This document shows positions 1 through 64,000 of a DNA stretch of 64,000 nucleotides, one piece after another. The notes beneath the pieces were generated by a model. It did not search any database. It saw nothing but the letters and a program-made list of their open reading frames with translations, and was not told where the DNA came from. A program made the position numbers and the translations under genes. Location of the stretch: positions 20,834-84,833 of the forward strand of contig DJEL01000015.1 in NCBI GenBank assembly GCA_002432425.1, written 5' to 3'. Origin of the DNA: Lachnospiraceae bacterium UBA5899. Lineage in GTDB: Bacteria; Bacillota; Clostridia; Lachnospirales; Lachnospiraceae. Every line of letters begins with the position of its first letter. The first letter of the stretch is position 1.

Positions 1-1479
1 GAAACGACGTTTGGCTATATGGGCTTTGCAAGACTTTCCATCATGGGGCTTAGTGAGGAAGGTATGCAGCCTTTCATGAAGGATGGAAGCATTTCCATCT
101 GCAACGGTGAAATATACGGTTTCAGAAGATTAAAGGAAGAACTGACGGCGCAGGGTTATAGCTTTGTGAGTGGTTCCGACTGTGAGATTTTACTTCCCAT
201 GTATGAAATGTACGGTCTGGAAATGTTTGCCCATCTGGATGCGGAATATGCCTGCGTTCTTTACGATGCAAAGACCGATAAGGTGATTGCGGCAAGAGAC
301 CCCATCGGTATCCGCCCGTTATTCTACGGCTATTCCAAGAGCGGTCACATTGCATTTGCCAGTGAGGCGATTGCCCTGATGGATCTGGTGGAAGAGGTTA
401 TGCCTTTCCCTCCCGGCAGCTATTACTATGACGGTAAATTTGTCAAATACGAAGAAATCGATAAGGTGCGCGGTTACATTCATGCGGATATGGATACCCT
501 CACCAAGGGCATTCACGACAAACTGACGGAGGGTGTCAGAAAGCGTCTGGATGCGGATGCTCCCATGGGATTTTTACTTTCCGGCGGTCTGGACTCCAGT
601 CTGGTATGCGCCATTGCGGCAAACATCTTAAAGAAACCCATCCGTACCTTTGCCATCGGTATGGATATCGACGCCATTGACTTAAAGTATGCGAAGGAAG
701 TAGCCGATTTCATCGGTGCCGACCATACGGAAGTCATCATGACAAAGGACGAAGTGCTGGCTTCCTTAAAGACGGTCATCAAGGCGCTTGCCACCTACGA
801 CATTACCACCATCCGTGCCAGCATGGGTATGTATCTGGTATGTAAGGCAATCCATGAAACCACCGACATCAAGGTGCTTCTCACCGGTGAAATTTCCGAC
901 GAACTGTTCGGTTATAAATATACGGACTTTGCTCCCAACGCACAGGAGTTCCAGAAGGAAGCGGAAAAGAGACTGCGTGAGCTTTACTTCTACGATGTGT
1001 TGCGTGCGGACAGATGCCTGGCTGCCAACAGCTTAGAGGCACGTGTTCCGTTCGGTGATCTGGACTTTGCCAGATTTGTCATGGCAATCGACCCGGTTAA
1101 AAAGATGAATACATACGGAAAAGGAAAATACCTGTTGAGAAAGGCTTTTGAAAAGGACGCCATTCTGCCGGAGGACATTCTCTGGAGAGAAAAGGCAGCC
1201 TTCAGTGATGCGGTAGGCCACAGCATGGTAGATGACCTGAAAGAATATGCAGAAGGACTTTACAGTGATGAAGAGTACGAAAAACTGCGTGCAAAATACG
1301 ATTTTGCACAGCCGTTCACCAAAGAAAGCCTTCTGTATCGAGAAATCTTTGAAGAGTTTTATCCCGGCCAGGCTCGTATGGTACCCGATTTCTGGATGCC
1401 GAACAAATCCTGGGAGGGCTGCAACGTAAACGACCCCAGCGCCAGAGTTCTTTCCAACTACGGCGACAGCGGTAAATAA
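1..1479 (+). CDS. asnB: asparagine synthase (glutamine-hydrolysing), 5' end cut by window edge
   Basis: Frame 1 is open from base 1 (ETTFGY precedes the Met at 19). GATase-II region (ICNGEIYGF, SDCEILLPMY, RDPIGIRPLFYG), then PP-loop SGGLDSS and the C-terminal synthase domain. Confidence 0.9.
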   Translation, partial: ETTFGYMGFARLSIMGLSEEGMQPFMKDGSISICNGEIYGFRRLKEELTAQGYSFVSGSDCEILLPMYEMYGLEMFAHLDAEYACVLYDAKTDKVIAARDPIGIRPLFYGYSKSGHIAFASEAIALMDLVEEVMPFPPGSYYYDGKFVKYEEIDKVRGYIHADMDTLTKGIHDKLTEGVRKRLDADAPMGFLLSGGLDSSLVCAIAANILKKPIRTFAIGMDIDAIDLKYAKEVADFIGADHTEVIMTKDEVLASLKTVIKALATYDITTIRASMGMYLVCKAIHETTDIKVLLTGEISDELFGYKYTDFAPNAQEFQKEAEKRLRELYFYDVLRADRCLAANSLEARVPFGDLDFARFVMAIDPVKKMNTYGKGKYLLRKAFEKDAILPEDILWREKAAFSDAVGHSMVDDLKEYAEGLYSDEEYEKLRAKYDFAQPFTKESLLYREIFEEFYPGQARMVPDFWMPNKSWEGCNVNDPSARVLSNYGDSGK

Positions 1480-2339
1480 TGCTTCAGGTTGGCAAGCACA
1501 TCCTCATGGATGTATAGCTTGCCGTAGCCGGTACCGAAGGAAAGTCCGGGTTTGTTTTCGCCGTGGAAATCGGAGCCGCCGCTGATGGCAAGACCGAATT
1601 TCTTCGCAATCGACTGGATTTTCCGGGTGTCGGAGGGCGTATAGGTGGAGTAAATGCCTTCGATGGCAAGAAGTCCGGCGTCTTTTAAGCGGGCAACCAG
1701 TGTTTCCAGTGCCTCATCCCCCATGTGATACAGGGTGGGGTGGGCAAGCACGGGAATGCCGCCGGCGGAAAGAATTAAGGAAACTGCCTGCTCCGGAGAA
1801 ATCTTTTCACGGGGCACAAAGCAGGGAGCGTGGTCGCCGAGATAGCGTTCAAACGCTTCCTTTAAGCTTTTTACATAGCCTTTTTCCATCATGTACTTGG
1901 CGTAATGGGCTCTCGTAATCACGGAGTCCGGGAAATGCGCCAGTAAATCTTCGTAGGAAACGTCAAAGCCGTATTCGGCAAGCTTTTCGCACATCTTATG
2001 GTTGCGGGTTTCCCGGGAGGCTAAGAAGGAAGCCACATGCTCCTTGAAAGCCTTGCTGTTTTCATCAATAAACAACCCTACAATATGGATATCCTTACCA
2101 TTATATTCCGAAGAAAGTTCAATCCCGGGAATGACTTCCACAGAAGCACCCTCGGGATTTTTCTCTGAAACGGTGCCGGAAAGAGCTTTGGCACACGAGA
2201 TGGCCTCCGACAGACCAGCAGTGGTGTCATGGTCTGTCAGGGCAAAAGCGGATATCCGATGTGTCAGGGCATATTCGACCAGCTCGGTGGGAGTAAAAGT
2301 ACCATCGGAGCAGGTGGAATGTACGTGTAAATCTACCAT
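1458..2339 (-). CDS. PHP-domain metal-dependent phosphoesterase (TrpH/YciV-like)
   Basis: N-terminal DLHVHSTCSDG and TDHDT motifs typical of the PHP family. ATG at 2339 overlaps the upstream TGA by 1 nt (TGATG); an alternative TTG start lies at 2342. The 3' end overlaps asnB convergently by 22 nt. Confidence 0.8.
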   Translation of the reverse strand: MVDLHVHSTCSDGTFTPTELVEYALTHRISAFALTDHDTTAGLSEAISCAKALSGTVSEKNPEGASVEVIPGIELSSEYNGKDIHIVGLFIDENSKAFKEHVASFLASRETRNHKMCEKLAEYGFDVSYEDLLAHFPDSVITRAHYAKYMMEKGYVKSLKEAFERYLGDHAPCFVPREKISPEQAVSLILSAGGIPVLAHPTLYHMGDEALETLVARLKDAGLLAIEGIYSTYTPSDTRKIQSIAKKFGLAISGGSDFHGENKPGLSFGTGYGKLYIHEDVLANLKHYLPLSP

Positions 2340-3973
2340 CAATCCTCATCCTCATCTGTTTTATTGTATACGGTACGTTTTCTTGCCATTTCATCGCTGG
2401 CAAGGTATTCGTCGTAAGTGGTAATCTTGTCAATCAGGCTGCCGTCCGGAAGTATTTCCATAATACGGTTGGCAGTGGTCTGCACAAATTGGTGGTCATG
2501 GCAGGCGAAAAGTTCTACGCCGCCGAACTTGATTAAACCGTTGTTTAAGGCGGTAATGGACTCCATGTCCAGGTGGTTGGTGGGCTCATCCAAAATCAGG
2601 CAGTTGGCGCCGCTTATCATCATCTTGGATAAGAGACATCTTACTTTTTCACCACCGGAAAGGATGCGGACTTTCTTCACACCGTCTTCGCCGGCAAACA
2701 ACATACGTCCTAAGAAGCCGCGGACATAAGTTACATCCTTGACGGGAGAGTAGCCGGTCAGCCAGTCGGCAATGGTCAGGTCGCAGTCAAATTCCTTGGT
2801 GTTGTCCTTGGGGAAGTACGCCTGGGAAGTGGTAATACCCCATTTGTAGCTGCCTTCGTCCGGCTCTAATTCACCGACTAAAATCTGGAACAGAGTGGTC
2901 TTTGCCAGTTCGTTGCCGCCGACAAAAGCAATTTTATCATCGTGTCCGACAATAAAGGAAATGTCGTTTAAGACCTTTACGCCGTTTACCGTCTTGGAAA
3001 GGTGCTCCACGCTTAAGACCTCGTTGCCGATTTCTCTGTCGGGACGGAAATCAATGTAAGGGTACTTACGGCTGGAAGGACGGATTTCGTCCAGTTCGAT
3101 TTTTTCAAGAGCACGTTTTCTGGCGGTAGCCTGTTTGGATTTGGAAGCGTTCGCGGAGAAACGGGAGATGAATTCCTGTAATTCCTTAATCTTTTCTTCT
3201 TTCTTCTTGTTGGCTTCCTTCATCTGCTTGATAAGGAGCTGGCTTGACTCGAACCAGAAATCGTAGTTGCCGGCATAGAGCTGGATTTTGCCGTAGTCGA
3301 TGTCCGCAATCTGGGTGCAGACTTTATTTAAGAAGTAACGGTCATGGGATACCACGATAACGGTGTTCTCAAAGTCGATTAAGAAGTCTTCGAGCCACTG
3401 GATAGCGTCTAAGTCCAGGTGGTTGGTCGGTTCGTCTAAAAGCAGGATGTCGGGGTTGCCGAACAGGGCCTTTGCCAGAAGAACCTTTACCTTTTCGTTA
3501 CCGTTTAAGTCCTTCATAACGGAGTAGTGCAGGGAGGTGTCGATGCCGAGGCCGTTTAACAGGGAGGCTGCATTGGACTCTGCTTCCCAGCCGTCCATTT
3601 CCGCAAATTCCGCTTCCAGTTCGCTGGCGCGGATACCGTCTTCATCGGTAAAATCCTCTTTGGCATAGATGGCATCCTTTTCCTTCATAATCTGGTAGAG
3701 ACGCTCATTTCCCATAATGACAAGGTCCAGTACGGTGTAGTCATCATATTTGAAATGGTCCTGCTCTAAGACGGAGAGACGCTGGCCGGGGGTGATGAAA
3801 ATTTCACCGTTTGTGGTGTCCAGTTCTCCTGACAAAATCTTTAGGAAGGTAGATTTGCCGGCACCGTTGGCACCGATTAAGCCGTAGCAGTTTCCTTCGG
3901 TAAACTTGATGTTGACGTCTTCAAATAACGCCTTTTTTCCTACACGGTAGGTGACATTGTTAGCACTAATCAT
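2339..3973 (-). CDS. ABC-F family ATPase (two NBDs, no TMD; translation-factor type)
   Basis: Two Walker A sites (GANGAGKST; GGNELAKTT, degenerate) and two LSGGEK signatures with a K/E-rich linker (KKKEEKIKELQEFISRF). GAGGA lies 8 nt upstream of the ATG. Confidence 0.85.
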   Translation of the reverse strand: MISANNVTYRVGKKALFEDVNIKFTEGNCYGLIGANGAGKSTFLKILSGELDTTNGEIFITPGQRLSVLEQDHFKYDDYTVLDLVIMGNERLYQIMKEKDAIYAKEDFTDEDGIRASELEAEFAEMDGWEAESNAASLLNGLGIDTSLHYSVMKDLNGNEKVKVLLAKALFGNPDILLLDEPTNHLDLDAIQWLEDFLIDFENTVIVVSHDRYFLNKVCTQIADIDYGKIQLYAGNYDFWFESSQLLIKQMKEANKKKEEKIKELQEFISRFSANASKSKQATARKRALEKIELDEIRPSSRKYPYIDFRPDREIGNEVLSVEHLSKTVNGVKVLNDISFIVGHDDKIAFVGGNELAKTTLFQILVGELEPDEGSYKWGITTSQAYFPKDNTKEFDCDLTIADWLTGYSPVKDVTYVRGFLGRMLFAGEDGVKKVRILSGGEKVRCLLSKMMISGANCLILDEPTNHLDMESITALNNGLIKFGGVELFACHDHQFVQTTANRIMEILPDGSLIDKITTYDEYLASDEMARKRTVYNKTDEDED

Positions 3974-4089
3974 TTTACAATCCTCATAATAGGCACTTTT
4001 GCGGGCAATTCCGCATAAATGCTGTGTTTTTTAGTTTTTAGGTCCGTATTCTATTATACATAAAGAAGTGTAATTTTCAAGGAATTTAT

Positions 4090-4118
4090 TTGACAGGGGC
4101 ACTTTAACGTGATAATAT
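4090..4118 (+). promoter_or_regulatory. sigma-A type promoter candidate for the amino-acid ABC operon
   Basis: TTGACA (4090-4095), 17-nt spacer, TAATAT (4113-4118). Confidence 0.5.
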
Positions 4119-4197
4119 GGCAGAGTGCTGATACATAAAAATGCGGGGCACAGGGATGGATTGTAGTTCCGCGTTCAGCGGAGAAAGTGAGGAGCTT

Positions 4198-4974
4198 ATG
4201 AAAAAGAAAATGAGTTTACTGGTGGCAGCATGTCTGGCACTGACACTGACGGCATGTGGTTCCAAGAGTGAAGGCAGGACCTTTACGGTCGGCTTCGATG
4301 CAGAGTTTCCCCCTTACGGATATATGGATGACAACGGGGAATATGTAGGTTTTGACCTGGACCTGGCAGAAGAAGTCTGCAAGAGAAACGGCTGGGAGCT
4401 TGTAAAGCGTCCCATCGACTGGAACTCCAAGGATATGGAGCTTACCAGCGGCAACATCGACTGCATCTGGAACGGTTTTACCATGAACGGCAGAGAGGAT
4501 GATTACACTTGGTCAGACCCTTATATTGACAACAGCCAGGTATTTGTAGTGGCAAAGGATTCCGGTATTGCCACAATGGCAGACCTTGCGGGCAAGGCAG
4601 TCGGCGTACAGGCAGACTCTTCCGCACTGAGTGCCTTAAACGAAGAAACAAACAGCGAACTGAAAGACAGCTTTGCAAGCCTGACCGAATATGCGGATTA
4701 CAACACCGCATTCATGGATTTGGAAGCAGGCGCACTGGATGCCGTAGCCATGGATATCGGTGTGGCAAATTACCAGATTGCTTCCCGCGGCGACGGCTAT
4801 GTCATCTTAGACGAGAAGTTATCTACCGAGCAGTATGCGGTTGGCTTCAAGCTTGGCAACGAAGAACTCCGTGACACCGTAAACAAGACCCTTCTTGAGA
4901 TGGTGGATGACGGCACCTTCATGAAGATTGCCGACAAATGGGGCGTAGCGGATACCGTCTGCTTAGGCAAATAA
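4198..4974 (+). CDS. amino-acid ABC transporter substrate-binding lipoprotein (family 3 SBP)
   Basis: MKKKMSLLVAACLALTLTACGS lipobox. GAGGAG lies upstream of ATG 4198, so the 4141 start is an unsupported extension. SBP_bac_3-like body (FTVGFDAEFPPYGY, IDCIWNGFT). Confidence 0.85.
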   Translation: MKKKMSLLVAACLALTLTACGSKSEGRTFTVGFDAEFPPYGYMDDNGEYVGFDLDLAEEVCKRNGWELVKRPIDWNSKDMELTSGNIDCIWNGFTMNGREDDYTWSDPYIDNSQVFVVAKDSGIATMADLAGKAVGVQADSSALSALNEETNSELKDSFASLTEYADYNTAFMDLEAGALDAVAMDIGVANYQIASRGDGYVILDEKLSTEQYAVGFKLGNEELRDTVNKTLLEMVDDGTFMKIADKWGVADTVCLGK

Positions 4975-5055
4975 GCAAAAGCAGTTTCGTAATAAAATAA
5001 CCTGAAAAAATAACCTGAAAGAACGATACGGCAGGGAAAGGGCAAGCGTGACAAT

Positions 5056-5706
5056 ATGAGTATACAGATGATTTTATTTCAATTAGCGAAAGGAATGCTG
5101 GTTTCTATTGAAATCTTTGCACTGACCCTGCTGTTTTCTTTGCCTTTGGGGCTGGTAGTTGCCTTTGGCAGAATGGCGAAAAACGTAGTGCTGAGGTCCG
5201 TGACGAAAGCGTACATATCCATCATGAGAGGTACCCCTCTGATGCTGCAGCTTCTCATTATCTATTTCGGACCTTCTATTCTGTTTAAGGTAAAAATCGG
5301 GCCCGGATACCGATTTGTTGCGGTTATTCTGGCATTCTCCATCAACTATGCCGCTTACTTTGCGGAGATTTACCGTTCCGGCATCGAGTCCATGCCGGTG
5401 GGGCAGTACGAAGCGGCAAAGGTGCTCGGTTACAACTGGGCGCAGACCTTTTTCAAGATTATCCTGCCGCAGGTAATCAAGCGGATTTTACCGTCCGTCA
5501 CAAACGAAATCATAACGCTGGTAAAGGATACATCTCTGGCGTTTGCCATTGCACAGGCGGAAATGTTTACCATTGCCAAGCAGATTGCGGCAAAGGAAAC
5601 TACGATTATGCCGCTTATGATTGCCGGCGTGTTCTATTACATTTTCAACCTGATTGTGGCGGTTGTAATGGAAAAAATCGAGAAAGCATTCGCATACTAT
5701 AAATAA
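5056..5706 (+). CDS. amino-acid ABC transporter permease (His/Glu/Gln/Arg/opine family)
   Basis: Multi-TM protein with an EAA-type loop (YEAAKVLGYNWAQTFFKIILPQ). Confidence 0.9.
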   Translation: MSIQMILFQLAKGMLVSIEIFALTLLFSLPLGLVVAFGRMAKNVVLRSVTKAYISIMRGTPLMLQLLIIYFGPSILFKVKIGPGYRFVAVILAFSINYAAYFAEIYRSGIESMPVGQYEAAKVLGYNWAQTFFKIILPQVIKRILPSVTNEIITLVKDTSLAFAIAQAEMFTIAKQIAAKETTIMPLMIAGVFYYIFNLIVAVVMEKIEKAFAYYK

Positions 5707-5718
5707 GGAGGTGGCCCC

Positions 5719-6462
5719 ATGAAATTATTGGAAATGAATCATGTAAAAAAAGGATTTGACGGTCACGGTGTTTTAAAGGACATCTCCTTAAGCGTGGAAA
5801 AGGGAGAGGTTGTTTCCATTATCGGACCTTCCGGTTCCGGTAAATCCACGTTGCTCCGCTGTGCCACCATGCTGGAAAAAATGGACGACGGCGAGCTTAT
5901 TTATTTAGGACAGAAGGTGACTGCCACATCCACTAAGGCGGAGCTTAAGAAAATAAGAAGCTGTTTCGGACTGGTGTTCCAGAACTTCAATCTGTTTCCC
6001 CATTACAATGTCATGAAAAACATTACGGATGCGTTAATCCATGTGGATAAAATCCCTAAGAAGGAAGCCGTGGAGCGTGCGGAAAAGCTTTTGGCGCAGC
6101 TGGGGCTTTCCGACAAGGCAGATGCCTATCCCTGCCAGCTTTCCGGCGGACAGCAACAGCGTGTTTCCATTGCAAGAGCCCTGGCAAAGCAGCCGCAGAT
6201 ACTGTTCTTTGACGAACCGACCTCCGCATTGGATCCGGAGCTTACCGCAGAAGTGCTTAAGGTTATCAGACAGCTTGCCAAAGAGCATATGACCATGGTA
6301 ATCGTAACCCATGAAATGAAATTTGCCAAAGAAGTTTCCGACCGCATTATCTTTATGGAAGAGGGCATCATCAAGGCGGAAGGAACACCGGACGAGCTTT
6401 TCTCTAAGGACAATGAAAGAGTCATGGAATTTATTGGACACTTATCGGAAGAAAGGGTATAA
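5719..6462 (+). CDS. amino-acid ABC transporter ATP-binding protein (GlnQ-like)
   Basis: Walker [10 protein letters not shown], signature LSGGQQQRV, Walker [13 protein letters not shown]. Confidence 0.9.
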
Positions 6463-6497
6463 TGGGGGTATCAAGGTAAAAGAGAGGGTATGAATGA

Positions 6498-7868
6498 ATG
6501 TATGATGTAATTATTATCGGTGCGGGCCCCGGGGGCATCTTTTCGGCATATGAGCTGACAAAGCTTGACCCTGCTTTGAAAATCGCGGTTTTTGAAGGCG
6601 GTCATGCACTGGACAGGAGACACTGTCCCATTGACGGTGAGAAAATCAAAAGCTGCGTCAACTGCAAAAGCTGCTCCATTATGAGCGGGTTTGGCGGTGC
6701 CGGAGCTTTTTCTGATGGAAAATACAACATTACCAACGATTTCGGCGGCACACTGTACGAGTATATCGGCAAGGCAAAGGCGCTGGAGCTGATGAAGTAC
6801 GTGGACGCCATCAACATGTCCCACGGAGGCGAGGGCACGAAGCTGTATTCCACGGCGGGCTCCAAATTCAAGAAACTCTGCATGCAGAACAAATTAAATC
6901 TGCTGAATGCTTCCGTACGGCATTTAGGCACGGATATTAATTTTGTGGTGCTGGAAAACCTGTATGCGGAATTAAAGGAAAAGGCGGACTTTTTCTTTGA
7001 TACGCCGGTGAAAACCGTAAAGGCGACAGGGGACGGCTACGAAGTGGTCTGCGAAAACGGAACGTATACCTGTAAAAAGTGCATTATATCGGTGGGCAGA
7101 AGCGGCAGCAAGTGGATGGAGCAGGTGTGCCGGGATATGGAAATCCCCACAAAATCCAACCGCGTGGATATCGGCGTGCGCGTGGAGCTTCCCGCCGTTA
7201 TCTTTTCCCATCTGACGGACGAACTTTACGAGAGCAAGATTGTGTACCGTACGGAAAAGTTTGAAGACAACGTGAGAACGTTCTGCATGAACCCCTACGG
7301 CATCGTGGTAAACGAAAACACCAACGGCATTGTGACGGTAAACGGACACAGCTACGAGGACGAAAATTTACGGACGGAAAATACGAACTTTGCCCTGCTT
7401 GTGGCAAAGCATTTTTCGGAGCCTTTCCGGGACAGCAACGGCTACGGCGAAAGCATAGCACGGCTTTCCAACATGCTGGGCGGCGGTGTCATTGTGCAGC
7501 GGTTCGGCGATTTGGTGCGCGGACGACGGAGCAATGCCAAGAGAATAGAAGAAGGTCTGGTGCGTCCTACTCTGGCGGCGACGCCCGGGGATTTGAGCCT
7601 GGTGCTGCCGAAGCGTATATTGGACGGCATTATGGAAATGATTTATGCACTGGACAAAATTGCACCCGGAACGGCAAATGATGATACACTGCTTTACGGC
7701 GTGGAAGTTAAGTTCTATAATATGGAAGTGGAAATCGATGAACATCTGGAGACCCGTTACAAGGGACTGTATGTCATCGGTGACGGCAGCGGTATTACCC
7801 ACTCGCTTTCCCATGCCTCCGCAAGCGGCGTGTTTGTGGCAAGGGATATTGTGGAAGCGGAAGAGTAA
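6498..7868 (+). CDS. FAD-dependent oxidoreductase (COG2509-like, function unknown)
   Basis: N-terminal dinucleotide fold YDVIIIGAGPGG and C-terminal GLYVIGDGSG motif. Confidence 0.75.
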   Translation: MYDVIIIGAGPGGIFSAYELTKLDPALKIAVFEGGHALDRRHCPIDGEKIKSCVNCKSCSIMSGFGGAGAFSDGKYNITNDFGGTLYEYIGKAKALELMKYVDAINMSHGGEGTKLYSTAGSKFKKLCMQNKLNLLNASVRHLGTDINFVVLENLYAELKEKADFFFDTPVKTVKATGDGYEVVCENGTYTCKKCIISVGRSGSKWMEQVCRDMEIPTKSNRVDIGVRVELPAVIFSHLTDELYESKIVYRTEKFEDNVRTFCMNPYGIVVNENTNGIVTVNGHSYEDENLRTENTNFALLVAKHFSEPFRDSNGYGESIARLSNMLGGGVIVQRFGDLVRGRRSNAKRIEEGLVRPTLAATPGDLSLVLPKRILDGIMEMIYALDKIAPGTANDDTLLYGVEVKFYNMEVEIDEHLETRYKGLYVIGDGSGITHSLSHASASGVFVARDIVEAEE

Positions 7869-7891
7869 CCGACAGGAAGGCATGAGGAAAA

Positions 7892-8737
7892 ATGAAATTA
7901 GCGGCGGTAATTATGTTACTTGTGGTTTTGGGGCTCATGGTGCTGTATCTGTTTATGCTGATGCCCCGGATGCTACACAGACCGGACAAAACACCTTTTA
8001 TGGGCTGGCTGTATGCACACAGAGGGCTGCACGATAATGCGTCCGACGCACCGGAAAATTCCATGGCGGCATTTAAGAAGGCTGTGGAAGCCGGCTACGG
8101 CATAGAGCTGGACATCCAGCTTACCAAAGACAAAATCCCGGTTATCTTTCACGATTTCACTCTGGTGAGAATGTGCGGGGAGCCAGGCAAAATAGCGGAT
8201 TATACCTATGAGGAGCTGCAGAAGTTCCATTTGAAGGACAGCACGGAAAAAATTCCGGCGTTTGCGGATTTCTTAAAGCTGGTGGACGGAAAGGTGCCCT
8301 TTGTATTAGAGTACAAAATGCCGGGCAACAGCACGGAAATCTGCCGGATAGCGGACGGCATGCTGAAAGATTACAAGGGTGTTTACTGCATTGAGTCCTT
8401 TCATCCGCTGGTGCTTTTATGGTACAGGCAGCACAGAAGCCGCGTGATGCGCGGACAGCTTGCCGACAATTTTGTGAAGGACGGGGAAACAGCCCTGCCG
8501 GGGATTGCCTACTTTTTACTTCACAATATGCTGTTTGATTTTCTGGCAAAGCCGGACTTCATTGCATACAACCACAAATACTACAAGGATTTGTCCAGAC
8601 GCATCCTGCGTTATCTGTACGGCACGCTTTCCGTGGCGTGGACGATTAAAAGCGAGAAAGAACTGAAGGAGAGAAAAGAAGATTTCGACCTCTTTATCTT
8701 TGACAGCTTTGTCCCCAACCCGGCAACCGTAAAGTAA
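7892..8737 (+). CDS. membrane-anchored glycerophosphodiester phosphodiesterase family protein
   Basis: N-terminal TM helix, then the GDPD signature AHRGLHD..APENSMAAF...GIELDIQLTKDKIPVIFHD. Confidence 0.8.
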   Translation: MKLAAVIMLLVVLGLMVLYLFMLMPRMLHRPDKTPFMGWLYAHRGLHDNASDAPENSMAAFKKAVEAGYGIELDIQLTKDKIPVIFHDFTLVRMCGEPGKIADYTYEELQKFHLKDSTEKIPAFADFLKLVDGKVPFVLEYKMPGNSTEICRIADGMLKDYKGVYCIESFHPLVLLWYRQHRSRVMRGQLADNFVKDGETALPGIAYFLLHNMLFDFLAKPDFIAYNHKYYKDLSRRILRYLYGTLSVAWTIKSEKELKERKEDFDLFIFDSFVPNPATVK

Positions 8738-8842
8738 CGGCAATTTTTGCAGGAAGTTTATAAAAATAGACGAAAATCATAGATAAAATTTTAACAAAAT
8801 GCACAAAAGTGGATTTTGCCCTAAAGTTTTGAATTAAATATC

Positions 8843-8871
8843 TTGATATATTTCTGGCAAATTGATAAAAT
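8843..8871 (+). promoter_or_regulatory. extended -10 promoter candidate for ppdK
   Basis: TTGATA (8843-8848), 17-nt spacer containing TG, then TAAAAT (8866-8871). Confidence 0.5.
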
Positions 8872-8958
8872 GTATAGGAATTAAGCACAGAAGAGGCTTT
8901 TTTGGCTTTCTTTTTGTGCTTGAAATAGTTTCATAAATCTATAAAGGAGAAAACAAAC

Positions 8959-11586
8959 ATGAAAAAATGGGTGTACTTATTTACCGAAGGTAACGCAAAC
9001 ATGCGTGAACTTCTCGGCGGTAAGGGTGCTAACCTGGCTGAAATGACCGGTCTTGGTCTTCCTGTTCCCCAGGGTTTCACTATTACCACAGAAGCTTGTA
9101 CTCAGTACTATGAGGACGGCAGAGAAATCAATGAAGAAATTCAGGCTCAGATCAATGAATACATTGTAAAGATGGAGGAAATTACCGGTAAGAAGTTCGG
9201 TGACAAGGAGAATCCCCTTCTTGTTTCTGTTCGTTCCGGTGCAAGAGCTTCCATGCCCGGTATGATGGATACCATCTTAAACCTTGGTTTAAATGAGACC
9301 GTTGTAAACGTAATCGCTGAGAAATCCGGCAATCCCCGTTGGGCTTGGGACTGCTACAGAAGATTTATCCAGATGTACTCTGACGTAGTTATGGAAGTTG
9401 GTAAGAAGTACTTCGAAGAACTCATCGACCAGATGAAGGCTAAGAAGGGCGTTACCTACGACGTAGAACTGACCGCAGAAGACTTAAAGGAACTTGCTTC
9501 CGAATTCAAGGCTGAATACAAAGAAAAAATCGGTGTAGACTTCCCCGACGATCCTAAGGAACAGTTAATGGGCGCTATCAAGGCTGTATTCCGTTCCTGG
9601 GACAACCCTCGTGCAAACGTATACCGTCGTGACAACGATATCCCTTATTCCTGGGGTACTGCTGTAAACGTACAGTCCATGGCTTTCGGTAACATGGGTG
9701 ATGACTGTGGTACCGGTGTTGCCTTCACAAGAGACCCGGCTACCGGCGAGAAGAAGCTGATGGGTGAATTCCTTGTAAACGCACAGGGCGAAGACGTTGT
9801 TGCCGGTGTTCGTACACCTATGCCTATCGCAGAGATGGCTGATAAATTCCCTGAAGCATTCGAACAGTTCAAGAAAGTTTGTGAAACCCTTGAAAACCAC
9901 TACAGAGATATGCAGGATATGGAGTTTACTGTTGAAAACAAGAAGCTTTACATGCTGCAGACCAGAAACGGTAAGAGAACAGCTCAGGCTGCATTAAAGA
10001 TTGCATGTGACTTAGTAGACGAAGGCATGAGAACCGAAAAAGAAGCAGTAGCTATGATCGATCCTCGTAACTTAGATACTCTGTTACATCCTCAGTTCGA
10101 TGCTAAGGCTCTTAAGGCTGCAACTCCTATGGGCAAAGGTCTTGGTGCATCTCCGGGTGCTGCCTGCGGTAAAATCGTATTTACAGCAGAAGATGCAGAA
10201 GAATGGGCAGCTAAGGGTGAAAAGGTTGTTCTGGTTCGTCTGGAAACCTCTCCCGAAGACATCACAGGTATGAAGGTATCCCAGGGTATCTTAACCGTTC
10301 GTGGTGGTATGACATCCCATGCAGCAGTAGTTGCCCGTGGTATGGGTACCTGCTGTGTATCCGGCTGCGGCGACATCGCAATGGATGAAGCAAACAAGAA
10401 ATTTACTCTTGCCGGCAAGGAATTCCATGAAGGAGACTACATCTCCATCGACGGTTCCACCGGTAACATTTATGACGGCCAGATTGCAACTGTAGATGCA
10501 ACCATCGCCGGTGAATTCGGCAGAATCATGGCTTGGGCAGATAAGTACAGAAAGCTGAAAGTTCGTACAAACGCAGATACTCCGACCGATGCAAAGAAGG
10601 CTCGTGAGCTTGGTGCAGAAGGTATTGGTCTTTGCCGTACAGAGCATATGTTCTTCGAAGAAGACAGAATTGCAGCATTCCGTGAAATGATCTGCTCCGA
10701 TACAGTAGAAGAAAGAGAAGCAGCTCTGGATAAGATTCTTCCTTATCAGCAGGGTGACTTCGAAAAATTATACGAAGCTCTGGAAGGATGTCCTGTTACC
10801 ATCCGTTTCCTGGATCCGCCTCTTCACGAATTCGTTCCTACCGAAGAAGCAGACATCGAGAAGCTTGCTAAGGCTCAGGGCAAATCCGTTGAGACTATCA
10901 AGAATATCATCGCTTCCTTACATGAATTCAACCCTATGATGGGTCACAGAGGATGCCGTCTTGCAGTTACCTATCCTGAAATTGCAAAGATGCAGACCAA
11001 GGCTGTTATCTGTGCAGCTATCAATGTAAAGAAGGCACATCCCGATTGGAATGTAGAGCCTGAAATCATGATTCCTCTGGTATGTGAAGTGAAGGAACTT
11101 AAGTACGTTAAGAAGGTAGTTGTAGAAACCGCTGACGCTGAAATCGCAGCAGCAGGCATCGACCTCAAGTACGAAGTAGGTACCATGATCGAAATCCCGA
11201 GAGCAGCTCTTACCGCTGATGAAATCGCTAAGGAAGCTGATTTCTTCTGCTTCGGTACCAACGACTTAACCCAGATGACATTCGGCTTCTCCCGTGATGA
11301 TGCCGGTAAGTTCTTAAATGCTTACTATGATGCAAAGATTTTCGAGAACGATCCGTTTGCTAAGCTTGACCAAACCGGCGTTGGCAAGCTGATGGATATG
11401 GCTATCAAACTTGGTAAGCCTGTAAATCCTAAGCTTCATGTTGGTATCTGTGGTGAGCACGGCGGAGATCCTTCTTCCGTTGAATTCTGCCACAAGATTG
11501 GCTTAGACTATGTATCCTGCTCACCTTTCCGTGTTCCTATTGCACGTCTGGCAGCAGCTCAGGCAGCTATCGCTGACGAGAAATAA
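8959..11586 (+). CDS. ppdK: pyruvate, phosphate dikinase
   Basis: 875 aa. N-terminal LLGGKGANLAEM, phosphohistidine region GGMTSHAAVVARG, and a C-terminal PEP-utilising TIM domain (GLCRTEHMF, GTNDLTQ). Strong codon bias and a good RBS. Confidence 0.95.
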   Translation: MKKWVYLFTEGNANMRELLGGKGANLAEMTGLGLPVPQGFTITTEACTQYYEDGREINEEIQAQINEYIVKMEEITGKKFGDKENPLLVSVRSGARASMPGMMDTILNLGLNETVVNVIAEKSGNPRWAWDCYRRFIQMYSDVVMEVGKKYFEELIDQMKAKKGVTYDVELTAEDLKELASEFKAEYKEKIGVDFPDDPKEQLMGAIKAVFRSWDNPRANVYRRDNDIPYSWGTAVNVQSMAFGNMGDDCGTGVAFTRDPATGEKKLMGEFLVNAQGEDVVAGVRTPMPIAEMADKFPEAFEQFKKVCETLENHYRDMQDMEFTVENKKLYMLQTRNGKRTAQAALKIACDLVDEGMRTEKEAVAMIDPRNLDTLLHPQFDAKALKAATPMGKGLGASPGAACGKIVFTAEDAEEWAAKGEKVVLVRLETSPEDITGMKVSQGILTVRGGMTSHAAVVARGMGTCCVSGCGDIAMDEANKKFTLAGKEFHEGDYISIDGSTGNIYDGQIATVDATIAGEFGRIMAWADKYRKLKVRTNADTPTDAKKARELGAEGIGLCRTEHMFFEEDRIAAFREMICSDTVEEREAALDKILPYQQGDFEKLYEALEGCPVTIRFLDPPLHEFVPTEEADIEKLAKAQGKSVETIKNIIASLHEFNPMMGHRGCRLAVTYPEIAKMQTKAVICAAINVKKAHPDWNVEPEIMIPLVCEVKELKYVKKVVVETADAEIAAAGIDLKYEVGTMIEIPRAALTADEIAKEADFFCFGTNDLTQMTFGFSRDDAGKFLNAYYDAKIFENDPFAKLDQTGVGKLMDMAIKLGKPVNPKLHVGICGEHGGDPSSVEFCHKIGLDYVSCSPFRVPIARLAAAQAAIADEK

Positions 11587-11631
11587 TACAAGGTCTGTAA
11601 CGGACATTTGATTTATTGCATAAATACAGAA

Positions 11632-11671
11632 ATCCCCCATACTTCGTGATGAAGTATGGGGGATTTTTTTG
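11632..11671 (+). terminator. intrinsic terminator of ppdK
   Basis: ATCCCCCATACTTC / GAAGTATGGGGGAT stem with a short loop, followed by TTTTTTT. Confidence 0.85.
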
Positions 11672-11701
11672 AAATGAAAAGTGAATTTTCAAAAATAATT
11701 C

Positions 11702-11730
11702 TTGACAATGAAAAAATGCAGCACTATAAT
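11702..11730 (+). promoter_or_regulatory. consensus sigma-A promoter of the sulfur operon leader
   Basis: Perfect TTGACA (11702-11707), 17-nt spacer, perfect TATAAT (11725-11730). Confidence 0.6.
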
Positions 11731-11783
11731 GCACATAAATCAGATAGGAATTATAAGAATAAAAAGAGAAGGAGGGAACGGCT

Positions 11784-11927
11784 ATGGGATTTCAGAAAAT
11801 GAAAAAAGAAAATAACAGAATTGCAGCCAGAGAAATGAACCGTTTCTTCGGCTTCCTTGTTTTACCCGAAACAGCATGTTGTCTATGTTGTTGTTACGAC
11901 ACAGGCGGCAATTTTTTCTGTAAATAA
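11784..11927 (+). CDS. 47-codon poly-cysteine leader peptide candidate (not in the supplied ORF track)
   Basis: AGGAGG lies 7-8 nt upstream of ATG 11784. Translation: MGFQKMKKENNRIAAREMNRFFGFLVLPETACCLCCCYDTGGNFFCK. Five TGT codons fall within six codons (11877-11894), and TAA is at 11925-11927. Confidence 0.55.
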   Translation: MGFQKMKKENNRIAAREMNRFFGFLVLPETACCLCCCYDTGGNFFCK

Positions 11928-11956
11928 ACAGATTGATTAGTGTATATAGAAACGGA

Positions 11957-12022
11957 GACTCCGCCTGTTTTATCCATATTTCTGAACGATGAGATATTGG
12001 AAAACGGGTGGAGTCTTTTTGC
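11957..12022 (+). terminator. attenuator-type intrinsic terminator between the leader ORF and the methyltransferase gene
   Basis: GACTCCGCCTGTTTT (11957-11971) pairs with AAAACGGGTGGAGTC (12001-12015): 15 bp including 2 G-U. The loop partly self-pairs, and TTTTTGCGTTT follows. Confidence 0.6.
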
Positions 12023-12049
12023 GTTTCTGTAAAAGGTGAGGGAAAAACA

Positions 12050-12967
12050 ATGGTTGAAAGCAGAGAAAGCATTACGGCAAAGTTATGTTCTTTTGCCAGG
12101 GCTTATCATTCTAATTTTGAAAAAGAGAAAATTTTTGATGACTATCTTGCATTTGACTTCATGGGAAAAGAGGAATACGAGGAGATGGGGCAGCTCATCC
12201 AGAATGATTTTAATGTATCCGCCCTGGACCCGCAAAGCGATTTTGACGGCTCTTTCGTATACCCGTGGCTAAACCGGTTCATTTCGCCCATTCCGCTATC
12301 GCGCATCGCTTTTGCAGAGAAGGAGCTGCAGCGGTTTGTAAAGGAAAAGGGAAAATGCCAGTATGTAATCTGCGGAGCGGGTATGGATACCTTTGCATTC
12401 CGAAATGAAAATCCGGATATTCGTATCTTTGAACTGGACCACCCCGATACGCAGCAGTATAAACTGGAGCGGGTAAAGAAGTTGGAGTGGACGATACCCG
12501 AAAATGTACGGTATGTGCCCATTGATTTTTCCAAGGATGACATGAACCGGGTATTGCAGGAATCGGGAATTGACGAAAATATGCCGACCTTTGTTTCCAT
12601 TCTCGGGGTAACGTATTATCTGACATTGCCGGTTTTGGAACAGACATTAAAGAAGGTGGGAGGTATATCGGAAAAGGAAAGCCGTGTGGTATTTGATTTT
12701 CCCGATGAAACAACCTTTGACCCTCATGGAATCGAAAGGGTTTACGGACTGACACACATAACGGAAAAGTTAGGGGAACCGATGCTGCATGGCTTCCGCC
12801 TGCCGGAAATTTATCTGGCACTTTGGGAAAATGGTTTTCAGGTGGAGAAATACGAATCACCGGAAATGATACAAAAAAAATTTTTCGGAGAAAGAAAAGA
12901 CAGACAAAAGGCTTTTGAAAATATCCATTTTATTTTAGCAAAGAAAACAGAAAGGTATGGTGAGTAA
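12050..12967 (+). CDS. class I SAM-dependent methyltransferase (LCM/O-methyltransferase-like)
   Basis: AAAGGTGAGGG RBS before ATG 12050; the 12008 start lies inside the terminator. Motif VICGAGMDTF is a SAM-binding glycine loop. The gene occupies the ubiG position of ubiG-mccB-mccA type operons. Confidence 0.8.
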   Translation: MVESRESITAKLCSFARAYHSNFEKEKIFDDYLAFDFMGKEEYEEMGQLIQNDFNVSALDPQSDFDGSFVYPWLNRFISPIPLSRIAFAEKELQRFVKEKGKCQYVICGAGMDTFAFRNENPDIRIFELDHPDTQQYKLERVKKLEWTIPENVRYVPIDFSKDDMNRVLQESGIDENMPTFVSILGVTYYLTLPVLEQTLKKVGGISEKESRVVFDFPDETTFDPHGIERVYGLTHITEKLGEPMLHGFRLPEIYLALWENGFQVEKYESPEMIQKKFFGERKDRQKAFENIHFILAKKTERYGE

Positions 12968-12968
12968 C

Positions 12969-14138
12969 ATGAAAGAGAAAGAGTACAGCAGAATGGAAAC
13001 GGCAATTATTCACGGAGGTATTTACGGGGACAGTCAGACGGGAGCCGTCAATGTTCCGATTTATCAGACATCCACGTATGAACAGAAAGCACTGGGAGAA
13101 AACGCCGGCTGGGAGTATTCCCGCACCGGAAATCCTACAAGAGCGGCGCTGGAAAGCCTGATAGCCGAACTGGAGAAAGGAAAGGCAGGCTTCGCCTTCG
13201 GCTCCGGCATGGCAGCCATTACAGCAGTGCTCAGCCTGTTTCATTCCGGGGACAAAATTCTCATATCCAGCAATGTATATGGGGGAACCTTCCGCGTCTT
13301 AGATAAAATATTTAAGAACTTTGAAATCAGCTATTCCATAGAAGACACCACGGACCTTGACACTCTCGACAGCAGGATTACACCGGAAGTAAAAGCCATT
13401 CTGATAGAAAGCCCTGCCAATCCGCTTCTAACCGTGACGGATATTGCGGGAGTGGCTGCCATAGCAAAAAAGCACGGTATCCTTTCCGTTGTGGACAACA
13501 CCTTTATGACGCCTTATTTGCAGCGCCCGATTGAACTGGGAGCAGATATCGTGATTCACAGTGCCACCAAATATTTAGGCGGACACAGCGACGTCGTGGC
13601 AGGACTTGTTGCGGTCAACAGTGATGCCCTTGCGGAGCGTCTGGCGTTTATACAGAATGCCACCGGAGGCGTACTGGGACCGTTTGATTCCTTTCTGCTG
13701 ATACGGGGCATCAAGACACTGGGGGTACGGCTTGACCGGCATGTGGAAAATGCAGAAAAAGCAGCAGCGCATCTGAAAGCCCATAAAGCGGTCTGGAAGG
13801 TGTATTATCCGGGACTGCCGGACGCGCAGGGATATGAAATCAATAAAAAGCAGGCAAAAAACGGCGGCGCTATGATTTCCTTTGAACTTTATGAAAATTA
13901 CAACATCCGCAAGTTCTTTTCCTCACTGAAGATTATTGCCCTTGCGGAAAGTCTTGGCGGAGTGGAGAGCCTTGTATGCCATCCGGCAAGCATGACCCAT
14001 GCTTCCATTCCGTATGAGGTGAGACAGAAAGTGGGCATTACGGACGGACTCATCCGCCTGTCTATAGGGATTGAAAACATTCAGGACCTTTTAGAAGATT
14101 TGGACCGTGCAATCGCAGAAAGTGAGGAAAAAGCATGA
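12969..14138 (+). CDS. mccB: PLP-dependent cystathionine gamma-lyase / homocysteine gamma-lyase family (Cys/Met metabolism)
   Basis: TGAVNVPIYQTSTY N-terminus and the PLP-lysine region HSATKYLGGHSD. ATG 12969 is 1 nt after the upstream stop; 12957 is an alternative start. Confidence 0.85.
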   Translation: MKEKEYSRMETAIIHGGIYGDSQTGAVNVPIYQTSTYEQKALGENAGWEYSRTGNPTRAALESLIAELEKGKAGFAFGSGMAAITAVLSLFHSGDKILISSNVYGGTFRVLDKIFKNFEISYSIEDTTDLDTLDSRITPEVKAILIESPANPLLTVTDIAGVAAIAKKHGILSVVDNTFMTPYLQRPIELGADIVIHSATKYLGGHSDVVAGLVAVNSDALAERLAFIQNATGGVLGPFDSFLLIRGIKTLGVRLDRHVENAEKAAAHLKAHKAVWKVYYPGLPDAQGYEINKKQAKNGGAMISFELYENYNIRKFFSSLKIIALAESLGGVESLVCHPASMTHASIPYEVRQKVGITDGLIRLSIGIENIQDLLEDLDRAIAESEEKA

Positions 14139-15046
14139 GCTATTATGAATCGATGCAGGAGTTAATCGGGAATACGCCGCTGGTAAAATTAATTTATACG
14201 GGAAACAGGGAAGGGGTACAGCTGTTTGCCAAGCTGGAACTGTTCAACCCCTCCGGCAGTGTAAAGGATCGTACCGGAAAATACATGCTTGCGGATGCGG
14301 AAAAAAGAGGGAAACTTCTAAAGGGCGGAACCATTGTGGAAGCAACTGCCGGGAATACCGGGCTGGGAATTGCATTTGCGGCATTAAACAAAGGATACCG
14401 TATTATCTTTGTGGTGCCGACGAAATTTTCAGAGGAAAAGCAGACCCTGCTTCGGGCGCTCGGTGCAGAAATTGTGAATACCCCAAGGGAAGAAGGAATG
14501 CTTGGCGCGGCCCGCAAGGCAGAAGAATTAAGAAGCGTTATTCCGGGGGCGGTTTCCTTAGAGCAGTTTAAAAATCAGGCAAATCCGCTGGCACATTACG
14601 AAACAACGGGACCGGAAATCTACCGGGACCTGGAAGGAAAGATTGATTATCTGGTTGCCGGTGCGGGGAGCGGGGGAACATACACCGGCATTGTGCGTTA
14701 CTTAAAGGAACAAAATCCGAATATCAAAGGAATTCTGGCAGACCCGGTGGGCTCCACCATGGGCGGCGGAGAACACGGAGATTATGACATTGAGGGGATA
14801 GGCAACGATTTTATTGCGGAAACTATGGATATGTCACTGGTGGACAAAGTCATTAAGATTGATGACAACGATGCGTTTACCGGTGCCAGGGAACTGGCGG
14901 CAAAAGAGGGGATTTTTGCCGGTTCTTCTTCCGGAGCGGCATTTTCCGCAGCCAAGAAGCTGATTGCGGAAGGAGCGCAGGGAAACATCGTGATTGTTCT
15001 GCCGGACAGAGGGGACAGATACTTCAGTAAAAAGCTGTATGGATGA
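14135..15046 (+). CDS. mccA: cysteine synthase / O-acetylserine-dependent cystathionine beta-synthase family
   Basis: IGNTPLVKL, PLP-lysine motif NPSGSVKDR, TAGNTG and GAGSGGT loops. ATGA overlap with mccB. Confidence 0.85.
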   Translation: MSYYESMQELIGNTPLVKLIYTGNREGVQLFAKLELFNPSGSVKDRTGKYMLADAEKRGKLLKGGTIVEATAGNTGLGIAFAALNKGYRIIFVVPTKFSEEKQTLLRALGAEIVNTPREEGMLGAARKAEELRSVIPGAVSLEQFKNQANPLAHYETTGPEIYRDLEGKIDYLVAGAGSGGTYTGIVRYLKEQNPNIKGILADPVGSTMGGGEHGDYDIEGIGNDFIAETMDMSLVDKVIKIDDNDAFTGARELAAKEGIFAGSSSGAAFSAAKKLIAEGAQGNIVIVLPDRGDRYFSKKLYG

Positions 15047-15159
15047 AAACGGCAAAAACATATTGCCCTTATAGGCATTCTGTTTTATAATAAGAGAAAC
15101 AGAACATATGAAAATGAATGACGAAGGCAAACAGACGAAGAAAGAGAGGACGGATGGAT

Positions 15160-15351
15160 ATGGATATTGCTGGACTTTCTATGGATATGTCAATGATGAA
15201 TGTGCAGTCGAAGGTGAGTGTAGCCATGCTGGATAAATCTCTTGATATGGAACGGTCACTGGGAGACGGTCTGGTGCAGATGATAGATGCAGCGGCTATG
15301 GAGCGAAGCGCCAACCCGGCAGTGGGAGGAAGCGTAGACATTCGGTTATAA
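15160..15351 (+). CDS. YjfB-family small protein (putative motility-associated)
   Basis: MDIAGLSMDMSMMNVQSKVSVAMLDKSLD...GGSVDIRL resembles the YjfB family. AGAGGA lies 9 nt before ATG 15160; earlier in-frame starts have poor spacing. Confidence 0.7.
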   Translation: MDIAGLSMDMSMMNVQSKVSVAMLDKSLDMERSLGDGLVQMIDAAAMERSANPAVGGSVDIRL

Positions 15352-15357
15352 AGAAAA

Positions 15358-15387
15358 AGGAAAGGCGATGCCTTTCCTCTTTTTTTG
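15358..15387 (+). terminator. intrinsic terminator
   Basis: AGGAAAGGC-GAT-GCCTTTCCT hairpin followed by CTTTTTTT. Confidence 0.8.
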
Positions 15388-15389
15388 AA

Positions 15390-15431
15390 CAGGATATACT
15401 TTGCGTATTGCAGGATATACTCTGCGTGTTA
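15390..15431 (+). repeat. two tandem 21-nt direct repeats upstream of ktrB
   Basis: CAGGATATACTTTGCGTATTG and CAGGATATACTCTGCGTGTTA are adjacent, with a 21-nt period and three mismatches. Confidence 0.6.
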
Positions 15432-15464
15432 TAAAAAGGAAAGCGGCATGCGGACAGCATGTGA

Positions 15465-16820
15465 ATGGATGCAAACATCATGAACGAAGAAATTATAAAA
15501 CGGAAAAAGCGCCTTTCTTCTTTTCAGACTATCATATTGGGCTTTGCAGGCGTTATTTTATTGGGAGCATTGCTTCTGATGCTGCCCATTGCCACAAAGG
15601 AAAGGGTGGTGACGCCTTTCCATGAAACCCTGTTTACCGCCACCTCTGCGACCTGCGTGACGGGACTGGTGGTACAGGATACCGGCAGCTATTGGTCGGT
15701 GTTCGGACAGGCAATCCTTCTTTTGCTGATACAGATTGGCGGACTCGGTGTGGTGACGGTGGCGGTTGCGCTTACCATGCTTTCGGGCAAAAAGATTTCG
15801 TTAATGCAGCGAAGCACCATGCAGGAAGCCATATCCGCACCGCAGGTGGGCGGAATTGTCAGACTGACCGGGTTTATTTTGAAAGGAACGTTTCTCATAG
15901 AGCTCGTGGGCGCCCTGTGCCTTATGCCGGTGTTTGTAAAGGACTTCGGAATAAAGGGTATCTGGTATGCCTTCTTCCACTCCATATCGGCTTTTTGCAA
16001 CGGCGGATTTGATTTGCTGGGTACGGCGGATAACCGGTTTGTATCCCTGACGGGATATGCGGGCAATGTGCCGGTGAATGTGATTATTATGTTGCTCATT
16101 TTACTGGGCGGTCTGGGATTTTTAACCTGGGAAGATATCTGCACGAAGAAGTTCCACTTCAAAAAATACCGGCTGCAGAGTAAAATTGTACTGACGGCAT
16201 CGGTATTTTTACTGGTGCTGCCGGCGGTGTTTTTCTTTTTCTGCGAATTCAAGGATATGCCGCTTAAGGAGAGGATTTTGTACTCCCTTTTCCAGACGGT
16301 AACGCCGAGGACGGCGGGCTTTAACACGGCAGACCTGGCAGGTATGCAGGGGGCATCCAAGGCAGTAATGATAGTTCTTATGCTAATCGGCGGAGCACCC
16401 GGTTCTACTGCGGGCGGTATGAAGATTACGACACTGGCGGTTCTTGTCGCCGATATGCGTTCGGTTTTCCGACAGAAAGAAGATATGCAGTTCTTTGGCA
16501 GAAGAATAGAAGAAGGTGCCGTTAAGACGGCGGCTGCTGTTCTGACTCTGTACCTTACACTGTTTGTAGGTGGAGCCATAGCCATCAGTGTGGCGGAGGG
16601 GCTGCCTCTGGGGGACTGCCTGTTTGAAACGTGTTCTGCGGTAGCAACGGTGGGTGTGACGCTGGGCATCACTCCGGGGCTTGGCATTTTCTCCCAGATT
16701 ATTCTGACTACTTTAATGTTTATGGGCAGAGTGGGATGCCTGACCCTGATATATGCGGCAATATCCGGCGGAAACAAAAACTTTTCAAGGCTTCCGCAGG
16801 AAAAAGTAATGGTAGGATAA
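15465..16820 (+). CDS. ktrB: TrkH/KtrB-family potassium uptake membrane subunit
   Basis: 451-aa polytopic protein with repeated selectivity-filter-like segments (CNGGFD, RTAGFN, TAGGMK, TVGVT). An alternative start lies at 15480. Confidence 0.9.
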   Translation: MDANIMNEEIIKRKKRLSSFQTIILGFAGVILLGALLLMLPIATKERVVTPFHETLFTATSATCVTGLVVQDTGSYWSVFGQAILLLLIQIGGLGVVTVAVALTMLSGKKISLMQRSTMQEAISAPQVGGIVRLTGFILKGTFLIELVGALCLMPVFVKDFGIKGIWYAFFHSISAFCNGGFDLLGTADNRFVSLTGYAGNVPVNVIIMLLILLGGLGFLTWEDICTKKFHFKKYRLQSKIVLTASVFLLVLPAVFFFFCEFKDMPLKERILYSLFQTVTPRTAGFNTADLAGMQGASKAVMIVLMLIGGAPGSTAGGMKITTLAVLVADMRSVFRQKEDMQFFGRRIEEGAVKTAAAVLTLYLTLFVGGAIAISVAEGLPLGDCLFETCSAVATVGVTLGITPGLGIFSQIILTTLMFMGRVGCLTLIYAAISGGNKNFSRLPQEKVMVG

Positions 16821-16837
16821 GGAAGGGCTTACGGATT

Positions 16838-17485
16838 ATGAAAAATATACTTTTGATCGGATTAGGAAGATTTGGCAAACATATTGCCATGCAGACCAGT
16901 CAGCTTGGTCATCAGATTATGGCTGTGGACAGTCGGGAAGAACGGATTAACGAAGTGCTGCCCTACGTGACGGATGCGCAGATTGGCGACAGTACCAATC
17001 AGGCTTTCCTACAGTCGCTGGGCGTCAGCAATTTTGATGTCTGCATTGTGACCATCGGCGGGGATTTTCAGAGCTCTCTGGAAACAACCTCTCTTTTGAA
17101 GGAACTGGGAGCCAAAAAGGTGGTTTCCCGGGCGGAGCAGGATGTGCAGGCAAAGTTTTTACTTAGAAACGGAGCGGATGAAGTGGTTTACCCGGAAAAA
17201 CAGATTGCCAGATGGGCAGCCATCCGTTATACCTCCGACCATATACTGGATTACATCAGCGTGGATGAGAAACACGCGATTTTCGAGGTGGAAGTACCGG
17301 AAAATTGGATTGGAAAGAGCATTGGCGAAATCGATGTGCGTAAAAAATACGGCATCAATATTATGGGTATCCGGGAGAATGGAAAAATGAGCATTGCCGT
17401 AAATCCCGATTTGGTCCTGACAGGAAATATCACCATGTTAGTATTGGGTGAGTACAAGTCGTTGCAGAAATGCTTCCACATTTGA
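16838..17485 (+). CDS. ktrA: TrkA/KtrA-family K+ uptake regulatory subunit (RCK N+C domains)
   Basis: MKNILLIGLGRFGKHIA Rossmann start. The 16631 ORF start overlaps ktrB and is an artefactual extension. Confidence 0.9.
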   Translation: MKNILLIGLGRFGKHIAMQTSQLGHQIMAVDSREERINEVLPYVTDAQIGDSTNQAFLQSLGVSNFDVCIVTIGGDFQSSLETTSLLKELGAKKVVSRAEQDVQAKFLLRNGADEVVYPEKQIARWAAIRYTSDHILDYISVDEKHAIFEVEVPENWIGKSIGEIDVRKKYGINIMGIRENGKMSIAVNPDLVLTGNITMLVLGEYKSLQKCFHI

Positions 17486-17539
17486 CGGACAATACGTTTA
17501 CAGAAAATTCCTATTGAAAAGTATTGAGGAGTAAAAGAT

Positions 17540-18298
17540 ATGTTGACACAATTTTCAAGAACGGAGCTGCTTTTGGGAAAGGAAGCCATGGAAAAGCTGA
17601 AGAATTCCAGAGTAGCGGTATTCGGCATCGGCGGCGTGGGCGGTTATGTCTGCGAAGCGCTGGTCAGAAGCGGTGTGGGTTCCTTTGATCTGATTGACGA
17701 TGACAAAGTGTGCCTCACCAACTTAAACCGCCAGATTATTGCCACCCGCAAGACGGTTGGAAAATATAAGACAGAGGTTATGAAGGAACGTATTCTGGAT
17801 ATCAATCCCGATGCGAAAGTGGAGATACACAACTGTTTCTTTTTGCCGGAAAATGCGGATGAATTTCCCTTTTCGGAGTATGATTATGTAGTGGATGCCG
17901 TGGATACGGTTACGGCTAAAATATCACTGGTCATGAAAGCACAGGAATGCCATGTGCCCATTATCAGCAGTATGGGCGCCGGCAACAAATTGGACGGCAG
18001 CCAGTTTAAGGTAGCCGATATTTACAAAACCAAGGTCTGCCCGCTGGCAAAGGTTATGCGCCGGGAGTTAAAAAAGCGCGGCGTGAAGAAACTGAAAGTC
18101 GTATATTCGGAAGAAATGCCAACAAGGCCGGTAGAGGATATGGCAATCAGTTGCCGTACCCACTGTATCTGCCCGCCGGGCGCCCAGCATAAATGCACGG
18201 AACGCCGGGATATTCCGGGCAGCGTGGCGTTTGTACCTTCCGTGGCGGGACTGATTATCGCCGGCGAAGTCGTGAAGGATTTGTGTAAGAAAGCATAA
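17540..18298 (+). CDS. tcdA: tRNA threonylcarbamoyladenosine dehydratase (ThiF/E1-like)
   Basis: VAVFGIGGVGGYVCEALVRSGVGSFDLIDDDKVCLTNLNRQ is typical of the TcdA/CsdL subfamily. Confidence 0.85.
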   Translation: MLTQFSRTELLLGKEAMEKLKNSRVAVFGIGGVGGYVCEALVRSGVGSFDLIDDDKVCLTNLNRQIIATRKTVGKYKTEVMKERILDINPDAKVEIHNCFFLPENADEFPFSEYDYVVDAVDTVTAKISLVMKAQECHVPIISSMGAGNKLDGSQFKVADIYKTKVCPLAKVMRRELKKRGVKKLKVVYSEEMPTRPVEDMAISCRTHCICPPGAQHKCTERRDIPGSVAFVPSVAGLIIAGEVVKDLCKKA

Positions 18299-18327
18299 GG
18301 AGAAAAAGAAGCATATTTAGAGTAATT

Positions 18328-18726
18328 ATGAAAATGCTTCTCGATAAAGCCGGATAAAGGAAGCAAAACAAGAAAAGAATTAAAAATGCTTTATGGCGAA
18401 GCCGGAAAAAAGAAGCAAAACAGGAAAAAGTCTGAAAATGCTCTATACTTAAGACAAAAAAAGAAAGCAAATTAAAGAAATAATTTAAAATGCGTCAGAT
18501 AGAGAGAGGCAAAAGAAGAGATAATAAAAAATTGCTTTAAATGTCGTACAAGAGGGAAGAGCAAAAAGCATGAAAACAGGAAAATGCTTTAAATGTCATA
18601 CAAGATGGAAAAGCAAAAAGCATGAAAACAGGGAAATTGCTTTAAATATTTCGCAGGAAAAGGAAGCAAAAGAAAAGGGAACGGACTTTTGCGTAAAAGC
18701 ATAGCAGGAAAGGAAAGAGGTTTAGT
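18328..18726. repeat. degenerate tandem array, about 8 units of roughly 52 nt, non-coding
   Basis: The TGC of the AAAATGC anchor recurs at 18335, 18387, 18439, 18491, 18533, 18585, 18638 and 18690 (spacings 52, 52, 52, 42, 52, 53, 52). The units at 18527-18580 and 18581-18633 are nearly identical. Each carries ATGCTTT...AAAGCAT inverted arms. Stops occur in all plus frames. Confidence 0.8.
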
Positions 18727-19788
18727 ATGAGTCAGGGAAAGAGCATTGCCATCCCTTCCGTATTGAAAATCGGAAAGGGCACACTGGATCACATCGGAGA
18801 ATATCTGAAGGATGCGGATTTTGAACAGGTGGTTATTTATTTCGGAAACGGTCTGATTGACATGTTTGGTATGCGTGTCATGGAGTCATTAAAGGAAGCC
18901 GGCATTTCGGTCCGGGAATACCGGGAACTGGACTCCGTCAACATCGAGGATATTATTACACTGGCATTTAATCTGCCCAGCCATGTGCAGGCGATTATTT
19001 CCATCGGCGGCGGAAAGGTCATTGATGCCGGAAAATATGCGGCGTTTTTAAGAAATCTGCCCTTTATCAGCGTGCCGACCTCCAGCTCCAGCGATGGCTT
19101 TTCCAGCGCTTCCGCATCCTTACTTGTGGATGGAAAACGAACCTCCGTGCCGGCGCGTATGGCATACGGCATTGTGGTGGATACGGAAGTCATTAAGACC
19201 GCACCGGAAAAATTCATTTACTCCGGCATCGGCGACATGGTTTCCAAAATCACGGCGGTTTACGACTGGATTTACGAAGGACAGCAGGGCGTCTGCGTGC
19301 CCAACGACGTAGCTATTATGATTGCGAAAAAAGCGGTCAACAGCTTTGTGAGAACGCCTTACGAAAGCATCAAGGACGATTTGTTTTTGCGGGAGCTTTT
19401 AGATTCCCTTGCCATGAGCGGCATTGCCAATGAAATCGCGGGAGGCAGCGCTCCTACCAGCGGCAGCGAACATCTGATTTCCCATGCGCTGGATAAAATT
19501 CTGGAAGTACCCCAGCTTCACGGCATCCAGGTGGGTATTGCTACCTATATTATGAGCAAAGTGCACAACCACCGCTACGTGAGAGTGAACACCGTGCTTA
19601 CGGAAACCGGTTTCTGGGAATACACCAAGACACTGAAAATGAGACGTGAAGACTTCTGCAAGGCGATTGATATGGCGCCGTCCATCAAGCCTTACCGCCA
19701 CACCTATCTGCACGAGGAAAAATACCGTGAAATGGCAAAGCAGATTGTGCGGGAAGACGAAGTGCTGAAAGATATTTTAGTGGATTGA
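18727..19788 (+). CDS. iron-containing ADH-fold protein, sn-glycerol-1-phosphate dehydrogenase-like (AraM/EgsA type)
   Basis: GGGKVIDAGKYAA, PTSSSSDGFSS and GSEHLISHALD motifs resemble G1PDH/AraM. Assigned by motif memory only. Confidence 0.6.
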   Translation: MSQGKSIAIPSVLKIGKGTLDHIGEYLKDADFEQVVIYFGNGLIDMFGMRVMESLKEAGISVREYRELDSVNIEDIITLAFNLPSHVQAIISIGGGKVIDAGKYAAFLRNLPFISVPTSSSSDGFSSASASLLVDGKRTSVPARMAYGIVVDTEVIKTAPEKFIYSGIGDMVSKITAVYDWIYEGQQGVCVPNDVAIMIAKKAVNSFVRTPYESIKDDLFLRELLDSLAMSGIANEIAGGSAPTSGSEHLISHALDKILEVPQLHGIQVGIATYIMSKVHNHRYVRVNTVLTETGFWEYTKTLKMRREDFCKAIDMAPSIKPYRHTYLHEEKYREMAKQIVREDEVLKDILVD

Positions 19789-19811
19789 TGACAGAAAACA
19801 GGCAGTGAAGT

Positions 19812-19892
19812 AAAAATGTAAAAAAGATATGTGAAACAGTAATGCAAAAAGATATGTGAAACAGAAATGTAAAAAGATATGTGAAAAACAGG
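19812..19892. repeat. three tandem 25-26-nt repeats
   Basis: AATG(T/C)AAAAAGATATGTGAAACAG occurs three times, with ATG anchors at 19816, 19842 and 19867. Confidence 0.8.
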
Positions 19893-19935
19893 CTTGCGCG
19901 GAGTGCAGGCAAATACCGGATAAAAGGAAAAAATA

Positions 19936-22386
19936 ATGGAAAAAATCAGTTTACAGGATGGATTTACCTTAAAGGTACTGGGAGAAAATGTGTATCACAT
20001 CCCGGAAGAAGAGATAGAAGCGAAGGTACCCGGCACTGTGTACGGCACGCTGCTTGACAAAGGGCTTATGCCGGATCCGTATTTCACGGAAAATGAACTG
20101 ACGGCAACAAAGCTTATGGAAAACGACTTTGAATACCGGAAGGAATTTTTCGTGACGGAAGAGATGACGGCGGCGGACGGTCTGTATCTGGTGTTTGAAG
20201 GCATCGATACCCTGAGTGACATTTATCTGAACGAGGAAAAAATCGGCAGCACCGACAACATGCACCATACTTATACATTTGATGTGCTGGAACGGTTAAA
20301 AATCGGAGAAAATGTGCTGCAGGTGGTGCTGCATTCCCCCATCCGTTATATTAAAGAAGAAAATGAAAAAATTTACACCGGGGGCAGTCTGGAATGTATG
20401 GAGGGATTTCCGCATCTCAGAAAAGCCCACTGCATGTTTGGATGGGACTGGGGGCCCAGACTGCCGGATGCCGGCATTTTCCGTCCGGTCTATCTGGAGA
20501 AAATAGAAAAAGCCAAAATCGACAGTGTGTATGTGATGCAAAATCACAGGGACGGTGCGGTCAGTCTGTCTTTCCGTACCGATTTGGTCAATCTTGCGGC
20601 AAAGGAAACGCAGGTGACCATAGAGGTTCTTTCTCCCGATGGCGAAGTGTACAGACAGCAGACGGACGGCAGCATCTTTATCGGAAATCCGAAGCTCTGG
20701 TGGCCGAACGGTTACGGCGAGCAGCCGCTTTATACGGTAAAAGCCGTGCTTACGGCGGACGGCAGGGAAGTGGATACCTGGGAAAAGAAAATCGGTCTCC
20801 GCACCATGACAGTCAATACCGGGAAGGATGAGTGGGGCAACTGTTTTGCCCATGAAGTCAACGGCCTTAAAATTTTTGCCATGGGTGCGGATTACATACC
20901 GGAGGACAATCTGTTAGGCAGAGTCAACAAAGAACGCACAAGGAAGCTCCTTATGGATTGTAAGGCAGCCAACTACAATACCGTAAGAATCTGGGGCGGC
21001 GGTTATTATCCGGACGATTATTTTTACGATATCTGCGATGAGCTGGGACTGCTTATCTGGCAGGATTTCATGTTTGCTTGTGCATCCTATGAACTGGATG
21101 AGGCATTTGATAAAAATATCCGGGAAGAAGTACGGCAGAATGTACGCAGGCTGCGTCACCATGCCAGCATCGGACTCTGGTGCGGCAACAACGAAATGGA
21201 AACCCAGACGTTAGATAAATGCTGGAAGCCTTCCGAAAAACAGAAATGTGATTACATTAAAATTTTTGAATACATCATACCGCAAGTCGTAAAAGCAGAA
21301 GACCCGCAGGGCTTTTACTGGCCGTCCTCCCCGTCCTCAGGAGGAAATTACGACAATCCCTGGGACGAAAACAGAGGGGATGCCCATTACTGGGATGTAT
21401 GGCACGGCGAAAAGCCGTTTACGGACTACAGGAAGTACCACTTCCGTTATCTGTCCGAGTTTGGCTTCCAGTCCTTCCCATGCCTGAAAACAGTGGAGAG
21501 CTTTACAATGCCGGAGGACAGGAATATATTCTCCAGAGTCATGGAAATGCACCAGAGAAACAAGGCAGCCAACGGCAAAATCATGAATTATATGGCGCAG
21601 ACCTACCTGTATCCGGGCGATTTTGAAACACTTCTGTATGCTTCCCAGCTTCTGCAGGCGGAAGCCATCCGGTACGGCGTGGAACATTTCCGCAGATACC
21701 GCGGAAGATGCATGGGTGCAGTGGTATGGCAGCTTAACGACATCTGGCCGGTGGCGTCCTGGGCAAGCATTGACTACTACGGACGATGGAAAGCCCTGCA
21801 CTATGCGGAGAAGAAAATGTTTGCACCCATCCTGCTTTCCTGTGAGGAAACGGGCGAACTGAGCGAAAGACCCTTCTGCATTACCGAGCGGAAAAAGCCC
21901 ATTGAAAAAAGTGTCCGCTTCCATGTGGCAAACGAAACATGGAAAGAATTTACGGGAAGCATTGAGTGGGAGCTCAGAACCCCGGATGCGGCAGTTGTAG
22001 AAAGCGGCATTCTTTCCGTGACAGCACTTTCCTTTGACGGTGTTTTTTTAGAGAAAATCGACTTCTCCGATAAGGACGAAAGAGGCGTTTATGTAAGCTA
22101 CCGCCTGCGGAACGAAGAAAAAGAAATAGTTTCGGAAGGCACCACACTGTTTACACCGCCCAAGCATTTTAAGTTTGAAAATCCGGAGCTCTCTTTTACC
22201 GTGGAAGGAAAAAAGATTACAGTTTCTTCCAGGGCTTACGCCAAGAGCGTGGAAATTGTGGCGCTGGACGGGGATGTGCGTTTCTCAGACAATTATTTTG
22301 ATTTGAACGGGGACAGCAAAACCGTGGAGATTGTGGAAGGAAATGCTACAAGCCTTAAGATAAGAAGTGTATACGATATCCGTTAA
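19936..22386 (+). CDS. GH2 beta-mannosidase, intracellular (no signal peptide)
   Basis: 816 aa. KLWWPNGYGEQPLY, the WCGNNE acid/base region and the YLSEFGFQS nucleophile region are typical of GH2 beta-mannosidases. Confidence 0.9.
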   Translation: MEKISLQDGFTLKVLGENVYHIPEEEIEAKVPGTVYGTLLDKGLMPDPYFTENELTATKLMENDFEYRKEFFVTEEMTAADGLYLVFEGIDTLSDIYLNEEKIGSTDNMHHTYTFDVLERLKIGENVLQVVLHSPIRYIKEENEKIYTGGSLECMEGFPHLRKAHCMFGWDWGPRLPDAGIFRPVYLEKIEKAKIDSVYVMQNHRDGAVSLSFRTDLVNLAAKETQVTIEVLSPDGEVYRQQTDGSIFIGNPKLWWPNGYGEQPLYTVKAVLTADGREVDTWEKKIGLRTMTVNTGKDEWGNCFAHEVNGLKIFAMGADYIPEDNLLGRVNKERTRKLLMDCKAANYNTVRIWGGGYYPDDYFYDICDELGLLIWQDFMFACASYELDEAFDKNIREEVRQNVRRLRHHASIGLWCGNNEMETQTLDKCWKPSEKQKCDYIKIFEYIIPQVVKAEDPQGFYWPSSPSSGGNYDNPWDENRGDAHYWDVWHGEKPFTDYRKYHFRYLSEFGFQSFPCLKTVESFTMPEDRNIFSRVMEMHQRNKAANGKIMNYMAQTYLYPGDFETLLYASQLLQAEAIRYGVEHFRRYRGRCMGAVVWQLNDIWPVASWASIDYYGRWKALHYAEKKMFAPILLSCEETGELSERPFCITERKKPIEKSVRFHVANETWKEFTGSIEWELRTPDAAVVESGILSVTALSFDGVFLEKIDFSDKDERGVYVSYRLRNEEKEIVSEGTTLFTPPKHFKFENPELSFTVEGKKITVSSRAYAKSVEIVALDGDVRFSDNYFDLNGDSKTVEIVEGNATSLKIRSVYDIR

Positions 22387-22394
22387 ACGAAACT

Positions 22395-22460
22395 AAAAAA
22401 GGACTGTACGCAGACGCCTTTCTTTCTGAAAAGAAGACGGCAGAGCGGGCAGTCCTTTTT
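22395..22460. terminator. compound hairpin between convergent genes (bidirectional terminator candidate)
   Basis: AAAAAGGACT (22396-22405) pairs with AGTCCTTTTT (22451-22460), with partial inner pairing. Confidence 0.5.
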
Positions 22461-22499
22461 GCTGCAAAGAACAGCGGCAGCATGCTGCATATAGAAATA

Positions 22500-23414
22500 T
22501 CACGCCTTATAATAGGAAGGCAGGCTTTCCAACGTTATCACATAGGGATGATTGTAAATATAGTGGATGTATTCGGGCGTATTCTGTTCGTGAATATGGA
22601 TGGTGTGCCAGGTTAAAAACCAGCACCAGTCTATCCTTTTTGCAATCATTTCCGCAGGGTCTGGAATAGGTCCGTTTTCATGGTGGCAGATGGGCATGCG
22701 TTTTGCGGTCTGATGCTCCAAAAAATGATAGAGCTCTTCGTGAATACCCTCGGAATAGGCGTCGCCGCCGATAACATCCACCACATCGTCACCGGGATAC
22801 CAGCCCTCATGCAGCTCGTGGGAATATCCCAGTACCCAGATTAAATTATGAAGACCGTGGAAGTTGACATAACGGTCATACATCAGACGCCAGAGCTTTT
22901 TGAAAGCTTCCGGGCCGCCCTTTCCCCACCAGAACCAGGCACCGTCAAATTCATGAAGCGGGCGGAATAAAACGGGGATATCCGCTTCCTGCAATTCTTT
23001 CAAAGCGTTGGCAACCACATCTAAATTCGACAGAAGTCCTTCATGCAGAGCCGTTCCGGGGGTTAAAAGCTCCTCCATATCCACGGACTCCTGACTGGAA
23101 GGGTATCCGACACCGTAAGGCGGAATGCCCCAGTGCCAGCAGATGGAAACGATACCGCCCCGGTCAAACCATTCCTTCGCACGTTTGTTTACCCCTTCAT
23201 AATCATGTTCAATATAATCCAGCCCCAAAATAGCGGGCAGATGGCCGCTGCATTTCTTTATGTGGGCAAGCTCATCCCCGTGTGTTTTGTCGCAGGGGCA
23301 TTCCTGTTGGCCGGAGAGTATGCCTTTTCCTTTTAAGGAGAGCAGAAAGTCGTACAGATGCTTTGTGCGGGCTGTGGCACTTAAATCCGTAAGCATAGCG
23401 GTATGGTTTTCCAT
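22500..23414 (-). CDS. GH26 family beta-mannanase/mannobiohydrolase-like, intracellular
   Basis: CWHWGIPP, FRPLHEFDGAWFWWG (acid/base Glu) and HHENG (nucleophile Glu). No signal peptide. AGAGAGGA lies 8 nt before ATG 23414. Confidence 0.85.
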   Translation of the reverse strand: MENHTAMLTDLSATARTKHLYDFLLSLKGKGILSGQQECPCDKTHGDELAHIKKCSGHLPAILGLDYIEHDYEGVNKRAKEWFDRGGIVSICWHWGIPPYGVGYPSSQESVDMEELLTPGTALHEGLLSNLDVVANALKELQEADIPVLFRPLHEFDGAWFWWGKGGPEAFKKLWRLMYDRYVNFHGLHNLIWVLGYSHELHEGWYPGDDVVDVIGGDAYSEGIHEELYHFLEHQTAKRMPICHHENGPIPDPAEMIAKRIDWCWFLTWHTIHIHEQNTPEYIHYIYNHPYVITLESLPSYYKA

Positions 23415-23813
23415 AAGAAAAATCCTCTCTTTTTGCAATATTTTCCATGAGTTTACCATAATTATTCCGGAAATGGAAGAACTTTAACTAAAAAAACTTA
23501 AATTAAGCTAAAACACTGTGGATAATAGGCTAAAAAGTGATAAAAATGAAGTGAATTACACGTAAAAAAAGCATAAAACAAATATAAAATAAAAATTAAG
23601 GTCAAAAAAATATACAAGAGCACCAAAACGCCGGAAAATCCCATAATTAAAAAATGCACAAAAAGTACAAATAAATATTGTCCAAATCGACAAAATGCAT
23701 AAATGCTATTGCGGTTTCGGGTTATTTATAGTAAGATTGCTATATAAGTTAAAATTACTTAAAAGAACTTAAAAGCTTAATCAACGATTATTGCAGCATA
23801 GATGGGAGACACC

Positions 23814-25334
23814 ATGAAAAGAGGCGGCAGAGCAATCAGCATCGGACTGAGTGCGGTGATGGGACTGACAGCGGCAGGCTGCGGACAGTCCGGCACCGAT
23901 AATGCACAGGAGTCCGTGCCCTATGTACCGGAAGTCATAGGCATATATGAAGCAGAAGAAGCAGCGGGCACAGGGAATGTGAAGGCTGCTGTTTCCCTTG
24001 TGAAAGAGGGATATTCCGGAAACGGTTATGTAGAGGGTTTTGAAAACGACGATGACTCCTGCACATTTGATGTGGATATACCGGAAGACGGATTTTACGA
24101 TTTGAATTTTGTCTGTGCTTCGCTTGGCGGAGAGAAAGACAACTATGTGAAGATTGACGGGGGATCGGCGGGGACGATTCACACGGAGGACAGTGATTTT
24201 TCCGACTGCGTGTTAGAACGGGTTTATCTGGAAACGGGTACCCACAAGGTCAGTGTGGTCAAGTACTGGGGCTGGATAAGCCTTGACTGTCTGAAGGTTA
24301 CGACCTCCCAGCCGATTTCTTCCTCCCTTTATAAAGTGGATGCGGCGCTTTGCAACAAGAACGCATCCGAGGAAACCAAGAGGCTTTACAGTTTCTTACT
24401 TGACAATTACGGAGAAAAGTTCATATCCGGGCAGTTCTGCGATACGGGACAGTTCGGAAAGGAGTTCCAGGTGATTAAGAGCGCCACGGGAAAGACCCCG
24501 GCGGTTCTGGGACTCGACTTTATGGAGTACACGCCCTCACGGGTGGAGAAAGGCTCCAAGGGCACTTCCACAGAGCTTGCCAAAAGCTTCTGGGAAAACG
24601 GCGGTATCGTTACTTTCTGCTGGCACTGGAATGCACCGACCAAATACATAACCGGCCAATGGTACAGCGCCTTCTATACGGACTCCACCAACATCAATCT
24701 GCAGAAGATTATGGACGGTGAGGACAAGGAAGGATACGACCTTTTGATGGCGGACATCGATGCCATTGCCGAACAGCTTCTTATATTAAAGGAAGCAAAG
24801 GTGCCGATATTGTTCCGGCCCCTGCACGAAGCAAGCGGCGGATGGTTCTGGTGGGGAGCCAGCGGACCGGAAGCCTACAAAGAGCTATACAAGCTTTTGT
24901 ATGACAGACTCACCAATGAGTACGGACTTGACAACCTTATCTGGGTGTGGAACGGACAGGATGCCGAATGGTATCCGGGAGACGAATATGTGGACATCAT
25001 CGGCGAGGATATTTATCCCGGTGAAAGGGTTTACCAGTCACAGATTGCTTCCTATCTGAATGCAGCTACCAATTACAGCACCGAAAACAAAATGGTTTAC
25101 CTCACGGAAAACGGATGTCTGTTTGACCCCGACCTTGCAAGAAGAGACGGAGCCATGTGGGGAATGTGGTGCACCTGGTCGGGTGAATTCGTAGCGAAGG
25201 ATACTTCCCTGTTCCAGCTAAGTGAACAGTATACGGAAGAATCCATGCTAAAGAAGGTATATGAAGACGAAGATGTCATTACTTTGGAAGATTTACCGGA
25301 TTTGAAAACGTACAAAATTAGAAAAGGATTATAA
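23814..25334 (+). CDS. surface lipoprotein GH26 beta-mannanase with N-terminal CBM6/35-like module
   Basis: Lipobox LTAAGC. The CBM-like region has YEAEEA...GYSGNGYVEGF...WISLDCLKV. The GH26 core has FCWHWNAP, FRPLHEASGGWFWWG and YLTENG. Confidence 0.85.
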   Translation: MKRGGRAISIGLSAVMGLTAAGCGQSGTDNAQESVPYVPEVIGIYEAEEAAGTGNVKAAVSLVKEGYSGNGYVEGFENDDDSCTFDVDIPEDGFYDLNFVCASLGGEKDNYVKIDGGSAGTIHTEDSDFSDCVLERVYLETGTHKVSVVKYWGWISLDCLKVTTSQPISSSLYKVDAALCNKNASEETKRLYSFLLDNYGEKFISGQFCDTGQFGKEFQVIKSATGKTPAVLGLDFMEYTPSRVEKGSKGTSTELAKSFWENGGIVTFCWHWNAPTKYITGQWYSAFYTDSTNINLQKIMDGEDKEGYDLLMADIDAIAEQLLILKEAKVPILFRPLHEASGGWFWWGASGPEAYKELYKLLYDRLTNEYGLDNLIWVWNGQDAEWYPGDEYVDIIGEDIYPGERVYQSQIASYLNAATNYSTENKMVYLTENGCLFDPDLARRDGAMWGMWCTWSGEFVAKDTSLFQLSEQYTEESMLKKVYEDEDVITLEDLPDLKTYKIRKGL

Positions 25335-25358
25335 AAAAGGAAAGAGAGAGGTATCACT

Positions 25359-28343
25359 ATGAAGCGAAGGGAAACCGGCAAAAAAATCATAGCGCTTGCA
25401 TTAACCGTTGCCATGGCAATGACCTTACTTCCCGGCACAGGGCTGGAAGGATATGCCAAGACAGACAAGTTGATGGATGATTTTGATGACATCATCAGTA
25501 CCTACAATATCGATCCTTCCATTCCTTCTTATAAAGAATATAAAAAGGAACACGAAGGCGGTAAGAAACCCGAAACGAGCATAGAGGTTCCGGCAGGAGA
25601 GTTTGTCAGATATGAAGAAAGCGACGCTCCCGCAACACCGGAAATCTATACGGATTACGAAGGCATGGCTGGAGACAGCGTGCTGACCAGTGAAGACTCC
25701 CTGATTGAGTTTGAGGTTACCGTACCGGAAAGCGGATTATACAATGTATCCGTTGTATACTATCCGGTGGAAGGCAAGAACTCCGATATCGAGAGAAGCT
25801 TTTTCGTAGACGGCGAGTTACCGTTTGCGGAACTGTCGCTTTTATCCTTCACAAGAGTCTGGGCAAACTACGGAGAATCTTCCTATGTAAATGAAGACGG
25901 CGTTACCATACTGGAGTGGGCAAAAGACAACCAGGGCAACGATGTAAAACCCAAGACTGCGGAAATTCCGGAATGGCAGTCCCGGTATTTATACGACAGC
26001 AACGGTTACATCACAGAGCCCCTTTCCGTATACTTTGAAGAAGGAACCCACACTATTTCCATGGTTTCCTTAAAAGAGCCGATGCTGATTAACAAACTGG
26101 TACTGAACAACGCAGGCGATTCCAAAACCTACGAAGAGGTAAAAGCAGAGTGGGATGCGCAGGGTGCAAAAGACACCAGCGGCGTACATATCGTTCTGGA
26201 AGGTGAATATGCTTCCAAGACTTCTTCCCAGATGCTTTATCCCCAGCAGGACCAGTCCTCTCCTTCCGTATCTCCTTCCAGTGCAAAAGCACTCTTAAAC
26301 AACTCCATCGGCGGCAACTCCTGGAGACTGGTAGGACAGTGGATTGAATGGGATTTCGATGTGCCGGAAGACGGCTACTACGATATCACCCTTTACGATA
26401 AGCAGAACTTCTCAAGAGGTATTCACGTATCCAGACGAATTACCATTGACGGAGAAGTACCTTTTGAAGAACTGAACGATTACGCATTTGATTACGGACA
26501 GAGCTGGAGAGAAGATGTGATTTCCGATGACAACGGAACACCTTACAAATTCTACATGACCAAGGGACACCATACACTCCGCATGGAAGTTGTCCTGGGT
26601 GAGTTCTCCGAAATCGTAGGTCTTGTGGAAAACTCCGTACAGCAGCTCAACAACATCTACAGACAGGTTATCAAAGTAACCGGTGTACAGCCGGATACCT
26701 ACCGTGACTATCAGCTTGCCGCAACTCTGCCGGAGTTACACGACCAGCTGGTAGAAGCAAGAGAAACCTTAAATCAGGCATTGACCCGTCTGGAACAGGT
26801 AGCAGGAAAGAACACCGATAAGAAGACCGTTCTTCTGACCATGCTTGACCAGCTTGATGACCTGATTGACGATGAAGAATACTTTGTAAGAACCATTTCT
26901 TCCTATAAGGTAAACGTCAGAGCACTGGGTACCTGGATTACACAGGTTATCAGCCAGCCTCTGCAGATTGACCGCATCAACATCACATCCCCGGATGTGA
27001 AAGTAAAATATGACCACAAAGGATTTTTCGCTTCCGCAGGTTACGAAGTACAGAGACTGTATTACTCCTTCGTAATCGACTACAACAACATCGGCAGCGT
27101 AACGGAAGACAAGGACACCGAGTCCATTACCCTCTGGATTGGTTCCGGCCGTGACCAGGCAAACGTAATCAAATCCTTAGTCGATGAAAGCTTTACCAAT
27201 GAAACGGGCATCGGCGTAAACGTACAGCTCGTTGATATGACTACCTTATTAAAAGCAACACTGGTCGGCGAAGGCCCCGATGTGGCAATCCAGGTGGCAA
27301 ACACCAACGGTGTGGCAGGCGCCGTACTTGCCACCGGTAATGATACCCCGGTCAACTACGGTATCCGTAATGCGGTACTGGATTTATCCCAGTTTGACGA
27401 TGTGGACGAAGTAATGGCAAGATTCCCCGAAGCGGCATACGAACAGTTCGTTTACGACGGCGCCATTTACGCACTGCCGGAAACCATTACCTACCCGGTT
27501 ATGTTCTACCGCAAGGATATCTTAAAGGAAATCGGTCTGGAAGTACCTACCACATGGGACGAAGTAAAAGTAGCCATGACCGTGCTTGCCAAGAACCAGA
27601 TGGAATTCGGTATGTTGGCAAACGAGCAGATTTTCGCATCCATGCTCTACCAGAACGGCGGTACCTACTATAACGAAGACGGTACGGCATCCGCACTGGA
27701 CTCCGACATTGCAGTAAGCACCTTCAAGGACTTCTGCGAATACTACACAGATTACAAGCTGGACAAAGAAACCAGTGTGGAAGAACGTTTCCGTACCGGT
27801 GAATGTCCGATTATCATTGCAGACTACACCGTTTACAACAACTTCGCCGTATCCGCACCGGATATCGCAGGTCTCTGGAGCTTTACCCAGATTCCGGGTA
27901 CCGTAAAGGAAGACGGCAGCGTGGACCACTCCGTAGCAAGTACCGGTCTTGCCAGCATGATTATGGCGGATACCGAGCATGCGGATGCAAGCTGGCAGTT
28001 CTTAAAGTGGTGGACCAGCGAAGAAACCCAGACCAAGTACGGCCGTGAAATGGAAGGTCTGATGGGCAGTGCGGCGAGAGTACCGACCGCCAATTACGAA
28101 GCATTCTTAAATATGCCCTGGCCGGTAGATGACTTTGAAGCATTACAGGAATCCATGAAATGGGTGAAAGGTATTCCGCAGGTACCCGGCGGTTACTATT
28201 CCTGGAGAAACGTATACAATGCATTCTATACCGTAGTAAACAATAACGATACGGCGCTTCCGAGAGAAGAGTTGATGGATAAGGTTATTTACATCAATGC
28301 CGAAATTGATTACAAGCGTGAAGAGCTGGAACTGGATAAATAG
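25359..28343 (+). CDS. 994-aa secreted protein: two CBM-like beta-sandwich modules, a helical linker and a C-terminal family-1 solute-binding domain
   Basis: The signal peptide ends in GYA and has no Cys in the first 40 residues. Two related modules (GLYNVSVVYYP... and GYYDITLYDK...) are followed by an SBP-like C-terminal half from about 27.1 kb (ITLWIGSGRDQANVIKSLVDESF...). Confidence 0.75.
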   Translation: MKRRETGKKIIALALTVAMAMTLLPGTGLEGYAKTDKLMDDFDDIISTYNIDPSIPSYKEYKKEHEGGKKPETSIEVPAGEFVRYEESDAPATPEIYTDYEGMAGDSVLTSEDSLIEFEVTVPESGLYNVSVVYYPVEGKNSDIERSFFVDGELPFAELSLLSFTRVWANYGESSYVNEDGVTILEWAKDNQGNDVKPKTAEIPEWQSRYLYDSNGYITEPLSVYFEEGTHTISMVSLKEPMLINKLVLNNAGDSKTYEEVKAEWDAQGAKDTSGVHIVLEGEYASKTSSQMLYPQQDQSSPSVSPSSAKALLNNSIGGNSWRLVGQWIEWDFDVPEDGYYDITLYDKQNFSRGIHVSRRITIDGEVPFEELNDYAFDYGQSWREDVISDDNGTPYKFYMTKGHHTLRMEVVLGEFSEIVGLVENSVQQLNNIYRQVIKVTGVQPDTYRDYQLAATLPELHDQLVEARETLNQALTRLEQVAGKNTDKKTVLLTMLDQLDDLIDDEEYFVRTISSYKVNVRALGTWITQVISQPLQIDRINITSPDVKVKYDHKGFFASAGYEVQRLYYSFVIDYNNIGSVTEDKDTESITLWIGSGRDQANVIKSLVDESFTNETGIGVNVQLVDMTTLLKATLVGEGPDVAIQVANTNGVAGAVLATGNDTPVNYGIRNAVLDLSQFDDVDEVMARFPEAAYEQFVYDGAIYALPETITYPVMFYRKDILKEIGLEVPTTWDEVKVAMTVLAKNQMEFGMLANEQIFASMLYQNGGTYYNEDGTASALDSDIAVSTFKDFCEYYTDYKLDKETSVEERFRTGECPIIIADYTVYNNFAVSAPDIAGLWSFTQIPGTVKEDGSVDHSVASTGLASMIMADTEHADASWQFLKWWTSEETQTKYGREMEGLMGSAARVPTANYEAFLNMPWPVDDFEALQESMKWVKGIPQVPGGYYSWRNVYNAFYTVVNNNDTALPREELMDKVIYINAEIDYKREELELDK

Positions 28344-28360
28344 AAAGGAGGAAACAAGCA

Positions 28361-29314
28361 GTGAATGGAACAAATACAGAAAACACGGTATCGCAGGAAG
28401 CTCTGGACATAGCGAAAAAGCAGGCGACCTTAAGCTACCGTATCAAAAGAAACAAAGCTTCATATATGATGCTTGCCCCTTATTTCATCCTGTTTTTCTT
28501 CTTTACCGTTTTACCGGTTGTGATGAGTGTGGCTTTCAGTTTTACCTATTATAATATGCTGGAAATGCCGGAATTCATCGGTTGGAAAAACTACATCAAG
28601 TTGTTTTTGGAGGATGACATCTTCTTGACATCTTTAAAGAACACCTTAATCCTTGCGGTTATCACCGGACCCATCAGTTACTTTTTATGTCTGTTGTTCG
28701 CATGGATTATCAACGAATTCAAAGGATGGCTCAGAGCATTCTTAACCCTGATTTTCTATGCACCCAGTATCTGCGGTAACGCATACGTGGTATGGAACCT
28801 CATCCTTTCCGGCGACAGATACGGATACTTAAACGGTTTCCTCATGAAACTCGGTATCTTAGACGAAGCCATCATCTGGATGAAAACAGAAAAATATGTA
28901 TTGCCCATGCTGATTATTGTTCAGCTGTGGTTGTCCTTAGGTACCGGCTTCCTTTCCTTCATCGCAGGTCTGCAGACGGTTGATAAGTCCCTGTATGAAG
29001 CAGCGGCGCTGGACGGTGTCAAAAACCGTTGGCAGGAACTCTGGTATGTAACCCTTCCGGCTATGAAGCCCCAGTTGATGTTCGGTGCGGTTATGCAGAT
29101 TACACAGTCCTTTGCCATCGCCGATGTTTCCATCCAGCTGGCAGGTAACCCGTCAGTCAACTACGCCGGTGCTACCGTAGTTACCCACTTGCTTGACTAT
29201 GGTACCGTTCGTTTTGAAATGGGTTATGCATCCGCTATCGCAACAGTATTGTTCTTGCTCATGGTAGGAAGCAACATGCTGGTACAGAAATTGTTAAGGA
29301 GGGTGGGAGAATAA
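28361..29314 (+). CDS. carbohydrate ABC transporter permease (LplB/MalF-like)
   Basis: Six-TM pattern with EAA loop YEAAALDGVKNRWQELWYVTLP. Confidence 0.9.
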   Translation: MNGTNTENTVSQEALDIAKKQATLSYRIKRNKASYMMLAPYFILFFFFTVLPVVMSVAFSFTYYNMLEMPEFIGWKNYIKLFLEDDIFLTSLKNTLILAVITGPISYFLCLLFAWIINEFKGWLRAFLTLIFYAPSICGNAYVVWNLILSGDRYGYLNGFLMKLGILDEAIIWMKTEKYVLPMLIIVQLWLSLGTGFLSFIAGLQTVDKSLYEAAALDGVKNRWQELWYVTLPAMKPQLMFGAVMQITQSFAIADVSIQLAGNPSVNYAGATVVTHLLDYGTVRFEMGYASAIATVLFLLMVGSNMLVQKLLRRVGE

Positions 29315-30216
29315 TGAAAAAACAAAAAGATTATTTGAAGCCCTACAAGAAAAGACGTTTCTTTAAGCCGAAGGAAAAGAAATTAAACCGTTCCATGGCG
29401 GGAAACACTTTACTGTTTGTTCTGATGGCCATCTGCGGCGTAGCCATGGTGCTCCCTCTGGTTATGGTTATCAACAACTGCTTAAAGCCTTTGGATGAAT
29501 TGTATCAGTTCCCTCCCAAGATTTTTGTAAGAAACCCTACTCTGGAAAACTTCTCCGATTTGTTCACTCTGATGAACGACTCCTGGGTACCCTTTTCCAG
29601 ATATATCCTGAATACCATTATCATTACCGGCGGCGGTATGGTCGGCCACGTAATCATTGCATCCCTGGCGGCATATCCTCTGGCAAAGCACAATTTCCCC
29701 GGAAAGAACATTCTGTTCCAGATGGTAGTGCTTTCCATGATGTTCTCCTGGACGGTTACCCAGACCCCCCAGTACATGATTATTTCCTGGTTACATATTA
29801 ACAACAGCTACTGGGCACTGATTTTACCGGCTTGTGCGTTTGGTATGGGTCTTTACCTGATGAAGCAGTTCATGGAACAGCTTCCCGATTCCTTAATGGA
29901 GTCAGCCAGACTGGACGGCGGTAATGAATGGACCATCTTCTGGAAAATCGTAATGCCTAACGTTAAGCCGGCATGGCTGACACTGGCAATCTTCCAGTTC
30001 CAGCAGATGTGGGGCAACACCGGCAGTACCTTCCTCCGCGACGAAGACTTAAAGCCTCTGCAGTATGCACTGCAACAGATTTCCGCAGGCGGTACCGCAA
30101 GAGCCGGCGCGGCAGCAGCCGTTACCTTTATCATTGCAGCAGTACCCATTACCTTCTTCTTGATCTGCCAGAAGAACGTATTGGAAACCATGACATCATC
30201 CGGTATGAAAGACTGA
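29314..30216 (+). CDS. carbohydrate ABC transporter permease (LplC/MalG-like)
   Basis: TAATG 1-nt overlap with the previous gene. EAA loop MESARLDGGNEWTIFWKIVMP. Confidence 0.9.
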   Translation: MKKQKDYLKPYKKRRFFKPKEKKLNRSMAGNTLLFVLMAICGVAMVLPLVMVINNCLKPLDELYQFPPKIFVRNPTLENFSDLFTLMNDSWVPFSRYILNTIIITGGGMVGHVIIASLAAYPLAKHNFPGKNILFQMVVLSMMFSWTVTQTPQYMIISWLHINNSYWALILPACAFGMGLYLMKQFMEQLPDSLMESARLDGGNEWTIFWKIVMPNVKPAWLTLAIFQFQQMWGNTGSTFLRDEDLKPLQYALQQISAGGTARAGAAAAVTFIIAAVPITFFLICQKNVLETMTSSGMKD

Positions 30217-30231
30217 TAGGAGGGGAAGACG

Positions 30232-31746
30232 ATGAAAAAAATGACAAAGTTAAAAAAGATGCTTTCCCTCTGTCTTACCGCAGTAGTGCTTGCCTTTACC
30301 GCTTCCGATGTGGCATCGGCATCCACCCTGCCGTATGACTCCTACAATTACGACTACAGAGAGTACATCCATTTTACACCGGCACCTTATGTACCGGCCG
30401 GTTCCATTACCGGCAGCAGCTTCACCTACAATGGAGAGCCTCTCGGAAACTTCGTAAATCCGCAGGATATGTGTCAGGCAGACGACGGCAATATTTACAT
30501 CGCAGATACCGGCAACAACCGTATCGTAGTTCTTGACAAACAAATGAAAAACGTAGTAAACGTCATCACTGCCTTTGACAACAACGGAACGGAAGATACC
30601 TTCAACATGCCTTACGGCGTGGCAGTTTCCGAAAACGGTCAGGTGTATGTGGCGGACTCCCAGAACCACAGAGTCGTGGTACTGGAAAAGGACGCAACCT
30701 TAGTAAAAATTGTGGAAAATCCCAAGTCCGAAAGCTTGGATGACAATTATGTGTTTACACCCTTAAAAGTAACGGTTGACTATGCAGACAGAATTTACGT
30801 CATTGCACAGAACATGTTCGAGGGTATCATGGTATTTGAAAGCAACGGTAATTTCTCCAGCTTCTTCGGTACCATTAAAGTAGAAATCACTCTCTGGGAG
30901 AAATTCTGGAAGAGACTGGCAACCAAAGAGGAACGTGCAAAGCAGCAGCTTTATATCCCTACCGAATTTACCGGTATCGATATCGACCCCTCCGGCTTCG
31001 TATATGCGACCAACATTGACTCCACCGGCGTACAGGGTGTCAGACGGTTAAATCCCCGCGGTGAAGATGTTATCAAGAAGGGGCAGAACAAGAACGTAGG
31101 CGGCGACCTCTGGATAAGCGGCACCAGCGACTATGCGGGACCTTCCCAGTTCACCGACGTCGTTTACCGTGAAAACGGTATTTACTCCTGTCTGGACCGC
31201 AAGAGAGGCAGAATTTTCACTTACGACCATGAAGGCAACCTGCTTTACATCTTCGGCGGACTCGGTACCCAGGAAGGAACCTTCTTCATGCCGGTAGCCA
31301 TCGAAGACATCGGCGGCAGCCTGGTAGTGCTGGACGCAACCGGTTCTTCCATCGTCTGCTTTGAAGAAACCGAATACGGCAGACTGATTAACGAGGCCGT
31401 AGCGCTCCGCTACGACGGTGACGAAACACAGGCGGTTGACCTCTGGAAAAGAGTCCTTGAATTAGATGAAAACAACGAGCTTGCCAATACCGGTATCGGT
31501 AAGGCATATCTTACCGCAGGCGATTATGTAAACGCCATGAAGTACTTAAAGCTCGGTATGAGCAGAGAATATTACTCCATCGCTTACAGACGTTACCGTA
31601 ACAGCAAGCTGACACAGAATGCAAACTACATTCTGACCGGTGTGGTAATCCTCATTGTGGTTTACCAGATTGTGAAGAGAGTGGTAAAGAAGAAAAAAGC
31701 GCAGGCCGCAATACTGAAACAGAAAGGGGGCAGCCAGAATGGGTAA
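30232..31746 (+). CDS. secreted NHL-repeat beta-propeller protein with TPR-like segment and C-terminal TM anchor
   Basis: Signal peptide, then repeated NHL-like blades (GNIYIADTGNNRIVVLD, GQVYVADSQNHRVVVLE, RIYVIAQN, GRIFTYDHEGN, SLVVLDATGSSIV). A TPR-like helix pair and the TM segment ILTGVVILIVVYQIV with a KKKK tail follow. Confidence 0.7.
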   Translation: MKKMTKLKKMLSLCLTAVVLAFTASDVASASTLPYDSYNYDYREYIHFTPAPYVPAGSITGSSFTYNGEPLGNFVNPQDMCQADDGNIYIADTGNNRIVVLDKQMKNVVNVITAFDNNGTEDTFNMPYGVAVSENGQVYVADSQNHRVVVLEKDATLVKIVENPKSESLDDNYVFTPLKVTVDYADRIYVIAQNMFEGIMVFESNGNFSSFFGTIKVEITLWEKFWKRLATKEERAKQQLYIPTEFTGIDIDPSGFVYATNIDSTGVQGVRRLNPRGEDVIKKGQNKNVGGDLWISGTSDYAGPSQFTDVVYRENGIYSCLDRKRGRIFTYDHEGNLLYIFGGLGTQEGTFFMPVAIEDIGGSLVVLDATGSSIVCFEETEYGRLINEAVALRYDGDETQAVDLWKRVLELDENNELANTGIGKAYLTAGDYVNAMKYLKLGMSREYYSIAYRRYRNSKLTQNANYILTGVVILIVVYQIVKRVVKKKKAQAAILKQKGGSQNG

Positions 31747-32371
31747 GTATTTCTCAAAAGACAAATGGAAGTATATGCTTTACACGGTGTCCCATCCCAT
31801 GGACGGATACTACTGGATACGCCACGCGGACAGAGGAAGCGTGCCTCTGGCAATCCTCATGGTTATCCTGTTTGCGGTAAGCTTCTCTGCAAACCGGCTG
31901 CTTGCCAGCTTCGTGGTAAATGACATTGACCCGAGGTCGGTAGACAGCCTTTACGAACTGCTCGGCGTACTGGCATTTTATCTTGTTTTGTGCGTCAGCA
32001 ACTGGTCGGTAACCTGTCTGATGAACGGCGAAGGCCGAATGAAAGACATTGCCATAGCGATTGGCTACGGCACGGTGCCGATTACGGTGATGATGGTAAT
32101 CAGTACCATTGTCAGCCAGGTAATTGCCGATGACGAGCAGGCGTTCTACGGATTGCTTTTAGGCGCCGGTATTGTATACGGTCTTATCATGATGCTGATT
32201 GGCATTATGCAGGTTCACAACTATACACTGGGTAAAACACTTCTTACCCTGTTTATTACCTTTATCGCCCTGCTGATTATTATTTTCTTAGTATTATTGT
32301 TAAGTAACCTGCTCGGCATGGTAGTAAACTTCTTCAAGAGTATTTACACAGAAATCATCTTTAGGACTTAG
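31739..32371 (+). CDS. Yip1-domain polytopic membrane protein
   Basis: 210 aa with about 5 TM helices. N-terminal HPMDGYYWIR resembles the bacterial YIP1 family. 8-nt overlap with the NHL gene. Confidence 0.65.
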   Translation: MGKYFSKDKWKYMLYTVSHPMDGYYWIRHADRGSVPLAILMVILFAVSFSANRLLASFVVNDIDPRSVDSLYELLGVLAFYLVLCVSNWSVTCLMNGEGRMKDIAIAIGYGTVPITVMMVISTIVSQVIADDEQAFYGLLLGAGIVYGLIMMLIGIMQVHNYTLGKTLLTLFITFIALLIIIFLVLLLSNLLGMVVNFFKSIYTEIIFRT

Positions 32372-32381
32372 GAGGCAGGAA

Positions 32382-34757
32382 ATGGATAAGAAAACCAAGA
32401 AAAAATACAAAAAAACCAAACTGCCTATGAGCCTGGCAAAAAAAGTATTCCTTACCGTTTTAGGTGTGGCAGTCATCTGTGTGGCAATTTACCTTTTGTA
32501 TTATTACTTCCATTATACCAGATACGCCAGGTACAAAGACTCCCTTTCTTCCTATGAATATGAAGAGGGCGGCGTATTCAATGCCATTCCGGAAAGCACG
32601 GCAGACGTGCCCGGCATGCAGCTTGCGGCGGAAAACGATTACTTAAAGCTTTATACCAACTTACAGACAGCGGATGTTGCCGTATACGACAAGAGAGACG
32701 GAAGCATCACTTACTCCACCCCGGTGGATGCGGACCGGGACAGCATGGCAAACGCCAGCAACTTAAACCTCTTAAAATCCCAGTTCGTAGTAACTTATTA
32801 CAATGCAGATGTAAAGTCCGGTACCTATGACTCCTACTCCCAGTGTGTAGCGAAAAACAACGTAACGGCACAGAGCATTGAAAACGGTATTCGCTACATG
32901 TACAAAATCGGCAGCGAAAAGGACAACAACGGACAGGAAGGCATCCACTTCGATATTCCGCTGGAATACCGCTTAAAAGATGACAGCTTAGAGGTATCCA
33001 TTCCGGTAAGCGGCATCAGGGAATACGGCAACGGTTCCATCGCCCGTATCCAGCTTCTCCGTTACATGGGCGCAGCCAAGAATGACGAAGAGGGCTACAT
33101 GGTAGTGCCGAACGGTTCCGGTTCCCTGATTTACTTTAACAACGGAAAGACAACGGCAGCTTCCTATTCCCAGTATATTTACGACATTGACCCGGTAGCG
33201 GCAAGCTACACCACCACCGAGAACATTACCGGTGTGAAGCTTCCTTTATTCGGCATCTGCCGTGCGGACAGAAGCCTGCTGGTAACCGTAGAGGACGGTG
33301 CTTCCACAGCACTGATTTCTGCAGGCATTTCCGGAGTGTATAACGATTACAACTATGCATTCCCGACCTTTGTACTTCGTAACATTGACAACTTAAGAAA
33401 CTTCGGCAACACCACACAGGACGTATTCGTACTGGAGTCCGATATGTACGATATCAACTGCAGGGTACGCTACACCTTCCTTACGAAAGAGGATAGCGGC
33501 TATGTGGGACTTGCCAATTACTACCGTAACAGACTTACCGCAGAGGGAGTTCTTACCAAGCAGCAGGCAACGGACAACATTCCTTTCTACTACGACATCC
33601 TCGCAGGTGTAAAGGAAACCTCCCATTTCTTAGGTGTGCAGTACTTACATACGTTCACCATGACAAGCTTCAAGGAAGCGGGAGAAATCTCCGATGCCTT
33701 AAAGGACAGCGGCGTTACCAATCAGGTTATGAACCTGCAGGGCTGGTTTAACGGCGGTTACTACCACGATGCTCCCAATAATATCAAGGGACTTACCAAG
33801 CTTGGAGGAAAGTCGGGACTGGAAAAGCTGAATGATACAGTGGCGGCAAACGGCGGTATCCTCTATGCGGATGTAGATTTCCAGGAAGTAACCTTTGCCG
33901 ATAAGTATTTCAACTACAATGCAGAAGCTTCCCGCTATTACGGAGCAGGCTATGTAGTGGCGCTCGGTCAGGTCAACCCGACTACCCTGTATAACAGCTC
34001 CGGCTTAAGCTACTCTGAAACCAAATACGATATTCTTTCTCCAAAGTACCTGCCCAGGTATGTAGGCAGCTTTGCAAAGAAAATAAAGAAATATGATGTG
34101 GACGGCATTTCCTTAAGAGATTTAGGCGACATGCTGGCATCCGACAAGAGAAGAACAAACGTTATCAACAGAGAACAGGCTCTCGATATTGTACTTTCCC
34201 AGTTTGATGTGCTGGAAGGCACCGGCAAGAAACTGATGACGGAAAGAGCAAACAGCTACGCATTTGCTTACAGCTCCGACATCTTAAATGTGCCTCTCAC
34301 CGGAAACGATTTCCAGATTATCGATGAAAGCATTCCTTTGTACGAGATGATTATACACGGAAGTATTTCCTATTCTTCCGAATTACTCAACTTCGAGGAT
34401 GAGGACCATATGCAGACCAAGATGCTGCAGATGATTGAAGCAGGAGCATCTCCCCACTATGTATTTACCTGGGAAGACTCCAGCAAGATGAAAGAAACCG
34501 GTTTAAGCAGATATTACGCAACCACCTTTACTACCTGGAAGGACGATGCCGTAAAGGTATACGAACAGGTAAATGATCCCCTTAAGAATGTAACGGGCGC
34601 CATTATGGTGGGACACGAAATCTTAGACAACGGTGTCCGCAAAGTAACTTACGACAACGGCGTAACCATTTATGTAAACTACAGTGATGAAGACTTAGCA
34701 GCAGACGACGGAAAATCCGTTCCGGCATTAAGCTACAGATTGGAGGGGGCTAACTAA
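32382..34757 (+). CDS. 791-aa N-terminally TM-anchored ectoprotein of unknown function (DUF5696-like by recollection)
   Basis: K-rich cytoplasmic head, one TM helix (VFLTVLGVAVICVAIYLLYYY), and a large extracellular body with no CAZy motif I can recognise. Strong AGGAGG RBS. Confidence 0.5.
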   Translation: MDKKTKKKYKKTKLPMSLAKKVFLTVLGVAVICVAIYLLYYYFHYTRYARYKDSLSSYEYEEGGVFNAIPESTADVPGMQLAAENDYLKLYTNLQTADVAVYDKRDGSITYSTPVDADRDSMANASNLNLLKSQFVVTYYNADVKSGTYDSYSQCVAKNNVTAQSIENGIRYMYKIGSEKDNNGQEGIHFDIPLEYRLKDDSLEVSIPVSGIREYGNGSIARIQLLRYMGAAKNDEEGYMVVPNGSGSLIYFNNGKTTAASYSQYIYDIDPVAASYTTTENITGVKLPLFGICRADRSLLVTVEDGASTALISAGISGVYNDYNYAFPTFVLRNIDNLRNFGNTTQDVFVLESDMYDINCRVRYTFLTKEDSGYVGLANYYRNRLTAEGVLTKQQATDNIPFYYDILAGVKETSHFLGVQYLHTFTMTSFKEAGEISDALKDSGVTNQVMNLQGWFNGGYYHDAPNNIKGLTKLGGKSGLEKLNDTVAANGGILYADVDFQEVTFADKYFNYNAEASRYYGAGYVVALGQVNPTTLYNSSGLSYSETKYDILSPKYLPRYVGSFAKKIKKYDVDGISLRDLGDMLASDKRRTNVINREQALDIVLSQFDVLEGTGKKLMTERANSYAFAYSSDILNVPLTGNDFQIIDESIPLYEMIIHGSISYSSELLNFEDEDHMQTKMLQMIEAGASPHYVFTWEDSSKMKETGLSRYYATTFTTWKDDAVKVYEQVNDPLKNVTGAIMVGHEILDNGVRKVTYDNGVTIYVNYSDEDLAADDGKSVPALSYRLEGAN

Positions 34758-35681
34758 ATGAAAAAGAAGAAAAAACTTACTCTTCTCCAGAAAAGAAGCT
34801 TAACAGGTTATTTATTCATTCTCCCCTGGGTTGTGGGATTTATCCTCTTCTATGTAAGATCCCTTGTCATGACAGGTCAGTTTGCTTTTTCCAAGCTGAC
34901 CATGGACACCATCGGAGGCGGTTATAAGTTAGATTTCGTAGGACTTGACAACTTTATTTACGCATTCCGCGTACACGGCTCCTTCAAACAGGTGCTGACC
35001 ACTTCCGTACTGGATATGCTGATTGACGTACCTCTCATTACTTTCTTCAGTTTGTTCATGGCGATGCTTCTGAATAAGAAGTTCCCCGGAAGAGCCATCG
35101 TAAGAGCGATTTTCTTCTTACCGGTTATCTTAAATTCCGGTGCGATTACCGCAGCCATGGAATTGAGTGAACAGATGATGGCAGGCGGTATTGCTACCCA
35201 GGTAGCGGAAACGGGAGCCACAGCGGGAAGCACCATTGCATTCGATATTGATTACCTGATTGATATGTTCTTAAACTTAGGACTTCCGGCAACACTGCTT
35301 GACTACATCGTAGCGGCGGTAGCCCGTATCAACGATATCATTGCCGCATCCGGTATTCAGATTATTATCTTTATCGCAGCGCTGCAGTCCATCCCCGGTT
35401 CCATGTACGAGGTTGCCAAGATTGAAGGTGCTACCGGATACGAAACTTTCTGGAAGGTAACCTTCCCCATGGTAATGCCTCATATCATTACCAACGTGGT
35501 ATACACCATCGTGGACAGCTTTACGGAAAGCAAAGTAGTAGACCTGGCGTACGACGTAGCATTTACAAATTTCAATTACGGTTTGAGCTCCGTATTCAGT
35601 TTGGTCAGCACGGTAATCACCTGTGTGATACTAATTGCAATATGCGGCGCAATACAGAAACGAACCTTCTACTATAACTAA
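34758..35681 (+). CDS. carbohydrate ABC transporter permease (second system, MalF-like)
   Basis: The ATG directly abuts the upstream TAA. EAA loop YEVAKIEGATGYETFWKVTFP. Confidence 0.85.
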   Translation: MKKKKKLTLLQKRSLTGYLFILPWVVGFILFYVRSLVMTGQFAFSKLTMDTIGGGYKLDFVGLDNFIYAFRVHGSFKQVLTTSVLDMLIDVPLITFFSLFMAMLLNKKFPGRAIVRAIFFLPVILNSGAITAAMELSEQMMAGGIATQVAETGATAGSTIAFDIDYLIDMFLNLGLPATLLDYIVAAVARINDIIAASGIQIIIFIAALQSIPGSMYEVAKIEGATGYETFWKVTFPMVMPHIITNVVYTIVDSFTESKVVDLAYDVAFTNFNYGLSSVFSLVSTVITCVILIAICGAIQKRTFYYN

Positions 35682-35698
35682 GGAAAGGAGAAAAGAAA

Positions 35699-36667
35699 AT
35701 GCAGATGATTGCAAAGGCAAAAAAAGTGTTAAGTGATCCCGACCAGACCAAGAGCTTCTTAAACAGTGTGAAAAACCTCTTAGTCAACCTGCTGCGTGCA
35801 GCCATTCTGATTGGCGTCGGCTATGTAATTCTTTCTCCGGTAATCGGTATTATCGTAAACTCCATCTCATCCAACAAGGATGCTTACAATCCGATGGTGT
35901 TCGTATTACCGCAGTTCCCCACATTGGAGCGATACGCCTTGGTTATAGAAAGAATGAATTATTTCCCTACCATGTTTAAGGATCTTCTTTATACCCTGAC
36001 ACTGACGGCACTGCAGCTTTTAGTGTGTTCCATGGTAGGTTACGGATTTGCAAGATTTGATTTCCCTCTTAAAAAGTTACTGTTCGGATGCGTGGTAGTC
36101 ATGATTGTCATCCCGGCACATACCATCATGCTTCCCTTATACATGACTTTCAAGAGCTTTGATCCGTTTGGTATTGTTTCCGCCATCAAAGGTACACCGG
36201 GTATCATGGGTACGGTTGTTCCCATGTATATCATGACGCTGCTCGGATGCGGTGTCCGTTCCGGTCTTTACATTTATATTTTCAACCAGTTCTTCCGCGG
36301 ACTTCCCAAAGAAATCGAAGAAGCGGCACTGGTAGACGGATGCGGTGTATGGTATACTTATTTCAGAATCATGTTAATCAATGCAATGCCCGCTGTCATT
36401 ACGGTAGCAGTATTCTCTATCGTATGGCAGTTCAATGATACTTTTTATGCGAAGCTATTTCTGATTAGCGAGGACGTGGTAATCAGTAAGAAGATTTCCA
36501 GTTTGCAGGCGGTTATTGCAAACGCGGATAAAATCTTAGATACTACCATTCAGGAACTTTACCTGGATGCCGGTATCGTACTCATTATCTTACCGATACT
36601 TATCATTTACCTCGTTTTACAGAAATACTTTATAGAGGGTGTGGAGAGAAGTGGTATCGTAGGCTAA
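35699..36667 (+). CDS. carbohydrate ABC transporter permease (second system, MalG-like)
   Basis: EAA loop EEAALVDGCGVWYTYFRIMLINAMP in a six-TM pattern. Confidence 0.85.
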   Translation: MQMIAKAKKVLSDPDQTKSFLNSVKNLLVNLLRAAILIGVGYVILSPVIGIIVNSISSNKDAYNPMVFVLPQFPTLERYALVIERMNYFPTMFKDLLYTLTLTALQLLVCSMVGYGFARFDFPLKKLLFGCVVVMIVIPAHTIMLPLYMTFKSFDPFGIVSAIKGTPGIMGTVVPMYIMTLLGCGVRSGLYIYIFNQFFRGLPKEIEEAALVDGCGVWYTYFRIMLINAMPAVITVAVFSIVWQFNDTFYAKLFLISEDVVISKKISSLQAVIANADKILDTTIQELYLDAGIVLIILPILIIYLVLQKYFIEGVERSGIVG

Positions 36668-36713
36668 TGTCACGCACGCCCCAACTCAACTTTTCAAAAA
36701 ACAAAAAGGAGGA

Positions 36714-38594
36714 ATGAAGAAGTTGAAGAAGAAAATTTTATCCTGCCTTCTGGCAGGCGCCATGGTTCTGTCTTTAGCAGCATGTGGCGACAACACAAAT
36801 GAATCGGCATCCAATGACGGTTCCACAACACCGGCTGAAAGCCAGGACAATACCGTGGCTGACGAAGCTGCAAGCATCGACTTCGAAGATGGCAATATGG
36901 GCTTCGTAGCACCGTATTTGCAGAAGGGTGATGCCGCACAGGTAGAACTTTCCATCGTAGATTATAACGGCAGCAAAGCACTGCAGGTTAAGAATGTGGA
37001 TGAAAAAGTTCCCTATGTAGCATTTGATGCAACCAGCCTTTTGGGTGCTGACGTTGCAAAGGTAGCAACAATTGAAATGACGTTAGGTGTTTCCTATGAC
37101 GATGGCAGCTTCAATGCCGTAGCAGGTGACCTGATTGCATGGAGTGGTGAAGACCTCACCGAATCCACCGATCCCTGGAGCGTTTATATGGAAAACCAGA
37201 ATCCCAAGAAGGCAGCTATGACCTTAGGCGAAGGTGAAGAATTCATTGCTGATGCAGGCAACATCTTCATGATTAACTTAAAAACAGACAACGGTCTTAC
37301 CGACGGAAAGGGTGCAGCGACTCTTTACATCGACAACATCCGTTTCTTAGATGCTTCCGGAAATCTTTTAACCGCAGATTCTTCCGTAGCATTTGCAGCT
37401 CCTGCCGGATTTGAAGGCAGCACAGGAGTTGACCCTAACCTTTACATCGTATCCGGTGCAGTTGAATTTGCTGATTTCGCATGCACAGGCGATGCATGGA
37501 GCCAGAACGGTTTTGACATTCCTGAAGATGTACTTGCAGCATTAGTACCCGGTTCTGTAGTAGAATTAAGCTTCAGCAGCGAAGACGGCGACCTCTGGTT
37601 AGTAATGCCCGATTCCGCAGCAGGCTGGATGAGAGTCGGTGTTGGTAATGCAGACGGCAGCGGCAGCGCAGATGCTGTTTGCTCCAACGGCGTATGCCAG
37701 GTAACCTACGAGCAGTTAGCAGCAGTTCTTGGTGATGACACCTCTACATGGGGCGGCAGAATGCAGGCTGAATCCGATACCGCATGGGAAGTATTCAGCG
37801 TAAAGGTTGGCCAGGGCGCAAGCGTTCTTGCAACTTCAAACCCCGTTGAATTCGCAGGCTTTGCTTGCTCCGGTGATGCATGGAGCCAGAACGGCTTTGA
37901 CTTTACCGAAGATGTACTTGCAGCATTAGTTCCCGGAACCGCTCTGGAGTTAAGCTACACCAGCGAAAGCGGCGACCTTTGGACTGTATTCCCTGACTCC
38001 GCAGCAGGCTGGATGAGAGTCGGTGTTGGCAATGCAGACGGCAGCGGCAGCGCAGATGCAATCTGCTACGATGGCAAGTGCTATATTCCTTATGACATGA
38101 TCGTTGCAGCTCTTGGAGAAGACAGCTCTGCATGGGGCGGAAGACTTCAGGCTGAATCCGATACCGCGTGGGAAGTTTACAGCGTAAATGTTGTAAATGC
38201 TACTCCGATGACTCCGGCAGGCAACTATGTTGCATTTGAAGGTGCAGCATGCTCTGGTGATGCATGGAGCCAGAACGGTGCAGACATTACCGAAGAAGTA
38301 CTTGCAGCATTAGTACCCGGTTCCGTAGTAACCATTAACTTCAGCAGCGAAGACGGCGACCTTTGGATTGTAATGCCCGATTCCGCAGCAGGCTGGATGA
38401 GAGTTGGTGTTGGTAACGCAGACGGCAGCGGCAGCGCAGATGCTGCATGCTTAAACGGTACCTGCCAGGTAACCTATGACATGTTAGCAGCAGTTCTCGG
38501 TGATGATACTTCTACATGGGGCGGCAGAATGCAGTTTGAATCTGACACCGCATGGGAAGTTTACAGCGTAAGCGTAGGCCAGGCTGCAAGATAA
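36714..38594 (+). CDS. surface lipoprotein: N-terminal CBM-like domain plus three 128-aa tandem repeats
   Basis: Lipobox SLAACG. The N-terminal beta-sandwich-like domain ends in ATLYIDNIRFLD. Three repeats follow, each with GDAWSQNG and DSAAGWMRVGVGNADGSGSADA cores. The start is uncertain, as GGAGG is only 1 nt from ATG 36714. Confidence 0.7.
   Translation: MKKLKKKILSCLLAGAMVLSLAACGDNTNESASNDGSTTPAESQDNTVADEAASIDFEDGNMGFVAPYLQKGDAAQVELSIVDYNGSKALQVKNVDEKVPYVAFDATSLLGADVAKVATIEMTLGVSYDDGSFNAVAGDLIAWSGEDLTESTDPWSVYMENQNPKKAAMTLGEGEEFIADAGNIFMINLKTDNGLTDGKGAATLYIDNIRFLDASGNLLTADSSVAFAAPAGFEGSTGVDPNLYIVSGAVEFADFACTGDAWSQNGFDIPEDVLAALVPGSVVELSFSSEDGDLWLVMPDSAAGWMRVGVGNADGSGSADAVCSNGVCQVTYEQLAAVLGDDTSTWGGRMQAESDTAWEVFSVKVGQGASVLATSNPVEFAGFACSGDAWSQNGFDFTEDVLAALVPGTALELSYTSESGDLWTVFPDSAAGWMRVGVGNADGSGSADAICYDGKCYIPYDMIVAALGEDSSAWGGRLQAESDTAWEVYSVNVVNATPMTPAGNYVAFEGAACSGDAWSQNGADITEEVLAALVPGSVVTINFSSEDGDLWIVMPDSAAGWMRVGVGNADGSGSADAACLNGTCQVTYDMLAAVLGDDTSTWGGRMQFESDTAWEVYSVSVGQAAR
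37461..38591 (+). repeat. three in-frame tandem repeats of 384 bp inside the lipoprotein gene
   Basis: Repeat starts GTTGAATTTGC 37461, GTTGAATTCGC 37845 and GTTGCATTTGA 38229. Long near-identical nucleotide stretches such as GCAGCAGGCTGGATGAGAGT.GGTGTTGG.AA.GCAGACGGCAGCGGCAGCGCAGATGC. Confidence 0.9.
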
Positions 38595-38638
38595 TTTGGA
38601 TATTGCAAAATGCAACTATTTAGGAGGAATTAAAAAGA

Positions 38639-40126
38639 ATGAAGAATTTAAAGAAATTTTTAGCTCTTGGCCTTGCTGTATGCATGACTCTGTCTGTAGC
38701 AGCTTGTGGCAAGACCGGAACCAATGACGGTAACGGCGGCAGCACCAACAACGGCGGCGCTTCCACTCCTTCCGGACACAACAGCGAAATTACCATCGGT
38801 ACCTGGTGGGTTCAGTACTACGACAGCTCACAGTCCAAGGTAGAAGATGACCCTTCTTATGCAGCTAACGTTGATGCAGAAGGCGATGATGACGCAAAGA
38901 AGGAAGAAAAAGCGTTCAACCGCGGCATCGCAGAAAAGAAGCTGGCTAACGTTAAGAAAATCGAAGAGAAATATGATGTTAAATTCTACTGGACCAACTT
39001 AACCTACAACGGTGTTAAGGAATCCATCAACAACTCTATCTTAGCAGGTTCACCTGATTGTGATATCTACTTAGTAGAGCCCGGATTTGGTATTCCCGCT
39101 CAGTACAATGGCTTAGCTATCGACTTAAAGACCATTTTACCGGAAGACCATGACATCTTCACAACCCAGACGGTTGCTACTTACTTAGACCTTGGCGACG
39201 GCAAGGCCTGCCTCATCAAGCAGCAGGCTGCTGAACAGCAGGTTGCAGATACCTATCCTTTGGCATTCAACGTACAGATGCTTGAGGAAAACAACCTCGA
39301 AGATCCCCGCGACCTGTGGGAACGCGGTGAATGGACATGGGATAAGTTCAACGAATACATGAAGGTTCTGACCCAGGATACCGATGGTGACGGACAGACC
39401 GACCAGTACGGATACTGCGGTTACGAAAATGAAACCTTTGAACAGCTTTGCATGAGCAACGGTACCGGCGTAGCAGGCGGCCAGACAGAAACCCTGTCTT
39501 CTGCAGCAACCGGAGAAGTTCTTCAGGAAATGTATGATATGTACAACACCTGGAATGTATGCTATCCTTATGATTTTGAAGGAAATCCTTCCGATTCCAT
39601 GAGATATCAGTACAGAGAAGGTAACATCGGTTTCTTCCCTGCAGCAGCATGGATTCTTGCAGCTAACGCTGACTACGACTACGATGGAAGCAAGGGTACT
39701 ACCATTCCTTTCGATATCGCATTTGTTCGTTGGCCGGTAGGACCTAACGGTAACAAAGATACCAACCCCGGTAAGAACGACGTAGCAGGTGCATGCTACA
39801 TTATCCCTACCGGTGTTCAGGAGCCTGAATTGGTATTCAATGTATTATATGATATGTGGAACTGGTACGATGGTGATACCACGCAGCGTGACAACAAGGC
39901 AGCTCTGAACTGGTGGTATTTAACAACCGGTAAGACCGAAGATTACCAGAATGCAAACTTTGCAGTTATGCAGGAATGCGGTTCCAAGACAACCTTCGAT
40001 TTAATCTGGTCCCTGGATGTAAACTATGATTTACAGTACTTAATCAAGGGTGAAATGACACCTGCCCAGATTCAGGAAACCCATAAGCAGGAAGTTCAGG
40101 ATGGACTTGATGCATACTACAAATAA
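38639..40126 (+). CDS. carbohydrate ABC transporter substrate-binding lipoprotein (family 1 SBP)
   Basis: Lipobox SVAACG followed by a G/N/T-rich linker, then a typical sugar-SBP body. AGGAGG RBS and highly-expressed-type codon choice. Confidence 0.85.
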   Translation: MKNLKKFLALGLAVCMTLSVAACGKTGTNDGNGGSTNNGGASTPSGHNSEITIGTWWVQYYDSSQSKVEDDPSYAANVDAEGDDDAKKEEKAFNRGIAEKKLANVKKIEEKYDVKFYWTNLTYNGVKESINNSILAGSPDCDIYLVEPGFGIPAQYNGLAIDLKTILPEDHDIFTTQTVATYLDLGDGKACLIKQQAAEQQVADTYPLAFNVQMLEENNLEDPRDLWERGEWTWDKFNEYMKVLTQDTDGDGQTDQYGYCGYENETFEQLCMSNGTGVAGGQTETLSSAATGEVLQEMYDMYNTWNVCYPYDFEGNPSDSMRYQYREGNIGFFPAAAWILAANADYDYDGSKGTTIPFDIAFVRWPVGPNGNKDTNPGKNDVAGACYIIPTGVQEPELVFNVLYDMWNWYDGDTTQRDNKAALNWWYLTTGKTEDYQNANFAVMQECGSKTTFDLIWSLDVNYDLQYLIKGEMTPAQIQETHKQEVQDGLDAYYK

Positions 40127-40152
40127 GTCTTAATGACAGACTAAACAATGGA

Positions 40153-40171
40153 GGGGCGGGTACTCCGCCCC
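40153..40171 (+). other. GC-rich intra-operon hairpin after the SBP gene
   Basis: GGGGCGG-GTACT-CCGCCCC with no strong T-run. It overlaps the spurious 40148 start. Confidence 0.5.
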
Positions 40172-40192
40172 CTACCATTTATGGAGGACATA

Positions 40193-41215
40193 ATGAGTGA
40201 TATTAAGATGATTGCCCCTGCAGTGCCCAATGTTCCCTGGCAGGAACGTCCTGAAGGCTTAAAAGGGGCTCCAATTTGGAGATATACAGAAAATCCTATT
40301 ATCGGACGTAACCCGGTAGAAGGCGTTGCCAGAATTTTCAACAGTGCCGTAATGCCTTACAACGGCGAATTTATCGGCGTATTCCGCGGAGAGCAGACCA
40401 ACGGTATTCCTTATATTTACTTAGGACACAGCAAGGATGCTATTCACTGGGATTTTGAAAAGGATAAGATTCCTTTCGTAGATGAGAACGGCAATTCTTT
40501 CATGCCTTATTATGCATATGACCCGAGATTAGTTAAGGTAGAAGATACCTACTACATCATCTGGTGTCAGGATTTCTACGGCGCTTCCATCGGTATGGCA
40601 AAGACGAAAGATTTCAAGACCTTTGTCAGACTGGAGAACCCGTTTATTCCGTTCAACAGAAACGCAGTACTGTTTCCTCGTAAGATTAACGGCAAGTACA
40701 TGTTACTTTCCAGACCTTCCGACAGCGGACATACTCCTTTTGGCGATATCTTCTTAAGCGAAAGCCCTGATATGGTTTACTGGGGAAAGCACAGACATGT
40801 AATGGGAAGAAGCAGCGAATGGTGGGAATCTGTTAAGATTGGCGGCGGTGCAGCTCCTATCGAGACAAGCGAAGGCTGGTTGTTGTTCTACCATGGTGTA
40901 AGCGGCACCTGCAACGGTTTCGTTTACAGCATTGGCGGTGCTATTCTTGACCTTGACAATCCTTCCATCGTGAAGTATCGTTGTGAAACCTTCCTTCTCA
41001 CTCCTGAAGAGTGGTATGAGGAAAGAGGTTTCGTACCTAACGTAGTATTCCCCTGCGCAACCATTCATGATCCCGAATCCGGAAAGATTGCAATCTACTA
41101 CGGATGTGCAGACAGCTATGTAGGACTTGCCTTTACTAAGTTTGATGAAATCGTAGATTACATCAAGACACACAGTGTGGTAAGACAGGAAGATACCGAA
41201 ATCGGTATTCGATAA
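40193..41215 (+). CDS. GH130 beta-1,4-mannooligosaccharide phosphorylase-type (GH130_2-like)
   Basis: About 340 aa. GGAGGA lies 4 nt before ATG 40193. Motifs NPIIGRNP, FNSAV, YDPRLVKVEDTYYIIW, FNRNAVLFPRKINGKY and YYGCADS are typical of GH130. Confidence 0.85.
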   Translation: MSDIKMIAPAVPNVPWQERPEGLKGAPIWRYTENPIIGRNPVEGVARIFNSAVMPYNGEFIGVFRGEQTNGIPYIYLGHSKDAIHWDFEKDKIPFVDENGNSFMPYYAYDPRLVKVEDTYYIIWCQDFYGASIGMAKTKDFKTFVRLENPFIPFNRNAVLFPRKINGKYMLLSRPSDSGHTPFGDIFLSESPDMVYWGKHRHVMGRSSEWWESVKIGGGAAPIETSEGWLLFYHGVSGTCNGFVYSIGGAILDLDNPSIVKYRCETFLLTPEEWYEERGFVPNVVFPCATIHDPESGKIAIYYGCADSYVGLAFTKFDEIVDYIKTHSVVRQEDTEIGIR

Positions 41216-41230
41216 TGAAATGTTAAACTC

Positions 41231-41260
41231 TATGTGGGAGGTGCTTGCATCTCCCACATA
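41231..41260 (+). other. perfect 10-bp hairpin between GH130 and the esterase gene
   Basis: TATGTGGGAG (41231-41240) pairs with CTCCCACATA (41251-41260) across a 10-nt loop. No T-run. Confidence 0.6.
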
Positions 41261-41288
41261 TGCGATAAAACAGAGGAAACATGTGAAG

Positions 41289-42353
41289 ATGAGAGAATGT
41301 GAAAAAAGGATTTTTCCTTCGGATGAAGTATTAACTTACAGCGGCAGAATTGATTTTGACAAGAAGGATGCCCCCGTATTTGTATATCCCTGCACATCCG
41401 TAAGATTTGCGGTAAAGGGAAAAAACGTGTGGGTCGTAATGGAGAACTTCCGTTGCTATTTTGAAAACTCGGTAGGAGTTTTAGTGGACGGAGATTACAA
41501 AGGAAAATGCATACTGCCGGATGAAGGCGGTGTAGAGATAGATATTTCGGCATTCTTGGATGGAGGCGAACATGAAGTTGCCATCTTTAAGAGACAGGAT
41601 GCCAGCCATTATGTGGCTTTTTTTGGCCTGATTACGGGAAAAGATACGGAAATCAGCAAATCCAAGGTACAGTTTGCAAGAAGAATAGAAGTGTATGGGG
41701 ACTCCGTTTCCGCAGGGGAAGTTTCGGAAGCGGTAGCAAGAGCCGGACTGTCCGACCCGGAAAACAACGGCGAATATTCCAACAGCTTTTATTCCTATTC
41801 CTGGCTTTGCGCCAGAAAGCTCCATGCGGATATCCATGATGTGGCGCAGGGCGGCATTGCCCTTCTGCACGGACAGGGATATTTTGCAGGACCGGATTAC
41901 ACCGGAATGGAAGAAAGCTATGACAAGATAGAGATGAACCCTTACTTAGGGGAAACAAAGCCCTGGGATTTTTCAAAGTATACCCCCCATGTGGTGATAG
42001 TGGCATTCGGACAGAACGATGCCAACCCGGTCAACTATATGGCGGAGGACTATGAGGGAGAACAGGCAAAGCACTGGAGAGCGGAGTACCGGAAATTTAT
42101 AGAAACGATTAAGAAAAAGTACCCGAAGTGCGAAATCATACTGGCAACTACCATTCTGAATCATGATGCTGCCTGGGACAGGGCTATCGGACAGGTGGCA
42201 GAGGAAATGCAGGATAAGCATGTGCATCATTTCCTGTATACAAACAACGGCTGCGGTACGCACGGACATATCCGTATACCGGAGGCGGAGAAAATGGCAG
42301 AGGAACTTTCCGGATTTATAGAGAGCCTGGGAGAGGAAATCTGGAAAGATTGA
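41289..42353 (+). CDS. CE2-like acetyl esterase (N-terminal beta-sandwich plus SGNH hydrolase)
   Basis: The SGNH blocks are YGDSVSAGE (Ser), GQNDAN, and His in GTHGH. The start is uncertain (GTG 41283 or ATG 41289); the 41220 start runs through the hairpin. Confidence 0.75.
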   Translation: MRECEKRIFPSDEVLTYSGRIDFDKKDAPVFVYPCTSVRFAVKGKNVWVVMENFRCYFENSVGVLVDGDYKGKCILPDEGGVEIDISAFLDGGEHEVAIFKRQDASHYVAFFGLITGKDTEISKSKVQFARRIEVYGDSVSAGEVSEAVARAGLSDPENNGEYSNSFYSYSWLCARKLHADIHDVAQGGIALLHGQGYFAGPDYTGMEESYDKIEMNPYLGETKPWDFSKYTPHVVIVAFGQNDANPVNYMAEDYEGEQAKHWRAEYRKFIETIKKKYPKCEIILATTILNHDAAWDRAIGQVAEEMQDKHVHHFLYTNNGCGTHGHIRIPEAEKMAEELSGFIESLGEEIWKD

Positions 42354-42363
42354 TGGTGAAAAT

Positions 42364-43407
42364 ATGGCGAAAATGAAAAAATCTGTAACCATGTCAGATA
42401 TTGCAGAACGCCTGGAGGTAAGCACGGTGACGGTTTCCAAAGCATTGTCCGGACAAAAAGGTGTAAGTGAGGAAATGCGGGAAAAAATCAAGGAGCTGGC
42501 GGAAGAAATGGGCTACCGGATGCCGGTGAGTACGAAAACCCAGCTCGCGAGAAAAAGTCACAACATCGGCGTTCTCATATCGGAACGGTATCTGGCGGAG
42601 TACGACTCCTTTTACTGGAGAATGTACAGGGAAGTAGCGGACAGGGCAATCCAGAAAGAATGTTTTACCCTGTTTGAAATTATCAGCGAGGAAACGGAGT
42701 CTGCACACATTCTGCCCCGTATCATCGAAGAAAAGAAAGCGGACGGTGTGATTGTCATTGGTAAACCCGGTTATGACTATGGTAAATTTTTGAAAGAACA
42801 TACCAATATACCTTTGGTGTATCTGGATTTTTACGAAACGGACGGCATTGTGGACTGCTTTATTTCAGACGGATTTTACGGCACGTACCTTCTGACCAAT
42901 TATCTGTATGAAAAAGGTCACAGGGATATTGCCTACGTAGGTACTCTTTTTGCAACGGAAAGTATTACCGACCGGTATTTAGGCTATGTAAAGGCGTTAA
43001 TTGAGCACGGCATCAGGCCGAGAGAGGACTACCTCATTCCCGACCGTGATGTAAAGAGCGGTTTAAGAAGCAATTACGGGGACTATGATTTCCCCAAGCA
43101 GATGCCCACCGCCTTTGTGTGCAACTGCGACTTTATTGCCAGCCTGGTAATTAAATCCCTGACGGAGAGAGGATACCGGGTACCGGAGGATGTTTCCGTA
43201 GTAGGTTTCGATAATTTCTTATATCCGCCCAGCCTGACGGATGTGCCGATTACGACCTATGAGGTAGACATGAAGGAAATGGCAAAGGGCGCCATCAATA
43301 CCATTATCAAAAAGATAAACAAAGAACCCTACAAGAAAAAAATACACATTGTGGAAGGTCATCTGATTGAAAAAGACAGTGTGAAGGAAAGGAAGATAAA
43401 AGAATGA
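42364..43407 (+). CDS. LacI-family transcriptional regulator
   Basis: N-terminal HTH VTMSDIAERLEVSTVTVSKALSG and a periplasmic-binding-like effector domain. Confidence 0.9.
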   Translation: MAKMKKSVTMSDIAERLEVSTVTVSKALSGQKGVSEEMREKIKELAEEMGYRMPVSTKTQLARKSHNIGVLISERYLAEYDSFYWRMYREVADRAIQKECFTLFEIISEETESAHILPRIIEEKKADGVIVIGKPGYDYGKFLKEHTNIPLVYLDFYETDGIVDCFISDGFYGTYLLTNYLYEKGHRDIAYVGTLFATESITDRYLGYVKALIEHGIRPREDYLIPDRDVKSGLRSNYGDYDFPKQMPTAFVCNCDFIASLVIKSLTERGYRVPEDVSVVGFDNFLYPPSLTDVPITTYEVDMKEMAKGAINTIIKKINKEPYKKKIHIVEGHLIEKDSVKERKIKE

Positions 43408-44576
43408 GCATGGCAGATGAAATGAGGGAGCATTTACAAAATCATATTGTTCCCTTCTGGCAGAAATTAGAAGATAAGGAGTACGGCGGATTTTACGGCT
43501 ACATGGGTCCCGACCTTGTCGTAGACAAAAAGGCGGTAAAGGGCTGTATCTTAAACAGCCGTATTTTATGGTTTTTCTCCAATGCATCCATGGCGCTTGC
43601 AGACAAGGAGCTCTTAAAGGATGCGGAGTGTGCTTATGATTTTATGACAAAGTACTGCTTTGATAAAGAATACGGCGGCATTTTCTGGTCCGTTACCTAC
43701 GACGGCAGGCCGGAAGATACCACAAAGCATATTTACAATCAGGCGTTTGCCGTATATGCACTTTCTTCTTATTATGCGGCATCAGGAAAGGAAGAAGCAC
43801 TGGCGCATGCCATGGAACTTTTCCATATCATTGAGGAGAAGGGCTTTGACGAAGGCGGCTACAAGGAAGCGCTGGACAGAACCTTTGCACCGGCAGCCAA
43901 CGACAAGCTTTCCGAAAACGGCGTCATGGCGGACAGAACCATGAACACTCTGCTTCATGTATTTGAAGCCTACACCGAACTGTACCGCGTTTCCAAAAAC
44001 GAAGCAGTGGGCAAGAAGCTCCGCTGGATTTTAGAGACCTTCCGTACAAAGATTTACAACCCTGAAAAGCATAGACAGGAAGTATTCTTTGATAACGATA
44101 TGAACAGTATCATTGACCTGCATTCCTTCGGTCACGACATCGAGACCGCATGGCTTTTGGACAGAGGCCTGGATACCCTGGGCGACGAAGCCTATAAGAA
44201 GGAATGGGACGGCATTGTTGCCGACCTCGTTGCGGAAGTCTACAAGGATGCTTATTACAACCATTCCATGTCTAACGAATGCGAGAGAGGCGTTGTGGAC
44301 AGGAAGAGAGTATGGTGGGTACAGGCAGAAAGCGTTGTGGGTTACTACAATGAATACCAGAAGCATCCGGAGCATAAGGAATACTTACAGGCTTCCGAAG
44401 ACATCTGGAACTTTATCAAGACCTATGTGATTGATAAGAGAGAGGGCAGCGAATGGTTCATGCATGTGGACGACGAAGGCAGACCTGAAGAAGACAAGCC
44501 CATTGTGGAACCCTGGAAGTGTCCTTACCACAACGGACGTATGTGCATGGAAATTATGAGGAGGATGGCGAAATGA
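43404..44576 (+). CDS. AGE-superfamily cellobiose/mannobiose 2-epimerase
   Basis: [27 protein letters not shown] and [10 protein letters not shown] are typical of cellobiose 2-epimerases. 4-nt overlaps on both sides. Confidence 0.85.
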
Positions 44577-45751
44577 TTCACCGGAAGTATTATGAATTAA
44601 AAGAAAAGCAGGACCGGTTCTTAAACAGAAAGAACGAAGTGGATCCCAAGTTTTACAACGGTATCTACGACAGATATGTAAATCCTGTTCTGACAAGAGA
44701 CACTTTACCCATTGAATGGCAGTATGACTTAAATGCCGAAACCAATCCTTATTTTGAAGAAAGACTGGGCATCAATGCCGTTATGAACTCCGGCGCCCTT
44801 TACTTAAACGGCAAGTACTATTTAGTGGCACGTATCGAAGGAAACGACAGAAAGTCCTTCTTCGGCGTGGCAGAAAGCGACAACGGCGTGGACGGTTTCA
44901 AATTCTGGGATTACCCGGTAGTTCTGCCGGATACCTGCCCGGAAGAAACCAATGTTTACGATATGAGACTCACCAAGCATGAGGACGGCTATATCTACGG
45001 TGTATTCTGCTCCGAGAGCAAGGATACCGAAAGCAAGGATTTATCCGCAGCCGTAGCGGCAGCCGGCATTGTGCGAACCAAGGACTTAAAGACCTGGGAA
45101 AGACTGCCGAACTTAAAGACCCTGCATTCTCCCCAGCAGAGAAACGTAGTGCTGCATCCCGAATTCGTGGACGGCAAATATGCATTCTATACCAGACCCA
45201 TGGATGATTTCATCGACACCGGTTCCGGCGGCGGCATCGGCTTCGGTCTGTGCGATGACATTACCAATGCGGTAATCGACGAAGAGAAGATGACCAGCAT
45301 CCGCAAGTACCACACCATTACCGAGGTTAAGAACGGTGCCGGTGCGGTTCCCATCAAGACCGACAGAGGCTGGATTCACATTGCGCACGGTGTAAGAAAC
45401 ACCGCAGCAGGTCTTCGTTATGTGGTTTATGCATTTGCTACCGACTTAAACGACCCTTCCAAGGTGATTGCAGAGCCCTCCGGCATGTTAATCGGACCCA
45501 GAGGATGGGAAAGAGTGGGAGATGTTTCCAACGTCGTATTCACCAACGGTGCTGTGGTAAACGAAAAGAACGAAGTCTTCATTTACTATGCATCCAGTGA
45601 TACCAGACTGCATGTGGCAACCACCACCATTGACAAATTAGCGGATTATGTGTTCAACACCCCGAAGGATCCTCTCCGCAGCCCCGACTGTGTAAAGCAG
45701 CGCTGCGAGCTGATTAAAAAGAATTTAGAGCTTCTGGCAGCCGAAAAATAG
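44573..45751 (+). CDS. GH130 4-O-beta-D-mannosyl-D-glucose phosphorylase-type (GH130_1-like)
   Basis: About 392 aa. ATGA overlap with the epimerase. N-terminal [23 protein letters not shown] and [28 protein letters not shown] resemble BfMGP/RaMP1-type enzymes. Confidence 0.85.
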
Positions 45752-45778
45752 AACCTTTTTTGAGAAAGGCAGGAAAAT

Positions 45779-46915
45779 ATGGTACAGATTGATTACAGCA
45801 AAGGATTTATCAACGAAGGCAATGACGAAAGAATGCTTGCCTGCATGGCAAAGGGACTGAAGGGCGAACATCTCACCGTGGCATTTTTAGGCGGTTCCAT
45901 TACCCAGGGTTCTCTTTCCTCCACCCCCGAGCTCTGCTATGCGTATCTTACCTACGAATGGTGGAAGGAGCAGTTCCCCAAATCCGAAATCACCTATGTG
46001 AATGCGGGAATAGGCGGCACCACTTCCCATCTGGGTACGGGCCGTGTGGACGAGGAAGTGCTTTCCCACAAACCGGATTTTGTGATTGTGGAATTTTCCG
46101 TAAACGATGCGGATACCGATGCGCATTTTGAAGAGACCTACGAAGGACTGGTAAGACGCATCTTAAAAAATGAGAAACAGCCGGCGCTTCTTTTAGTGCA
46201 CAATGTCCGTTACGATGACGGCGGCAACGCAGAAGCCATTCACTGTCCCGTGGAAAAACACTACGAGGTACCCGGCGTCAGCATGAAAGCAGCGGTTTAT
46301 CCTTTTATTGCAAGCGGAGAAATCGTAAGAAGGGACATTACTCCCGATGATTTACATCCCAACGATGCCGGGCATAAAATGGTATCCGAACTGATTACTT
46401 CTTATCTGGCAAAGGAAAAGAAGAAAGCAGAAGAGCTTTTGAAAGAGGGCTATGTGTTCCCGGTAAAGGAAACCGTGCTTCCCGCACCGCTTACCGCAAA
46501 CGGATACGAGGCGGCGCACAGATATAGAAACGACGAACTGAAGCCTGTAATCTGCGAAGGTTTTGTAAAGGATGAAACACCCCAGAGCTGCGTAGCGGAT
46601 TGTTTCAAAAAGGGCTTTTCAGCAGCAAAAATAAATGATAGAATTGTCTTTGAAGTGGAAGCTTCTTCCATTGCGGTGCAGTACCGCAAGACCGTACGCA
46701 GACCTGCACCGGTTGCCACTCTTATTTTAGACGGCGACAAAGAACATACCATTGAACTGAATGCCAATTTCGAAGAGGATTGGGGCGACTGCCTGTACTT
46801 ACAGACTGTACTGGAGCATGGGGAGTATGGCAAACACACCGTGGAGATTACAATTTCCGAGACACATGAGGATGACAGGGAAGTGTTCTATCTGGTATCT
46901 TTGATTACGGCGTAA
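45779..46915 (+). CDS. SGNH/GDSL esterase with C-terminal beta-sandwich (CE17-like acetyl-mannan esterase candidate)
   Basis: FLGGSITQGS (Ser), GIGGT and DDLHPNDAGH (Asp/His). The catalytic domain is N-terminal with a roughly 150-aa C-terminal module, the reverse of the CE2 order. Confidence 0.65.
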   Translation: MVQIDYSKGFINEGNDERMLACMAKGLKGEHLTVAFLGGSITQGSLSSTPELCYAYLTYEWWKEQFPKSEITYVNAGIGGTTSHLGTGRVDEEVLSHKPDFVIVEFSVNDADTDAHFEETYEGLVRRILKNEKQPALLLVHNVRYDDGGNAEAIHCPVEKHYEVPGVSMKAAVYPFIASGEIVRRDITPDDLHPNDAGHKMVSELITSYLAKEKKKAEELLKEGYVFPVKETVLPAPLTANGYEAAHRYRNDELKPVICEGFVKDETPQSCVADCFKKGFSAAKINDRIVFEVEASSIAVQYRKTVRRPAPVATLILDGDKEHTIELNANFEEDWGDCLYLQTVLEHGEYGKHTVEITISETHEDDREVFYLVSLITA

Positions 46916-46949
46916 GGGCAAATACTATTTTTAATAAGGAGAGTTAAAC

Positions 46950-49343
46950 ATGAATTACGGTTACTTTGATGAAGTAAATAAGGAGTACGTCATCACCAGA
47001 CCCGATACTCCCGCACCCTGGGCAAACTACCTCGGTTCTCCCGCATACGGTGCCATTATTTCCAACAATGCCGGTGGTTACAGCTTCGTAAAGAGCGGTG
47101 CAAACGGCAGAATTTTAAGATATCATTTCAACAGCGACGATACCCCCGGCAGATACATCTATTTGCGTGATGATGAAACCAGGGATTACTGGTCTGCATC
47201 CTGGCAGCCCGTAGCAAAGTCCCTTGACGTTTACAAGAGCGAATGTCATCACGGTACCGCATACACCAACATGATTGCGGACTACGCAGGCATCCATTCC
47301 GAAGTACTTTACTATGTACCCCTCGGAAAGACCTACGAAGTATGGAGTGCAAAGATTACCAATACTTCCGATAAGGAAAGAAAGATTTCCGCATTCTCCT
47401 ATGCAGAATTCACCAACGAAAGCAACTACGAGCAGGACCAGGTAAACTTACAGTATACCCTGTTCATCACCAGAACCCGTTTCCTCGGCAACAAGATTGT
47501 CCAGAGCATCAACGAGAACGTAGGCAAGGATGCCACAGGCAGCAACCACAGAGAGCGTTTCATCGGTCTTTGCGGCGCACCGGTTACCTCCTACAACGGT
47601 GACAAGGACGCTTTCCTCGGCAGATATCACGGCTATGGCAACCCGGCAGCGGTAGAAAACGGCAAGTGCGACAATGTCTTAAACTACAATGCCAATGCCT
47701 GCGGCGCTCTTCACAGTGCCATTACCTTACAGCCCGGCGAGACCAAGGTCCTGACCTTCGTATTCGGACAGGCAAATGCCGTAGAAGCAGATGCCATCAT
47801 GGCACCTTACAATGACGCTTCCCAGGTAGAAAAGGAACTGGCAGAATTAAAGAATTACTGGCATTCCAAGCTGGAGAACTTCCAGGTAAATACCCCGGAT
47901 GCAGCCTTCAACAGCATGATTAACACCTGGAACGCATACCAGTGCTTCATTACCTTTACCTGGTCCAGAGCAGCGTCCTTCATATACTGCGGACAGCGTA
48001 ACGGTTATGGCTACAGAGATACCGTACAGGATATCCAGGGTATCATCCACTTAGACCCGGAAATGGCTCTTTCCCAGATTCGTTTCATGCTTTCCGCACA
48101 GGTAAACAACGGCGGCGGTCTGCCTCTGGTAAAATATACCCACAATCCCGGTCACGAAGATACTCCCGATGACGAGTCCTATGTAAGAGAGACCGGACAT
48201 CCCGCATACCGTGCGGACGATGCGCTGTGGTTATTCCCCACCGTATGGAAATACGTGGCAGAAACCGGCAACAAGGATTTCATTAACGAAGTTATCCCTT
48301 ATGCAAATAAAGAAGAGGGTACCGTATACGACCACTTAAAGAGAGCCATCCGGTTCTCCATGGAAAGACTCGGCGACCACAAGATGCCCGCAGGTCTGCA
48401 TGCAGACTGGAACGACTGCTTACGTCTGGGCAAGAAGGGTGAGTCCACCTTCGTAGCCATGCAGTTATATTACGCATTCACCGTTATGAAGGGCTTTGCA
48501 AGGGACGCAGATGATACCGAATACATTGCTTATTTGGAAAAGACCCAGAAAGAACTCGGCGACATCATCGAAAAGGAATGCTGGGAAGACGACCGTTACG
48601 TCAGAGGTATCAAGGAAGACGGACAGGTTATCGGCAGCAAGCATGACCCCGAAGCAAACATGTGGTTAAATCCCCAGTCCTGGTCCGTTATCAGCGGTCT
48701 GGCAAGCAAGGAACAGGCTGAAAAGGCACTGGAATCCGTACACAGAGAGTTAAACACCAGGTTCGGCGTACGTCTGATGACACCTCCTTATGTAGACCAT
48801 GCATTTGACGGTGCACAGGCACTCCTGTTCAACCCTTCCACCAAGGAAAACGGCGGTATTTTCTCACAGCCCCAGGGTTGGATTATCTTAGCAGAGTCTC
48901 TTATGGGACACGGCAATCGTGCATTTGAATACTTCACCGAAAGCTCACCCGCATCCCAGAATGACAATGCGGATGTCAGAAGACTGGAGCCGTATGTACA
49001 CGGACAGTTTACCGAAAGTGTGGAATCTCCTTTCGAGGGACGTTCCCACGTACACTGGCTGACCGGTACCGCATCCACCTGTATGGTAGGCTGTGTAGAA
49101 GGTATCTGCGGTATGCGTCCTGACTTAAACGGTCTCTGGGTTTGCCCGGCTATTCCTTCCGAATGGAAAGAAATCACCATGGATAAGGTATTCCGCGGCA
49201 AGAAGCTTCACATCATCGTGAAGAACCCGGACGGCAAAGAAGGCGGCTTTAAGGAATTCTACTTAAACGGCAAGAAGGCAGATAAGCCTTACGTTCCCGC
49301 TGATGAGATGCAGGATGAAAACGAAATTATCTTAGTAATGTAA
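46950..49343 (+). CDS. GH94 cellobiose-phosphorylase family protein
   Basis: N-terminus MNYGYFDEVNKEYVITRPDTPAPWANYLG closely parallels cellobiose phosphorylases. 797 aa. The catalytic-region motif RDTVQD is present. Confidence 0.85.
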   Translation: MNYGYFDEVNKEYVITRPDTPAPWANYLGSPAYGAIISNNAGGYSFVKSGANGRILRYHFNSDDTPGRYIYLRDDETRDYWSASWQPVAKSLDVYKSECHHGTAYTNMIADYAGIHSEVLYYVPLGKTYEVWSAKITNTSDKERKISAFSYAEFTNESNYEQDQVNLQYTLFITRTRFLGNKIVQSINENVGKDATGSNHRERFIGLCGAPVTSYNGDKDAFLGRYHGYGNPAAVENGKCDNVLNYNANACGALHSAITLQPGETKVLTFVFGQANAVEADAIMAPYNDASQVEKELAELKNYWHSKLENFQVNTPDAAFNSMINTWNAYQCFITFTWSRAASFIYCGQRNGYGYRDTVQDIQGIIHLDPEMALSQIRFMLSAQVNNGGGLPLVKYTHNPGHEDTPDDESYVRETGHPAYRADDALWLFPTVWKYVAETGNKDFINEVIPYANKEEGTVYDHLKRAIRFSMERLGDHKMPAGLHADWNDCLRLGKKGESTFVAMQLYYAFTVMKGFARDADDTEYIAYLEKTQKELGDIIEKECWEDDRYVRGIKEDGQVIGSKHDPEANMWLNPQSWSVISGLASKEQAEKALESVHRELNTRFGVRLMTPPYVDHAFDGAQALLFNPSTKENGGIFSQPQGWIILAESLMGHGNRAFEYFTESSPASQNDNADVRRLEPYVHGQFTESVESPFEGRSHVHWLTGTASTCMVGCVEGICGMRPDLNGLWVCPAIPSEWKEITMDKVFRGKKLHIIVKNPDGKEGGFKEFYLNGKKADKPYVPADEMQDENEIILVM

Positions 49344-49377
49344 TTTCCGTCATATATTTCAGCAAGGCTGATACAAA

Positions 49378-49411
49378 AAAATAGGATGCTCCATAGCGGG
49401 CATCCTATTTT
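49378..49411 (+). terminator. intrinsic terminator closing the mannan cluster
   Basis: AAATAGGATGC / GCATCCTATTT stem with a 10-nt loop and flanking A/T runs. Confidence 0.8.
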
Positions 49412-49450
49412 AGAGTAAACAAGGCAGCCGAATGAAACAGGGAGACAGAC

Positions 49451-50131
49451 ATGATTTATTGTGTAGAAGACGATGCCGGTATCCGGGATTTAATGATTTA
49501 TACCTTACAGGCATCCGACTTACAGGCAAAGGGACTGCCGGATGCGGATGCATTCTGGGCAGCCATGGAAAAAGAGAAACCGAAGCTGATTTTACTGGAC
49601 ATCATGCTGCCGGGAGAAGACGGCATTTCCATCTTAAAGAAGCTGAAGGCGCAGAGCACCACAGCAGACATTCCCGTCATAATGGCGACGGCAAAGGGCA
49701 CGGAATACGACAAGGTCATCGGACTTGACCTGGGAGCGGACGACTATCTTGCCAAACCCTTCGGTATGATGGAAATGGTATCCCGGGTAAAGGCGGTGCT
49801 GCGGAGAGCCTACAAGGATGAAAAAACGGATATCGTTGCCGTTGGCAAACTGACCTTAAATCCCCAGACCCATACCGTAAAGGCGGACGGGGAAAAGATT
49901 ATCCTTACCCTGAAAGAGTTTGAACTTTTGCATAAGTTCATGCGGCATCCGGGCAGGGTGTATTCCAGGGAGCAGCTTCTTTCCGATATCTGGGGGGCGG
50001 ATTATGTAGGAGAGACGCGGACCGTGGATGTGCATATCGGCACGCTCCGAACCAAGCTGGGCGAATGCGGCGAGTACATAGATACCGTCAGGGGAGTAGG
50101 GTATCGTCTGGAGGAAAAGAATAATGGCTAA
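49451..50131 (+). CDS. OmpR/PhoB-family response regulator
   Basis: Receiver domain (LILLDIMLPGEDG, phospho-Asp context) plus a winged-helix output domain (LTLKEFELL, VDVHIGTLRTKL, RGVGYRL). Confidence 0.9.
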   Translation: MIYCVEDDAGIRDLMIYTLQASDLQAKGLPDADAFWAAMEKEKPKLILLDIMLPGEDGISILKKLKAQSTTADIPVIMATAKGTEYDKVIGLDLGADDYLAKPFGMMEMVSRVKAVLRRAYKDEKTDIVAVGKLTLNPQTHTVKADGEKIILTLKEFELLHKFMRHPGRVYSREQLLSDIWGADYVGETRTVDVHIGTLRTKLGECGEYIDTVRGVGYRLEEKNNG

Positions 50132-51794
50132 GAGGATATTTCGGACGGTCTGCCTGATATCCCTCTGGGTTTTTGCAGCATCCGTCGTGATTATCATGTG
50201 GGTGCTGTACGACTATTACAGTGAAACCCAGAGGATGCAGTTAAAAAGACAGACGGAACAGGTGGCAGAAGGCGTGGAACTTTGCGGCATGGAGTATCTG
50301 ACGCGCCTTGCCGCCAAGGACTACCGCATTACCTACATTGACAGGGACGGTACGGTGCTTTACGACAACAAATCGGATGCGGCGAAGCTGGAAAACCACA
50401 AGGACAGAGAAGAAGTGGTGCAGGCGATTGAAACAGGCTACGGAGAAAGCACCCGCTTTTCGGAAATTCTGACCCAGAGGCAGATATATGAGGCAAAGAA
50501 ATTATCGGACGGCAGGGTTATCCGGCTTTCGGACACCCAGTATACGGTGTTTACCCTGCTTATGAGCATGATGCAGCCCATTTTAATCGTGGCGCTGATT
50601 ACCATTGTTGCGGCGCTCATCCTGTCCTACCGGGTATCCGCAAGGATTGTAAAGCCCTTAAACGACCCGGATTTGAAAGGTAATCTTACCAAGAACGGCT
50701 ATAAGGAGCTGGCGCCTCTGTTAAACCGTATGGAGAACCAGCAGCGGCAGATTTCCTTTCATACGGCGGAGTTAAAGCGCAAGCAGCTGGAATTTGAGGC
50801 CGCCACCAAAAACATGAAAGAGGGACTTATTCTTTTAAATCCGCAGGGAGTCATTTTAAGCATGAACCGCAGTGCGGCAAATCTTTTGAAAGCCGGCAAG
50901 TATACGGTGGGAAAGGATATCCATACCCTGCAGAATACGGAAAAGCTGACGGAACTTTTAGAGCAGTCTTTACAGGGCGTCCACGTGGAAACCATCTGGG
51001 AAACAGGGGACAGCACCTACCAGTGCAATGCCAGCCCGGTTATTTCGGAAGACGAAGTGACGGCGGTTGCGTTCCTTCTGTTTGATGTGACGGAGAAGGA
51101 AAAAGCGGAGCAGATGCGGCGGGAATTTACCGCCAATGTGTCCCACGAGTTAAAGACGCCTCTGCACTCCATTTCCGGCTGTGCGGAGCTTTTGTGCAAC
51201 GGCATGGTAAAGCAGCAGGATGTGCCTCAGTTCTCCCGGCAGATTTACACGGAGGCGCAGCGTATGATACGGCTTGTGGACGACATTATCAAGCTGTCCC
51301 ATCTGGATGAAGGCGATGAAAGCCTGCAGAAAGAGAGAATCGAGCTGTATGCGCTGGCGGAGGAAACAAAGGAGTCTTTAGAGAAAGCGGCGGAAAAAGC
51401 GCATGTCACCATGCTGCTTACCGGGGAACCGGTATTCATACAGGGTATCCGGCAGCAGGTAAACGGTATTGTTTACAATCTCTGTGACAACGCTATTAAA
51501 TATAATCACGAAAACGGGCATGTCTGGATAACCGTGAAAAAGGAAGGCAATGAAGCCGTCCTGATGGTAGAGGATGACGGCATCGGCATTCCGCCCGAAC
51601 ATCAGGAACGTATTTTTGAGCGTTTTTACCGGGTGGACAAGAGCCATTCCAAGGAAGTGGGAGGTACCGGTCTCGGTCTTTCCATTGTCAAACACGCGGT
51701 GCGCCAGCAGAACGGTAAAATCGAGCTGAAGAGCGAAGTGGGAAAAGGCACACGGATTACTGTCAGATTTTACATAGATTTTACAAATGCCTGA
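50124..51794 (+). CDS. PhoR-like sensor histidine kinase (2 TM, PAS, HisKA, HATPase_c)
   Basis: H-box FTANVSHELKTPL, N-box NLCDNAIKYN, G-boxes DDGIGI and GGTGLGLSI. 8-nt overlap with the regulator gene. Confidence 0.9.
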   Translation: MAKRIFRTVCLISLWVFAASVVIIMWVLYDYYSETQRMQLKRQTEQVAEGVELCGMEYLTRLAAKDYRITYIDRDGTVLYDNKSDAAKLENHKDREEVVQAIETGYGESTRFSEILTQRQIYEAKKLSDGRVIRLSDTQYTVFTLLMSMMQPILIVALITIVAALILSYRVSARIVKPLNDPDLKGNLTKNGYKELAPLLNRMENQQRQISFHTAELKRKQLEFEAATKNMKEGLILLNPQGVILSMNRSAANLLKAGKYTVGKDIHTLQNTEKLTELLEQSLQGVHVETIWETGDSTYQCNASPVISEDEVTAVAFLLFDVTEKEKAEQMRREFTANVSHELKTPLHSISGCAELLCNGMVKQQDVPQFSRQIYTEAQRMIRLVDDIIKLSHLDEGDESLQKERIELYALAEETKESLEKAAEKAHVTMLLTGEPVFIQGIRQQVNGIVYNLCDNAIKYNHENGHVWITVKKEGNEAVLMVEDDGIGIPPEHQERIFERFYRVDKSHSKEVGGTGLGLSIVKHAVRQQNGKIELKSEVGKGTRITVRFYIDFTNA

Positions 51795-51874
51795 TTTTTG
51801 ATTTGATGTTTGTTTTGTATCATGGAACCATACATGGGAGTAACCGTATATGGTTTTTTGATTTCAACAAAAGG

Positions 51875-53641
51875 ATGGATAAACAGATGGATTTTTTTGA
51901 TTTACTGACGATGATCGGAGGTTTGTGTCTTTTCTTATTCGGCATGAACCTGATGGGGCAGGCACTGGAAAGACGTGCCGGGAACAGTTTGAAAATGGTT
52001 CTGGGGAAACTTACCACCGGTAAGGTTGCCGGAATTCTGACGGGTATTGCTGTGACGGCGGTTATCCAGAGTTCTTCGGCAACTACGGTTATGGTAGTCG
52101 GCTTTGTAAATTCCGGACTGATGACTTTAAAGCAGGCCATCAATGTTATCATGGGGGCCAACGTGGGTACCACGGTAACGGCATGGATTTTGAGCCTGGG
52201 CGGCATTTCCGGCGACAGCTTCTTTATCCGGCTCTTAAAGCCGTCTTCCTTTACCCCTGTTCTGGCGCTTATCGGCATCATTCTGCAGATGGCGTCCAAG
52301 GACAGCAAGAAAAAGGACACCGGCATGATTCTACTGGGATTTGCCACCCTGATGTTCGGTATGGAAACCATGACGGGTGCAGTATCCGGTCTGGCGGAAG
52401 TACCGGCGTTCCGTCAGGTGTTTGTACTCTTTAAGAACCCGATTTTAGGTGTGCTGGCAGGTGCGGTGCTGACCGCCATTATCCAGTCCAGCTCCGCTTC
52501 CGTGGGTATTCTGCAGGCGCTTGCCACCACGGGACAGGTGACGAACGGAGCTGCCATTCCCATTATCATGGGACAGAACATCGGTACCTGTATCACCGCC
52601 ATTCTTTCTTCCATCGGCGCAAACAAGAACGCCAAAAGAACGGCGCTTGTCCATCTGTTTTTCAATATTATCGGTACGGTTTTCTGGCTGATTATTTTTG
52701 CCTTTGTGCAGGTATTTATAAAGCCCGCCATTATGAATGAGGTGGCAACCCAGTGGGGCATTGCGGTCTGCCATTCCGCTTTCAATATTCTCTGTATGCT
52801 GCTGTTATGCCCGATGTCCGGATTTCTGGAGAAGCTGGTTATGAAGCTTATTCCCGAAGGAAAGACACCGGAGCATACGGAAGAACTGGACGAAAGACTC
52901 CTTGCCACCCCTTCCGTTGCACTGGAGAGATGCCATGAAGTGACGGTGGACATGGCAAAATGTGCTGTGGATGCCTTGAAGTCCGGTATGGAGTGCTTAA
53001 AGGAATATACACCGGAGCTTGCGGAAAAAACGAGAGAGGAAGAGGACAAAACCGACCATTACGAGGATATGCTGGGCACGTATCTGGTGAAATTAAGCAC
53101 CTATTCCATCAGTGATGCGGACAGCAAGGAGGCGGCTAAACTCTTAAAGCTCATCGGAGACTTTGAAAGAATATCCGACCACGGTGTGAACCTGGTAGAG
53201 TCGGCGGAAGAACTTATAGCGAAGGATTTGACACTGACGGAAAAAGCGAAAAAGGAGCTGCAGGTCATCTGTATGGCTGTGGGAGAAATCCTGGATTTAT
53301 CCCTAAAGGCATTTGTGGACAACGATATGCAGGCAGCCCATGAGGTGGAGCCCCTGGAGCAGGTGATTGACGATCTGAAAGAACAACTCCGCACCAAGCA
53401 TATTCTGCGCTTACAGCAGGGCGAATGCAGCATGGAAGCGGGCTTTGTATGGGCGGATTTACTGACCAACCTGGAGAGAACCTCCGACCACTGTTCCAAT
53501 ATTGCGGGCTGCATCATCGATATGGCGGATAATAATATGAACTTACACGAAACCTTAAAAGAAGTCCGAAAAAACAATCCGGAATTTGATGAGATGCGGG
53601 ATAATTTTGCCGAAAAATACTCCTTTTCAAGTCTTGCCTAA
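51875..53641 (+). CDS. Na+/phosphate cotransporter family protein with C-terminal PhoU-like domain
   Basis: LFGMNLMGQALE and two QSSSA(T/S) repeats are typical of the NptA/YjbB family, with a C-terminal PhoU-type helical region. The start is ambiguous (51875 or 51887); 51803 is unsupported. Confidence 0.85.
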   Translation: MDKQMDFFDLLTMIGGLCLFLFGMNLMGQALERRAGNSLKMVLGKLTTGKVAGILTGIAVTAVIQSSSATTVMVVGFVNSGLMTLKQAINVIMGANVGTTVTAWILSLGGISGDSFFIRLLKPSSFTPVLALIGIILQMASKDSKKKDTGMILLGFATLMFGMETMTGAVSGLAEVPAFRQVFVLFKNPILGVLAGAVLTAIIQSSSASVGILQALATTGQVTNGAAIPIIMGQNIGTCITAILSSIGANKNAKRTALVHLFFNIIGTVFWLIIFAFVQVFIKPAIMNEVATQWGIAVCHSAFNILCMLLLCPMSGFLEKLVMKLIPEGKTPEHTEELDERLLATPSVALERCHEVTVDMAKCAVDALKSGMECLKEYTPELAEKTREEEDKTDHYEDMLGTYLVKLSTYSISDADSKEAAKLLKLIGDFERISDHGVNLVESAEELIAKDLTLTEKAKKELQVICMAVGEILDLSLKAFVDNDMQAAHEVEPLEQVIDDLKEQLRTKHILRLQQGECSMEAGFVWADLLTNLERTSDHCSNIAGCIIDMADNNMNLHETLKEVRKNNPEFDEMRDNFAEKYSFSSLA

Positions 53642-53685
53642 AATGGTACAATAAAAGAATGAAATTTTAGGAGGACAAGTTAATT

Positions 53686-54471
53686 ATGTTTTCACCCTTG
53701 GAGATTGCAACCAATTATGTGGACATAGGCACCAAAAAAGGAAAGATGTCAGCCACAAAGACGTTGCTGCTAGGTATTTTCGCCGGTATGTTTATTGCCT
53801 TCGGCGGCATTGCATCCACGGCGGCTTCCGCAACTCTGGAAGGTTCTATGACAAAGGTCGTAAGCGGTCTGGTATTCCCGGCGGGACTTGCCATGGTACT
53901 GATGGCGGGCAGTGAGCTTTTTACCGGCGACAATCTGGTTATCATTGCGCTGCTGGAGAAAAAAATCCGTTTCCGGGATTTGATGAAGAACTGGGTCTGC
54001 GTATTCTTCGGCAACTTTATCGGCGCCATTTTGGTTACGTTGCTGGTCGTATACGGCCACACACCGGATATGTTCGGCGGCAAGCTGGCGGAGTCCATGG
54101 TAAGCATTGCTTCCGCAAAAGTAAGCCTTACCTTCACGGAAGCCTTTATCCGGGGCATCGGCTGTAATATTTTAGTCTGCATTGCCGTATGGGCATCCTT
54201 TGCATCCGGCGGCGTGGCAGGAAAGCTGCTTATGAGCTTCTGGCCGGTATTCTTATTCGTCATTTGCGGCTTCGAGCACAGCGTTGCCAATATGTATTTC
54301 TGCATGGCGGGCATTTTTACCAAAATGGAATACGGCATAGCGGCAGAGGGGCTGACCCTCGGCAACTTCTTGGTAAAGAACCTGCTTCCTGTAACCCTCG
54401 GAAACATTGTGGGCGGTGCAGTTATCGTAGGCATCGGCTACTGGTTCATCTACTTAAAGAAAAACAAGTAA
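53686..54471 (+). CDS. formate/nitrite transporter (FNT) family channel
   Basis: Six-TM pattern with GSELFTGDN and GFEHSVANM, the FNT signatures. Confidence 0.85.
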   Translation: MFSPLEIATNYVDIGTKKGKMSATKTLLLGIFAGMFIAFGGIASTAASATLEGSMTKVVSGLVFPAGLAMVLMAGSELFTGDNLVIIALLEKKIRFRDLMKNWVCVFFGNFIGAILVTLLVVYGHTPDMFGGKLAESMVSIASAKVSLTFTEAFIRGIGCNILVCIAVWASFASGGVAGKLLMSFWPVFLFVICGFEHSVANMYFCMAGIFTKMEYGIAAEGLTLGNFLVKNLLPVTLGNIVGGAVIVGIGYWFIYLKKNK

Positions 54472-54481
54472 ATACGGACAT

Positions 54482-54519
54482 AAAAAAGAACAGCTCCCGC
54501 GGGAGAGCTGTTCTTTTTT
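54482..54519. terminator. bidirectional intrinsic terminator between convergent FNT and typA
   Basis: GAACAGCTC (54488-54496) pairs perfectly with GAGCTGTTC (54505-54513), with an A-run upstream and a T-run downstream. Confidence 0.8.
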
Positions 54520-54561
54520 ATTCACAGGTACCGGCAGAAGAACTGCCGATACCTGCCCGAT

Positions 54562-56391
54562 TTATTTTTTCATTGCCGCACGTTTTCTCATGGTCGGGTC
54601 CAAAATTTTCTTGCGGATACGCAGGGAAACGGGAGTAACCTCCAAAAGCTCATCTGTATCAATGAAATCCAGTGCCTGCTCTAAGCTCATAATCTTGGGC
54701 GGTACCAAGCGGAGTGCTTCGTCCGCACTGGAGGAACGGGTATTGGTAAGCTGTTTCTTCTTGCAGACATTGACTTCAATGTCTTCGCCGCGTCCGTTGA
54801 AGCCGATAACCATACCGGAATATACCTTGACGCCGGGTCCGATGAAGAGGGTACCGCGTTCCTGGGCATTGAACAGACCGTAGGTAATGGATTCGCCGTT
54901 TTCAAAGGCAATCAGGGAACCCTGCTTACGGTACTGGATATCTCCCTTGTAAGGGCCGTAGCCGTCGAAAATGGAGTTCATGATACCGTTGCCCTTGGTA
55001 TCGGTCATAAAGTCGCCGCGGTAACCGATAAGACCTCTGGAAGGAATGGAGAACTCCAGACGGGTGTAACCGCCGGTACCGGCGCCCATGCTGCGGAGTT
55101 CGCCCTTTCTCTGGCTTAATTTTTCGATAACCACGCCGGAAAATTCATCGGGAACATCAATATAGGTAAGCTCCATGGGCTCTAACTTATGGCCCTGCTC
55201 ATCCTCTTTATACAAAACTTCCGCTTTGCTTACGGCAAATTCGTAACCTTCACGGCGCATATTTTCAATTAAAACGGAGAGATGCAGCTCGCCACGTCCG
55301 GAAACCTTGAAGCGGTCGGGAGACTCGGTGTCTTCCACACGTAAGGAAACGTCGGTATTAAGCTCTCTGTAAAGTCTGTCGCGGATATGGCGGCTGGTGA
55401 TGAATTTGCCTTCCTTTCCGGCAAGCGGGGAGTCGTTTACCATGAACTGCATGGCAATGGTGGGCTCGCTGATTTTCTGGAAAGGAATGGGCTCTACGTG
55501 GTCGGGGGAGCAGAGGGTATCTCCGATGTGGATATCGGCAATACCGGAAATGGCAACGATGGAACCGATGCCGGCTTCCTTTACTTCTACCTTATTTAAT
55601 CCGTCAAATTCATACAGCTTGCTGATTTTTACTTTTTTCTGCTTTGCGGCATCATGGGCATTGCAGAGTACCACTTCCTGGTTTACGGCAATTTTACCGT
55701 TGTCCACCTTACCGACACCGATACGTCCTACATATTCGTTGTAGTCGATGGTGCTGATAAGTACCTGGGTGCCGGCATCCGGGTCACCTTCGGGAGCGGG
55801 AATATAGTCTAAAATGGTGTCGAAAAGAGGCTTCATATCGTTGTTCTTTACCGTCAGATTTAAGGTAGCGCTGCCGGTTTTGGCAGAAGCGAATACGAAG
55901 GGGCAGTCAAGCTGGGCATCGTCTGCTTCCAGCTCTAAGAACAGCTCTAAAACTTCGTCCACAACCGCCTGGGGACGTGCTTCCGGTCTGTCGATTTTGT
56001 TGACACATACGATAACGGGGAGCTTTAATTCCAGCGCTTTTCGTAAAACGAACTTTGTCTGGGGCATGGGGCCTTCAAACGCATCGACTACCAGGATAAC
56101 ACCGTTTACCATTTTAAGGACACGTTCTACCTCGCCGCCGAAGTCCGCATGGCCCGGGGTATCGATAATGTTGATTTTTGTATTTTTGTAGGTAACGGCC
56201 GTATTCTTGGAAAGAATGGTAATACCTCTTTCCCGTTCGATATCGTTGGAGTCCATGACACGCTCGGCAACTTCCTGATTGTCGCGGAATACACCGCTCT
56301 GTTTAAGAAGCTCGTCCACCAGCGTGGTCTTACCATGGTCTACATGGGCGATAATTGCTACGTTTCTTACATCTTCACGTTTCTGTAACAT
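54562..56391 (-). CDS. typA: translational GTPase TypA/BipA
   Basis: RNVAIIAHVDHGKTTLVD G1 motif, DTPGHADF G3 motif, NKIDR G4 motif. 609 aa with an EF-G-like domain order. Confidence 0.95.
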   Translation of the reverse strand: MLQKREDVRNVAIIAHVDHGKTTLVDELLKQSGVFRDNQEVAERVMDSNDIERERGITILSKNTAVTYKNTKINIIDTPGHADFGGEVERVLKMVNGVILVVDAFEGPMPQTKFVLRKALELKLPVIVCVNKIDRPEARPQAVVDEVLELFLELEADDAQLDCPFVFASAKTGSATLNLTVKNNDMKPLFDTILDYIPAPEGDPDAGTQVLISTIDYNEYVGRIGVGKVDNGKIAVNQEVVLCNAHDAAKQKKVKISKLYEFDGLNKVEVKEAGIGSIVAISGIADIHIGDTLCSPDHVEPIPFQKISEPTIAMQFMVNDSPLAGKEGKFITSRHIRDRLYRELNTDVSLRVEDTESPDRFKVSGRGELHLSVLIENMRREGYEFAVSKAEVLYKEDEQGHKLEPMELTYIDVPDEFSGVVIEKLSQRKGELRSMGAGTGGYTRLEFSIPSRGLIGYRGDFMTDTKGNGIMNSIFDGYGPYKGDIQYRKQGSLIAFENGESITYGLFNAQERGTLFIGPGVKVYSGMVIGFNGRGEDIEVNVCKKKQLTNTRSSSADEALRLVPPKIMSLEQALDFIDTDELLEVTPVSLRIRKKILDPTMRKRAAMKK

Positions 56392-56642
56392 AGATAACCT
56401 GACCTTTCTTCCTATTATTATACCTGAAATTTGCTGTTTTCAAAACTGTTTCAGTATATCACTATTTGTCGTTATGCGCAAGAAAAAACAAACGGAGAGG
56501 GGAATGTGTCGCATAAACAGGGCGGTTGTCGGTATCTGCGGTGAGTAAAGCTTCTATTATGGAAGGATATGGTGTATAAATAATATTGACATAACGGGCA
56601 AAAGCCTGAAAAAAACGTAAGCGTAAGAAAAGGAGAACAGCA

Positions 56643-57281
56643 ATGACAGATAAGGTTATTGAAAACAATCAGGTAACGATTATGGGGGAGATTGTCAGCA
56701 GTTTTACCTATAGTCACGAAATTTTCGGGGAAGGCTTTTACATGGTCGATGTCAAGGTACAGAGACTGAGTGATTCTTTCGATGTCATTCCCATGATGGT
56801 ATCTGAGCGTCTTTTGGACGTAAATGCCAACTACATAGGATACCACGTAGAGGTATCGGGACAGTTCCGCTCCTACAACCGGCACGAGGAGCGCAAAAAC
56901 AGACTGGTCCTGTCCGTATTCGCAAGGGAAATTTCCTTTGTGGACGAAATTGAAGAGAGTGCCAAGACCAACCAGATTTTCTTGGACGGCTATATCTGCA
57001 AGCCGCCCGTGTACCGCAAGACCCCTCTCGGCAGGGAAATCGCAGACCTGCTTCTGGCAGTCAATCGTCCTTACGGCAAGTCCGATTACATTCCGTGCAT
57101 CTGCTGGGGAAGAAATGCCCGGTTTGCCAACGGTTTTGAAGTAGGGGACAAATGTTGTGTATGGGGCAGAATTCAGAGTCGCGAGTATATGAAGAAGTTG
57201 GATGAGGAACACATGGAGCGCCGTGTGGCATATGAAGTTTCCGTCAGCAAGTTAGAGGTGGCAAAGGAAGCCGTAGAATAA
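56643..57281 (+). CDS. SSB-like OB-fold protein (non-canonical, no acidic tail)
   Basis: The pattern of two OB-like halves (VTIMGEIVS...; IFLDGYICKPPVYRKTPLGREIADLLLAVNR...VWGRIQSREY) resembles Clostridial single-stranded DNA-binding protein annotations. Assigned by recollection. Confidence 0.5.
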   Translation: MTDKVIENNQVTIMGEIVSSFTYSHEIFGEGFYMVDVKVQRLSDSFDVIPMMVSERLLDVNANYIGYHVEVSGQFRSYNRHEERKNRLVLSVFAREISFVDEIEESAKTNQIFLDGYICKPPVYRKTPLGREIADLLLAVNRPYGKSDYIPCICWGRNARFANGFEVGDKCCVWGRIQSREYMKKLDEEHMERRVAYEVSVSKLEVAKEAVE

Positions 57282-57358
57282 AAAAGGGGAAGTTTTTTGA
57301 AAAAATCAATCCATTTATTAAAAAATAAATAAGAAACATTCTTAAAAATGTGTAAAGG

Positions 57359-57387
57359 TTGTCAAAATCCGGGAAGTATGGTAAAAT
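57359..57387 (+). promoter_or_regulatory. extended -10 promoter candidate
   Basis: TTGTCA (57359-57364), 17-nt spacer ending in TGG, TAAAAT (57382-57387). Confidence 0.45.
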
Positions 57388-57431
57388 ACACCTACTTTTA
57401 ATCTTAGAGACAGAAAGGTTTGGTACCGATT

Positions 57432-57932
57432 ATGAAAAGAGGTATAGTTCATATATATACCGGAGATGGCAGAGGAAAATCCCCCGCGGCACTCGGCAGG
57501 GCCGTACAGGCAGCCGCAGCGGGCGAACAGGTTGTGATTATACAGTTCCTGAAAGGAAAGGGACTGGAGGATACAGAGTTTGTAAGAAGACTGGAACCGG
57601 AGATTAAACTGTTTCGTTTTGAAAAATCAGATGAATTTTATGAACAACTGCCGGAAGAGAAAAAGGCAGAAGAGGATATGAACATCCGCAACGGCATGAA
57701 TTTTGCCAAGAAGGTACTGTCCACAGGAGAATGCAATCTGCTTATTTTAGACGAGGTGCTGGGACTTATTGAGAAAAACATTATTTCTGTGGAGGACGTG
57801 GAAAATCTGTTAAACCAGAGAGGAGAAACGGATGTCATTCTGACGGGTATTTCCTTAAACGATGAAATCTGCTCTCTGGCGGACGAAGTTTCCAAGATTG
57901 AGACACTGAAGTTTAAGACTTATAATTTTTAA
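57432..57932 (+). CDS. cob(I)yrinic acid a,c-diamide adenosyltransferase family (CobA/CobO/BtuR-like)
   Basis: GIVHIYTGDGRGKSPAALGRA...VVIIQFLKG matches the CobA P-loop region, and DEV...LILDE matches the family core. Confidence 0.7.
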   Translation: MKRGIVHIYTGDGRGKSPAALGRAVQAAAAGEQVVIIQFLKGKGLEDTEFVRRLEPEIKLFRFEKSDEFYEQLPEEKKAEEDMNIRNGMNFAKKVLSTGECNLLILDEVLGLIEKNIISVEDVENLLNQRGETDVILTGISLNDEICSLADEVSKIETLKFKTYNF

Positions 57933-58001
57933 TAAGGACTTTTCATAAAGAACAAAAAGCATTTTTTGCATACAAAAAGCATGAATTTACCGCCCGTTGC
58001 G

Positions 58002-58030
58002 TTGACAGGGAGCGGTATCGGTGCTATTAT
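58002..58030 (+). promoter_or_regulatory. promoter of the lysine riboswitch-dapAB transcript
   Basis: TTGACA (58002-58007), 17-nt spacer, TATTAT (58025-58030). Confidence 0.55.
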
Positions 58031-58040
58031 AGGGAACAAA

Positions 58041-58190
58041 GATAGAGGTTGCGTTTTTCAAGAGTAGTTTTTCTGATGTGACAGGCACAGGTGAGGAAAG
58101 ATCAAAGGGGAACACGCCGAAAGAGGAGACGACCTGTGAATCGAGTCTTGGGCATGCGGTTAAAAACCGTATGACTGTCATCTATGATTA
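58041..58190 (+). promoter_or_regulatory. lysine riboswitch (L-box)
   Basis: Conserved L-box blocks appear in order: AGAGGTTGCG, TTCAAGAGTA, GAGGAAAG...AAAGGGGAA, GCCGAAAG, CTGTCA. It sits directly upstream of dapA. Confidence 0.8.
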
Positions 58191-58221
58191 GATGGGGCGC
58201 TATCGGTAAAGCACGAGAATC

Positions 58222-58252
58222 AGCCGGCCCATGTTATGTGACCGGCTTTTTT
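58222..58252 (+). terminator. riboswitch expression-platform terminator
   Basis: AGCCGGCC...GACCGGCT stem followed by TTTTTTATTT, about 35 nt before the dapA RBS. Confidence 0.7.
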
Positions 58253-58286
58253 ATTTCCATTTTTCAATGGGTAAGGAGGAAAAAAG

Positions 58287-59174
58287 ATGTCTATTTTTAA
58301 GGGCGCAGGTGTTGCCATTGTAACACCCATGAAAGAAAACGGTGAGGTAAATTACGAAAAGCTTGCGGAAATGATTGAATTCCAGATCGCAAACGGTACG
58401 GATGCCATTATTGTATGCGGTACCACAGGAGAGTCTTCCACACTGACGCATGAAGAACATCTGGATGTGATTAAATATTGTGCGGAAAAGGTAGCGGGCA
58501 GAATTCCCGTTGTGGCAGGTACCGGTTCCAACTGTACCGAGACAGCCGTTTATCTTTCTAAAGAAGCAGAAAAGTACGGAGTGGACGGACTGCTTTTGGT
58601 TTCTCCTTACTACAACAAAGCGACCCAGAACGGTCTGTATACCCACTTTAAGACCGTGGCAGAGTCTGTAAAGCTTCCCATTATTTTATACAATGTACCC
58701 AGCCGTACAGGCTGCAACATCCTGCCGGATACCGTTATCCGTCTGTGTCATGATGTGGAAAACATTGTCGGTGTCAAGGAAGCAAGCGGCAATATCAGCC
58801 AGATTGCCAGACTGGCAGCCAAGGCAAAGGGAACTGTGGATATTTATTCCGGCAACGACGACCAGATTGTTCCCATTCTCGCTCTCGGCGGCAAGGGCGT
58901 TATTTCCGTTCTTTCCAATGTGGCTCCTAAGGAAACCCATGAAATCTGCGCCAAATATTTTGCAGGTGATGTGGAAGGAAGCCGTGAATTACAGCTGCGC
59001 GCCATGGATTTGTGCGATGCCCTGTTCTGCGAAGTAAACCCGATTCCGGTTAAGAAAGCCTTAAACCTGATGGGTATGGAAGCTGGTTCCTTACGTCTTC
59101 CCCTGACCGAAATGGAAGAAGCCAACGCTGCAAAGTTAGAGAAAGCTATGCGTGAATTCGGCGTTCTGAAATAA
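58287..59174 (+). CDS. dapA: 4-hydroxy-tetrahydrodipicolinate synthase
   Basis: GVAIVTPM, GTTGES and YNVPSRTG motifs; the active-site Lys is in VGVKEASG. Confidence 0.95.
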   Translation: MSIFKGAGVAIVTPMKENGEVNYEKLAEMIEFQIANGTDAIIVCGTTGESSTLTHEEHLDVIKYCAEKVAGRIPVVAGTGSNCTETAVYLSKEAEKYGVDGLLLVSPYYNKATQNGLYTHFKTVAESVKLPIILYNVPSRTGCNILPDTVIRLCHDVENIVGVKEASGNISQIARLAAKAKGTVDIYSGNDDQIVPILALGGKGVISVLSNVAPKETHEICAKYFAGDVEGSRELQLRAMDLCDALFCEVNPIPVKKALNLMGMEAGSLRLPLTEMEEANAAKLEKAMREFGVLK

Positions 59175-59196
59175 GAAGGAAGAAGGTACGGGAGAG

Positions 59197-59964
59197 ATGA
59201 TTAAACTGATTATGCACGGATGCAACGGCAAAATGGGTCAGGTCATTTCCAGGCTGCTTGAAAATGACGAAGAAGCATGCCTGGTTGCCGGAATTGACGC
59301 AAGGGATGACGGACACAATCCGTATCCGGTATTTACCGATATTAAAGAATGCAATGTAGAAGCGGATGCCCTGATTGATTTCTCAGCGGCGCCTGCTGTG
59401 GACGCTTTACTTAATTACTGCGTGGAAAAGAAGCTTCCCTGTGTGCTCTGCACCACCGGGCTATCCGAAGAGCAGCTTAAAAAGGTAAAAGAGGCTTCCA
59501 AGCAGGTAGCTATTTTGAAGTCCGCCAATATGTCTTTGGGAATCAACCTTTTATTAAAGCTTTTGAAGGAAGCCTCCGAAGTTCTCGTAAAAGCGGGCTT
59601 CGATGTGGAAATCGTTGAGAAGCACCACAACCAGAAGGTGGACGCACCCAGCGGTACCGCATTGGCGTTGGCGGACTCCATCAACGAAGAATTCGGCAAT
59701 TCCTTTGAATATGTATTTGACAGAAGCAAGGAGAGAAAGAAACGTTCCGACAAGGAAATCGGCATCTCCGCTGTCAGAGGCGGCACCATTGTGGGCGACC
59801 ATGATGTGATTTTCGCAGGAGAGGATGAGGTCATCACTTTCTCCCATACCGCATATTCCAAGGCTATTTTCGCAAAAGGCGCCATTCAGGCAGGCAAGTT
59901 CTTAAAAGGAAAGCCCGCCGGCATGTATGACATGAGCGATGTGATTGATGCGGTAAACGCATAA
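59197..59964 (+). CDS. dapB: 4-hydroxy-tetrahydrodipicolinate reductase
   Basis: MHGCNGKMG N-terminus and the E(K)HHNQKVDAPSGTA signature. Confidence 0.95.
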   Translation: MIKLIMHGCNGKMGQVISRLLENDEEACLVAGIDARDDGHNPYPVFTDIKECNVEADALIDFSAAPAVDALLNYCVEKKLPCVLCTTGLSEEQLKKVKEASKQVAILKSANMSLGINLLLKLLKEASEVLVKAGFDVEIVEKHHNQKVDAPSGTALALADSINEEFGNSFEYVFDRSKERKKRSDKEIGISAVRGGTIVGDHDVIFAGEDEVITFSHTAYSKAIFAKGAIQAGKFLKGKPAGMYDMSDVIDAVNA

Positions 59965-59975
59965 GCATAAACATT

Positions 59976-60012
59976 GAAAAGCCCCGTCTTCCAGAAGAAA
60001 ATGGGGCTTTTC
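59976..60012. terminator. intrinsic terminator between convergent dapB and the lipoprotein gene
   Basis: GAAAAGCCCC (59976-59985) pairs with GGGGCTTTTC (60003-60012). Confidence 0.8.
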
Positions 60013-60026
60013 GTGTAAGAAAGCTG

Positions 60027-60434
60027 TTAGCGGGTACGGGCACCGTTGCCTGTTCCGGTAACATCATCGGTAATGTCCTTGACACCGTCGCCGACATCCT
60101 CAATGACGTCGCCAACCGTGTTGCCGGCATCGTTTACCGCATCCCCGATACCGTTTCCGGTACCGGCATTGTCGCTGCCGTCGGTTACGCTGTTGTTGTT
60201 TCCGGTGTTGGTGTTGCCGTTCATGCTGCCGTTATCTGCATTGCTGCCGCTTTCGGCAGGCCTTGTGGTAGCGGTGCTGTTGCCGGTATTGCCGGCATTG
60301 TTGTTTTCGGTGGACTGTGTCTGGTCTGCCATATCGTTATCGTTCATGTTGCTGTTGTTCTTTCCGCAGGCAGAGAGGACACAGACATAAAATACCATAA
60401 GGCATATGGCAAGAATTCTTTTCAATTTTTTCAT
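60027..60434 (-). CDS. small low-complexity (N/G/T/D-rich) lipoprotein
   Basis: Signal peptide with lipobox VLSACG. The mature part is almost entirely N, G, T, D and S. GGAGTG RBS context. Confidence 0.6.
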   Translation of the reverse strand: MKKLKRILAICLMVFYVCVLSACGKNNSNMNDNDMADQTQSTENNNAGNTGNSTATTRPAESGSNADNGSMNGNTNTGNNNSVTDGSDNAGTGNGIGDAVNDAGNTVGDVIEDVGDGVKDITDDVTGTGNGARTR

Positions 60435-60564
60435 AATTTCACTCCTTATGCTGAAAACTGTTTTACAGTCATAGTGTGTGCGATTGAAAAAAGAATATAC
60501 CTTAAAATCAAATTTTCACAAAAAGGCATTTAAGATAGGCATTTATAAAGGAAGGTACGCAAGC

Positions 60565-61383
60565 ATGGAATTTCGGCCCTGTATTGATATTCACGATGGT
60601 AAAGTAAAACAGATTGTGGGCGGCAGTCTTTCGGAAACGGACGGTGCAAGCCTGGTAAAGGAAAATTTTGTGGCAGAGCAGGATGCACCTTTTTTTGCGG
60701 ATTTTTACAAAAAAAAGGGTATCCGGGGCGGTCATGTGATTTTGCTAAACGGAAAGGACACCCCGGCTTTTGAAGAAACGAAAAAGCAGGCGAAGGCAGC
60801 GCTTTCGGCTTATCCCGGCGGACTGCAGATTGGCGGCGGCATTACGGACGAAAATGCGGCGGAGTACCTGCAGGCGGGGGCGAGCCATGTGATTGTCACT
60901 TCCTTTGTATTCCGGGACGGCAGGATAGACAGAGAGAGACTGGACAGACTGGTATATGCTGTGGGAAAAGAGCATATCGTCCTGGATATGAGCTGCCGGA
61001 AAAAGGACGGCGCCTATATTGTGGTGACGGACAGATGGCAGAAGGAAACGAAGGAAGAGGTAACCCTTTCCCTTTTGGACGAACTTTCCGGTTACTGCGA
61101 CGAATTCTTAATTCACGCCGTGGACGTGGAGGGAAAAGCAAACGGCATGGAACAGCCGCTGGTACGTCTCCTGGGGGATTTTCAAAAAAGAGCCGTGACC
61201 TATGCCGGAGGCGTGCACAGCTTTGAAGACCTGCGCCTTTTAAGAGAACTGGGAAAAGGAAGAGTGAACGTGACCATCGGCAGTGCCTTAAATTTATTCG
61301 GCGGAAACATGGATTTTGAAGAAGTGCTTGCCTTTATTGCCGGAGAGAATAGCGCGGCACCAAAAAAAGAACCAATCACTTGA
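60565..61383 (+). CDS. hisA: eukaryote/His6-type ProFAR isomerase (HisA family)
   Basis: FRPCIDIHDGKVKQIVGGSL, QIGGGI, HVIVTS, VLDMSCRKKDG and FLIHAVDVEG closely parallel yeast His6. AAAGGAAGG RBS before ATG 60565. Confidence 0.85.
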   Translation: MEFRPCIDIHDGKVKQIVGGSLSETDGASLVKENFVAEQDAPFFADFYKKKGIRGGHVILLNGKDTPAFEETKKQAKAALSAYPGGLQIGGGITDENAAEYLQAGASHVIVTSFVFRDGRIDRERLDRLVYAVGKEHIVLDMSCRKKDGAYIVVTDRWQKETKEEVTLSLLDELSGYCDEFLIHAVDVEGKANGMEQPLVRLLGDFQKRAVTYAGGVHSFEDLRLLRELGKGRVNVTIGSALNLFGGNMDFEEVLAFIAGENSAAPKKEPIT

Positions 61384-61396
61384 TTGGTTCTTTTTC
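61369..61396 (+). terminator. intrinsic terminator overlapping the hisA stop
   Basis: GAACCAATCA / TGATTGGTTC inverted repeat followed by TTTTT. Confidence 0.7.
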
Positions 61397-61505
61397 TAAT
61401 CCTATAAGACGATATTGCAAATTCTAAATAAAAATACTGAGTAAGTCTTTTATATTTAAGAACAGGTACATCGTGTTACTGATTATAGATTTGTTATAAT
61501 AGGAA

Positions 61506-61706
61506 TTATAACTTGGTTACGTTTACAGCCTGAGGACCTTTTTCTCCGTTTACAACTTCGAATTCTACAGCCTGGCCTTCTTCAAGAGACTTGAAGCCTT
61601 CCATGTTGAGTCCTGAGTAATGTACGAATACATCGTTGCCTGCTTCATCAGAGATGAAACCATAACCTTTTTGGTTGTTGAACCACTTAACTGTACCTTT
61701 GTTCAT
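61506..61706 (-). CDS. cold-shock protein (CspA family)
   Basis: [18 protein letters not shown] (RNP1) and VFVHYS (RNP2). 66 aa. GGAGGT RBS. The 110-aa track ORF is an upstream extension. Confidence 0.95.
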
Positions 61707-61934
61707 CGTAGATACCTCCAATAAAAATATGTCAATGCATACTATTATGCATTTAACATGAATAGAATAGCACAGAAATCTGAAAAAGTAAATAGAAAGA
61801 CGTGCCTTTTTGTATTGCAAGATGTATAAAATTGCCACTTAAATTTGGATAATTATTACAAAAATGTTAAATTATCGTTGTTTGGGAAATATATATGTGT
61901 TAAAATAGGTGGAGTTTACCGGAGGTGACTTTCT

Positions 61935-62648
61935 ATGTGGAAAAACAAGAACAAGAGAAAAGTAAGTCATATACTGATTTATACCACGGATGCCGTAGAT
62001 GCGGATACGAAACAGGTACGGATTCATCCCTGGGTACTGGCGGGCGTCACCCTGATTGTCTGCTGTGTGCTGGGAGCCGTCATAGGCTATGCCGTTTATG
62101 AGGGTGAGCTTTGGGGACGTATCAGAGAGCACGACGCATCGCAGAATGCGGCGCTTACCGCAGCACAGGATGAAAAGGATGCCCTTCAGGAAAAGATAGA
62201 CGAACAGGATGCCAAGATAGAAATGTTAAGCATTACCATACAGGACCAGACACAGCAGATTGCGGAACTGCAGGCGCAGATTGCGGGGCAGAGCGTTCCC
62301 ACGGACTATCCGCTGACCGGTTCCGCCTCCATGACCGTTATCACGGAGGGAGACCCTATGGTAGAGTTTACGGCTACGGAAGGAAGTACGGTAGTAGCTG
62401 CCGGCAAGGGCGTTGTCACGGCAGTGGAAGAGGATGAGGTATACGGCAACCGGGTAGTGATTGACCACGGCAACGGTTACGTGTCCATTTATCGCAACAA
62501 AGGCGAAAGTCAGGTAAAGGCGGGCGATGAGGTGGCAAGCGGCACCACACTGTTTATGGTGACGGAGGACAACCGCCAGCTCGGCTACCAGATTAAGGAA
62601 AATGACGTTTACATTGACCCGACCACCATTATAGCCATCAAGGGCTGA
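61935..62648 (+). CDS. membrane-anchored coiled-coil protein with degenerate LytM (M23) domain
   Basis: TM helix (VLAGVTLIVCCVLGAVIGYAV), coiled coil (QDEKDALQEKIDEQDAKIEMLS...), and an M23-fold core YGNRVVIDHGNGYVSIYRN. The HxxxD and HxH metal ligands are absent. Confidence 0.75.
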   Translation: MWKNKNKRKVSHILIYTTDAVDADTKQVRIHPWVLAGVTLIVCCVLGAVIGYAVYEGELWGRIREHDASQNAALTAAQDEKDALQEKIDEQDAKIEMLSITIQDQTQQIAELQAQIAGQSVPTDYPLTGSASMTVITEGDPMVEFTATEGSTVVAAGKGVVTAVEEDEVYGNRVVIDHGNGYVSIYRNKGESQVKAGDEVASGTTLFMVTEDNRQLGYQIKENDVYIDPTTIIAIKG

Positions 62649-62721
62649 TGGAATAAACAAAGATTGGAACCTGTAAAAGGATGGAACATCAAAGCCTGCA
62701 GGTTGTGAAAGGAACGACAAT

Positions 62722-63234
62722 ATGAAAAATAAAGATGGAAAGCTTACCAGTATTGTAGGAAAGGACGCTGTTGTGGGAGGCAATTTTTCCACACCGGGTT
62801 CTGCCAGAATTGACGGCGTTGTAGAAGGAAGTGCCAAAGTGGCAGGCTCCCTTATCGTGGGCTCCGCCGGCAGGATTGAAGGAGACGTGGAGGCGGACTC
62901 TATTATTATCGGCGGCGAAATCAACGGCGATGTCACCGTACAAGGCAAAGCGGAGCTTACCGCTACGGCAAGGGTAATCGGCGATATCCGAACCAGCCTC
63001 ATTGTCATTGACGAAAAGGCGGTATTCCAGGGAAAATGCGATATGAACATTGCAACCGGCAAGACGAAAAAGCGTCCCACAAAATCGCCCGGGGCAGGCA
63101 AAAAATCCGCCAAGGCAGCCCTGCAGGAAGCTCTTTTGGAAGTATCCGAGAAAAAGCAGGCAGAAGAAGCAGCCGCTACATCCGGGGATGCGGATACAGC
63201 CGGAAAGAAGGACAAAACAGACGATATGGCATAG
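62722..63234 (+). CDS. bactofilin-family cytoskeletal protein
   Basis: The repetitive beta-helix pattern G.F...G.ARIDGVVEGS..V.GSLIVG..GRIEGDVEA.SIIIGGEINGDV is typical of DUF583/bactofilin, with a K/A/E-rich tail. Confidence 0.85.
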   Translation: MKNKDGKLTSIVGKDAVVGGNFSTPGSARIDGVVEGSAKVAGSLIVGSAGRIEGDVEADSIIIGGEINGDVTVQGKAELTATARVIGDIRTSLIVIDEKAVFQGKCDMNIATGKTKKRPTKSPGAGKKSAKAALQEALLEVSEKKQAEEAAATSGDADTAGKKDKTDDMA

Positions 63235-63235
63235 A

Positions 63236-63273
63236 AAAAGGGCTGCTGCATTTTGGATGCAACAGCCTTTTTA
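63236..63273 (+). terminator. intrinsic terminator
   Basis: GGCTGCTGCAT-TTTGG-ATGCAACAGCC (one mismatch) followed by TTTTTA. Confidence 0.7.
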
Positions 63274-63302
63274 GCTTTGTTTACCGGCGGAAACCGGGAA
63301 AC

Positions 63303-63593
63303 TTACTCCTGCTTCATTCGTCCGAATACCATTTCATAACCGTCGTTTCCGTAATTCAGGGAACGGTTTACACGGCTGATGGTAGCGGTGGAAGCACCGG
63401 TTTTTTCCGCAATTTCTAAATAAGTTTTATGGTCTTTCAGCATTGCAGCCACTTCAAAACGCTGGGACAGGGAAAGAATTTCGTTCACCGTACACAGGTC
63501 TTCAAAAAAGCTATAGCATTCTTCACGGTTTTCTAAGCACAAAATCGCATCAAACAGAAAGTCCACGGCATCGGTTTTGATTTTTTTGTTCAT
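63303..63593 (-). CDS. yerC: YerC/YecD-family TrpR-like protein
   Basis: 96 aa. ...ILSLSQRFEVAAMLKDHKTYLEIAEKTGASTATISRVNRSL matches the family HTH region. Confidence 0.85.
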   Translation of the reverse strand: MNKKIKTDAVDFLFDAILCLENREECYSFFEDLCTVNEILSLSQRFEVAAMLKDHKTYLEIAEKTGASTATISRVNRSLNYGNDGYEMVFGRMKQE

Positions 63594-63787
63594 GGCAGTC
63601 TCCCTCTTAATACTTTTTTACGTTAAAACTTTAAAACTGTGTTAATAAGTGCATTTTAGCATACTAAAGTTTTAAAGTAAATAGGTAAAACTAAGGAATT
63701 TGTAAGAAAAAACTTGTCATGTGGTTTTGAATACTATATAATAAAATATATGCAGTCAAAGGATTGCAATGGAGAGGCATTGAAAAA

Positions 63788-64000
63788 TGCCAGGATGGGA
63801 GACGATAAAGATGGATACGGGAGAGATACTGAACGGTTTATTGAAAAATCTGTCCAATCTGACTTATATAAAAGCAGAGGATATTCCCAATATAGACTTA
63901 TATATGGATCAGGTCACCACCTTTATGGACAAAAGGCTTCGTGCAACCACCAGAAATCCCGGTGACGACAAGGTCCTGACCAAGACCATGATTAACAATT
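63788..64000 (+). CDS. DUF1836-like protein, 3' end cut by window edge
   Basis: This frame is open to base 64000. DIPNIDLYMDQVTTFMDKRL...DKVLTKTMINN matches my recollection of the DUF1836 N-terminus. The start is 63788 or 63812. Confidence 0.6.

Follow-up and report, generated by a model that had tools for sequence, protein, structure and literature searches.

Amino-acid sensing in Firmicutes is usually ascribed to T-boxes and riboswitches, and leader-peptide attenuators are rare in Clostridia (Bacillota). The ubiG-mccBA operon of Clostridium acetobutylicum and C. perfringens is controlled by a Cys-specific T-box, to which C. acetobutylicum adds an S-box-driven antisense RNA (PMC2566862, PMC2940859). 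Cysteine codons in short upstream ORFs have been described in other taxa: the uORFC-8-2 motif upstream of cysS in Rhodobacterales is a predicted Cys-specific ribosome-mediated attenuator (PMC8632094), mycobacteria have leaderless polycysteine short ORFs (bioRxiv 10.1101/834739), and Cys leader peptides are known from Actinobacteria (PMC1262725). Histidine leader peptides upstream of hisS/hisZ paralogs in Bacilli provide a case of a leader-peptide attenuator replacing a T-box in Firmicutes (PMC2965389).

The literature on Cys leader peptides of Clostridia and Firmicutes yielded only actinobacterial, Rhodobacterales and T-box cases. An earlier note on the DNA analyzed here had stated that no Cys leader-peptide attenuator was known in Clostridia, and this held against Rfam 15, NCBIfam, database names and the literature searched; such an element has apparently not been described before. 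The candidate lies in a stretch of 64,000 nucleotides from Lachnospiraceae bacterium UBA5899 (the window), upstream of genes for a methyltransferase, an MccB-like and an MccA-like enzyme. Judged by its sequence, it is very probably a trp-type ribosome-mediated transcription attenuator, predicted to read the supply of charged tRNA-Cys and to gate an operon making cysteine from methionine/homocysteine.

Leader and operon in the window

The features of the leader and of the operon are listed in Table 1. The promoter is the sole match to the consensus at 12 of 12 positions in 11000–16000, 53 nt separate the end of its -10 box from the leader ATG, and where relatives lack an upstream cysK, they carry a TTGACA promoter in the corresponding position. 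Five of six consecutive codons of the leader ORF (codon positions 32–37) encode cysteine, with TGT at 11877, 11880, 11886, 11889 and 11892. The leader peptide has no Pfam or NCBIfam family match. An antisense ORF (11782–12072, 96 aa) was rejected as a gene, since only 19 of 69 relatives keep an antisense frame open through most of the leader.

Table 1. Features of the candidate attenuator and the operon downstream, in window coordinates.
Feature	Position	Strand	Basis or remark
Sigma-A type promoter, TTGACA (11702–11707), 17-nt spacer, TATAAT (11725–11730)	11702..11730	+	12/12 consensus match
Possible operator remnant CACATAAATCAGATAGG, directly 3' of the -10 box	11732..11748	.	Palindrome of relatives; weak
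Shine-Dalgarno sequence AGGAGG of the leader ORF	11770..11775	+	8 nt 5' of ATG 11784; read from sequence
Leader-peptide ORF, 47 codons, encoding MGFQKMKKENNRIAAREMNRFFGFLVLPETACCLCCCYDTGGNFFCK, C-terminal end ...ACCLCCCYDTGGNFFCK	11784..11927	+	Homologous ORFs in relatives
P1 hairpin inside the leader ORF (11826–11835 with 11843–11852)	11826..11852	+	Covariation
Cys codon run TGT TGT CTA TGT TGT TGT	11877..11894	+	11877–11891 is segment 1
Segment 1, within the Cys codons; pairs with segment 2	11877..11891	+	Folding and comparison
Segment 2, core ACAGGCGG (11901–11908); alternative partners segment 1 or segment 3	11896..11910	+	Folding and covariation
Segment 3, terminator 5' arm, containing CCGCCTGT (RNA CCGCCUGU) at 11961–11968	11957..11975	+	Folding and covariation
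Segment 4, terminator 3' arm	11999..12015	+	Folding and covariation
U-run of the attenuator terminator (TTTTT)	12016..12020	+	Read from sequence
SAM-dependent methyltransferase, LCM / TIGR00027, first regulated gene	12050..12967	+	PF04072 7.6e-39, TIGR00027 3.5e-38
MccB-like cystathionine gamma-lyase / homocysteine desulfhydrase	12957..14138	+	Cys_Met_Meta_PP, PF01053 1.2e-150
MccA-like PLP enzyme, CysK / cystathionine beta-synthase family (PALP)	14135..15046	+	PF00291 1.5e-71
Operon-end terminator, 9-pair stem then T-run	15358..15378	+	Sequence reading

The leader as a whole folds with z = -6.7 relative to shuffles. Its three helices are mutually exclusive: segment 2 is common to 1:2 and 2:3, and segment 3 is common to 2:3 and 3:4. 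The energies in the window are -15.5 kcal/mol for the 1:2 hairpin (11877–11891 with 11896–11910), -15.3 kcal/mol for the 2:3 duplex, which is the antiterminator, and -31.7 kcal/mol for the terminator hairpin 3:4 (11957–12015; about 26 pairs). The earlier note had reported the promoter with its spacer, the AGGAGG sequence, the 47-codon ORF, the five TGT codons in six positions and the complementarity of the two octamers, and all of these were found where it placed them, the TGT codons by direct reading. Its terminator was correct in position and in being followed by TTTTT, but the stem is longer than the 15 bp given.

The start codon of the methyltransferase gene is at 12050, not 12051. For the MccB-like enzyme the best NCBIfam match is NF005810 with 565 bits, under the curated cutoff of 594, and the MccA-like enzyme scores 337 bits with TIGR01136 (cutoff 344) and 331 bits with TIGR01137; its role as MccA is suggested by the operon context. 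By analogy with YrrT/UbiG in known Met-to-Cys operons, the LCM-family methyltransferase would make S-adenosylhomocysteine.

With respect to known RNA regulators, no T-box (RF00230) and no SAM (S-box) riboswitch was found at E <= 10 on either strand of 11000–16000, in agreement with the earlier reading that neither motif is visible, and no T-box reached the gathering score in 12 related loci. The Rfam scans as a whole (the operon at E <= 10, the 12 related loci at gathering score) returned only chance microRNA-like matches on hairpins and no leader family. A clean palindrome, CCTAY-N7-RTAGG, occurs in relatives either at the site matching the possible operator remnant or upstream of cysK; the window copy has two mismatches and is not significant alone (48 matches found vs 58 expected). 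At most, the sequence 3' of the -10 box bears a weak resemblance to the CymR box of B. subtilis.

Conservation of the leader frame and of the RNA helices

The element is present, ahead of the same type of operon, at about 73 of the 77 related loci with enough upstream DNA, and in about 70 of 80 genome loci the methyltransferase gene is closely preceded by a homologous short ORF that contains a Cys run. Carriers include Ruminococcus, Oscillospiraceae, Lachnospiraceae, Christensenellales, Anaerotignum, Ruminiclostridium sufflavum, Eubacterium oxidoreducens and Bianquea. A pattern scan of metagenomes for other regulated operons gave 34 matches: 30 contigs carrying the element ahead of the same methyltransferase–mccB–mccA type of operon, and four chance matches in coding DNA; no wider regulon emerged from them. 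Recurrence with covariation in about 100 other loci shows that the window element is more than chance.

The genomic surroundings vary. In most relatives the element is directly 3' of cysK, and in metagenome variants the leader is found directly ahead of mccB (L105) or of a 183-codon ORF (L108).

A covariance model of the element, built without the window sequence, scores the window element at 65 bits (E 5e-15), the next best match in the 64 kb having 20 bits, and finds 37 further loci outside its seed; scores of the element range from 65 to 106 bits. Neither this model nor a regular-expression search found other copies in the 64-kb window or ahead of other genes.

The leader ORFs of the relatives (69+ loci) have 26–53 codons, with 3–6 Cys in seven residues, and a GAGG-type Shine-Dalgarno sequence and an ATG are present in 69 relatives. 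Among Shine-Dalgarno plus ATG candidates at most 200 nt upstream of the Cys run, 84 are in frame with it and 0 and 4 are out of frame. The N-terminal part takes 11 different lengths, from 14 to 34 codons, and is in frame every time; over these 14–34 codons the leader frame is open in all 69 loci, the other two frames in 2 and 22. UGY occurs 334 times in the leader frame and 53 and 15 times in the others.

These counts bear on the possibility that the conserved hairpins form a protein- or ligand-binding RNA switch, the short ORF being incidental and UGY kept only for pairing with ACAGGCGG. Such a switch could explain every conserved block at the RNA level. It would also fit the balanced energies of the ribosome-free 1:2 / 2:3 alternation and the observation that conservation 3' of the Cys run is that of an RNA and not of a peptide, ACAGGCGG being in another frame in one relative (L013) and 3' of the stop codon in two (L010 and L012). 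An incidental ORF, however, is hard to reconcile with translation signals placed strictly in frame with the UGY run, with a frame open throughout and with UGY concentrated in it; moreover, no Rfam family matches, and only simple helices were seen, with no conserved junction resembling a ligand pocket. We consider an RNA switch of this kind very unlikely.

The helices of the predicted attenuator are conserved as well. Helix 2:3 (11901–11908 with 11961–11968) is 95.5% paired across 67 distinct relatives, with changes on both sides in five of its eight pairs; none of 500 shuffles was as high, and slid registers gave 33–48%. Related sequences can exceed shuffles without any structure, and the slid-register controls are the fairer test. 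Three-way changes were found in four relatives: L019 (GCGGACGG / CCGUCCGU), L004 (ACAGGUGG / CCACCUG), L007 and L058. Helix 3:4 is 88% paired over its 10 basal pairs, with 55 double-change cells. As for helix 1:2, 63 of 66 loci have at least five of the eight segment 2 core bases paired with upstream sequence when the local fold of minimum energy is taken (mean -14.5 kcal/mol, mean z -2.5), and in a fixed register 82% of positions are paired, compared with 30–48% when slid; its covariation is modest, since coding constrains the Cys codons too. The earlier note had proposed an alignment of relatives as a check, looking for a short ORF with a Cys run and for compensatory changes in the two helices. 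The outcome was favorable on each count: relatives retain the ORF, Cys run, Shine-Dalgarno sequence and ATG in frame, the terminator is conserved together with its U-run, and compensatory changes are seen in both the terminator and the antiterminator.

At least five T among the six nucleotides directly 3' of segment 4 are found in 61 of 66 relatives. This conserved U-run argues against a translational attenuator of the type demonstrated for polycysteine short ORFs in mycobacteria (bioRxiv 10.1101/834739), which the Cys run and the gene context resemble. In the window the Shine-Dalgarno sequence of the methyltransferase gene (about 12034–12042) is outside the hairpin, which ends 18 nt upstream and does not sequester it; hairpins with a U-run likewise lie at the ends of neighboring genes; and the leader ORF, having a Shine-Dalgarno sequence and an ATG of its own, is not leaderless. 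A translational mode of control is thus very unlikely.

The additional hairpin P1, defined by eye and then tested separately for covariation, is 81% paired, with 89 double-change cells compared with 38.8 +/- 4.6 in shuffles and with 30–53% pairing in slid controls; it is missing in four relatives with ORFs of 26–27 codons. No consensus structure emerged when RNAalifold was applied to the 5' half of the leader, probably owing to gap-rich columns. The conservation of P1 as RNA accounts for an apparent 'AE...F.G' motif in the peptide.

LCM/TIGR00027 methyltransferases are also found in natural-product clusters. It is nevertheless highly improbable that the ORF, Cys-rich and recurring on many contigs as a 'hypothetical protein' of public genomes though it is, encodes a functional small protein or a RiPP precursor with the methyltransferase and PLP enzymes as tailoring enzymes: a conserved terminator intervenes between ORF and enzymes, the C-terminal residues show no conservation at the peptide level (those 3' of the Cys run shift frame in L013 and are lost to a stop in L010 and L012), the 'AE..F.G' motif is a covarying and dispensable RNA hairpin, the peptide is without a Pfam or NCBIfam match, the neighbors (cysK, gamma-lyase, CBS-like enzyme) belong to core, primary sulfur metabolism, and no transporter, protease or cyclase is associated.

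Predicted mechanism of attenuation

The window thus has the hallmarks of a trp-type attenuator: an ORF led by a Shine-Dalgarno sequence, a run of cognate codons, an intrinsic terminator, mutually exclusive helices and suitable codon placement. The enzymes of the operon (gamma-lyase, CBS/CysK-like) match the Cys codon signal, so that the regulated genes fit the input of the attenuator. Transcription would begin at the promoter (11702–11730), and a ribosome would load at AGGAGG/ATG (11770/11784) and translate the 47-codon leader. When cysteine is plentiful, the ribosome would pass the Cys codons and segment 2 and then depart; segment 2 would be covered or refolded onto segment 1, helix 3:4 would form, and RNA polymerase would halt 5' of the methyltransferase gene. 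Under a shortage of Cys-tRNA, it would stall at the first Cys codons and mask segment 1, leaving segment 2, 24 nt on, free; helix 2:3 would form prior to the synthesis of segment 4 and keep the G+C-rich base of the terminator open, and the methyltransferase, MccB-like and MccA-like genes would be transcribed. The parts of this scheme that we infer are leader translation, the ribosome stall, the kinetic order in which the helices fold and the cysteine response.

The placement of the codons fits, in geometry and thermodynamics only, a stalled ribosome that masks segment 1 and leaves segment 2 free. The first Cys codon precedes segment 2 by 24 nt in the window, which is also the median of the relatives, and the last one lies 3–12 nt 5' of segment 2 among relatives (median 6). 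Folded without a ribosome, the window leader forms 1:2; once a ribosome footprint masks the first Cys codon, segment 3 becomes the partner of segment 2 in 55 of 66 loci, among them the window. A footprint on the last Cys codon partly covers segment 2 and gives 2:3 in only 13 of 66 loci, so that only stalls at early codons would work. For 27 of 66 relatives, a transcript truncated 5' of segment 4 and free of ribosomes already favors 2:3 over 1:2 at equilibrium, and default termination would therefore rely on 1:2 forming first. The antiterminator has only about half the stability of the terminator, which makes read-through depend wholly on folding order.

These comparisons, together with the pairing of the antiterminator, support the Cys-sensing ribosome-mediated switch between terminator and antiterminator that the earlier note had proposed, and the masked folding of the window agrees with its suggestion that a stall on the Cys codons frees 11901–11908 for the terminator arm. 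The complementary suggestion, that ACAGGCGG is covered once a ribosome has reached the stop codon, had to be abandoned: measured from segment 2, the stop codon of relatives lies anywhere between -14 and +34 nt, and at the 16 nt of the window a terminating ribosome would be just past segment 2. As the position of the stop codon is not conserved and the 1:2 hairpin is, segment 2 would be silenced by pairing with the Cys codons. This hairpin had been missed, and its inclusion leads to the full trp-type scheme of 1:2, 2:3 and 3:4.

Bacillota are currently assumed to lack transcription-translation coupling, and their RNA polymerase has been classed as one running ahead of the ribosomes (PMC13323073), which makes ribosome-timed attenuation harder unless a pause exists. 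One could guess that the conserved P1 pauses RNA polymerase until the ribosome arrives; a NusG-type pause motif (TTNTTT) near P1 is absent in the window and was seen by eye in some relatives. A broader and tentative idea, which we regard as somewhat doubtful, is that P1 is a ribosome-released pause and that, at the same time, the element splits one repressor-controlled operon in two. If so, the pause would restore synchrony of transcription and translation in a phylum thought to have runaway transcription and would make ribosome-timed attenuation possible even about 930 nt into the transcript, directly 3' of cysK; cysK would be expressed whenever the promoter fires, and the methionine-consuming part only when tRNA-Cys charging falls.

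Significance and comparison with described systems

A large group of rumen and gut Clostridia is predicted to use a textbook leader-peptide attenuator where C. acetobutylicum and C. perfringens use a Cys T-box, which would be a clean case of sensor exchange with input and output unchanged. The prediction assigns a function to a recurrent 'hypothetical protein' of 26–53 residues and provides annotators with a covariance model. It also implies that the conversion of methionine to cysteine in fiber-degrading anaerobes may be switched on by tRNA-Cys charging, with a bearing on the sulfur amino-acid economy of the rumen. Ribosome-timed termination needs the lead ribosome near RNA polymerase, so that the element could be used to probe the synchrony of transcription and translation in Clostridia.

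With the trp, his, leu, thr, pheA and ilv attenuators of Proteobacteria the window element shares a short ORF led by a Shine-Dalgarno sequence, a cognate codon run within segment 1, mutually exclusive 1:2 / 2:3 / 3:4 helices and an intrinsic terminator 5' of the first structural gene. It differs from them in that it is unrelated in sequence, is a predicted cysteine sensor and carries one more covarying hairpin, P1, 5' of its regulatory codons, and elements of its type mostly follow cysK and precede the next gene instead of lying at the transcript's 5' end.

The uORFC-8-2 motif likewise has Cys codons in the first stem and then a terminator with a U-run, but it has two tandem Cys codons near position 14–15, compared with 3–6 here, and is confined to alphaproteobacteria, where it controls the tRNA synthetase gene cysS (PMC8632094), whereas the present element precedes a Cys-synthesis operon of Clostridia. 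A comparison by the published feature list found no sign of homology between the two (PMC8632094). In mycobacteria and other Actinobacteria, too, genes of cysteine metabolism are controlled via ribosome stalling at a run of Cys codons within a short upstream ORF, as predicted here, and one Cys leader lies ahead of a cbs gene in Bifidobacterium longum; those ORFs, however, are leaderless, have no recognizable intrinsic terminator and expose the ribosome-binding site that serves the next gene, whereas a Shine-Dalgarno sequence, a terminator and an antiterminator are present in the window. The histidine leaders of Bacilli differ in amino acid, genes and class, and their sequence is unrelated.

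The ubiG-mccBA operon is similar in pathway, in gene order (methyltransferase, gamma-lyase, beta-synthase-like enzyme) and, as predicted for the window, in tRNA-Cys charging as the input and in terminator read-through as the output. The match to ubiG-mccB-mccA pointed out earlier therefore stands as an analogy of pathway and gene order, but not for the methyltransferase, which is of the UbiG type there and of the LCM family in the window. The sensor differs as well: in ubiG-mccBA it is an RNA that binds uncharged tRNA, and in the window it is predicted to be the ribosome.

Distribution and reading frame of the leader

The earlier note had proposed, from sequence alone, a Cys-sensing ribosome-mediated attenuator upstream of a methyltransferase-mccB-mccA operon, and all features it listed are indeed present in the window (see table). 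The whole leader folds much better than shuffled sequences (z = -6.7). A scan of both strands against Rfam 15 yielded no match to T-box, S-box or leader families even at E <= 10, in agreement with the absence of T-box and S-box motifs claimed before. An antisense ORF of 96 codons (11782-12072, minus strand) extends across the entire leader and the terminator; most likely it is spurious, since just 19 of 69 relatives have an antisense frame that stays open over the greater part of the leader.

Features of the leader and the operon in the window
Feature	Position	Strand	Remark
Promoter TTGACA-17 nt-TATAAT	11702-11730	+	sole perfect 12/12 match within 11000-16000
Shine-Dalgarno AGGAGG	11770-11775	+	8 nt before ATG 11784
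Leader ORF encoding MGFQKMKKENNRIAAREMNRFFGFLVLPETACCLCCCYDTGGNFFCK	11784-11927	+	five TGT codons among six positions
P1 hairpin GCCGAA...UUCGGC inside leader ORF	11826-11835 with 11843-11852		columns 108-134 of A3 (alignment of the leader 5' half); covariation
Helix 1:2	11877-11891 with 11896-11910		-15.5 kcal/mol
Segment 2 core ACAGGCGG	11901-11908	+	exact complement of CCGCCTGT, 11961-11968
Terminator hairpin, then TTTTT	5' arm from 11957, 3' arm to 12015	+	-31.7 kcal/mol
SAM-dependent methyltransferase, LCM/TIGR00027	12050-12967		family match
Cys/Met-metabolism PLP enzyme, nearest cystathionine gamma-lyase/homocysteine desulfhydrase (MccB-like)	12957-14138		family match
PALP enzyme, CysK/cystathionine-beta-synthase-like (MccA-like)	14135-15046		family match
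Operon-closing terminator	15358-15378		

An alignment of methyltransferase homologues was used to retrieve 80 loci (L001-L080; 57-69% protein identity) from species-representative genomes, spanning Ruminococcus, Oscillospiraceae, Acutalibacteraceae, Lachnospiraceae and Christensenellales and including the cultured strains Eubacterium oxidoreducens, Bianquea renquensis, Ruminiclostridium sufflavum and Anaerotignum propionicum. In about 70 of the 80 loci, a short ORF contains a Cys run ending 72-160 nt before the methyltransferase ATG; in two loci the distance is larger, 208 and 255 nt. On inspection, the apparent exceptions L004, L039 and L075 also proved to have the element, and L056 a degenerate version with two Cys. 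No leader was found in L031 and L079, where the methyltransferase gene directly follows cysK, and no Cys leader in L034 and L068, which have just a promoter and a palindrome. Metagenome contigs, scanned with a DNA pattern, yielded 34 matches, 30 of them being the same element before the same operon type.

Several metagenome loci deviate from the common arrangement. In L105 (8480-10061, oriented) mccB directly follows the leader, the methyltransferase gene being absent, and in others (for example, L091 and L107) 0.5-2.4 kb of extra genes separate methyltransferase and mccB. In L108 (495-1046, oriented) a typical leader and terminator, scoring 70 bits with the covariance model described below, precede a 183-codon ORF with no match to methyltransferase, MccA, MccB or CysK, the sole sign that another gene might be regulated in this way. 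L109 (14388-14647 of the 110-kb contig Ga0129312_1000064) contains a leader nearly identical to that of the window; its peptide differs at residue 2 only (G to E) and its terminator by a few changes in the upper stem, and the contig probably stems from an organism closely related to the source.

In 69 loci a GAGG-type Shine-Dalgarno sequence precedes an ATG. When such pairs were counted in any frame within 200 nt upstream of the Cys run, 84 shared its frame, compared with 0 and 4 for the alternatives. Ahead of the run lie 14-34 codons (11 different values), in frame every time, and all 69 of 69 loci keep this frame open, whereas the two alternative frames are open in 2 and 22. The predicted peptides have 26-53 residues, with 3-6 Cys per seven-residue window. 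These frame statistics indicate that the leader reading frame is real and make an RNA switch with an incidental ORF unlikely.

The stretch following the Cys run, in turn, is conserved as RNA and not as peptide. What looks like a peptide motif, D-T-G-G, reflects the nucleotide string GAC ACA GGC GG, which is read in another frame in L013 (..CCCLHRRQ) and preceded by a stop codon in L010 and L012. Likewise, the mid-peptide motif 'AE....F.G' is false, a by-product of the RNA hairpin P1 located 24 nt before the first Cys codon. P1 is 81% paired (30-53% in slid registers), with 89 double-change cells versus 38.8 +/- 4.6 in shuffles; it is missing from four relatives with ORFs of 26-27 codons (L051, L057, L060 and L077) and hence is not essential. 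That the ORF encodes a RiPP or a functional small protein is unlikely, given that its C-terminal residues are not kept as peptide, that a terminator separates it from the enzymes, and that its neighbours are primary sulfur-metabolism genes.

Alternative helices and their spacing

Four segments of the leader RNA, namely the Cys codons (1), the stretch following them (2) and the two terminator arms (3 and 4), form three mutually exclusive helices, whose pairing was calculated from an alignment of 68 sequences. The antiterminator 2:3, proposed in the earlier note and retained here, is 95.5% paired, with changes on both sides in five of eight pairs; none of 500 shuffles scored as high, and slid registers gave 33-48%. 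The base of the terminator 3:4 is 88% paired, with 55 double-change cells, and a U-run follows directly in 61 of 66 loci. This conserved U-run and the position of the methyltransferase Shine-Dalgarno sequence outside the hairpin render a translational attenuator of the mycobacterial kind unlikely.

The third helix, 1:2, in which the Cys codons pair with segment 2, had been overlooked. In the local minimum-energy fold at least five of the eight core bases of segment 2 pair upstream in 63 of 66 loci (mean -14.5 kcal/mol), and a single fixed register is 82% paired versus 30-48% when slid. A Leu or Met codon (CUG, AUG) occurs inside the Cys run because it belongs to the 1:2 stem. Changes are linked across segments: in L019 the Cys run contains CCG, and segments 2, 3 and 4 read GCGGACGG, CCGUCCGU and CAGGACGG, respectively; L004 carries ACAGGUGG, CCACCUG and CAGGUGG; and in L007 and L058 the outer pair is altered on both sides.

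Segment 2 begins 3-12 nt (median 6) after the last Cys codon and 15-30 nt (median 24) from the first one, and the stop codon lies between -14 and +34 nt from segment 2, showing that the spacing of the Cys run and segment 2 is under constraint, unlike the position of the stop codon. We folded transcripts cut just before segment 4 under a ribosome footprint. With the footprint at the first Cys codon, segment 2 paired with segment 3 in 55 of 66 loci; at the last Cys codon it did so in just 13; in the ribosome-free fold its partner was segment 1 in 37 loci and segment 3 in 27. The window leader folds into 1:2 when free, into 2:3 with a ribosome stalled at the first Cys codon, and again into 1:2 when the ribosome is placed at the stop codon. 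We assign the silencing of segment 2 to the 1:2 hairpin and not, as assumed in the earlier note, to a ribosome that has reached the stop codon.

From 62 relatives, with the window excluded, we built a covariance model (129 positions, 22 pairs), which detected the window element (11868-12021) with 65 bits and E 5e-15, the next best match in the 64 kb being a plain terminator with 20 bits. It recovered seven genome and 30 metagenome loci outside the seed (28-106 bits) and gave no match in loci judged element-free. In three Anaerotignum loci (L050, L053 and L054), not detected by the model at E <= 0.001, the Cys-run ORF and the terminator are kept and the antiterminator pairing is different, GGAGGG with CUCCYC, reaching upstream of the terminator arm; these loci are a diverged sub-type.

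Genomic context

In 53 of 68 relatives the leader ATG is found 12-34 nt past the stop codon of cysK, whose product ends in ...GERYLSTPMF (for example, in L017 cysK occupies 2837-3760 and the leader ATG is at 3778). There the attenuator is an internal intercistronic switch in cysK-leader-methyltransferase-mccB-mccA. In the window (11586-11784) cysK is absent, and a pyruvate phosphate dikinase gene with its own terminator is the upstream neighbour instead. Between this gene and the leader promoter lies a perfect 16-bp hairpin (11630-11666) flanked by an A-run and a T-run, which looks like a terminator on both strands, shielding the attenuated operon from upstream transcription.

A 17-bp palindrome, CCTAY-N7-RTAGG, precedes cysK in 46 of 53 loci. 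Those relatives that, like the window, lack cysK have a TTGACA promoter, in many cases with the palindrome directly after the -10 box; it was seen in the promoter regions of L056, L068, L034, L008, L009, L013, L027, L036 and L076. The window copy (CACATAAATCAGATAGG, 11732-11748) is degenerate, with two mismatches, and not significant alone. A cysteine-responsive repressor probably uses the palindrome as its operator; the motif seems to resemble the B. subtilis CymR box. This arrangement in relatives suggests two control layers, a DNA-binding factor at the promoter and an attenuator gating the Met-to-Cys genes only.

Proposed mechanism and known systems

The conserved frame, the Cys run, helices 2:3 and 3:4 and the covariance model support the core of the original reading, and the element is very probably a trp-type, ribosome-mediated attenuator sensing tRNA-Cys charging. 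Its parts, frame, conservation, covariation and spacing are demonstrated here, and from them we infer leader translation, stalling, the order of folding and the response to cysteine. With plentiful cysteine, a ribosome would clear the Cys codons and traverse segment 2, after which 1:2 would re-form, so that 3:4 would terminate transcription. With scarce Cys-tRNA, it would stall at the early Cys codons and occupy segment 1; 2:3 would be established before segment 4 is synthesized, the G+C-rich base beside the U-run would stay open, and the Met-to-Cys genes would be transcribed.

The antiterminator has about half the stability of the terminator, so that a kinetic switch is required, as in trp. 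Bacillota are classed with bacteria whose RNA polymerase outruns ribosomes (PMC13323073, PMC8586808); a polymerase pause would reconcile attenuation with such runaway transcription. P1 may be the pause hairpin, comparable to the trp 1:2 pause hairpin and to the pausing-dependent leader control of vmlR in B. subtilis (PMC9226507).

The claim that no such attenuator had been described in Clostridia held: we found no description in the literature, most subscription journals being outside the coverage, or in Rfam 15; the peptide matched no NCBIfam or Pfam family, and in database names it is 'hypothetical protein' throughout. Terminator-free Cys leader peptides were predicted in Actinobacteria (PMC1262725) and, in mycobacteria, shown to act on translation (bioRxiv 10.1101/834739); in Rhodobacterales a two-Cys uORF with a terminator was predicted upstream of cysS (PMC8632094), and Bacilli have regular His leader peptides (PMC2965389). 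In C. acetobutylicum and C. perfringens a Cys-specific T-box controls the analogous ubiG-mccBA operons, with an additional S-box-driven antisense RNA in C. acetobutylicum (PMC2566862, PMC2940859), whereas the operon studied here very probably has a leader-peptide attenuator. The comparisons point to a well-defined, widespread Clostridial family of Cys-sensing leader-peptide attenuators. The mechanism itself is textbook. Through its phylum, the exchange with the T-box, its location behind cysK and the additional hairpin, the element offers a useful case for testing how transcription and translation are coupled in Clostridia.

Follow-up and report, generated by a model that had tools for sequence, protein, structure and literature searches.

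The genes for an NHL-propeller protein, a Yip1-family protein and a DUF5696 protein form the core of a conserved cassette that comprises, in order, a giant solute-binding protein (SBP_L), two permeases, the NHL, Yip1 and DUF5696 proteins, two further permeases, and a small solute-binding protein (SBP_S), and that recurs in hundreds of Firmicutes from gut and soil. We tentatively propose, at somewhat less than an even chance, that the trio serves as an invariant accessory module of an operon-encoded carbohydrate-uptake cassette with two CUT1-type importers. More broadly, surface glycan capture or processing that feeds ABC import, as suggested in an earlier note on this DNA, is the most reasonable reading of the locus; if true, it would represent a new type of Gram-positive glycan-uptake locus. 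The cassette appears not to have been studied; i.e., no paper in the searched literature mentions DUF5696 or this gene combination, and no functional study turned up there, in keeping with the earlier note.

Organization of the cassette in the window

The cassette lies in a 64-kb window, the whole stretch of DNA that was analysed (Table 1). The three trio ORFs have the spacing, domains and membrane topology that had been described: a 15-nt gap separates the upstream permease gene from the NHL gene, the NHL stop and Yip1 start overlap by 8 nt, a 10-nt gap precedes the DUF5696 gene, and PermB1 starts at the base after the DUF5696 stop (0-nt gap). Shine-Dalgarno-like GGAGG or GGGGG motifs are present 5-10 nt 5' of each trio start, and no convincing intergenic terminator was found on the + strand between 23.8 and 40.1 kb. 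BPD_transp_1 permease pairs flank the trio on both sides, with the 994-aa SBP_L encoded upstream. The operon holds no transporter ATPase gene; Firmicutes commonly share MsmK, and importer operons devoid of their own ATPase are usual.

Table 1. Genes of the cassette and its mannan context in the window
Feature	Coordinates	Strand	Details
GH26 endo-mannanase + CBM35, predicted lipoprotein	23802..25334	+	True start probably 23814 (SD check); Pfam GH26 E = 1e-73, CBM_35 E = 1e-18; lipobox AAGC
SBP_L, giant solute-binding protein, transporter A	25359..28343	+	SBP_bac_8/1 Pfam match at 603-896
PermA1, MalF-like, transporter A	28361..29314	+	Pfam BPD_transp_1; EAA loop EAAALDG at 213
PermA2, MalG-like, transporter A	29314..30216	+	Pfam BPD_transp_1; EAA-type loop ESARLDGG
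NHL protein	30232..31746	+	504 aa; signal-like N-terminus, propeller, TPR-like segment, TM anchor, basic cytoplasmic tail
Yip1-family protein	31739..32371	+	210 aa; five TM segments; Pfam Yip1
DUF5696 protein	32382..34757	+	791 aa; basic cytoplasmic N-terminus, TM helix 22-40, predicted extracellular GH129-like body
PermB1, MalF-like, transporter B	34758..35681	+	Pfam BPD_transp_1; EAA-type loop EVAKIEGA
PermB2, MalG-like, transporter B	35699..36667	+	Pfam BPD_transp_1; EAA loop EEAALVDG
CBM65 x3 lipoprotein	36714..38594	+	Pfam CBM65_1 x3, E = 6e-74; lipobox LAAC
SBP_S, lipoprotein solute-binding protein, transporter B	38639..40126	+	Lipobox VAAC; 6rjy match

Around the cassette are encoded mannan CAZymes (GH2, two GH26, two GH130 and CE2), an epimerase and an SGNH esterase. 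The GH26 gene, which opens the operon in mannan-type cassettes and precedes the cassette in most loci among the 80 closest, is a context gene outside the universal core. The CBM65 x3 lipoprotein, a surface glycan-binding protein, is found only in mannan-type cassettes, with its position conserved in the 80 closest loci.

SBP_L begins with a hydrophobic segment that has no lipobox (a lipobox is missing in 95/105 homologues). Next are two CBM35/CBM6-like β-sandwich domains (~70-260 and ~270-420); residues ~435-500 form an antiparallel coiled coil, and residues ~585-975 an SBP_bac_1/8 domain. It matches sugar-binding proteins in the PDB (e.g., 5ysb, E = 4e-14), and its N-terminal profile matches the CBM35 structures 2w47, 2vzp and 5x7g as well as coiled-coil designs. 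SBP_S, for which no Pfam match was obtained, matches the arabino-oligosaccharide-binding protein 6rjy (E = 5e-11); its lipobox is present in 95 of 108 homologues, and those in loci L081, L084 and L085 are annotated or matched as SBP_bac_1. Across contexts, transporter A is far more conserved than transporter B, a difference that the uptake model leaves unexplained.

Recurrence across genomes

Identical gene order was detected in ~160 independent loci, an arrangement far beyond chance. Two samples were compared: the 80 closest genome loci, with counts taken where there was enough flank, and a distant set of 80 metagenome loci (29-39% identity to another subfamily). Among close loci, NHL and Yip1 lie upstream of DUF5696 in 71/71, the upstream SBP_L and permeases are present in 58/58, and a permease pair follows DUF5696 directly in 70/71; in the distant sample, the corresponding values are 52/52 for NHL, 51/52 for Yip1 and 60/61 for the downstream pair. 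The neighbourhood that had been mentioned for other Firmicutes (large SBP, two permeases, NHL, Yip1, DUF5696) is thus near-obligate in both samples, and the trio accompanies ABC importer genes in close and distant loci alike. It is linked most tightly to the permease pair that follows it, and there is a reduced cassette that has neither the upstream SBP nor the upstream permease pair. The same order is annotated on Butyrivibrio fibrisolvens pNP243 and a Paenibacillus cellulosilyticus plasmid, and occurs in genomes of a Paenibacillus, a Roseburia and an Epulopiscium. Several cassettes may be carried per assembly or contig (L162 and L165 share one contig).

These comparisons modify two earlier descriptions. 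The trio does lie between two permease pairs, but it has not been wedged into a mannan locus, as the permease pairs and binding proteins belong with it to one ancient cassette. Likewise, the surroundings here are those of a mannan locus (GH26, GH130 and others), but the cassette itself is not mannan-specific, since flanking CAZymes vary between loci (GH26, GH5, GH130, GH43, GH32, GH18, GH31), with GH43, GH31, GH32, GH18 or GH5 genes adjoining it elsewhere and, once, flavin oxidoreductases. The flanks also encode regulators (LacI, AraC, histidine kinase); LacI and an AraC-type response regulator with a histidine kinase stand as separate regulators beside most cassettes.

Several features hint at a physical link within the trio: (i) in 24 loci, NHL and Yip1 constitute a single fused polypeptide, with which their predicted topologies are compatible; (ii) the genes overlap or abut at their stop and start codons; (iii) a membrane anchor is kept by nearly all homologues of the three proteins; and (iv) the eight core genes co-diversify (r = 0.94-0.98).

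Architecture of the NHL, Yip1 and DUF5696 proteins

All three are envelope proteins without assigned function, as had been stated, and the proposed Pfam searches recovered each family. The NHL protein (Pfam NHL, 61.4 bits; cut-off 20) contains a six-bladed β-propeller (~60-375) and a TPR-like helical segment (~385-441, where Pfam TPR matches at 385-441 are sub-threshold), with an N-terminal signal-like segment and a C-terminal TM helix (463-481) evident from hydropathy. Its profile matches six-bladed PknD-derived Pizza propellers (E = 1e-72) and also consensus TPRs, and the ectodomain profile matches PknD 1rwi (E = 2e-30). The Yip1 protein (44.8 bits; cut-off 28.6) has five hydrophobic/TM segments and, among 30 homologues, invariant P20, N88, W89, G99, Y110, P114, H160 and E205; no relative of solved structure was found for it.

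DUF5696 (Pfam PF18952, 659 bits, E = 8e-198) displays a single N-terminal TM helix by hydropathy, and its AF2 model (pLDDT 91.1, pTM 0.90) predicts an N-terminal β-sandwich (~80-370), a (β/α)8 barrel (~400-737) and a C-terminal β-sandwich (742-788). Whereas this 791-aa protein had been left without a CAZy match, profile, hhalign, AF2 and Foldseek comparisons point to a remote GH129/GH101-like relation, and the structural check that had been suggested indeed returned a (β/α)8 GH-like fold. Closest in Foldseek are GH129, GH101, GH36 and GH31, with the model aligning to ZgGH129 (E = 2e-35, TM 0.70) and NagBb (E = 1e-26, TM 0.72); the DUF5696 profile also finds GH129 among PDB sequences (E = 1e-9), and hhalign relates the two families at 98.6% (E = 7e-15). 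From profiles and model, DUF5696 is thus a remote GH129 homologue with a predicted GH129/GH101-like three-domain fold. It does not fall into a characterised enzyme family, given its 13-16% identity to GH129 enzymes, its separate Pfam family and the unconserved GH129 acid/base position.

Candidate pocket residues are D580, D588, R597, E621, N624, Y626, D648 and N670; in the alignment with NagBb, D580 falls on D435 and E621 on E478. Conservation reaches 94-99% for W455, D588, R597, N624, Y626, D648 and N670 (94-95% for D588 and D648). At the acid/base equivalent, E621, only 26% of 417 family members are acidic, and among 44 close orthologues from the same mannan context the residue is Asn in 25, and 31 in all have N, S or A there. 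Conservation of D580, the counterpart of the nucleophile, is no more than 80%, so hydrolysis of the GH129 type cannot be the family-wide function of DUF5696. The most invariant motif (G238, P243, G245, G247; 97-100%) resides in the N-terminal β-sandwich instead of the barrel. Overall, DUF5696 (31% identity) is the fastest-diverging part after SBP_S (24%; compare 58% for PermA1), as expected of the part bearing specificity.

One reading of this pattern, unlikely in our estimation, is that DUF5696 is a non-catalytic pseudo-glycosidase that, with the NHL propeller, would give the importers a structural or glycan-binding scaffold at the surface without any cleavage, in a role perhaps analogous to that of Bacteroidetes surface glycan-binding proteins. 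The variable catalytic equivalents, an invariant motif located outside the barrel, and the occurrence of cassettes in contexts with unrelated linkages would all be accommodated. Conservation of D588, R597, N624, Y626, D648 and N670 on the catalytic face would nonetheless be unusual for a decayed site, although the same residues would equally fit a binding pocket, which leaves this argument weak either way.

Conversely, DUF5696 may be a substrate-specific extracellular retaining α-glycosidase with NHL and Yip1 as incidental membrane partners, which we consider quite improbable; at this locus, it would be an α-galactosidase that removes branches from galactomannan fragments ahead of their uptake, in place of the cytoplasmic GH36 found in the Roseburia intestinalis locus. 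Its nearest folds are all retaining α-glycosidases, and the window protein retains both GH129 catalytic equivalents. D588 and D648 are 60 residues apart, a spacing like that of the nucleophile and acid/base in GH36 enzymes. No GH36 or GH27 gene is present in the 64-kb window, and GH36 occurs in only two flanks among mannan-type loci, whereas R. intestinalis keeps one in its β-mannan locus (PMC6385246). Yet such an enzyme would have lost E621 in 31/44 close orthologues of the same mannan locus, an α-galactoside is not expected beside GH18, GH32, GH43 or GH5 genes, and it would go unexplained why Yip1, NHL and the permease pair are linked to it near-obligately and why NHL-Yip1 fusions occur. Since all structural relatives are α-glycosidases and many cassettes belong to purely β-linked glycan loci (GH18 chitin, GH32 fructan), a simple debranching role is disfavoured.

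GH129 and GH101 relatives act on α-GalNAc-type linkages, which are also found in wall polymers; with the PknD-like propeller and the unexpected conservation of transporter A and SBP_L across substrate contexts (hinting at a partly substrate-independent function), this could suit a trio that senses substrate outside the cell and gates the transporters, or remodels the cell's own wall polymers for importer access of large fragments, but we deem this very unlikely because most cassettes already adjoin their own regulators, no output domain (kinase, DNA-binding, cyclase) was found in the trio, multiple cassettes may share an assembly or contig, and DUF5696 varies more than would be expected of a housekeeping wall enzyme.

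Model for trio function

In the uptake model that we favour, β-mannan would be cut by the lipoprotein GH26-CBM35, with fragments held at the membrane surface by the CBM65 x3 lipoprotein and the CBM35-bearing SBP_L. The Yip1 protein would act as a membrane hub, positioning the NHL/TPR propeller (anchored via its C-terminal TM helix) and the GH129-like ectodomain of DUF5696 (anchored via its N-terminal TM helix) beside PermB1/PermB2 and SBP_S. The GH129-like domain would bind, and probably trim, oligosaccharides in a substrate-specific manner before handing them over to the binding proteins, with a shared ATPase of the MsmK type, encoded at another site of the genome, supplying the energy. We infer complex formation and hand-over from the linkage described above. 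CAZyme and regulator flanks and EAA loops kept in all four permeases are consistent with nutrient uptake, while the predicted fold, remote GH129 homology, conserved pocket residues and fast divergence argue for a glycan-facing DUF5696; the variable E621 position and partly conserved D580 speak against the model, as does the presence of a protein with α-glycosidase relatives in loci for purely β-linked glycans.

Comparison with known systems

GH129 enzymes, namely the Bifidobacterium bifidum α-N-acetylgalactosaminidase NagBb (PDB 5wzn) and the 3,6-anhydro-D-galactosidase ZgGH129 (PDB 5opq/8rzk), share the predicted β-sandwich/(β/α)8/β-sandwich architecture of DUF5696, with GH101, GH36 and GH31 more distant. 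DUF5696 differs in its N-terminal TM anchor, its variable catalytic positions, and a conserved D648 and VPDGSG motif (242-247) absent from the aligned positions of NagBb. It is near-obligately encoded with Yip1, NHL and ABC permeases; we know of no such co-encoding for GH129 enzymes.

The NHL ectodomain resembles the extracellular sensor domain of PknD, but the window protein has no kinase domain, and carries TPR-like helices and a TM anchor after the propeller; in some other loci the propeller is fused to Yip1 instead. For Yip1, the parallel drawn is at the family level: in Bacillus subtilis/amyloliquefaciens, the multi-TM Yip1-family protein YknW is encoded with the YknXYZ ABC transporter, is needed for it and modulates how the complex assembles (PMC4887032). 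YknYZ, a MacB-like exporter that has a membrane-fusion protein, protects against a peptide toxin, whereas the window Yip1 has a propeller, a GH-like ectoprotein and type I sugar importers as its partners; the hub role thus has a single precedent, from a different ABC class.

The permeases (BPD_transp_1, EAA loops) and SBP_bac_1/8 domains are those of CUT1 importers (MalFGK2-E type) of Gram-positive polysaccharide utilisation loci. Here, in contrast, two importers are locked together, three additional membrane proteins lie between the permease pairs, and SBP_L bears a ~580-aa extension (CBM35 x2 and coiled coil) with no lipid anchor. The β-mannan utilisation locus MULL/MULS of R. intestinalis (La Rosa et al. 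2019, PMC6385246) has in common with the window a GH26 endomannanase, two GH130 phosphorylases, an epimerase, CE2, an SGNH esterase, a LacI regulator and ABC import of manno-oligosaccharides. That locus carries GH36 and GH113, neither of which is in the window, and a single importer (RiMnBP and two permeases) without NHL, Yip1 or DUF5696, whereas the window encodes two importers, the 994-aa CBM35-bearing SBP, the CBM65 x3 lipoprotein and the trio.

Gene anatomy of the trio and its mannan locus

The three open reading frames lie on the + strand at the positions claimed for them in the earlier note, packed exactly as tightly as it had described: by ORF coordinates, 15 nt separate NHL from the preceding permease, NHL and Yip1 overlap by 8 nt, 10 nt lie between Yip1 and DUF5696, and 0 nt between DUF5696 and the permease that follows. 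A Shine-Dalgarno-like motif stands 5-10 nt 5' of each start. Pfam HMM searches bore out the NHL, Yip1, and DUF5696 domain calls, and the predicted membrane topologies were likewise reproduced by hydropathy: a signal-like N-terminus and a C-terminal transmembrane helix for NHL, five transmembrane segments for Yip1, and a single N-terminal helix behind a very basic N-terminus for DUF5696.

Features of the beta-mannan locus and its double-importer cassette
Feature	Position	Strand	Remark
GH2 mannosidase	19936-22386		beta-mannan locus
GH26	22500-23459	-	beta-mannan locus
GH26-CBM35 lipoprotein	23802-25334		beta-mannan locus
Binding protein SBP_L	25359-28343		994 aa
Permeases PermA1, PermA2	28361-30216
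Trio (NHL, Yip1, DUF5696)	30232-34757	+
NHL propeller protein	30232-31746	+	504 aa
Yip1 protein	31739-32371	+	210 aa
DUF5696 ectoprotein	32382-34757	+	791 aa
Permeases PermB1, PermB2	34758-36667
CBM65x3 lipoprotein	36714-38594
SBP-like lipoprotein SBP_S	38639-40126		495 aa
GH130, CE2, LacI, epimerase, GH130, SGNH esterase, GH94	40148-49343		in this order
LacI regulator	42364-43407

Gram-positive polysaccharide utilisation loci are recognised by a degradative CAZyme, a transporter, and a regulator; the present locus brings together GH26, GH130, CE2, and GH2 enzymes, two ABC importers, and a LacI protein. No credible intergenic terminator was found on the + strand within 23.8-40.1 kb, and neither a GH36/GH27 alpha-galactosidase nor a GH113 enzyme was found in the mannan locus (19936-49343) or in the whole 64-kb window. 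The GH94 phosphorylase (cellobiose/cellodextrin type, 46950-49343) that ends the locus fits glucomannan use, and an OmpR-type response regulator and a PAS histidine kinase follow 3' of it (49451-51794). Two gene starts probably need revision: the ATG at 23802 of GH26-CBM35 has no Shine-Dalgarno motif and GGGAGA precedes the ATG at 23814, which is probably the real start, while the GTG of the second GH130 (mechanical ORF 44519-45751) overlaps the epimerase gene by 58 nt, with the Pfam match beginning at residue 90, such that its true start probably lies farther downstream. The DNA of the window shares ~96% identity with a contig of a gut MAG and ~92% with Clostridium sp. CAG:510, which places its source among uncultured Lachnospiraceae. 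One MAG contig labelled "Bacteroidaceae bacterium" (L002, CAVHWP010000002.1) shares 96% DNA identity with the window over 22 kb; with all other relatives belonging to Lachnospiraceae, this contig has probably been either mislabelled taxonomically or wrongly binned.

Conservation of the cassette

A one-genome-per-species scan by pattern detected a DUF5696 relative in 523 stretches. In the best 80 of these 523 loci (53-97% identity; labelled, with few exceptions, as Lachnospiraceae or as unclassified Clostridia/Bacillota), the gene order GH26-CBM35 > SBP_L > PermA1 > PermA2 > NHL > Yip1 > DUF5696 > PermB1 > PermB2 > CBM65x3 > SBP_S was found in 80/80. A metagenome scan with a query from a distant DUF5696 subfamily gave at least 495 stretches, from which 80 loci with 29-39% identity to that query were taken and annotated with HMMs built from the orthologues, genes being counted only where the contig was long enough. 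There, NHL lay upstream of DUF5696 in 52/52 loci and Yip1 in 51/52, a permease pair followed immediately 3' in 60/61, and SBP_L and PermA were found upstream in 30-31 of 38. The mention in the earlier note of such neighbourhoods (binding protein, permeases, NHL, Yip1, DUF5696) in other Firmicutes was thus matched in both samples, with the trio syntenic with ABC permeases in close and distant loci alike.

Annotated records at 33% and 27% identity have an unchanged core and different neighbours. The cassette of Butyrivibrio fibrisolvens pNP243 is flanked by a histidine kinase, a response regulator, and GH43, and that of a Paenibacillus cellulosilyticus plasmid by a UgpC-type ATPase and luciferase-like oxidoreductases; the same core stands beside GH26 and GH2 in a Paenibacillus sp. 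genome, GH26 and CBM65 in a Roseburia MAG, and LacI and GH31 in an Epulopiscium MAG. Cassettes occur in Lachnospiraceae (among them Roseburia-, Butyrivibrio-, Agathobacter-, and Acetatifactor-labelled genomes) and Paenibacillus. The cassette is ancient, and the trio forms its core. For the eight core proteins, identities compared pair by pair over 96 complete cassettes correlate at r = 0.94-0.98, arguing that the cassette is inherited and diverges as a unit.

Among the neighbours of distant cassettes are GH26, GH130, GH5, GH43, GH32, GH18, CBM6, and CBM35 genes, with LacI-type and AraC/histidine-kinase regulators. Around mannan-type cassettes GH5 predominates and GH36 is rare, occurring in just 2 of the related-locus flanks. 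Since the flanking CAZymes vary, the cassette is a general glycan-utilisation module rather than a mannan speciality. A mannan-specific system is ruled out by these same differences. In a Roseburia MAG (L084), a DUF624 membrane protein (1975-2616) lies directly 5' of the giant binding protein, and DUF624 recurs in two further flanks of mannan type, making it one more uncharacterised membrane protein found in the company of sugar ABC operons.

Nine loci (L119, L132, L138, L147, L150, L156, L162, L165, and L166) hold a reduced cassette without SBP_L and PermA that retains DUF5696, PermB1, PermB2, SBP_S, and an NHL-Yip1 protein, fused in every one. This reduced form points to transporter B (PermB1/PermB2 with SBP_S) as the closest partner of the trio. 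DUF5696 is enlarged to 930-1060 aa in these loci by an N-domain insertion of ~220 aa without a Pfam match.

The propeller and Yip1 proteins

The NHL protein scores 61.4 bits against the Pfam NHL cut-off of 20, with sub-threshold TPR matches at 385-441. Its profile matched six-bladed Pizza6/PknD propellers of the PDB in 5-6 stretches (E down to 1e-72), the PknD sensor domain itself at E = 2e-30, and consensus TPR proteins at 385-437; a six-bladed NHL beta-propeller is thereby predicted to cover the whole ectodomain. The C-terminal transmembrane helix is kept in 127/135 homologues.

Yip1 matches PF04893 with 44.8 bits (cut-off 28.6; model positions 3-172 of 173) and has eight positions invariant in 30 homologues, including N88, W89, H160, and E205. 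A profile search of the PDB found no solved relative, and NCBIfam holds no model for either DUF5696 or Yip1 and only sub-threshold matches for NHL. In 24 loci, NHL and Yip1 form a single protein of 680-780 aa according to domain coordinates (in L082 also by Pfam), in agreement with the predicted topologies, i.e., a propeller outside, a transmembrane helix, a basic cytoplasmic linker, and a cytoplasmic Yip1 N-terminus. Of the bacterial relatives of Yip1, one has been studied: YknW, which modulates how the YknXYZ ABC transporter assembles (PMC4887032).

Two importers of unequal conservation

All four permeases are BPD_transp_1 proteins with EAA loops, A1 pairing with B1 and A2 with B2 at ~25% identity each, and therefore make up two complete importer membrane units; each pair shows the CUT1-type combination of two EAA-loop permeases with a cluster-type sugar-binding protein. 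No cognate MsmK/MalK-type ATPase was found in the operon or the 64-kb window, the only ABC_tran ORF of which (2339-3973) is of ABC-F type with ABC_tran_Xtn, and an MsmK/UgpC-type ATPase is adjacent in 1 of ~165 related loci. As Firmicutes usually share one ATPase encoded elsewhere in the genome, this is compatible with functional importers.

In SBP_L, the sugar-binding domain is preceded by an extension (25359-27100) made up of two CBM35/CBM6-like domains and an antiparallel coiled-coil segment. The remaining secreted proteins of this operon have a lipobox, but SBP_L lacks one, as do 95/105 homologues. SBP_S matches the arabino-oligosaccharide-binding protein AbnE (6rjy) at E = 5e-11 and has a lipobox in 95/108 homologues. 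The CBM65x3 lipoprotein encoded between PermB2 and SBP_S occurs in mannan-type cassettes only and is probably a surface glycan-binding protein.

Among distant cassettes, identity rises from SBP_S (24%) through DUF5696 (31%), Yip1 (34%), NHL (38%), PermB (39-42%; PermB1 42%), and the binding domain of SBP_L (47%) to PermA (53-58%; PermA1 58%). Transporter A (SBP_L with PermA1/PermA2) is thus far more conserved than transporter B despite differing flanking CAZymes, which suggests a substrate-independent role for the former; the low identity of DUF5696 supports a role in specificity for the latter protein.

A GH129-like ectoprotein with a conserved pocket

DUF5696 matches its Pfam model (PF18952) over positions 8-612 of 612, with 659 bits against a cut-off of 25.6 (E = 8e-198). 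Given the basic N-terminus and the single N-terminal transmembrane helix, which is kept in 154/159 homologues, most of the protein would be extracellular. A single-sequence search of 1.84 billion representatives returned 4,721 clusters (50% identity) at E <= 1e-3; the family is therefore large. Among 16 DUF5696 proteins of at least 900 aa, no fusion to another cassette protein was found, the enlargement being due only to N-domain insertions without Pfam matches.

Against the PDB, the single sequence gave no match and a close-orthologue profile no significant one. A 58-sequence profile reached the solved GH129 enzymes ZgGH129 (E = 1.2e-9) and NagBb (E = 4.5e-8), covering only the N-domain, the C-terminal domain, and, of the barrel, the first half. 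Identity to GH129 in the hhalign and Foldseek comparisons is 13-16%. Alignment with hhalign gave 98.6% probability (E = 7e-15) for a GH129 side consisting of just two NagBb-like sequences, stitched from frameshifted ENA contigs. The NagBb-like genes of these assemblies (L086 3820-5725; L087 470-2368; P0390-P0401) are split by frameshifts and in-frame stops. Fragments of such genes carry precomputed Pfam matches to GH101 (PF12905) and DUF5696, such that the Pfam DUF5696 model cross-detects GH129. The latter, formerly GHL1 (PMC5765458), was also the closest structural relative.

An AlphaFold2 model built with 44 close orthologues (pLDDT 68.6) was replaced by one built with 79 homologues (pLDDT 91.1, pTM 0.90), which left the top Foldseek hits unchanged. 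Behind the transmembrane helix, the model has a (beta/alpha)8 barrel between two beta-sandwiches, one N-terminal and one C-terminal to it, i.e., the glycoside-hydrolase-like fold that the earlier note had proposed looking for. Foldseek ranked GH129 first (5opq, E = 2.4e-35, TM 0.70) and second (5wzn, E = 1e-26, TM 0.72), followed by GH101 (E about 1e-20), GH36 (E about 1e-16), and, more weakly, GH31. The predicted fold is superimposable on the solved GH129 structures. The earlier note, which could match the 791-aa protein to no CAZy family by motif, is consequently borne out in part: by sequence criteria it falls outside GH129, but it shares the GH129-like fold and a remote homology. Because GH129 is reached only by the 58-sequence profile and at such low identity, this homology is of superfamily level and not CAZy-type membership. 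GH129 membership as such was rejected on the PDB-negative single sequence, the 13-16% identity, and an acid/base residue not kept family-wide.

GH129 enzymes are retaining alpha-glycosidases (alpha-GalNAc-ase or 3,6-anhydro-D-galactosidase). D580 (end of beta-4) aligns with D435, the nucleophile of NagBb, and E621 (end of beta-5) with E478, its acid/base; these numbers agree with two motifs of the stitched sequence, AYLD and SSEE. D580 is kept in 44/44 orthologues and in 335 of 417 family members (80%). Position 621 is N in 25 of the 44 orthologues, D in 10, S in 4, E in 3, and A in 2, and is acidic in 26% of the 417 members. Judged by alignment, this DUF5696 protein carries both GH129-type residues and the family is without a conserved acid/base. 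Other positions are nearly invariant: G238 and G247 (100%), P243 (99.8%), and G245 (97%) of the N-domain "VPDGSG" motif (417 members), R597, N670, and E686 (99%), D270 and W455 (97%), D588 (95%), and D648, N624, and Y626 (94%). In the model, most of the conserved residues sit at the C-terminal strand ends of the barrel or in the loops that follow; E686, an exception, lies where helix alpha-7 ends. A distance of 60 residues separates D588 from D648, as is typical of the nucleophile/acid-base pair in GH36 and GH27 enzymes.

We conclude that DUF5696 is, as predicted from sequence and model, a sister family of GH129 with a conserved pocket and no conserved GH129-type acid/base, and hence is predicted to be either a re-wired enzyme or a binding protein. 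Were binding its sole function, DUF5696 would be a non-catalytic scaffold or lectin, which we consider unlikely. Less likely still is a plain extracellular alpha-galactosidase standing in for GH36: the 64-kb window indeed encodes no GH36, yet the acid/base position is not kept among orthologues and the cassette serves beta-linked glycans too.

Discussion

From the anatomy, topology, fold, homology, near-obligate linkage, fusions, and co-diversification of the cassette, we infer a tentative model, to which as a whole we give slightly less than an even chance. The GH26 lipoprotein would produce glycan fragments, which SBP_L with its CBM domains would concentrate, joined in mannan loci by the CBM65x3 lipoprotein. 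Yip1 would serve as a membrane hub that tethers both the NHL propeller and the GH129-like DUF5696 ectodomain to importer B, where this ectodomain would bind, and probably trim, arriving oligosaccharides prior to passing them to binding proteins. That the trio acts instead as a sensor, as a gate, or in the cell wall seems to us very improbable.

This tethering model could be extended to a Gram-positive "utilisome", a doubtful proposition at present: a stable supercomplex in the membrane, in which the Yip1 hub would join both importers with the NHL/TPR propeller and a re-wired GH129-like ecto-(pseudo)enzyme. Transporter A, substrate independent, and its CBM35-bearing unanchored giant binding protein might reel in or thread long glycan chains, with specificity conferred by fast-evolving DUF5696, SBP_S, and transporter B. 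If true, this would constitute a previously unrecognised Firmicutes route for the uptake of large glycan fragments.

As the earlier note had surmised, the literature search found no functional study of the trio, and no mention of DUF5696, PF18952, or the Yip1/NHL/binding protein/permease gene combination. The cassette genes go unmentioned in a 2026 paper on how colonic Bacillota use mannan, and the Clostridium phytofermentans expression supplements examined contain no "NHL repeat" or "Yip1" annotation; Cphy1071 of this organism is followed by a plain binding protein, two permeases, and LacI, which is not the cassette.

In the usual picture of glycan uptake by gut Firmicutes, a surface enzyme works with one binding protein and one ABC importer. 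The cassette extends this picture by three invariant membrane proteins and a second importer, and is present in loci for several dietary fibres. Should the trio be required for uptake, genome-based predictions of fibre utilisation and cross-feeding models would need to include the module. DUF5696 could become the founding member of a new CAZy family or of a class of pseudo-glycosidases tethered to transporters, and the cassette offers a tractable test of the role of a bacterial Yip1 protein.

We rate the cassette as a widespread, unstudied form of the Gram-positive glycan-utilisation locus with ABC import, to which the trio and a second importer are added. The mannan loci of Roseburia intestinalis have an enzymatic periphery like that of the window; however, they possess a single importer and none of the trio, whereas the window has two importers and all three proteins, and the GH36 and GH113 enzymes of the R. 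intestinalis locus are both missing from the window (PMC6385246). If the utilisome reading holds, its functional parallel would be found in the SusCD-based complexes of Bacteroidetes.
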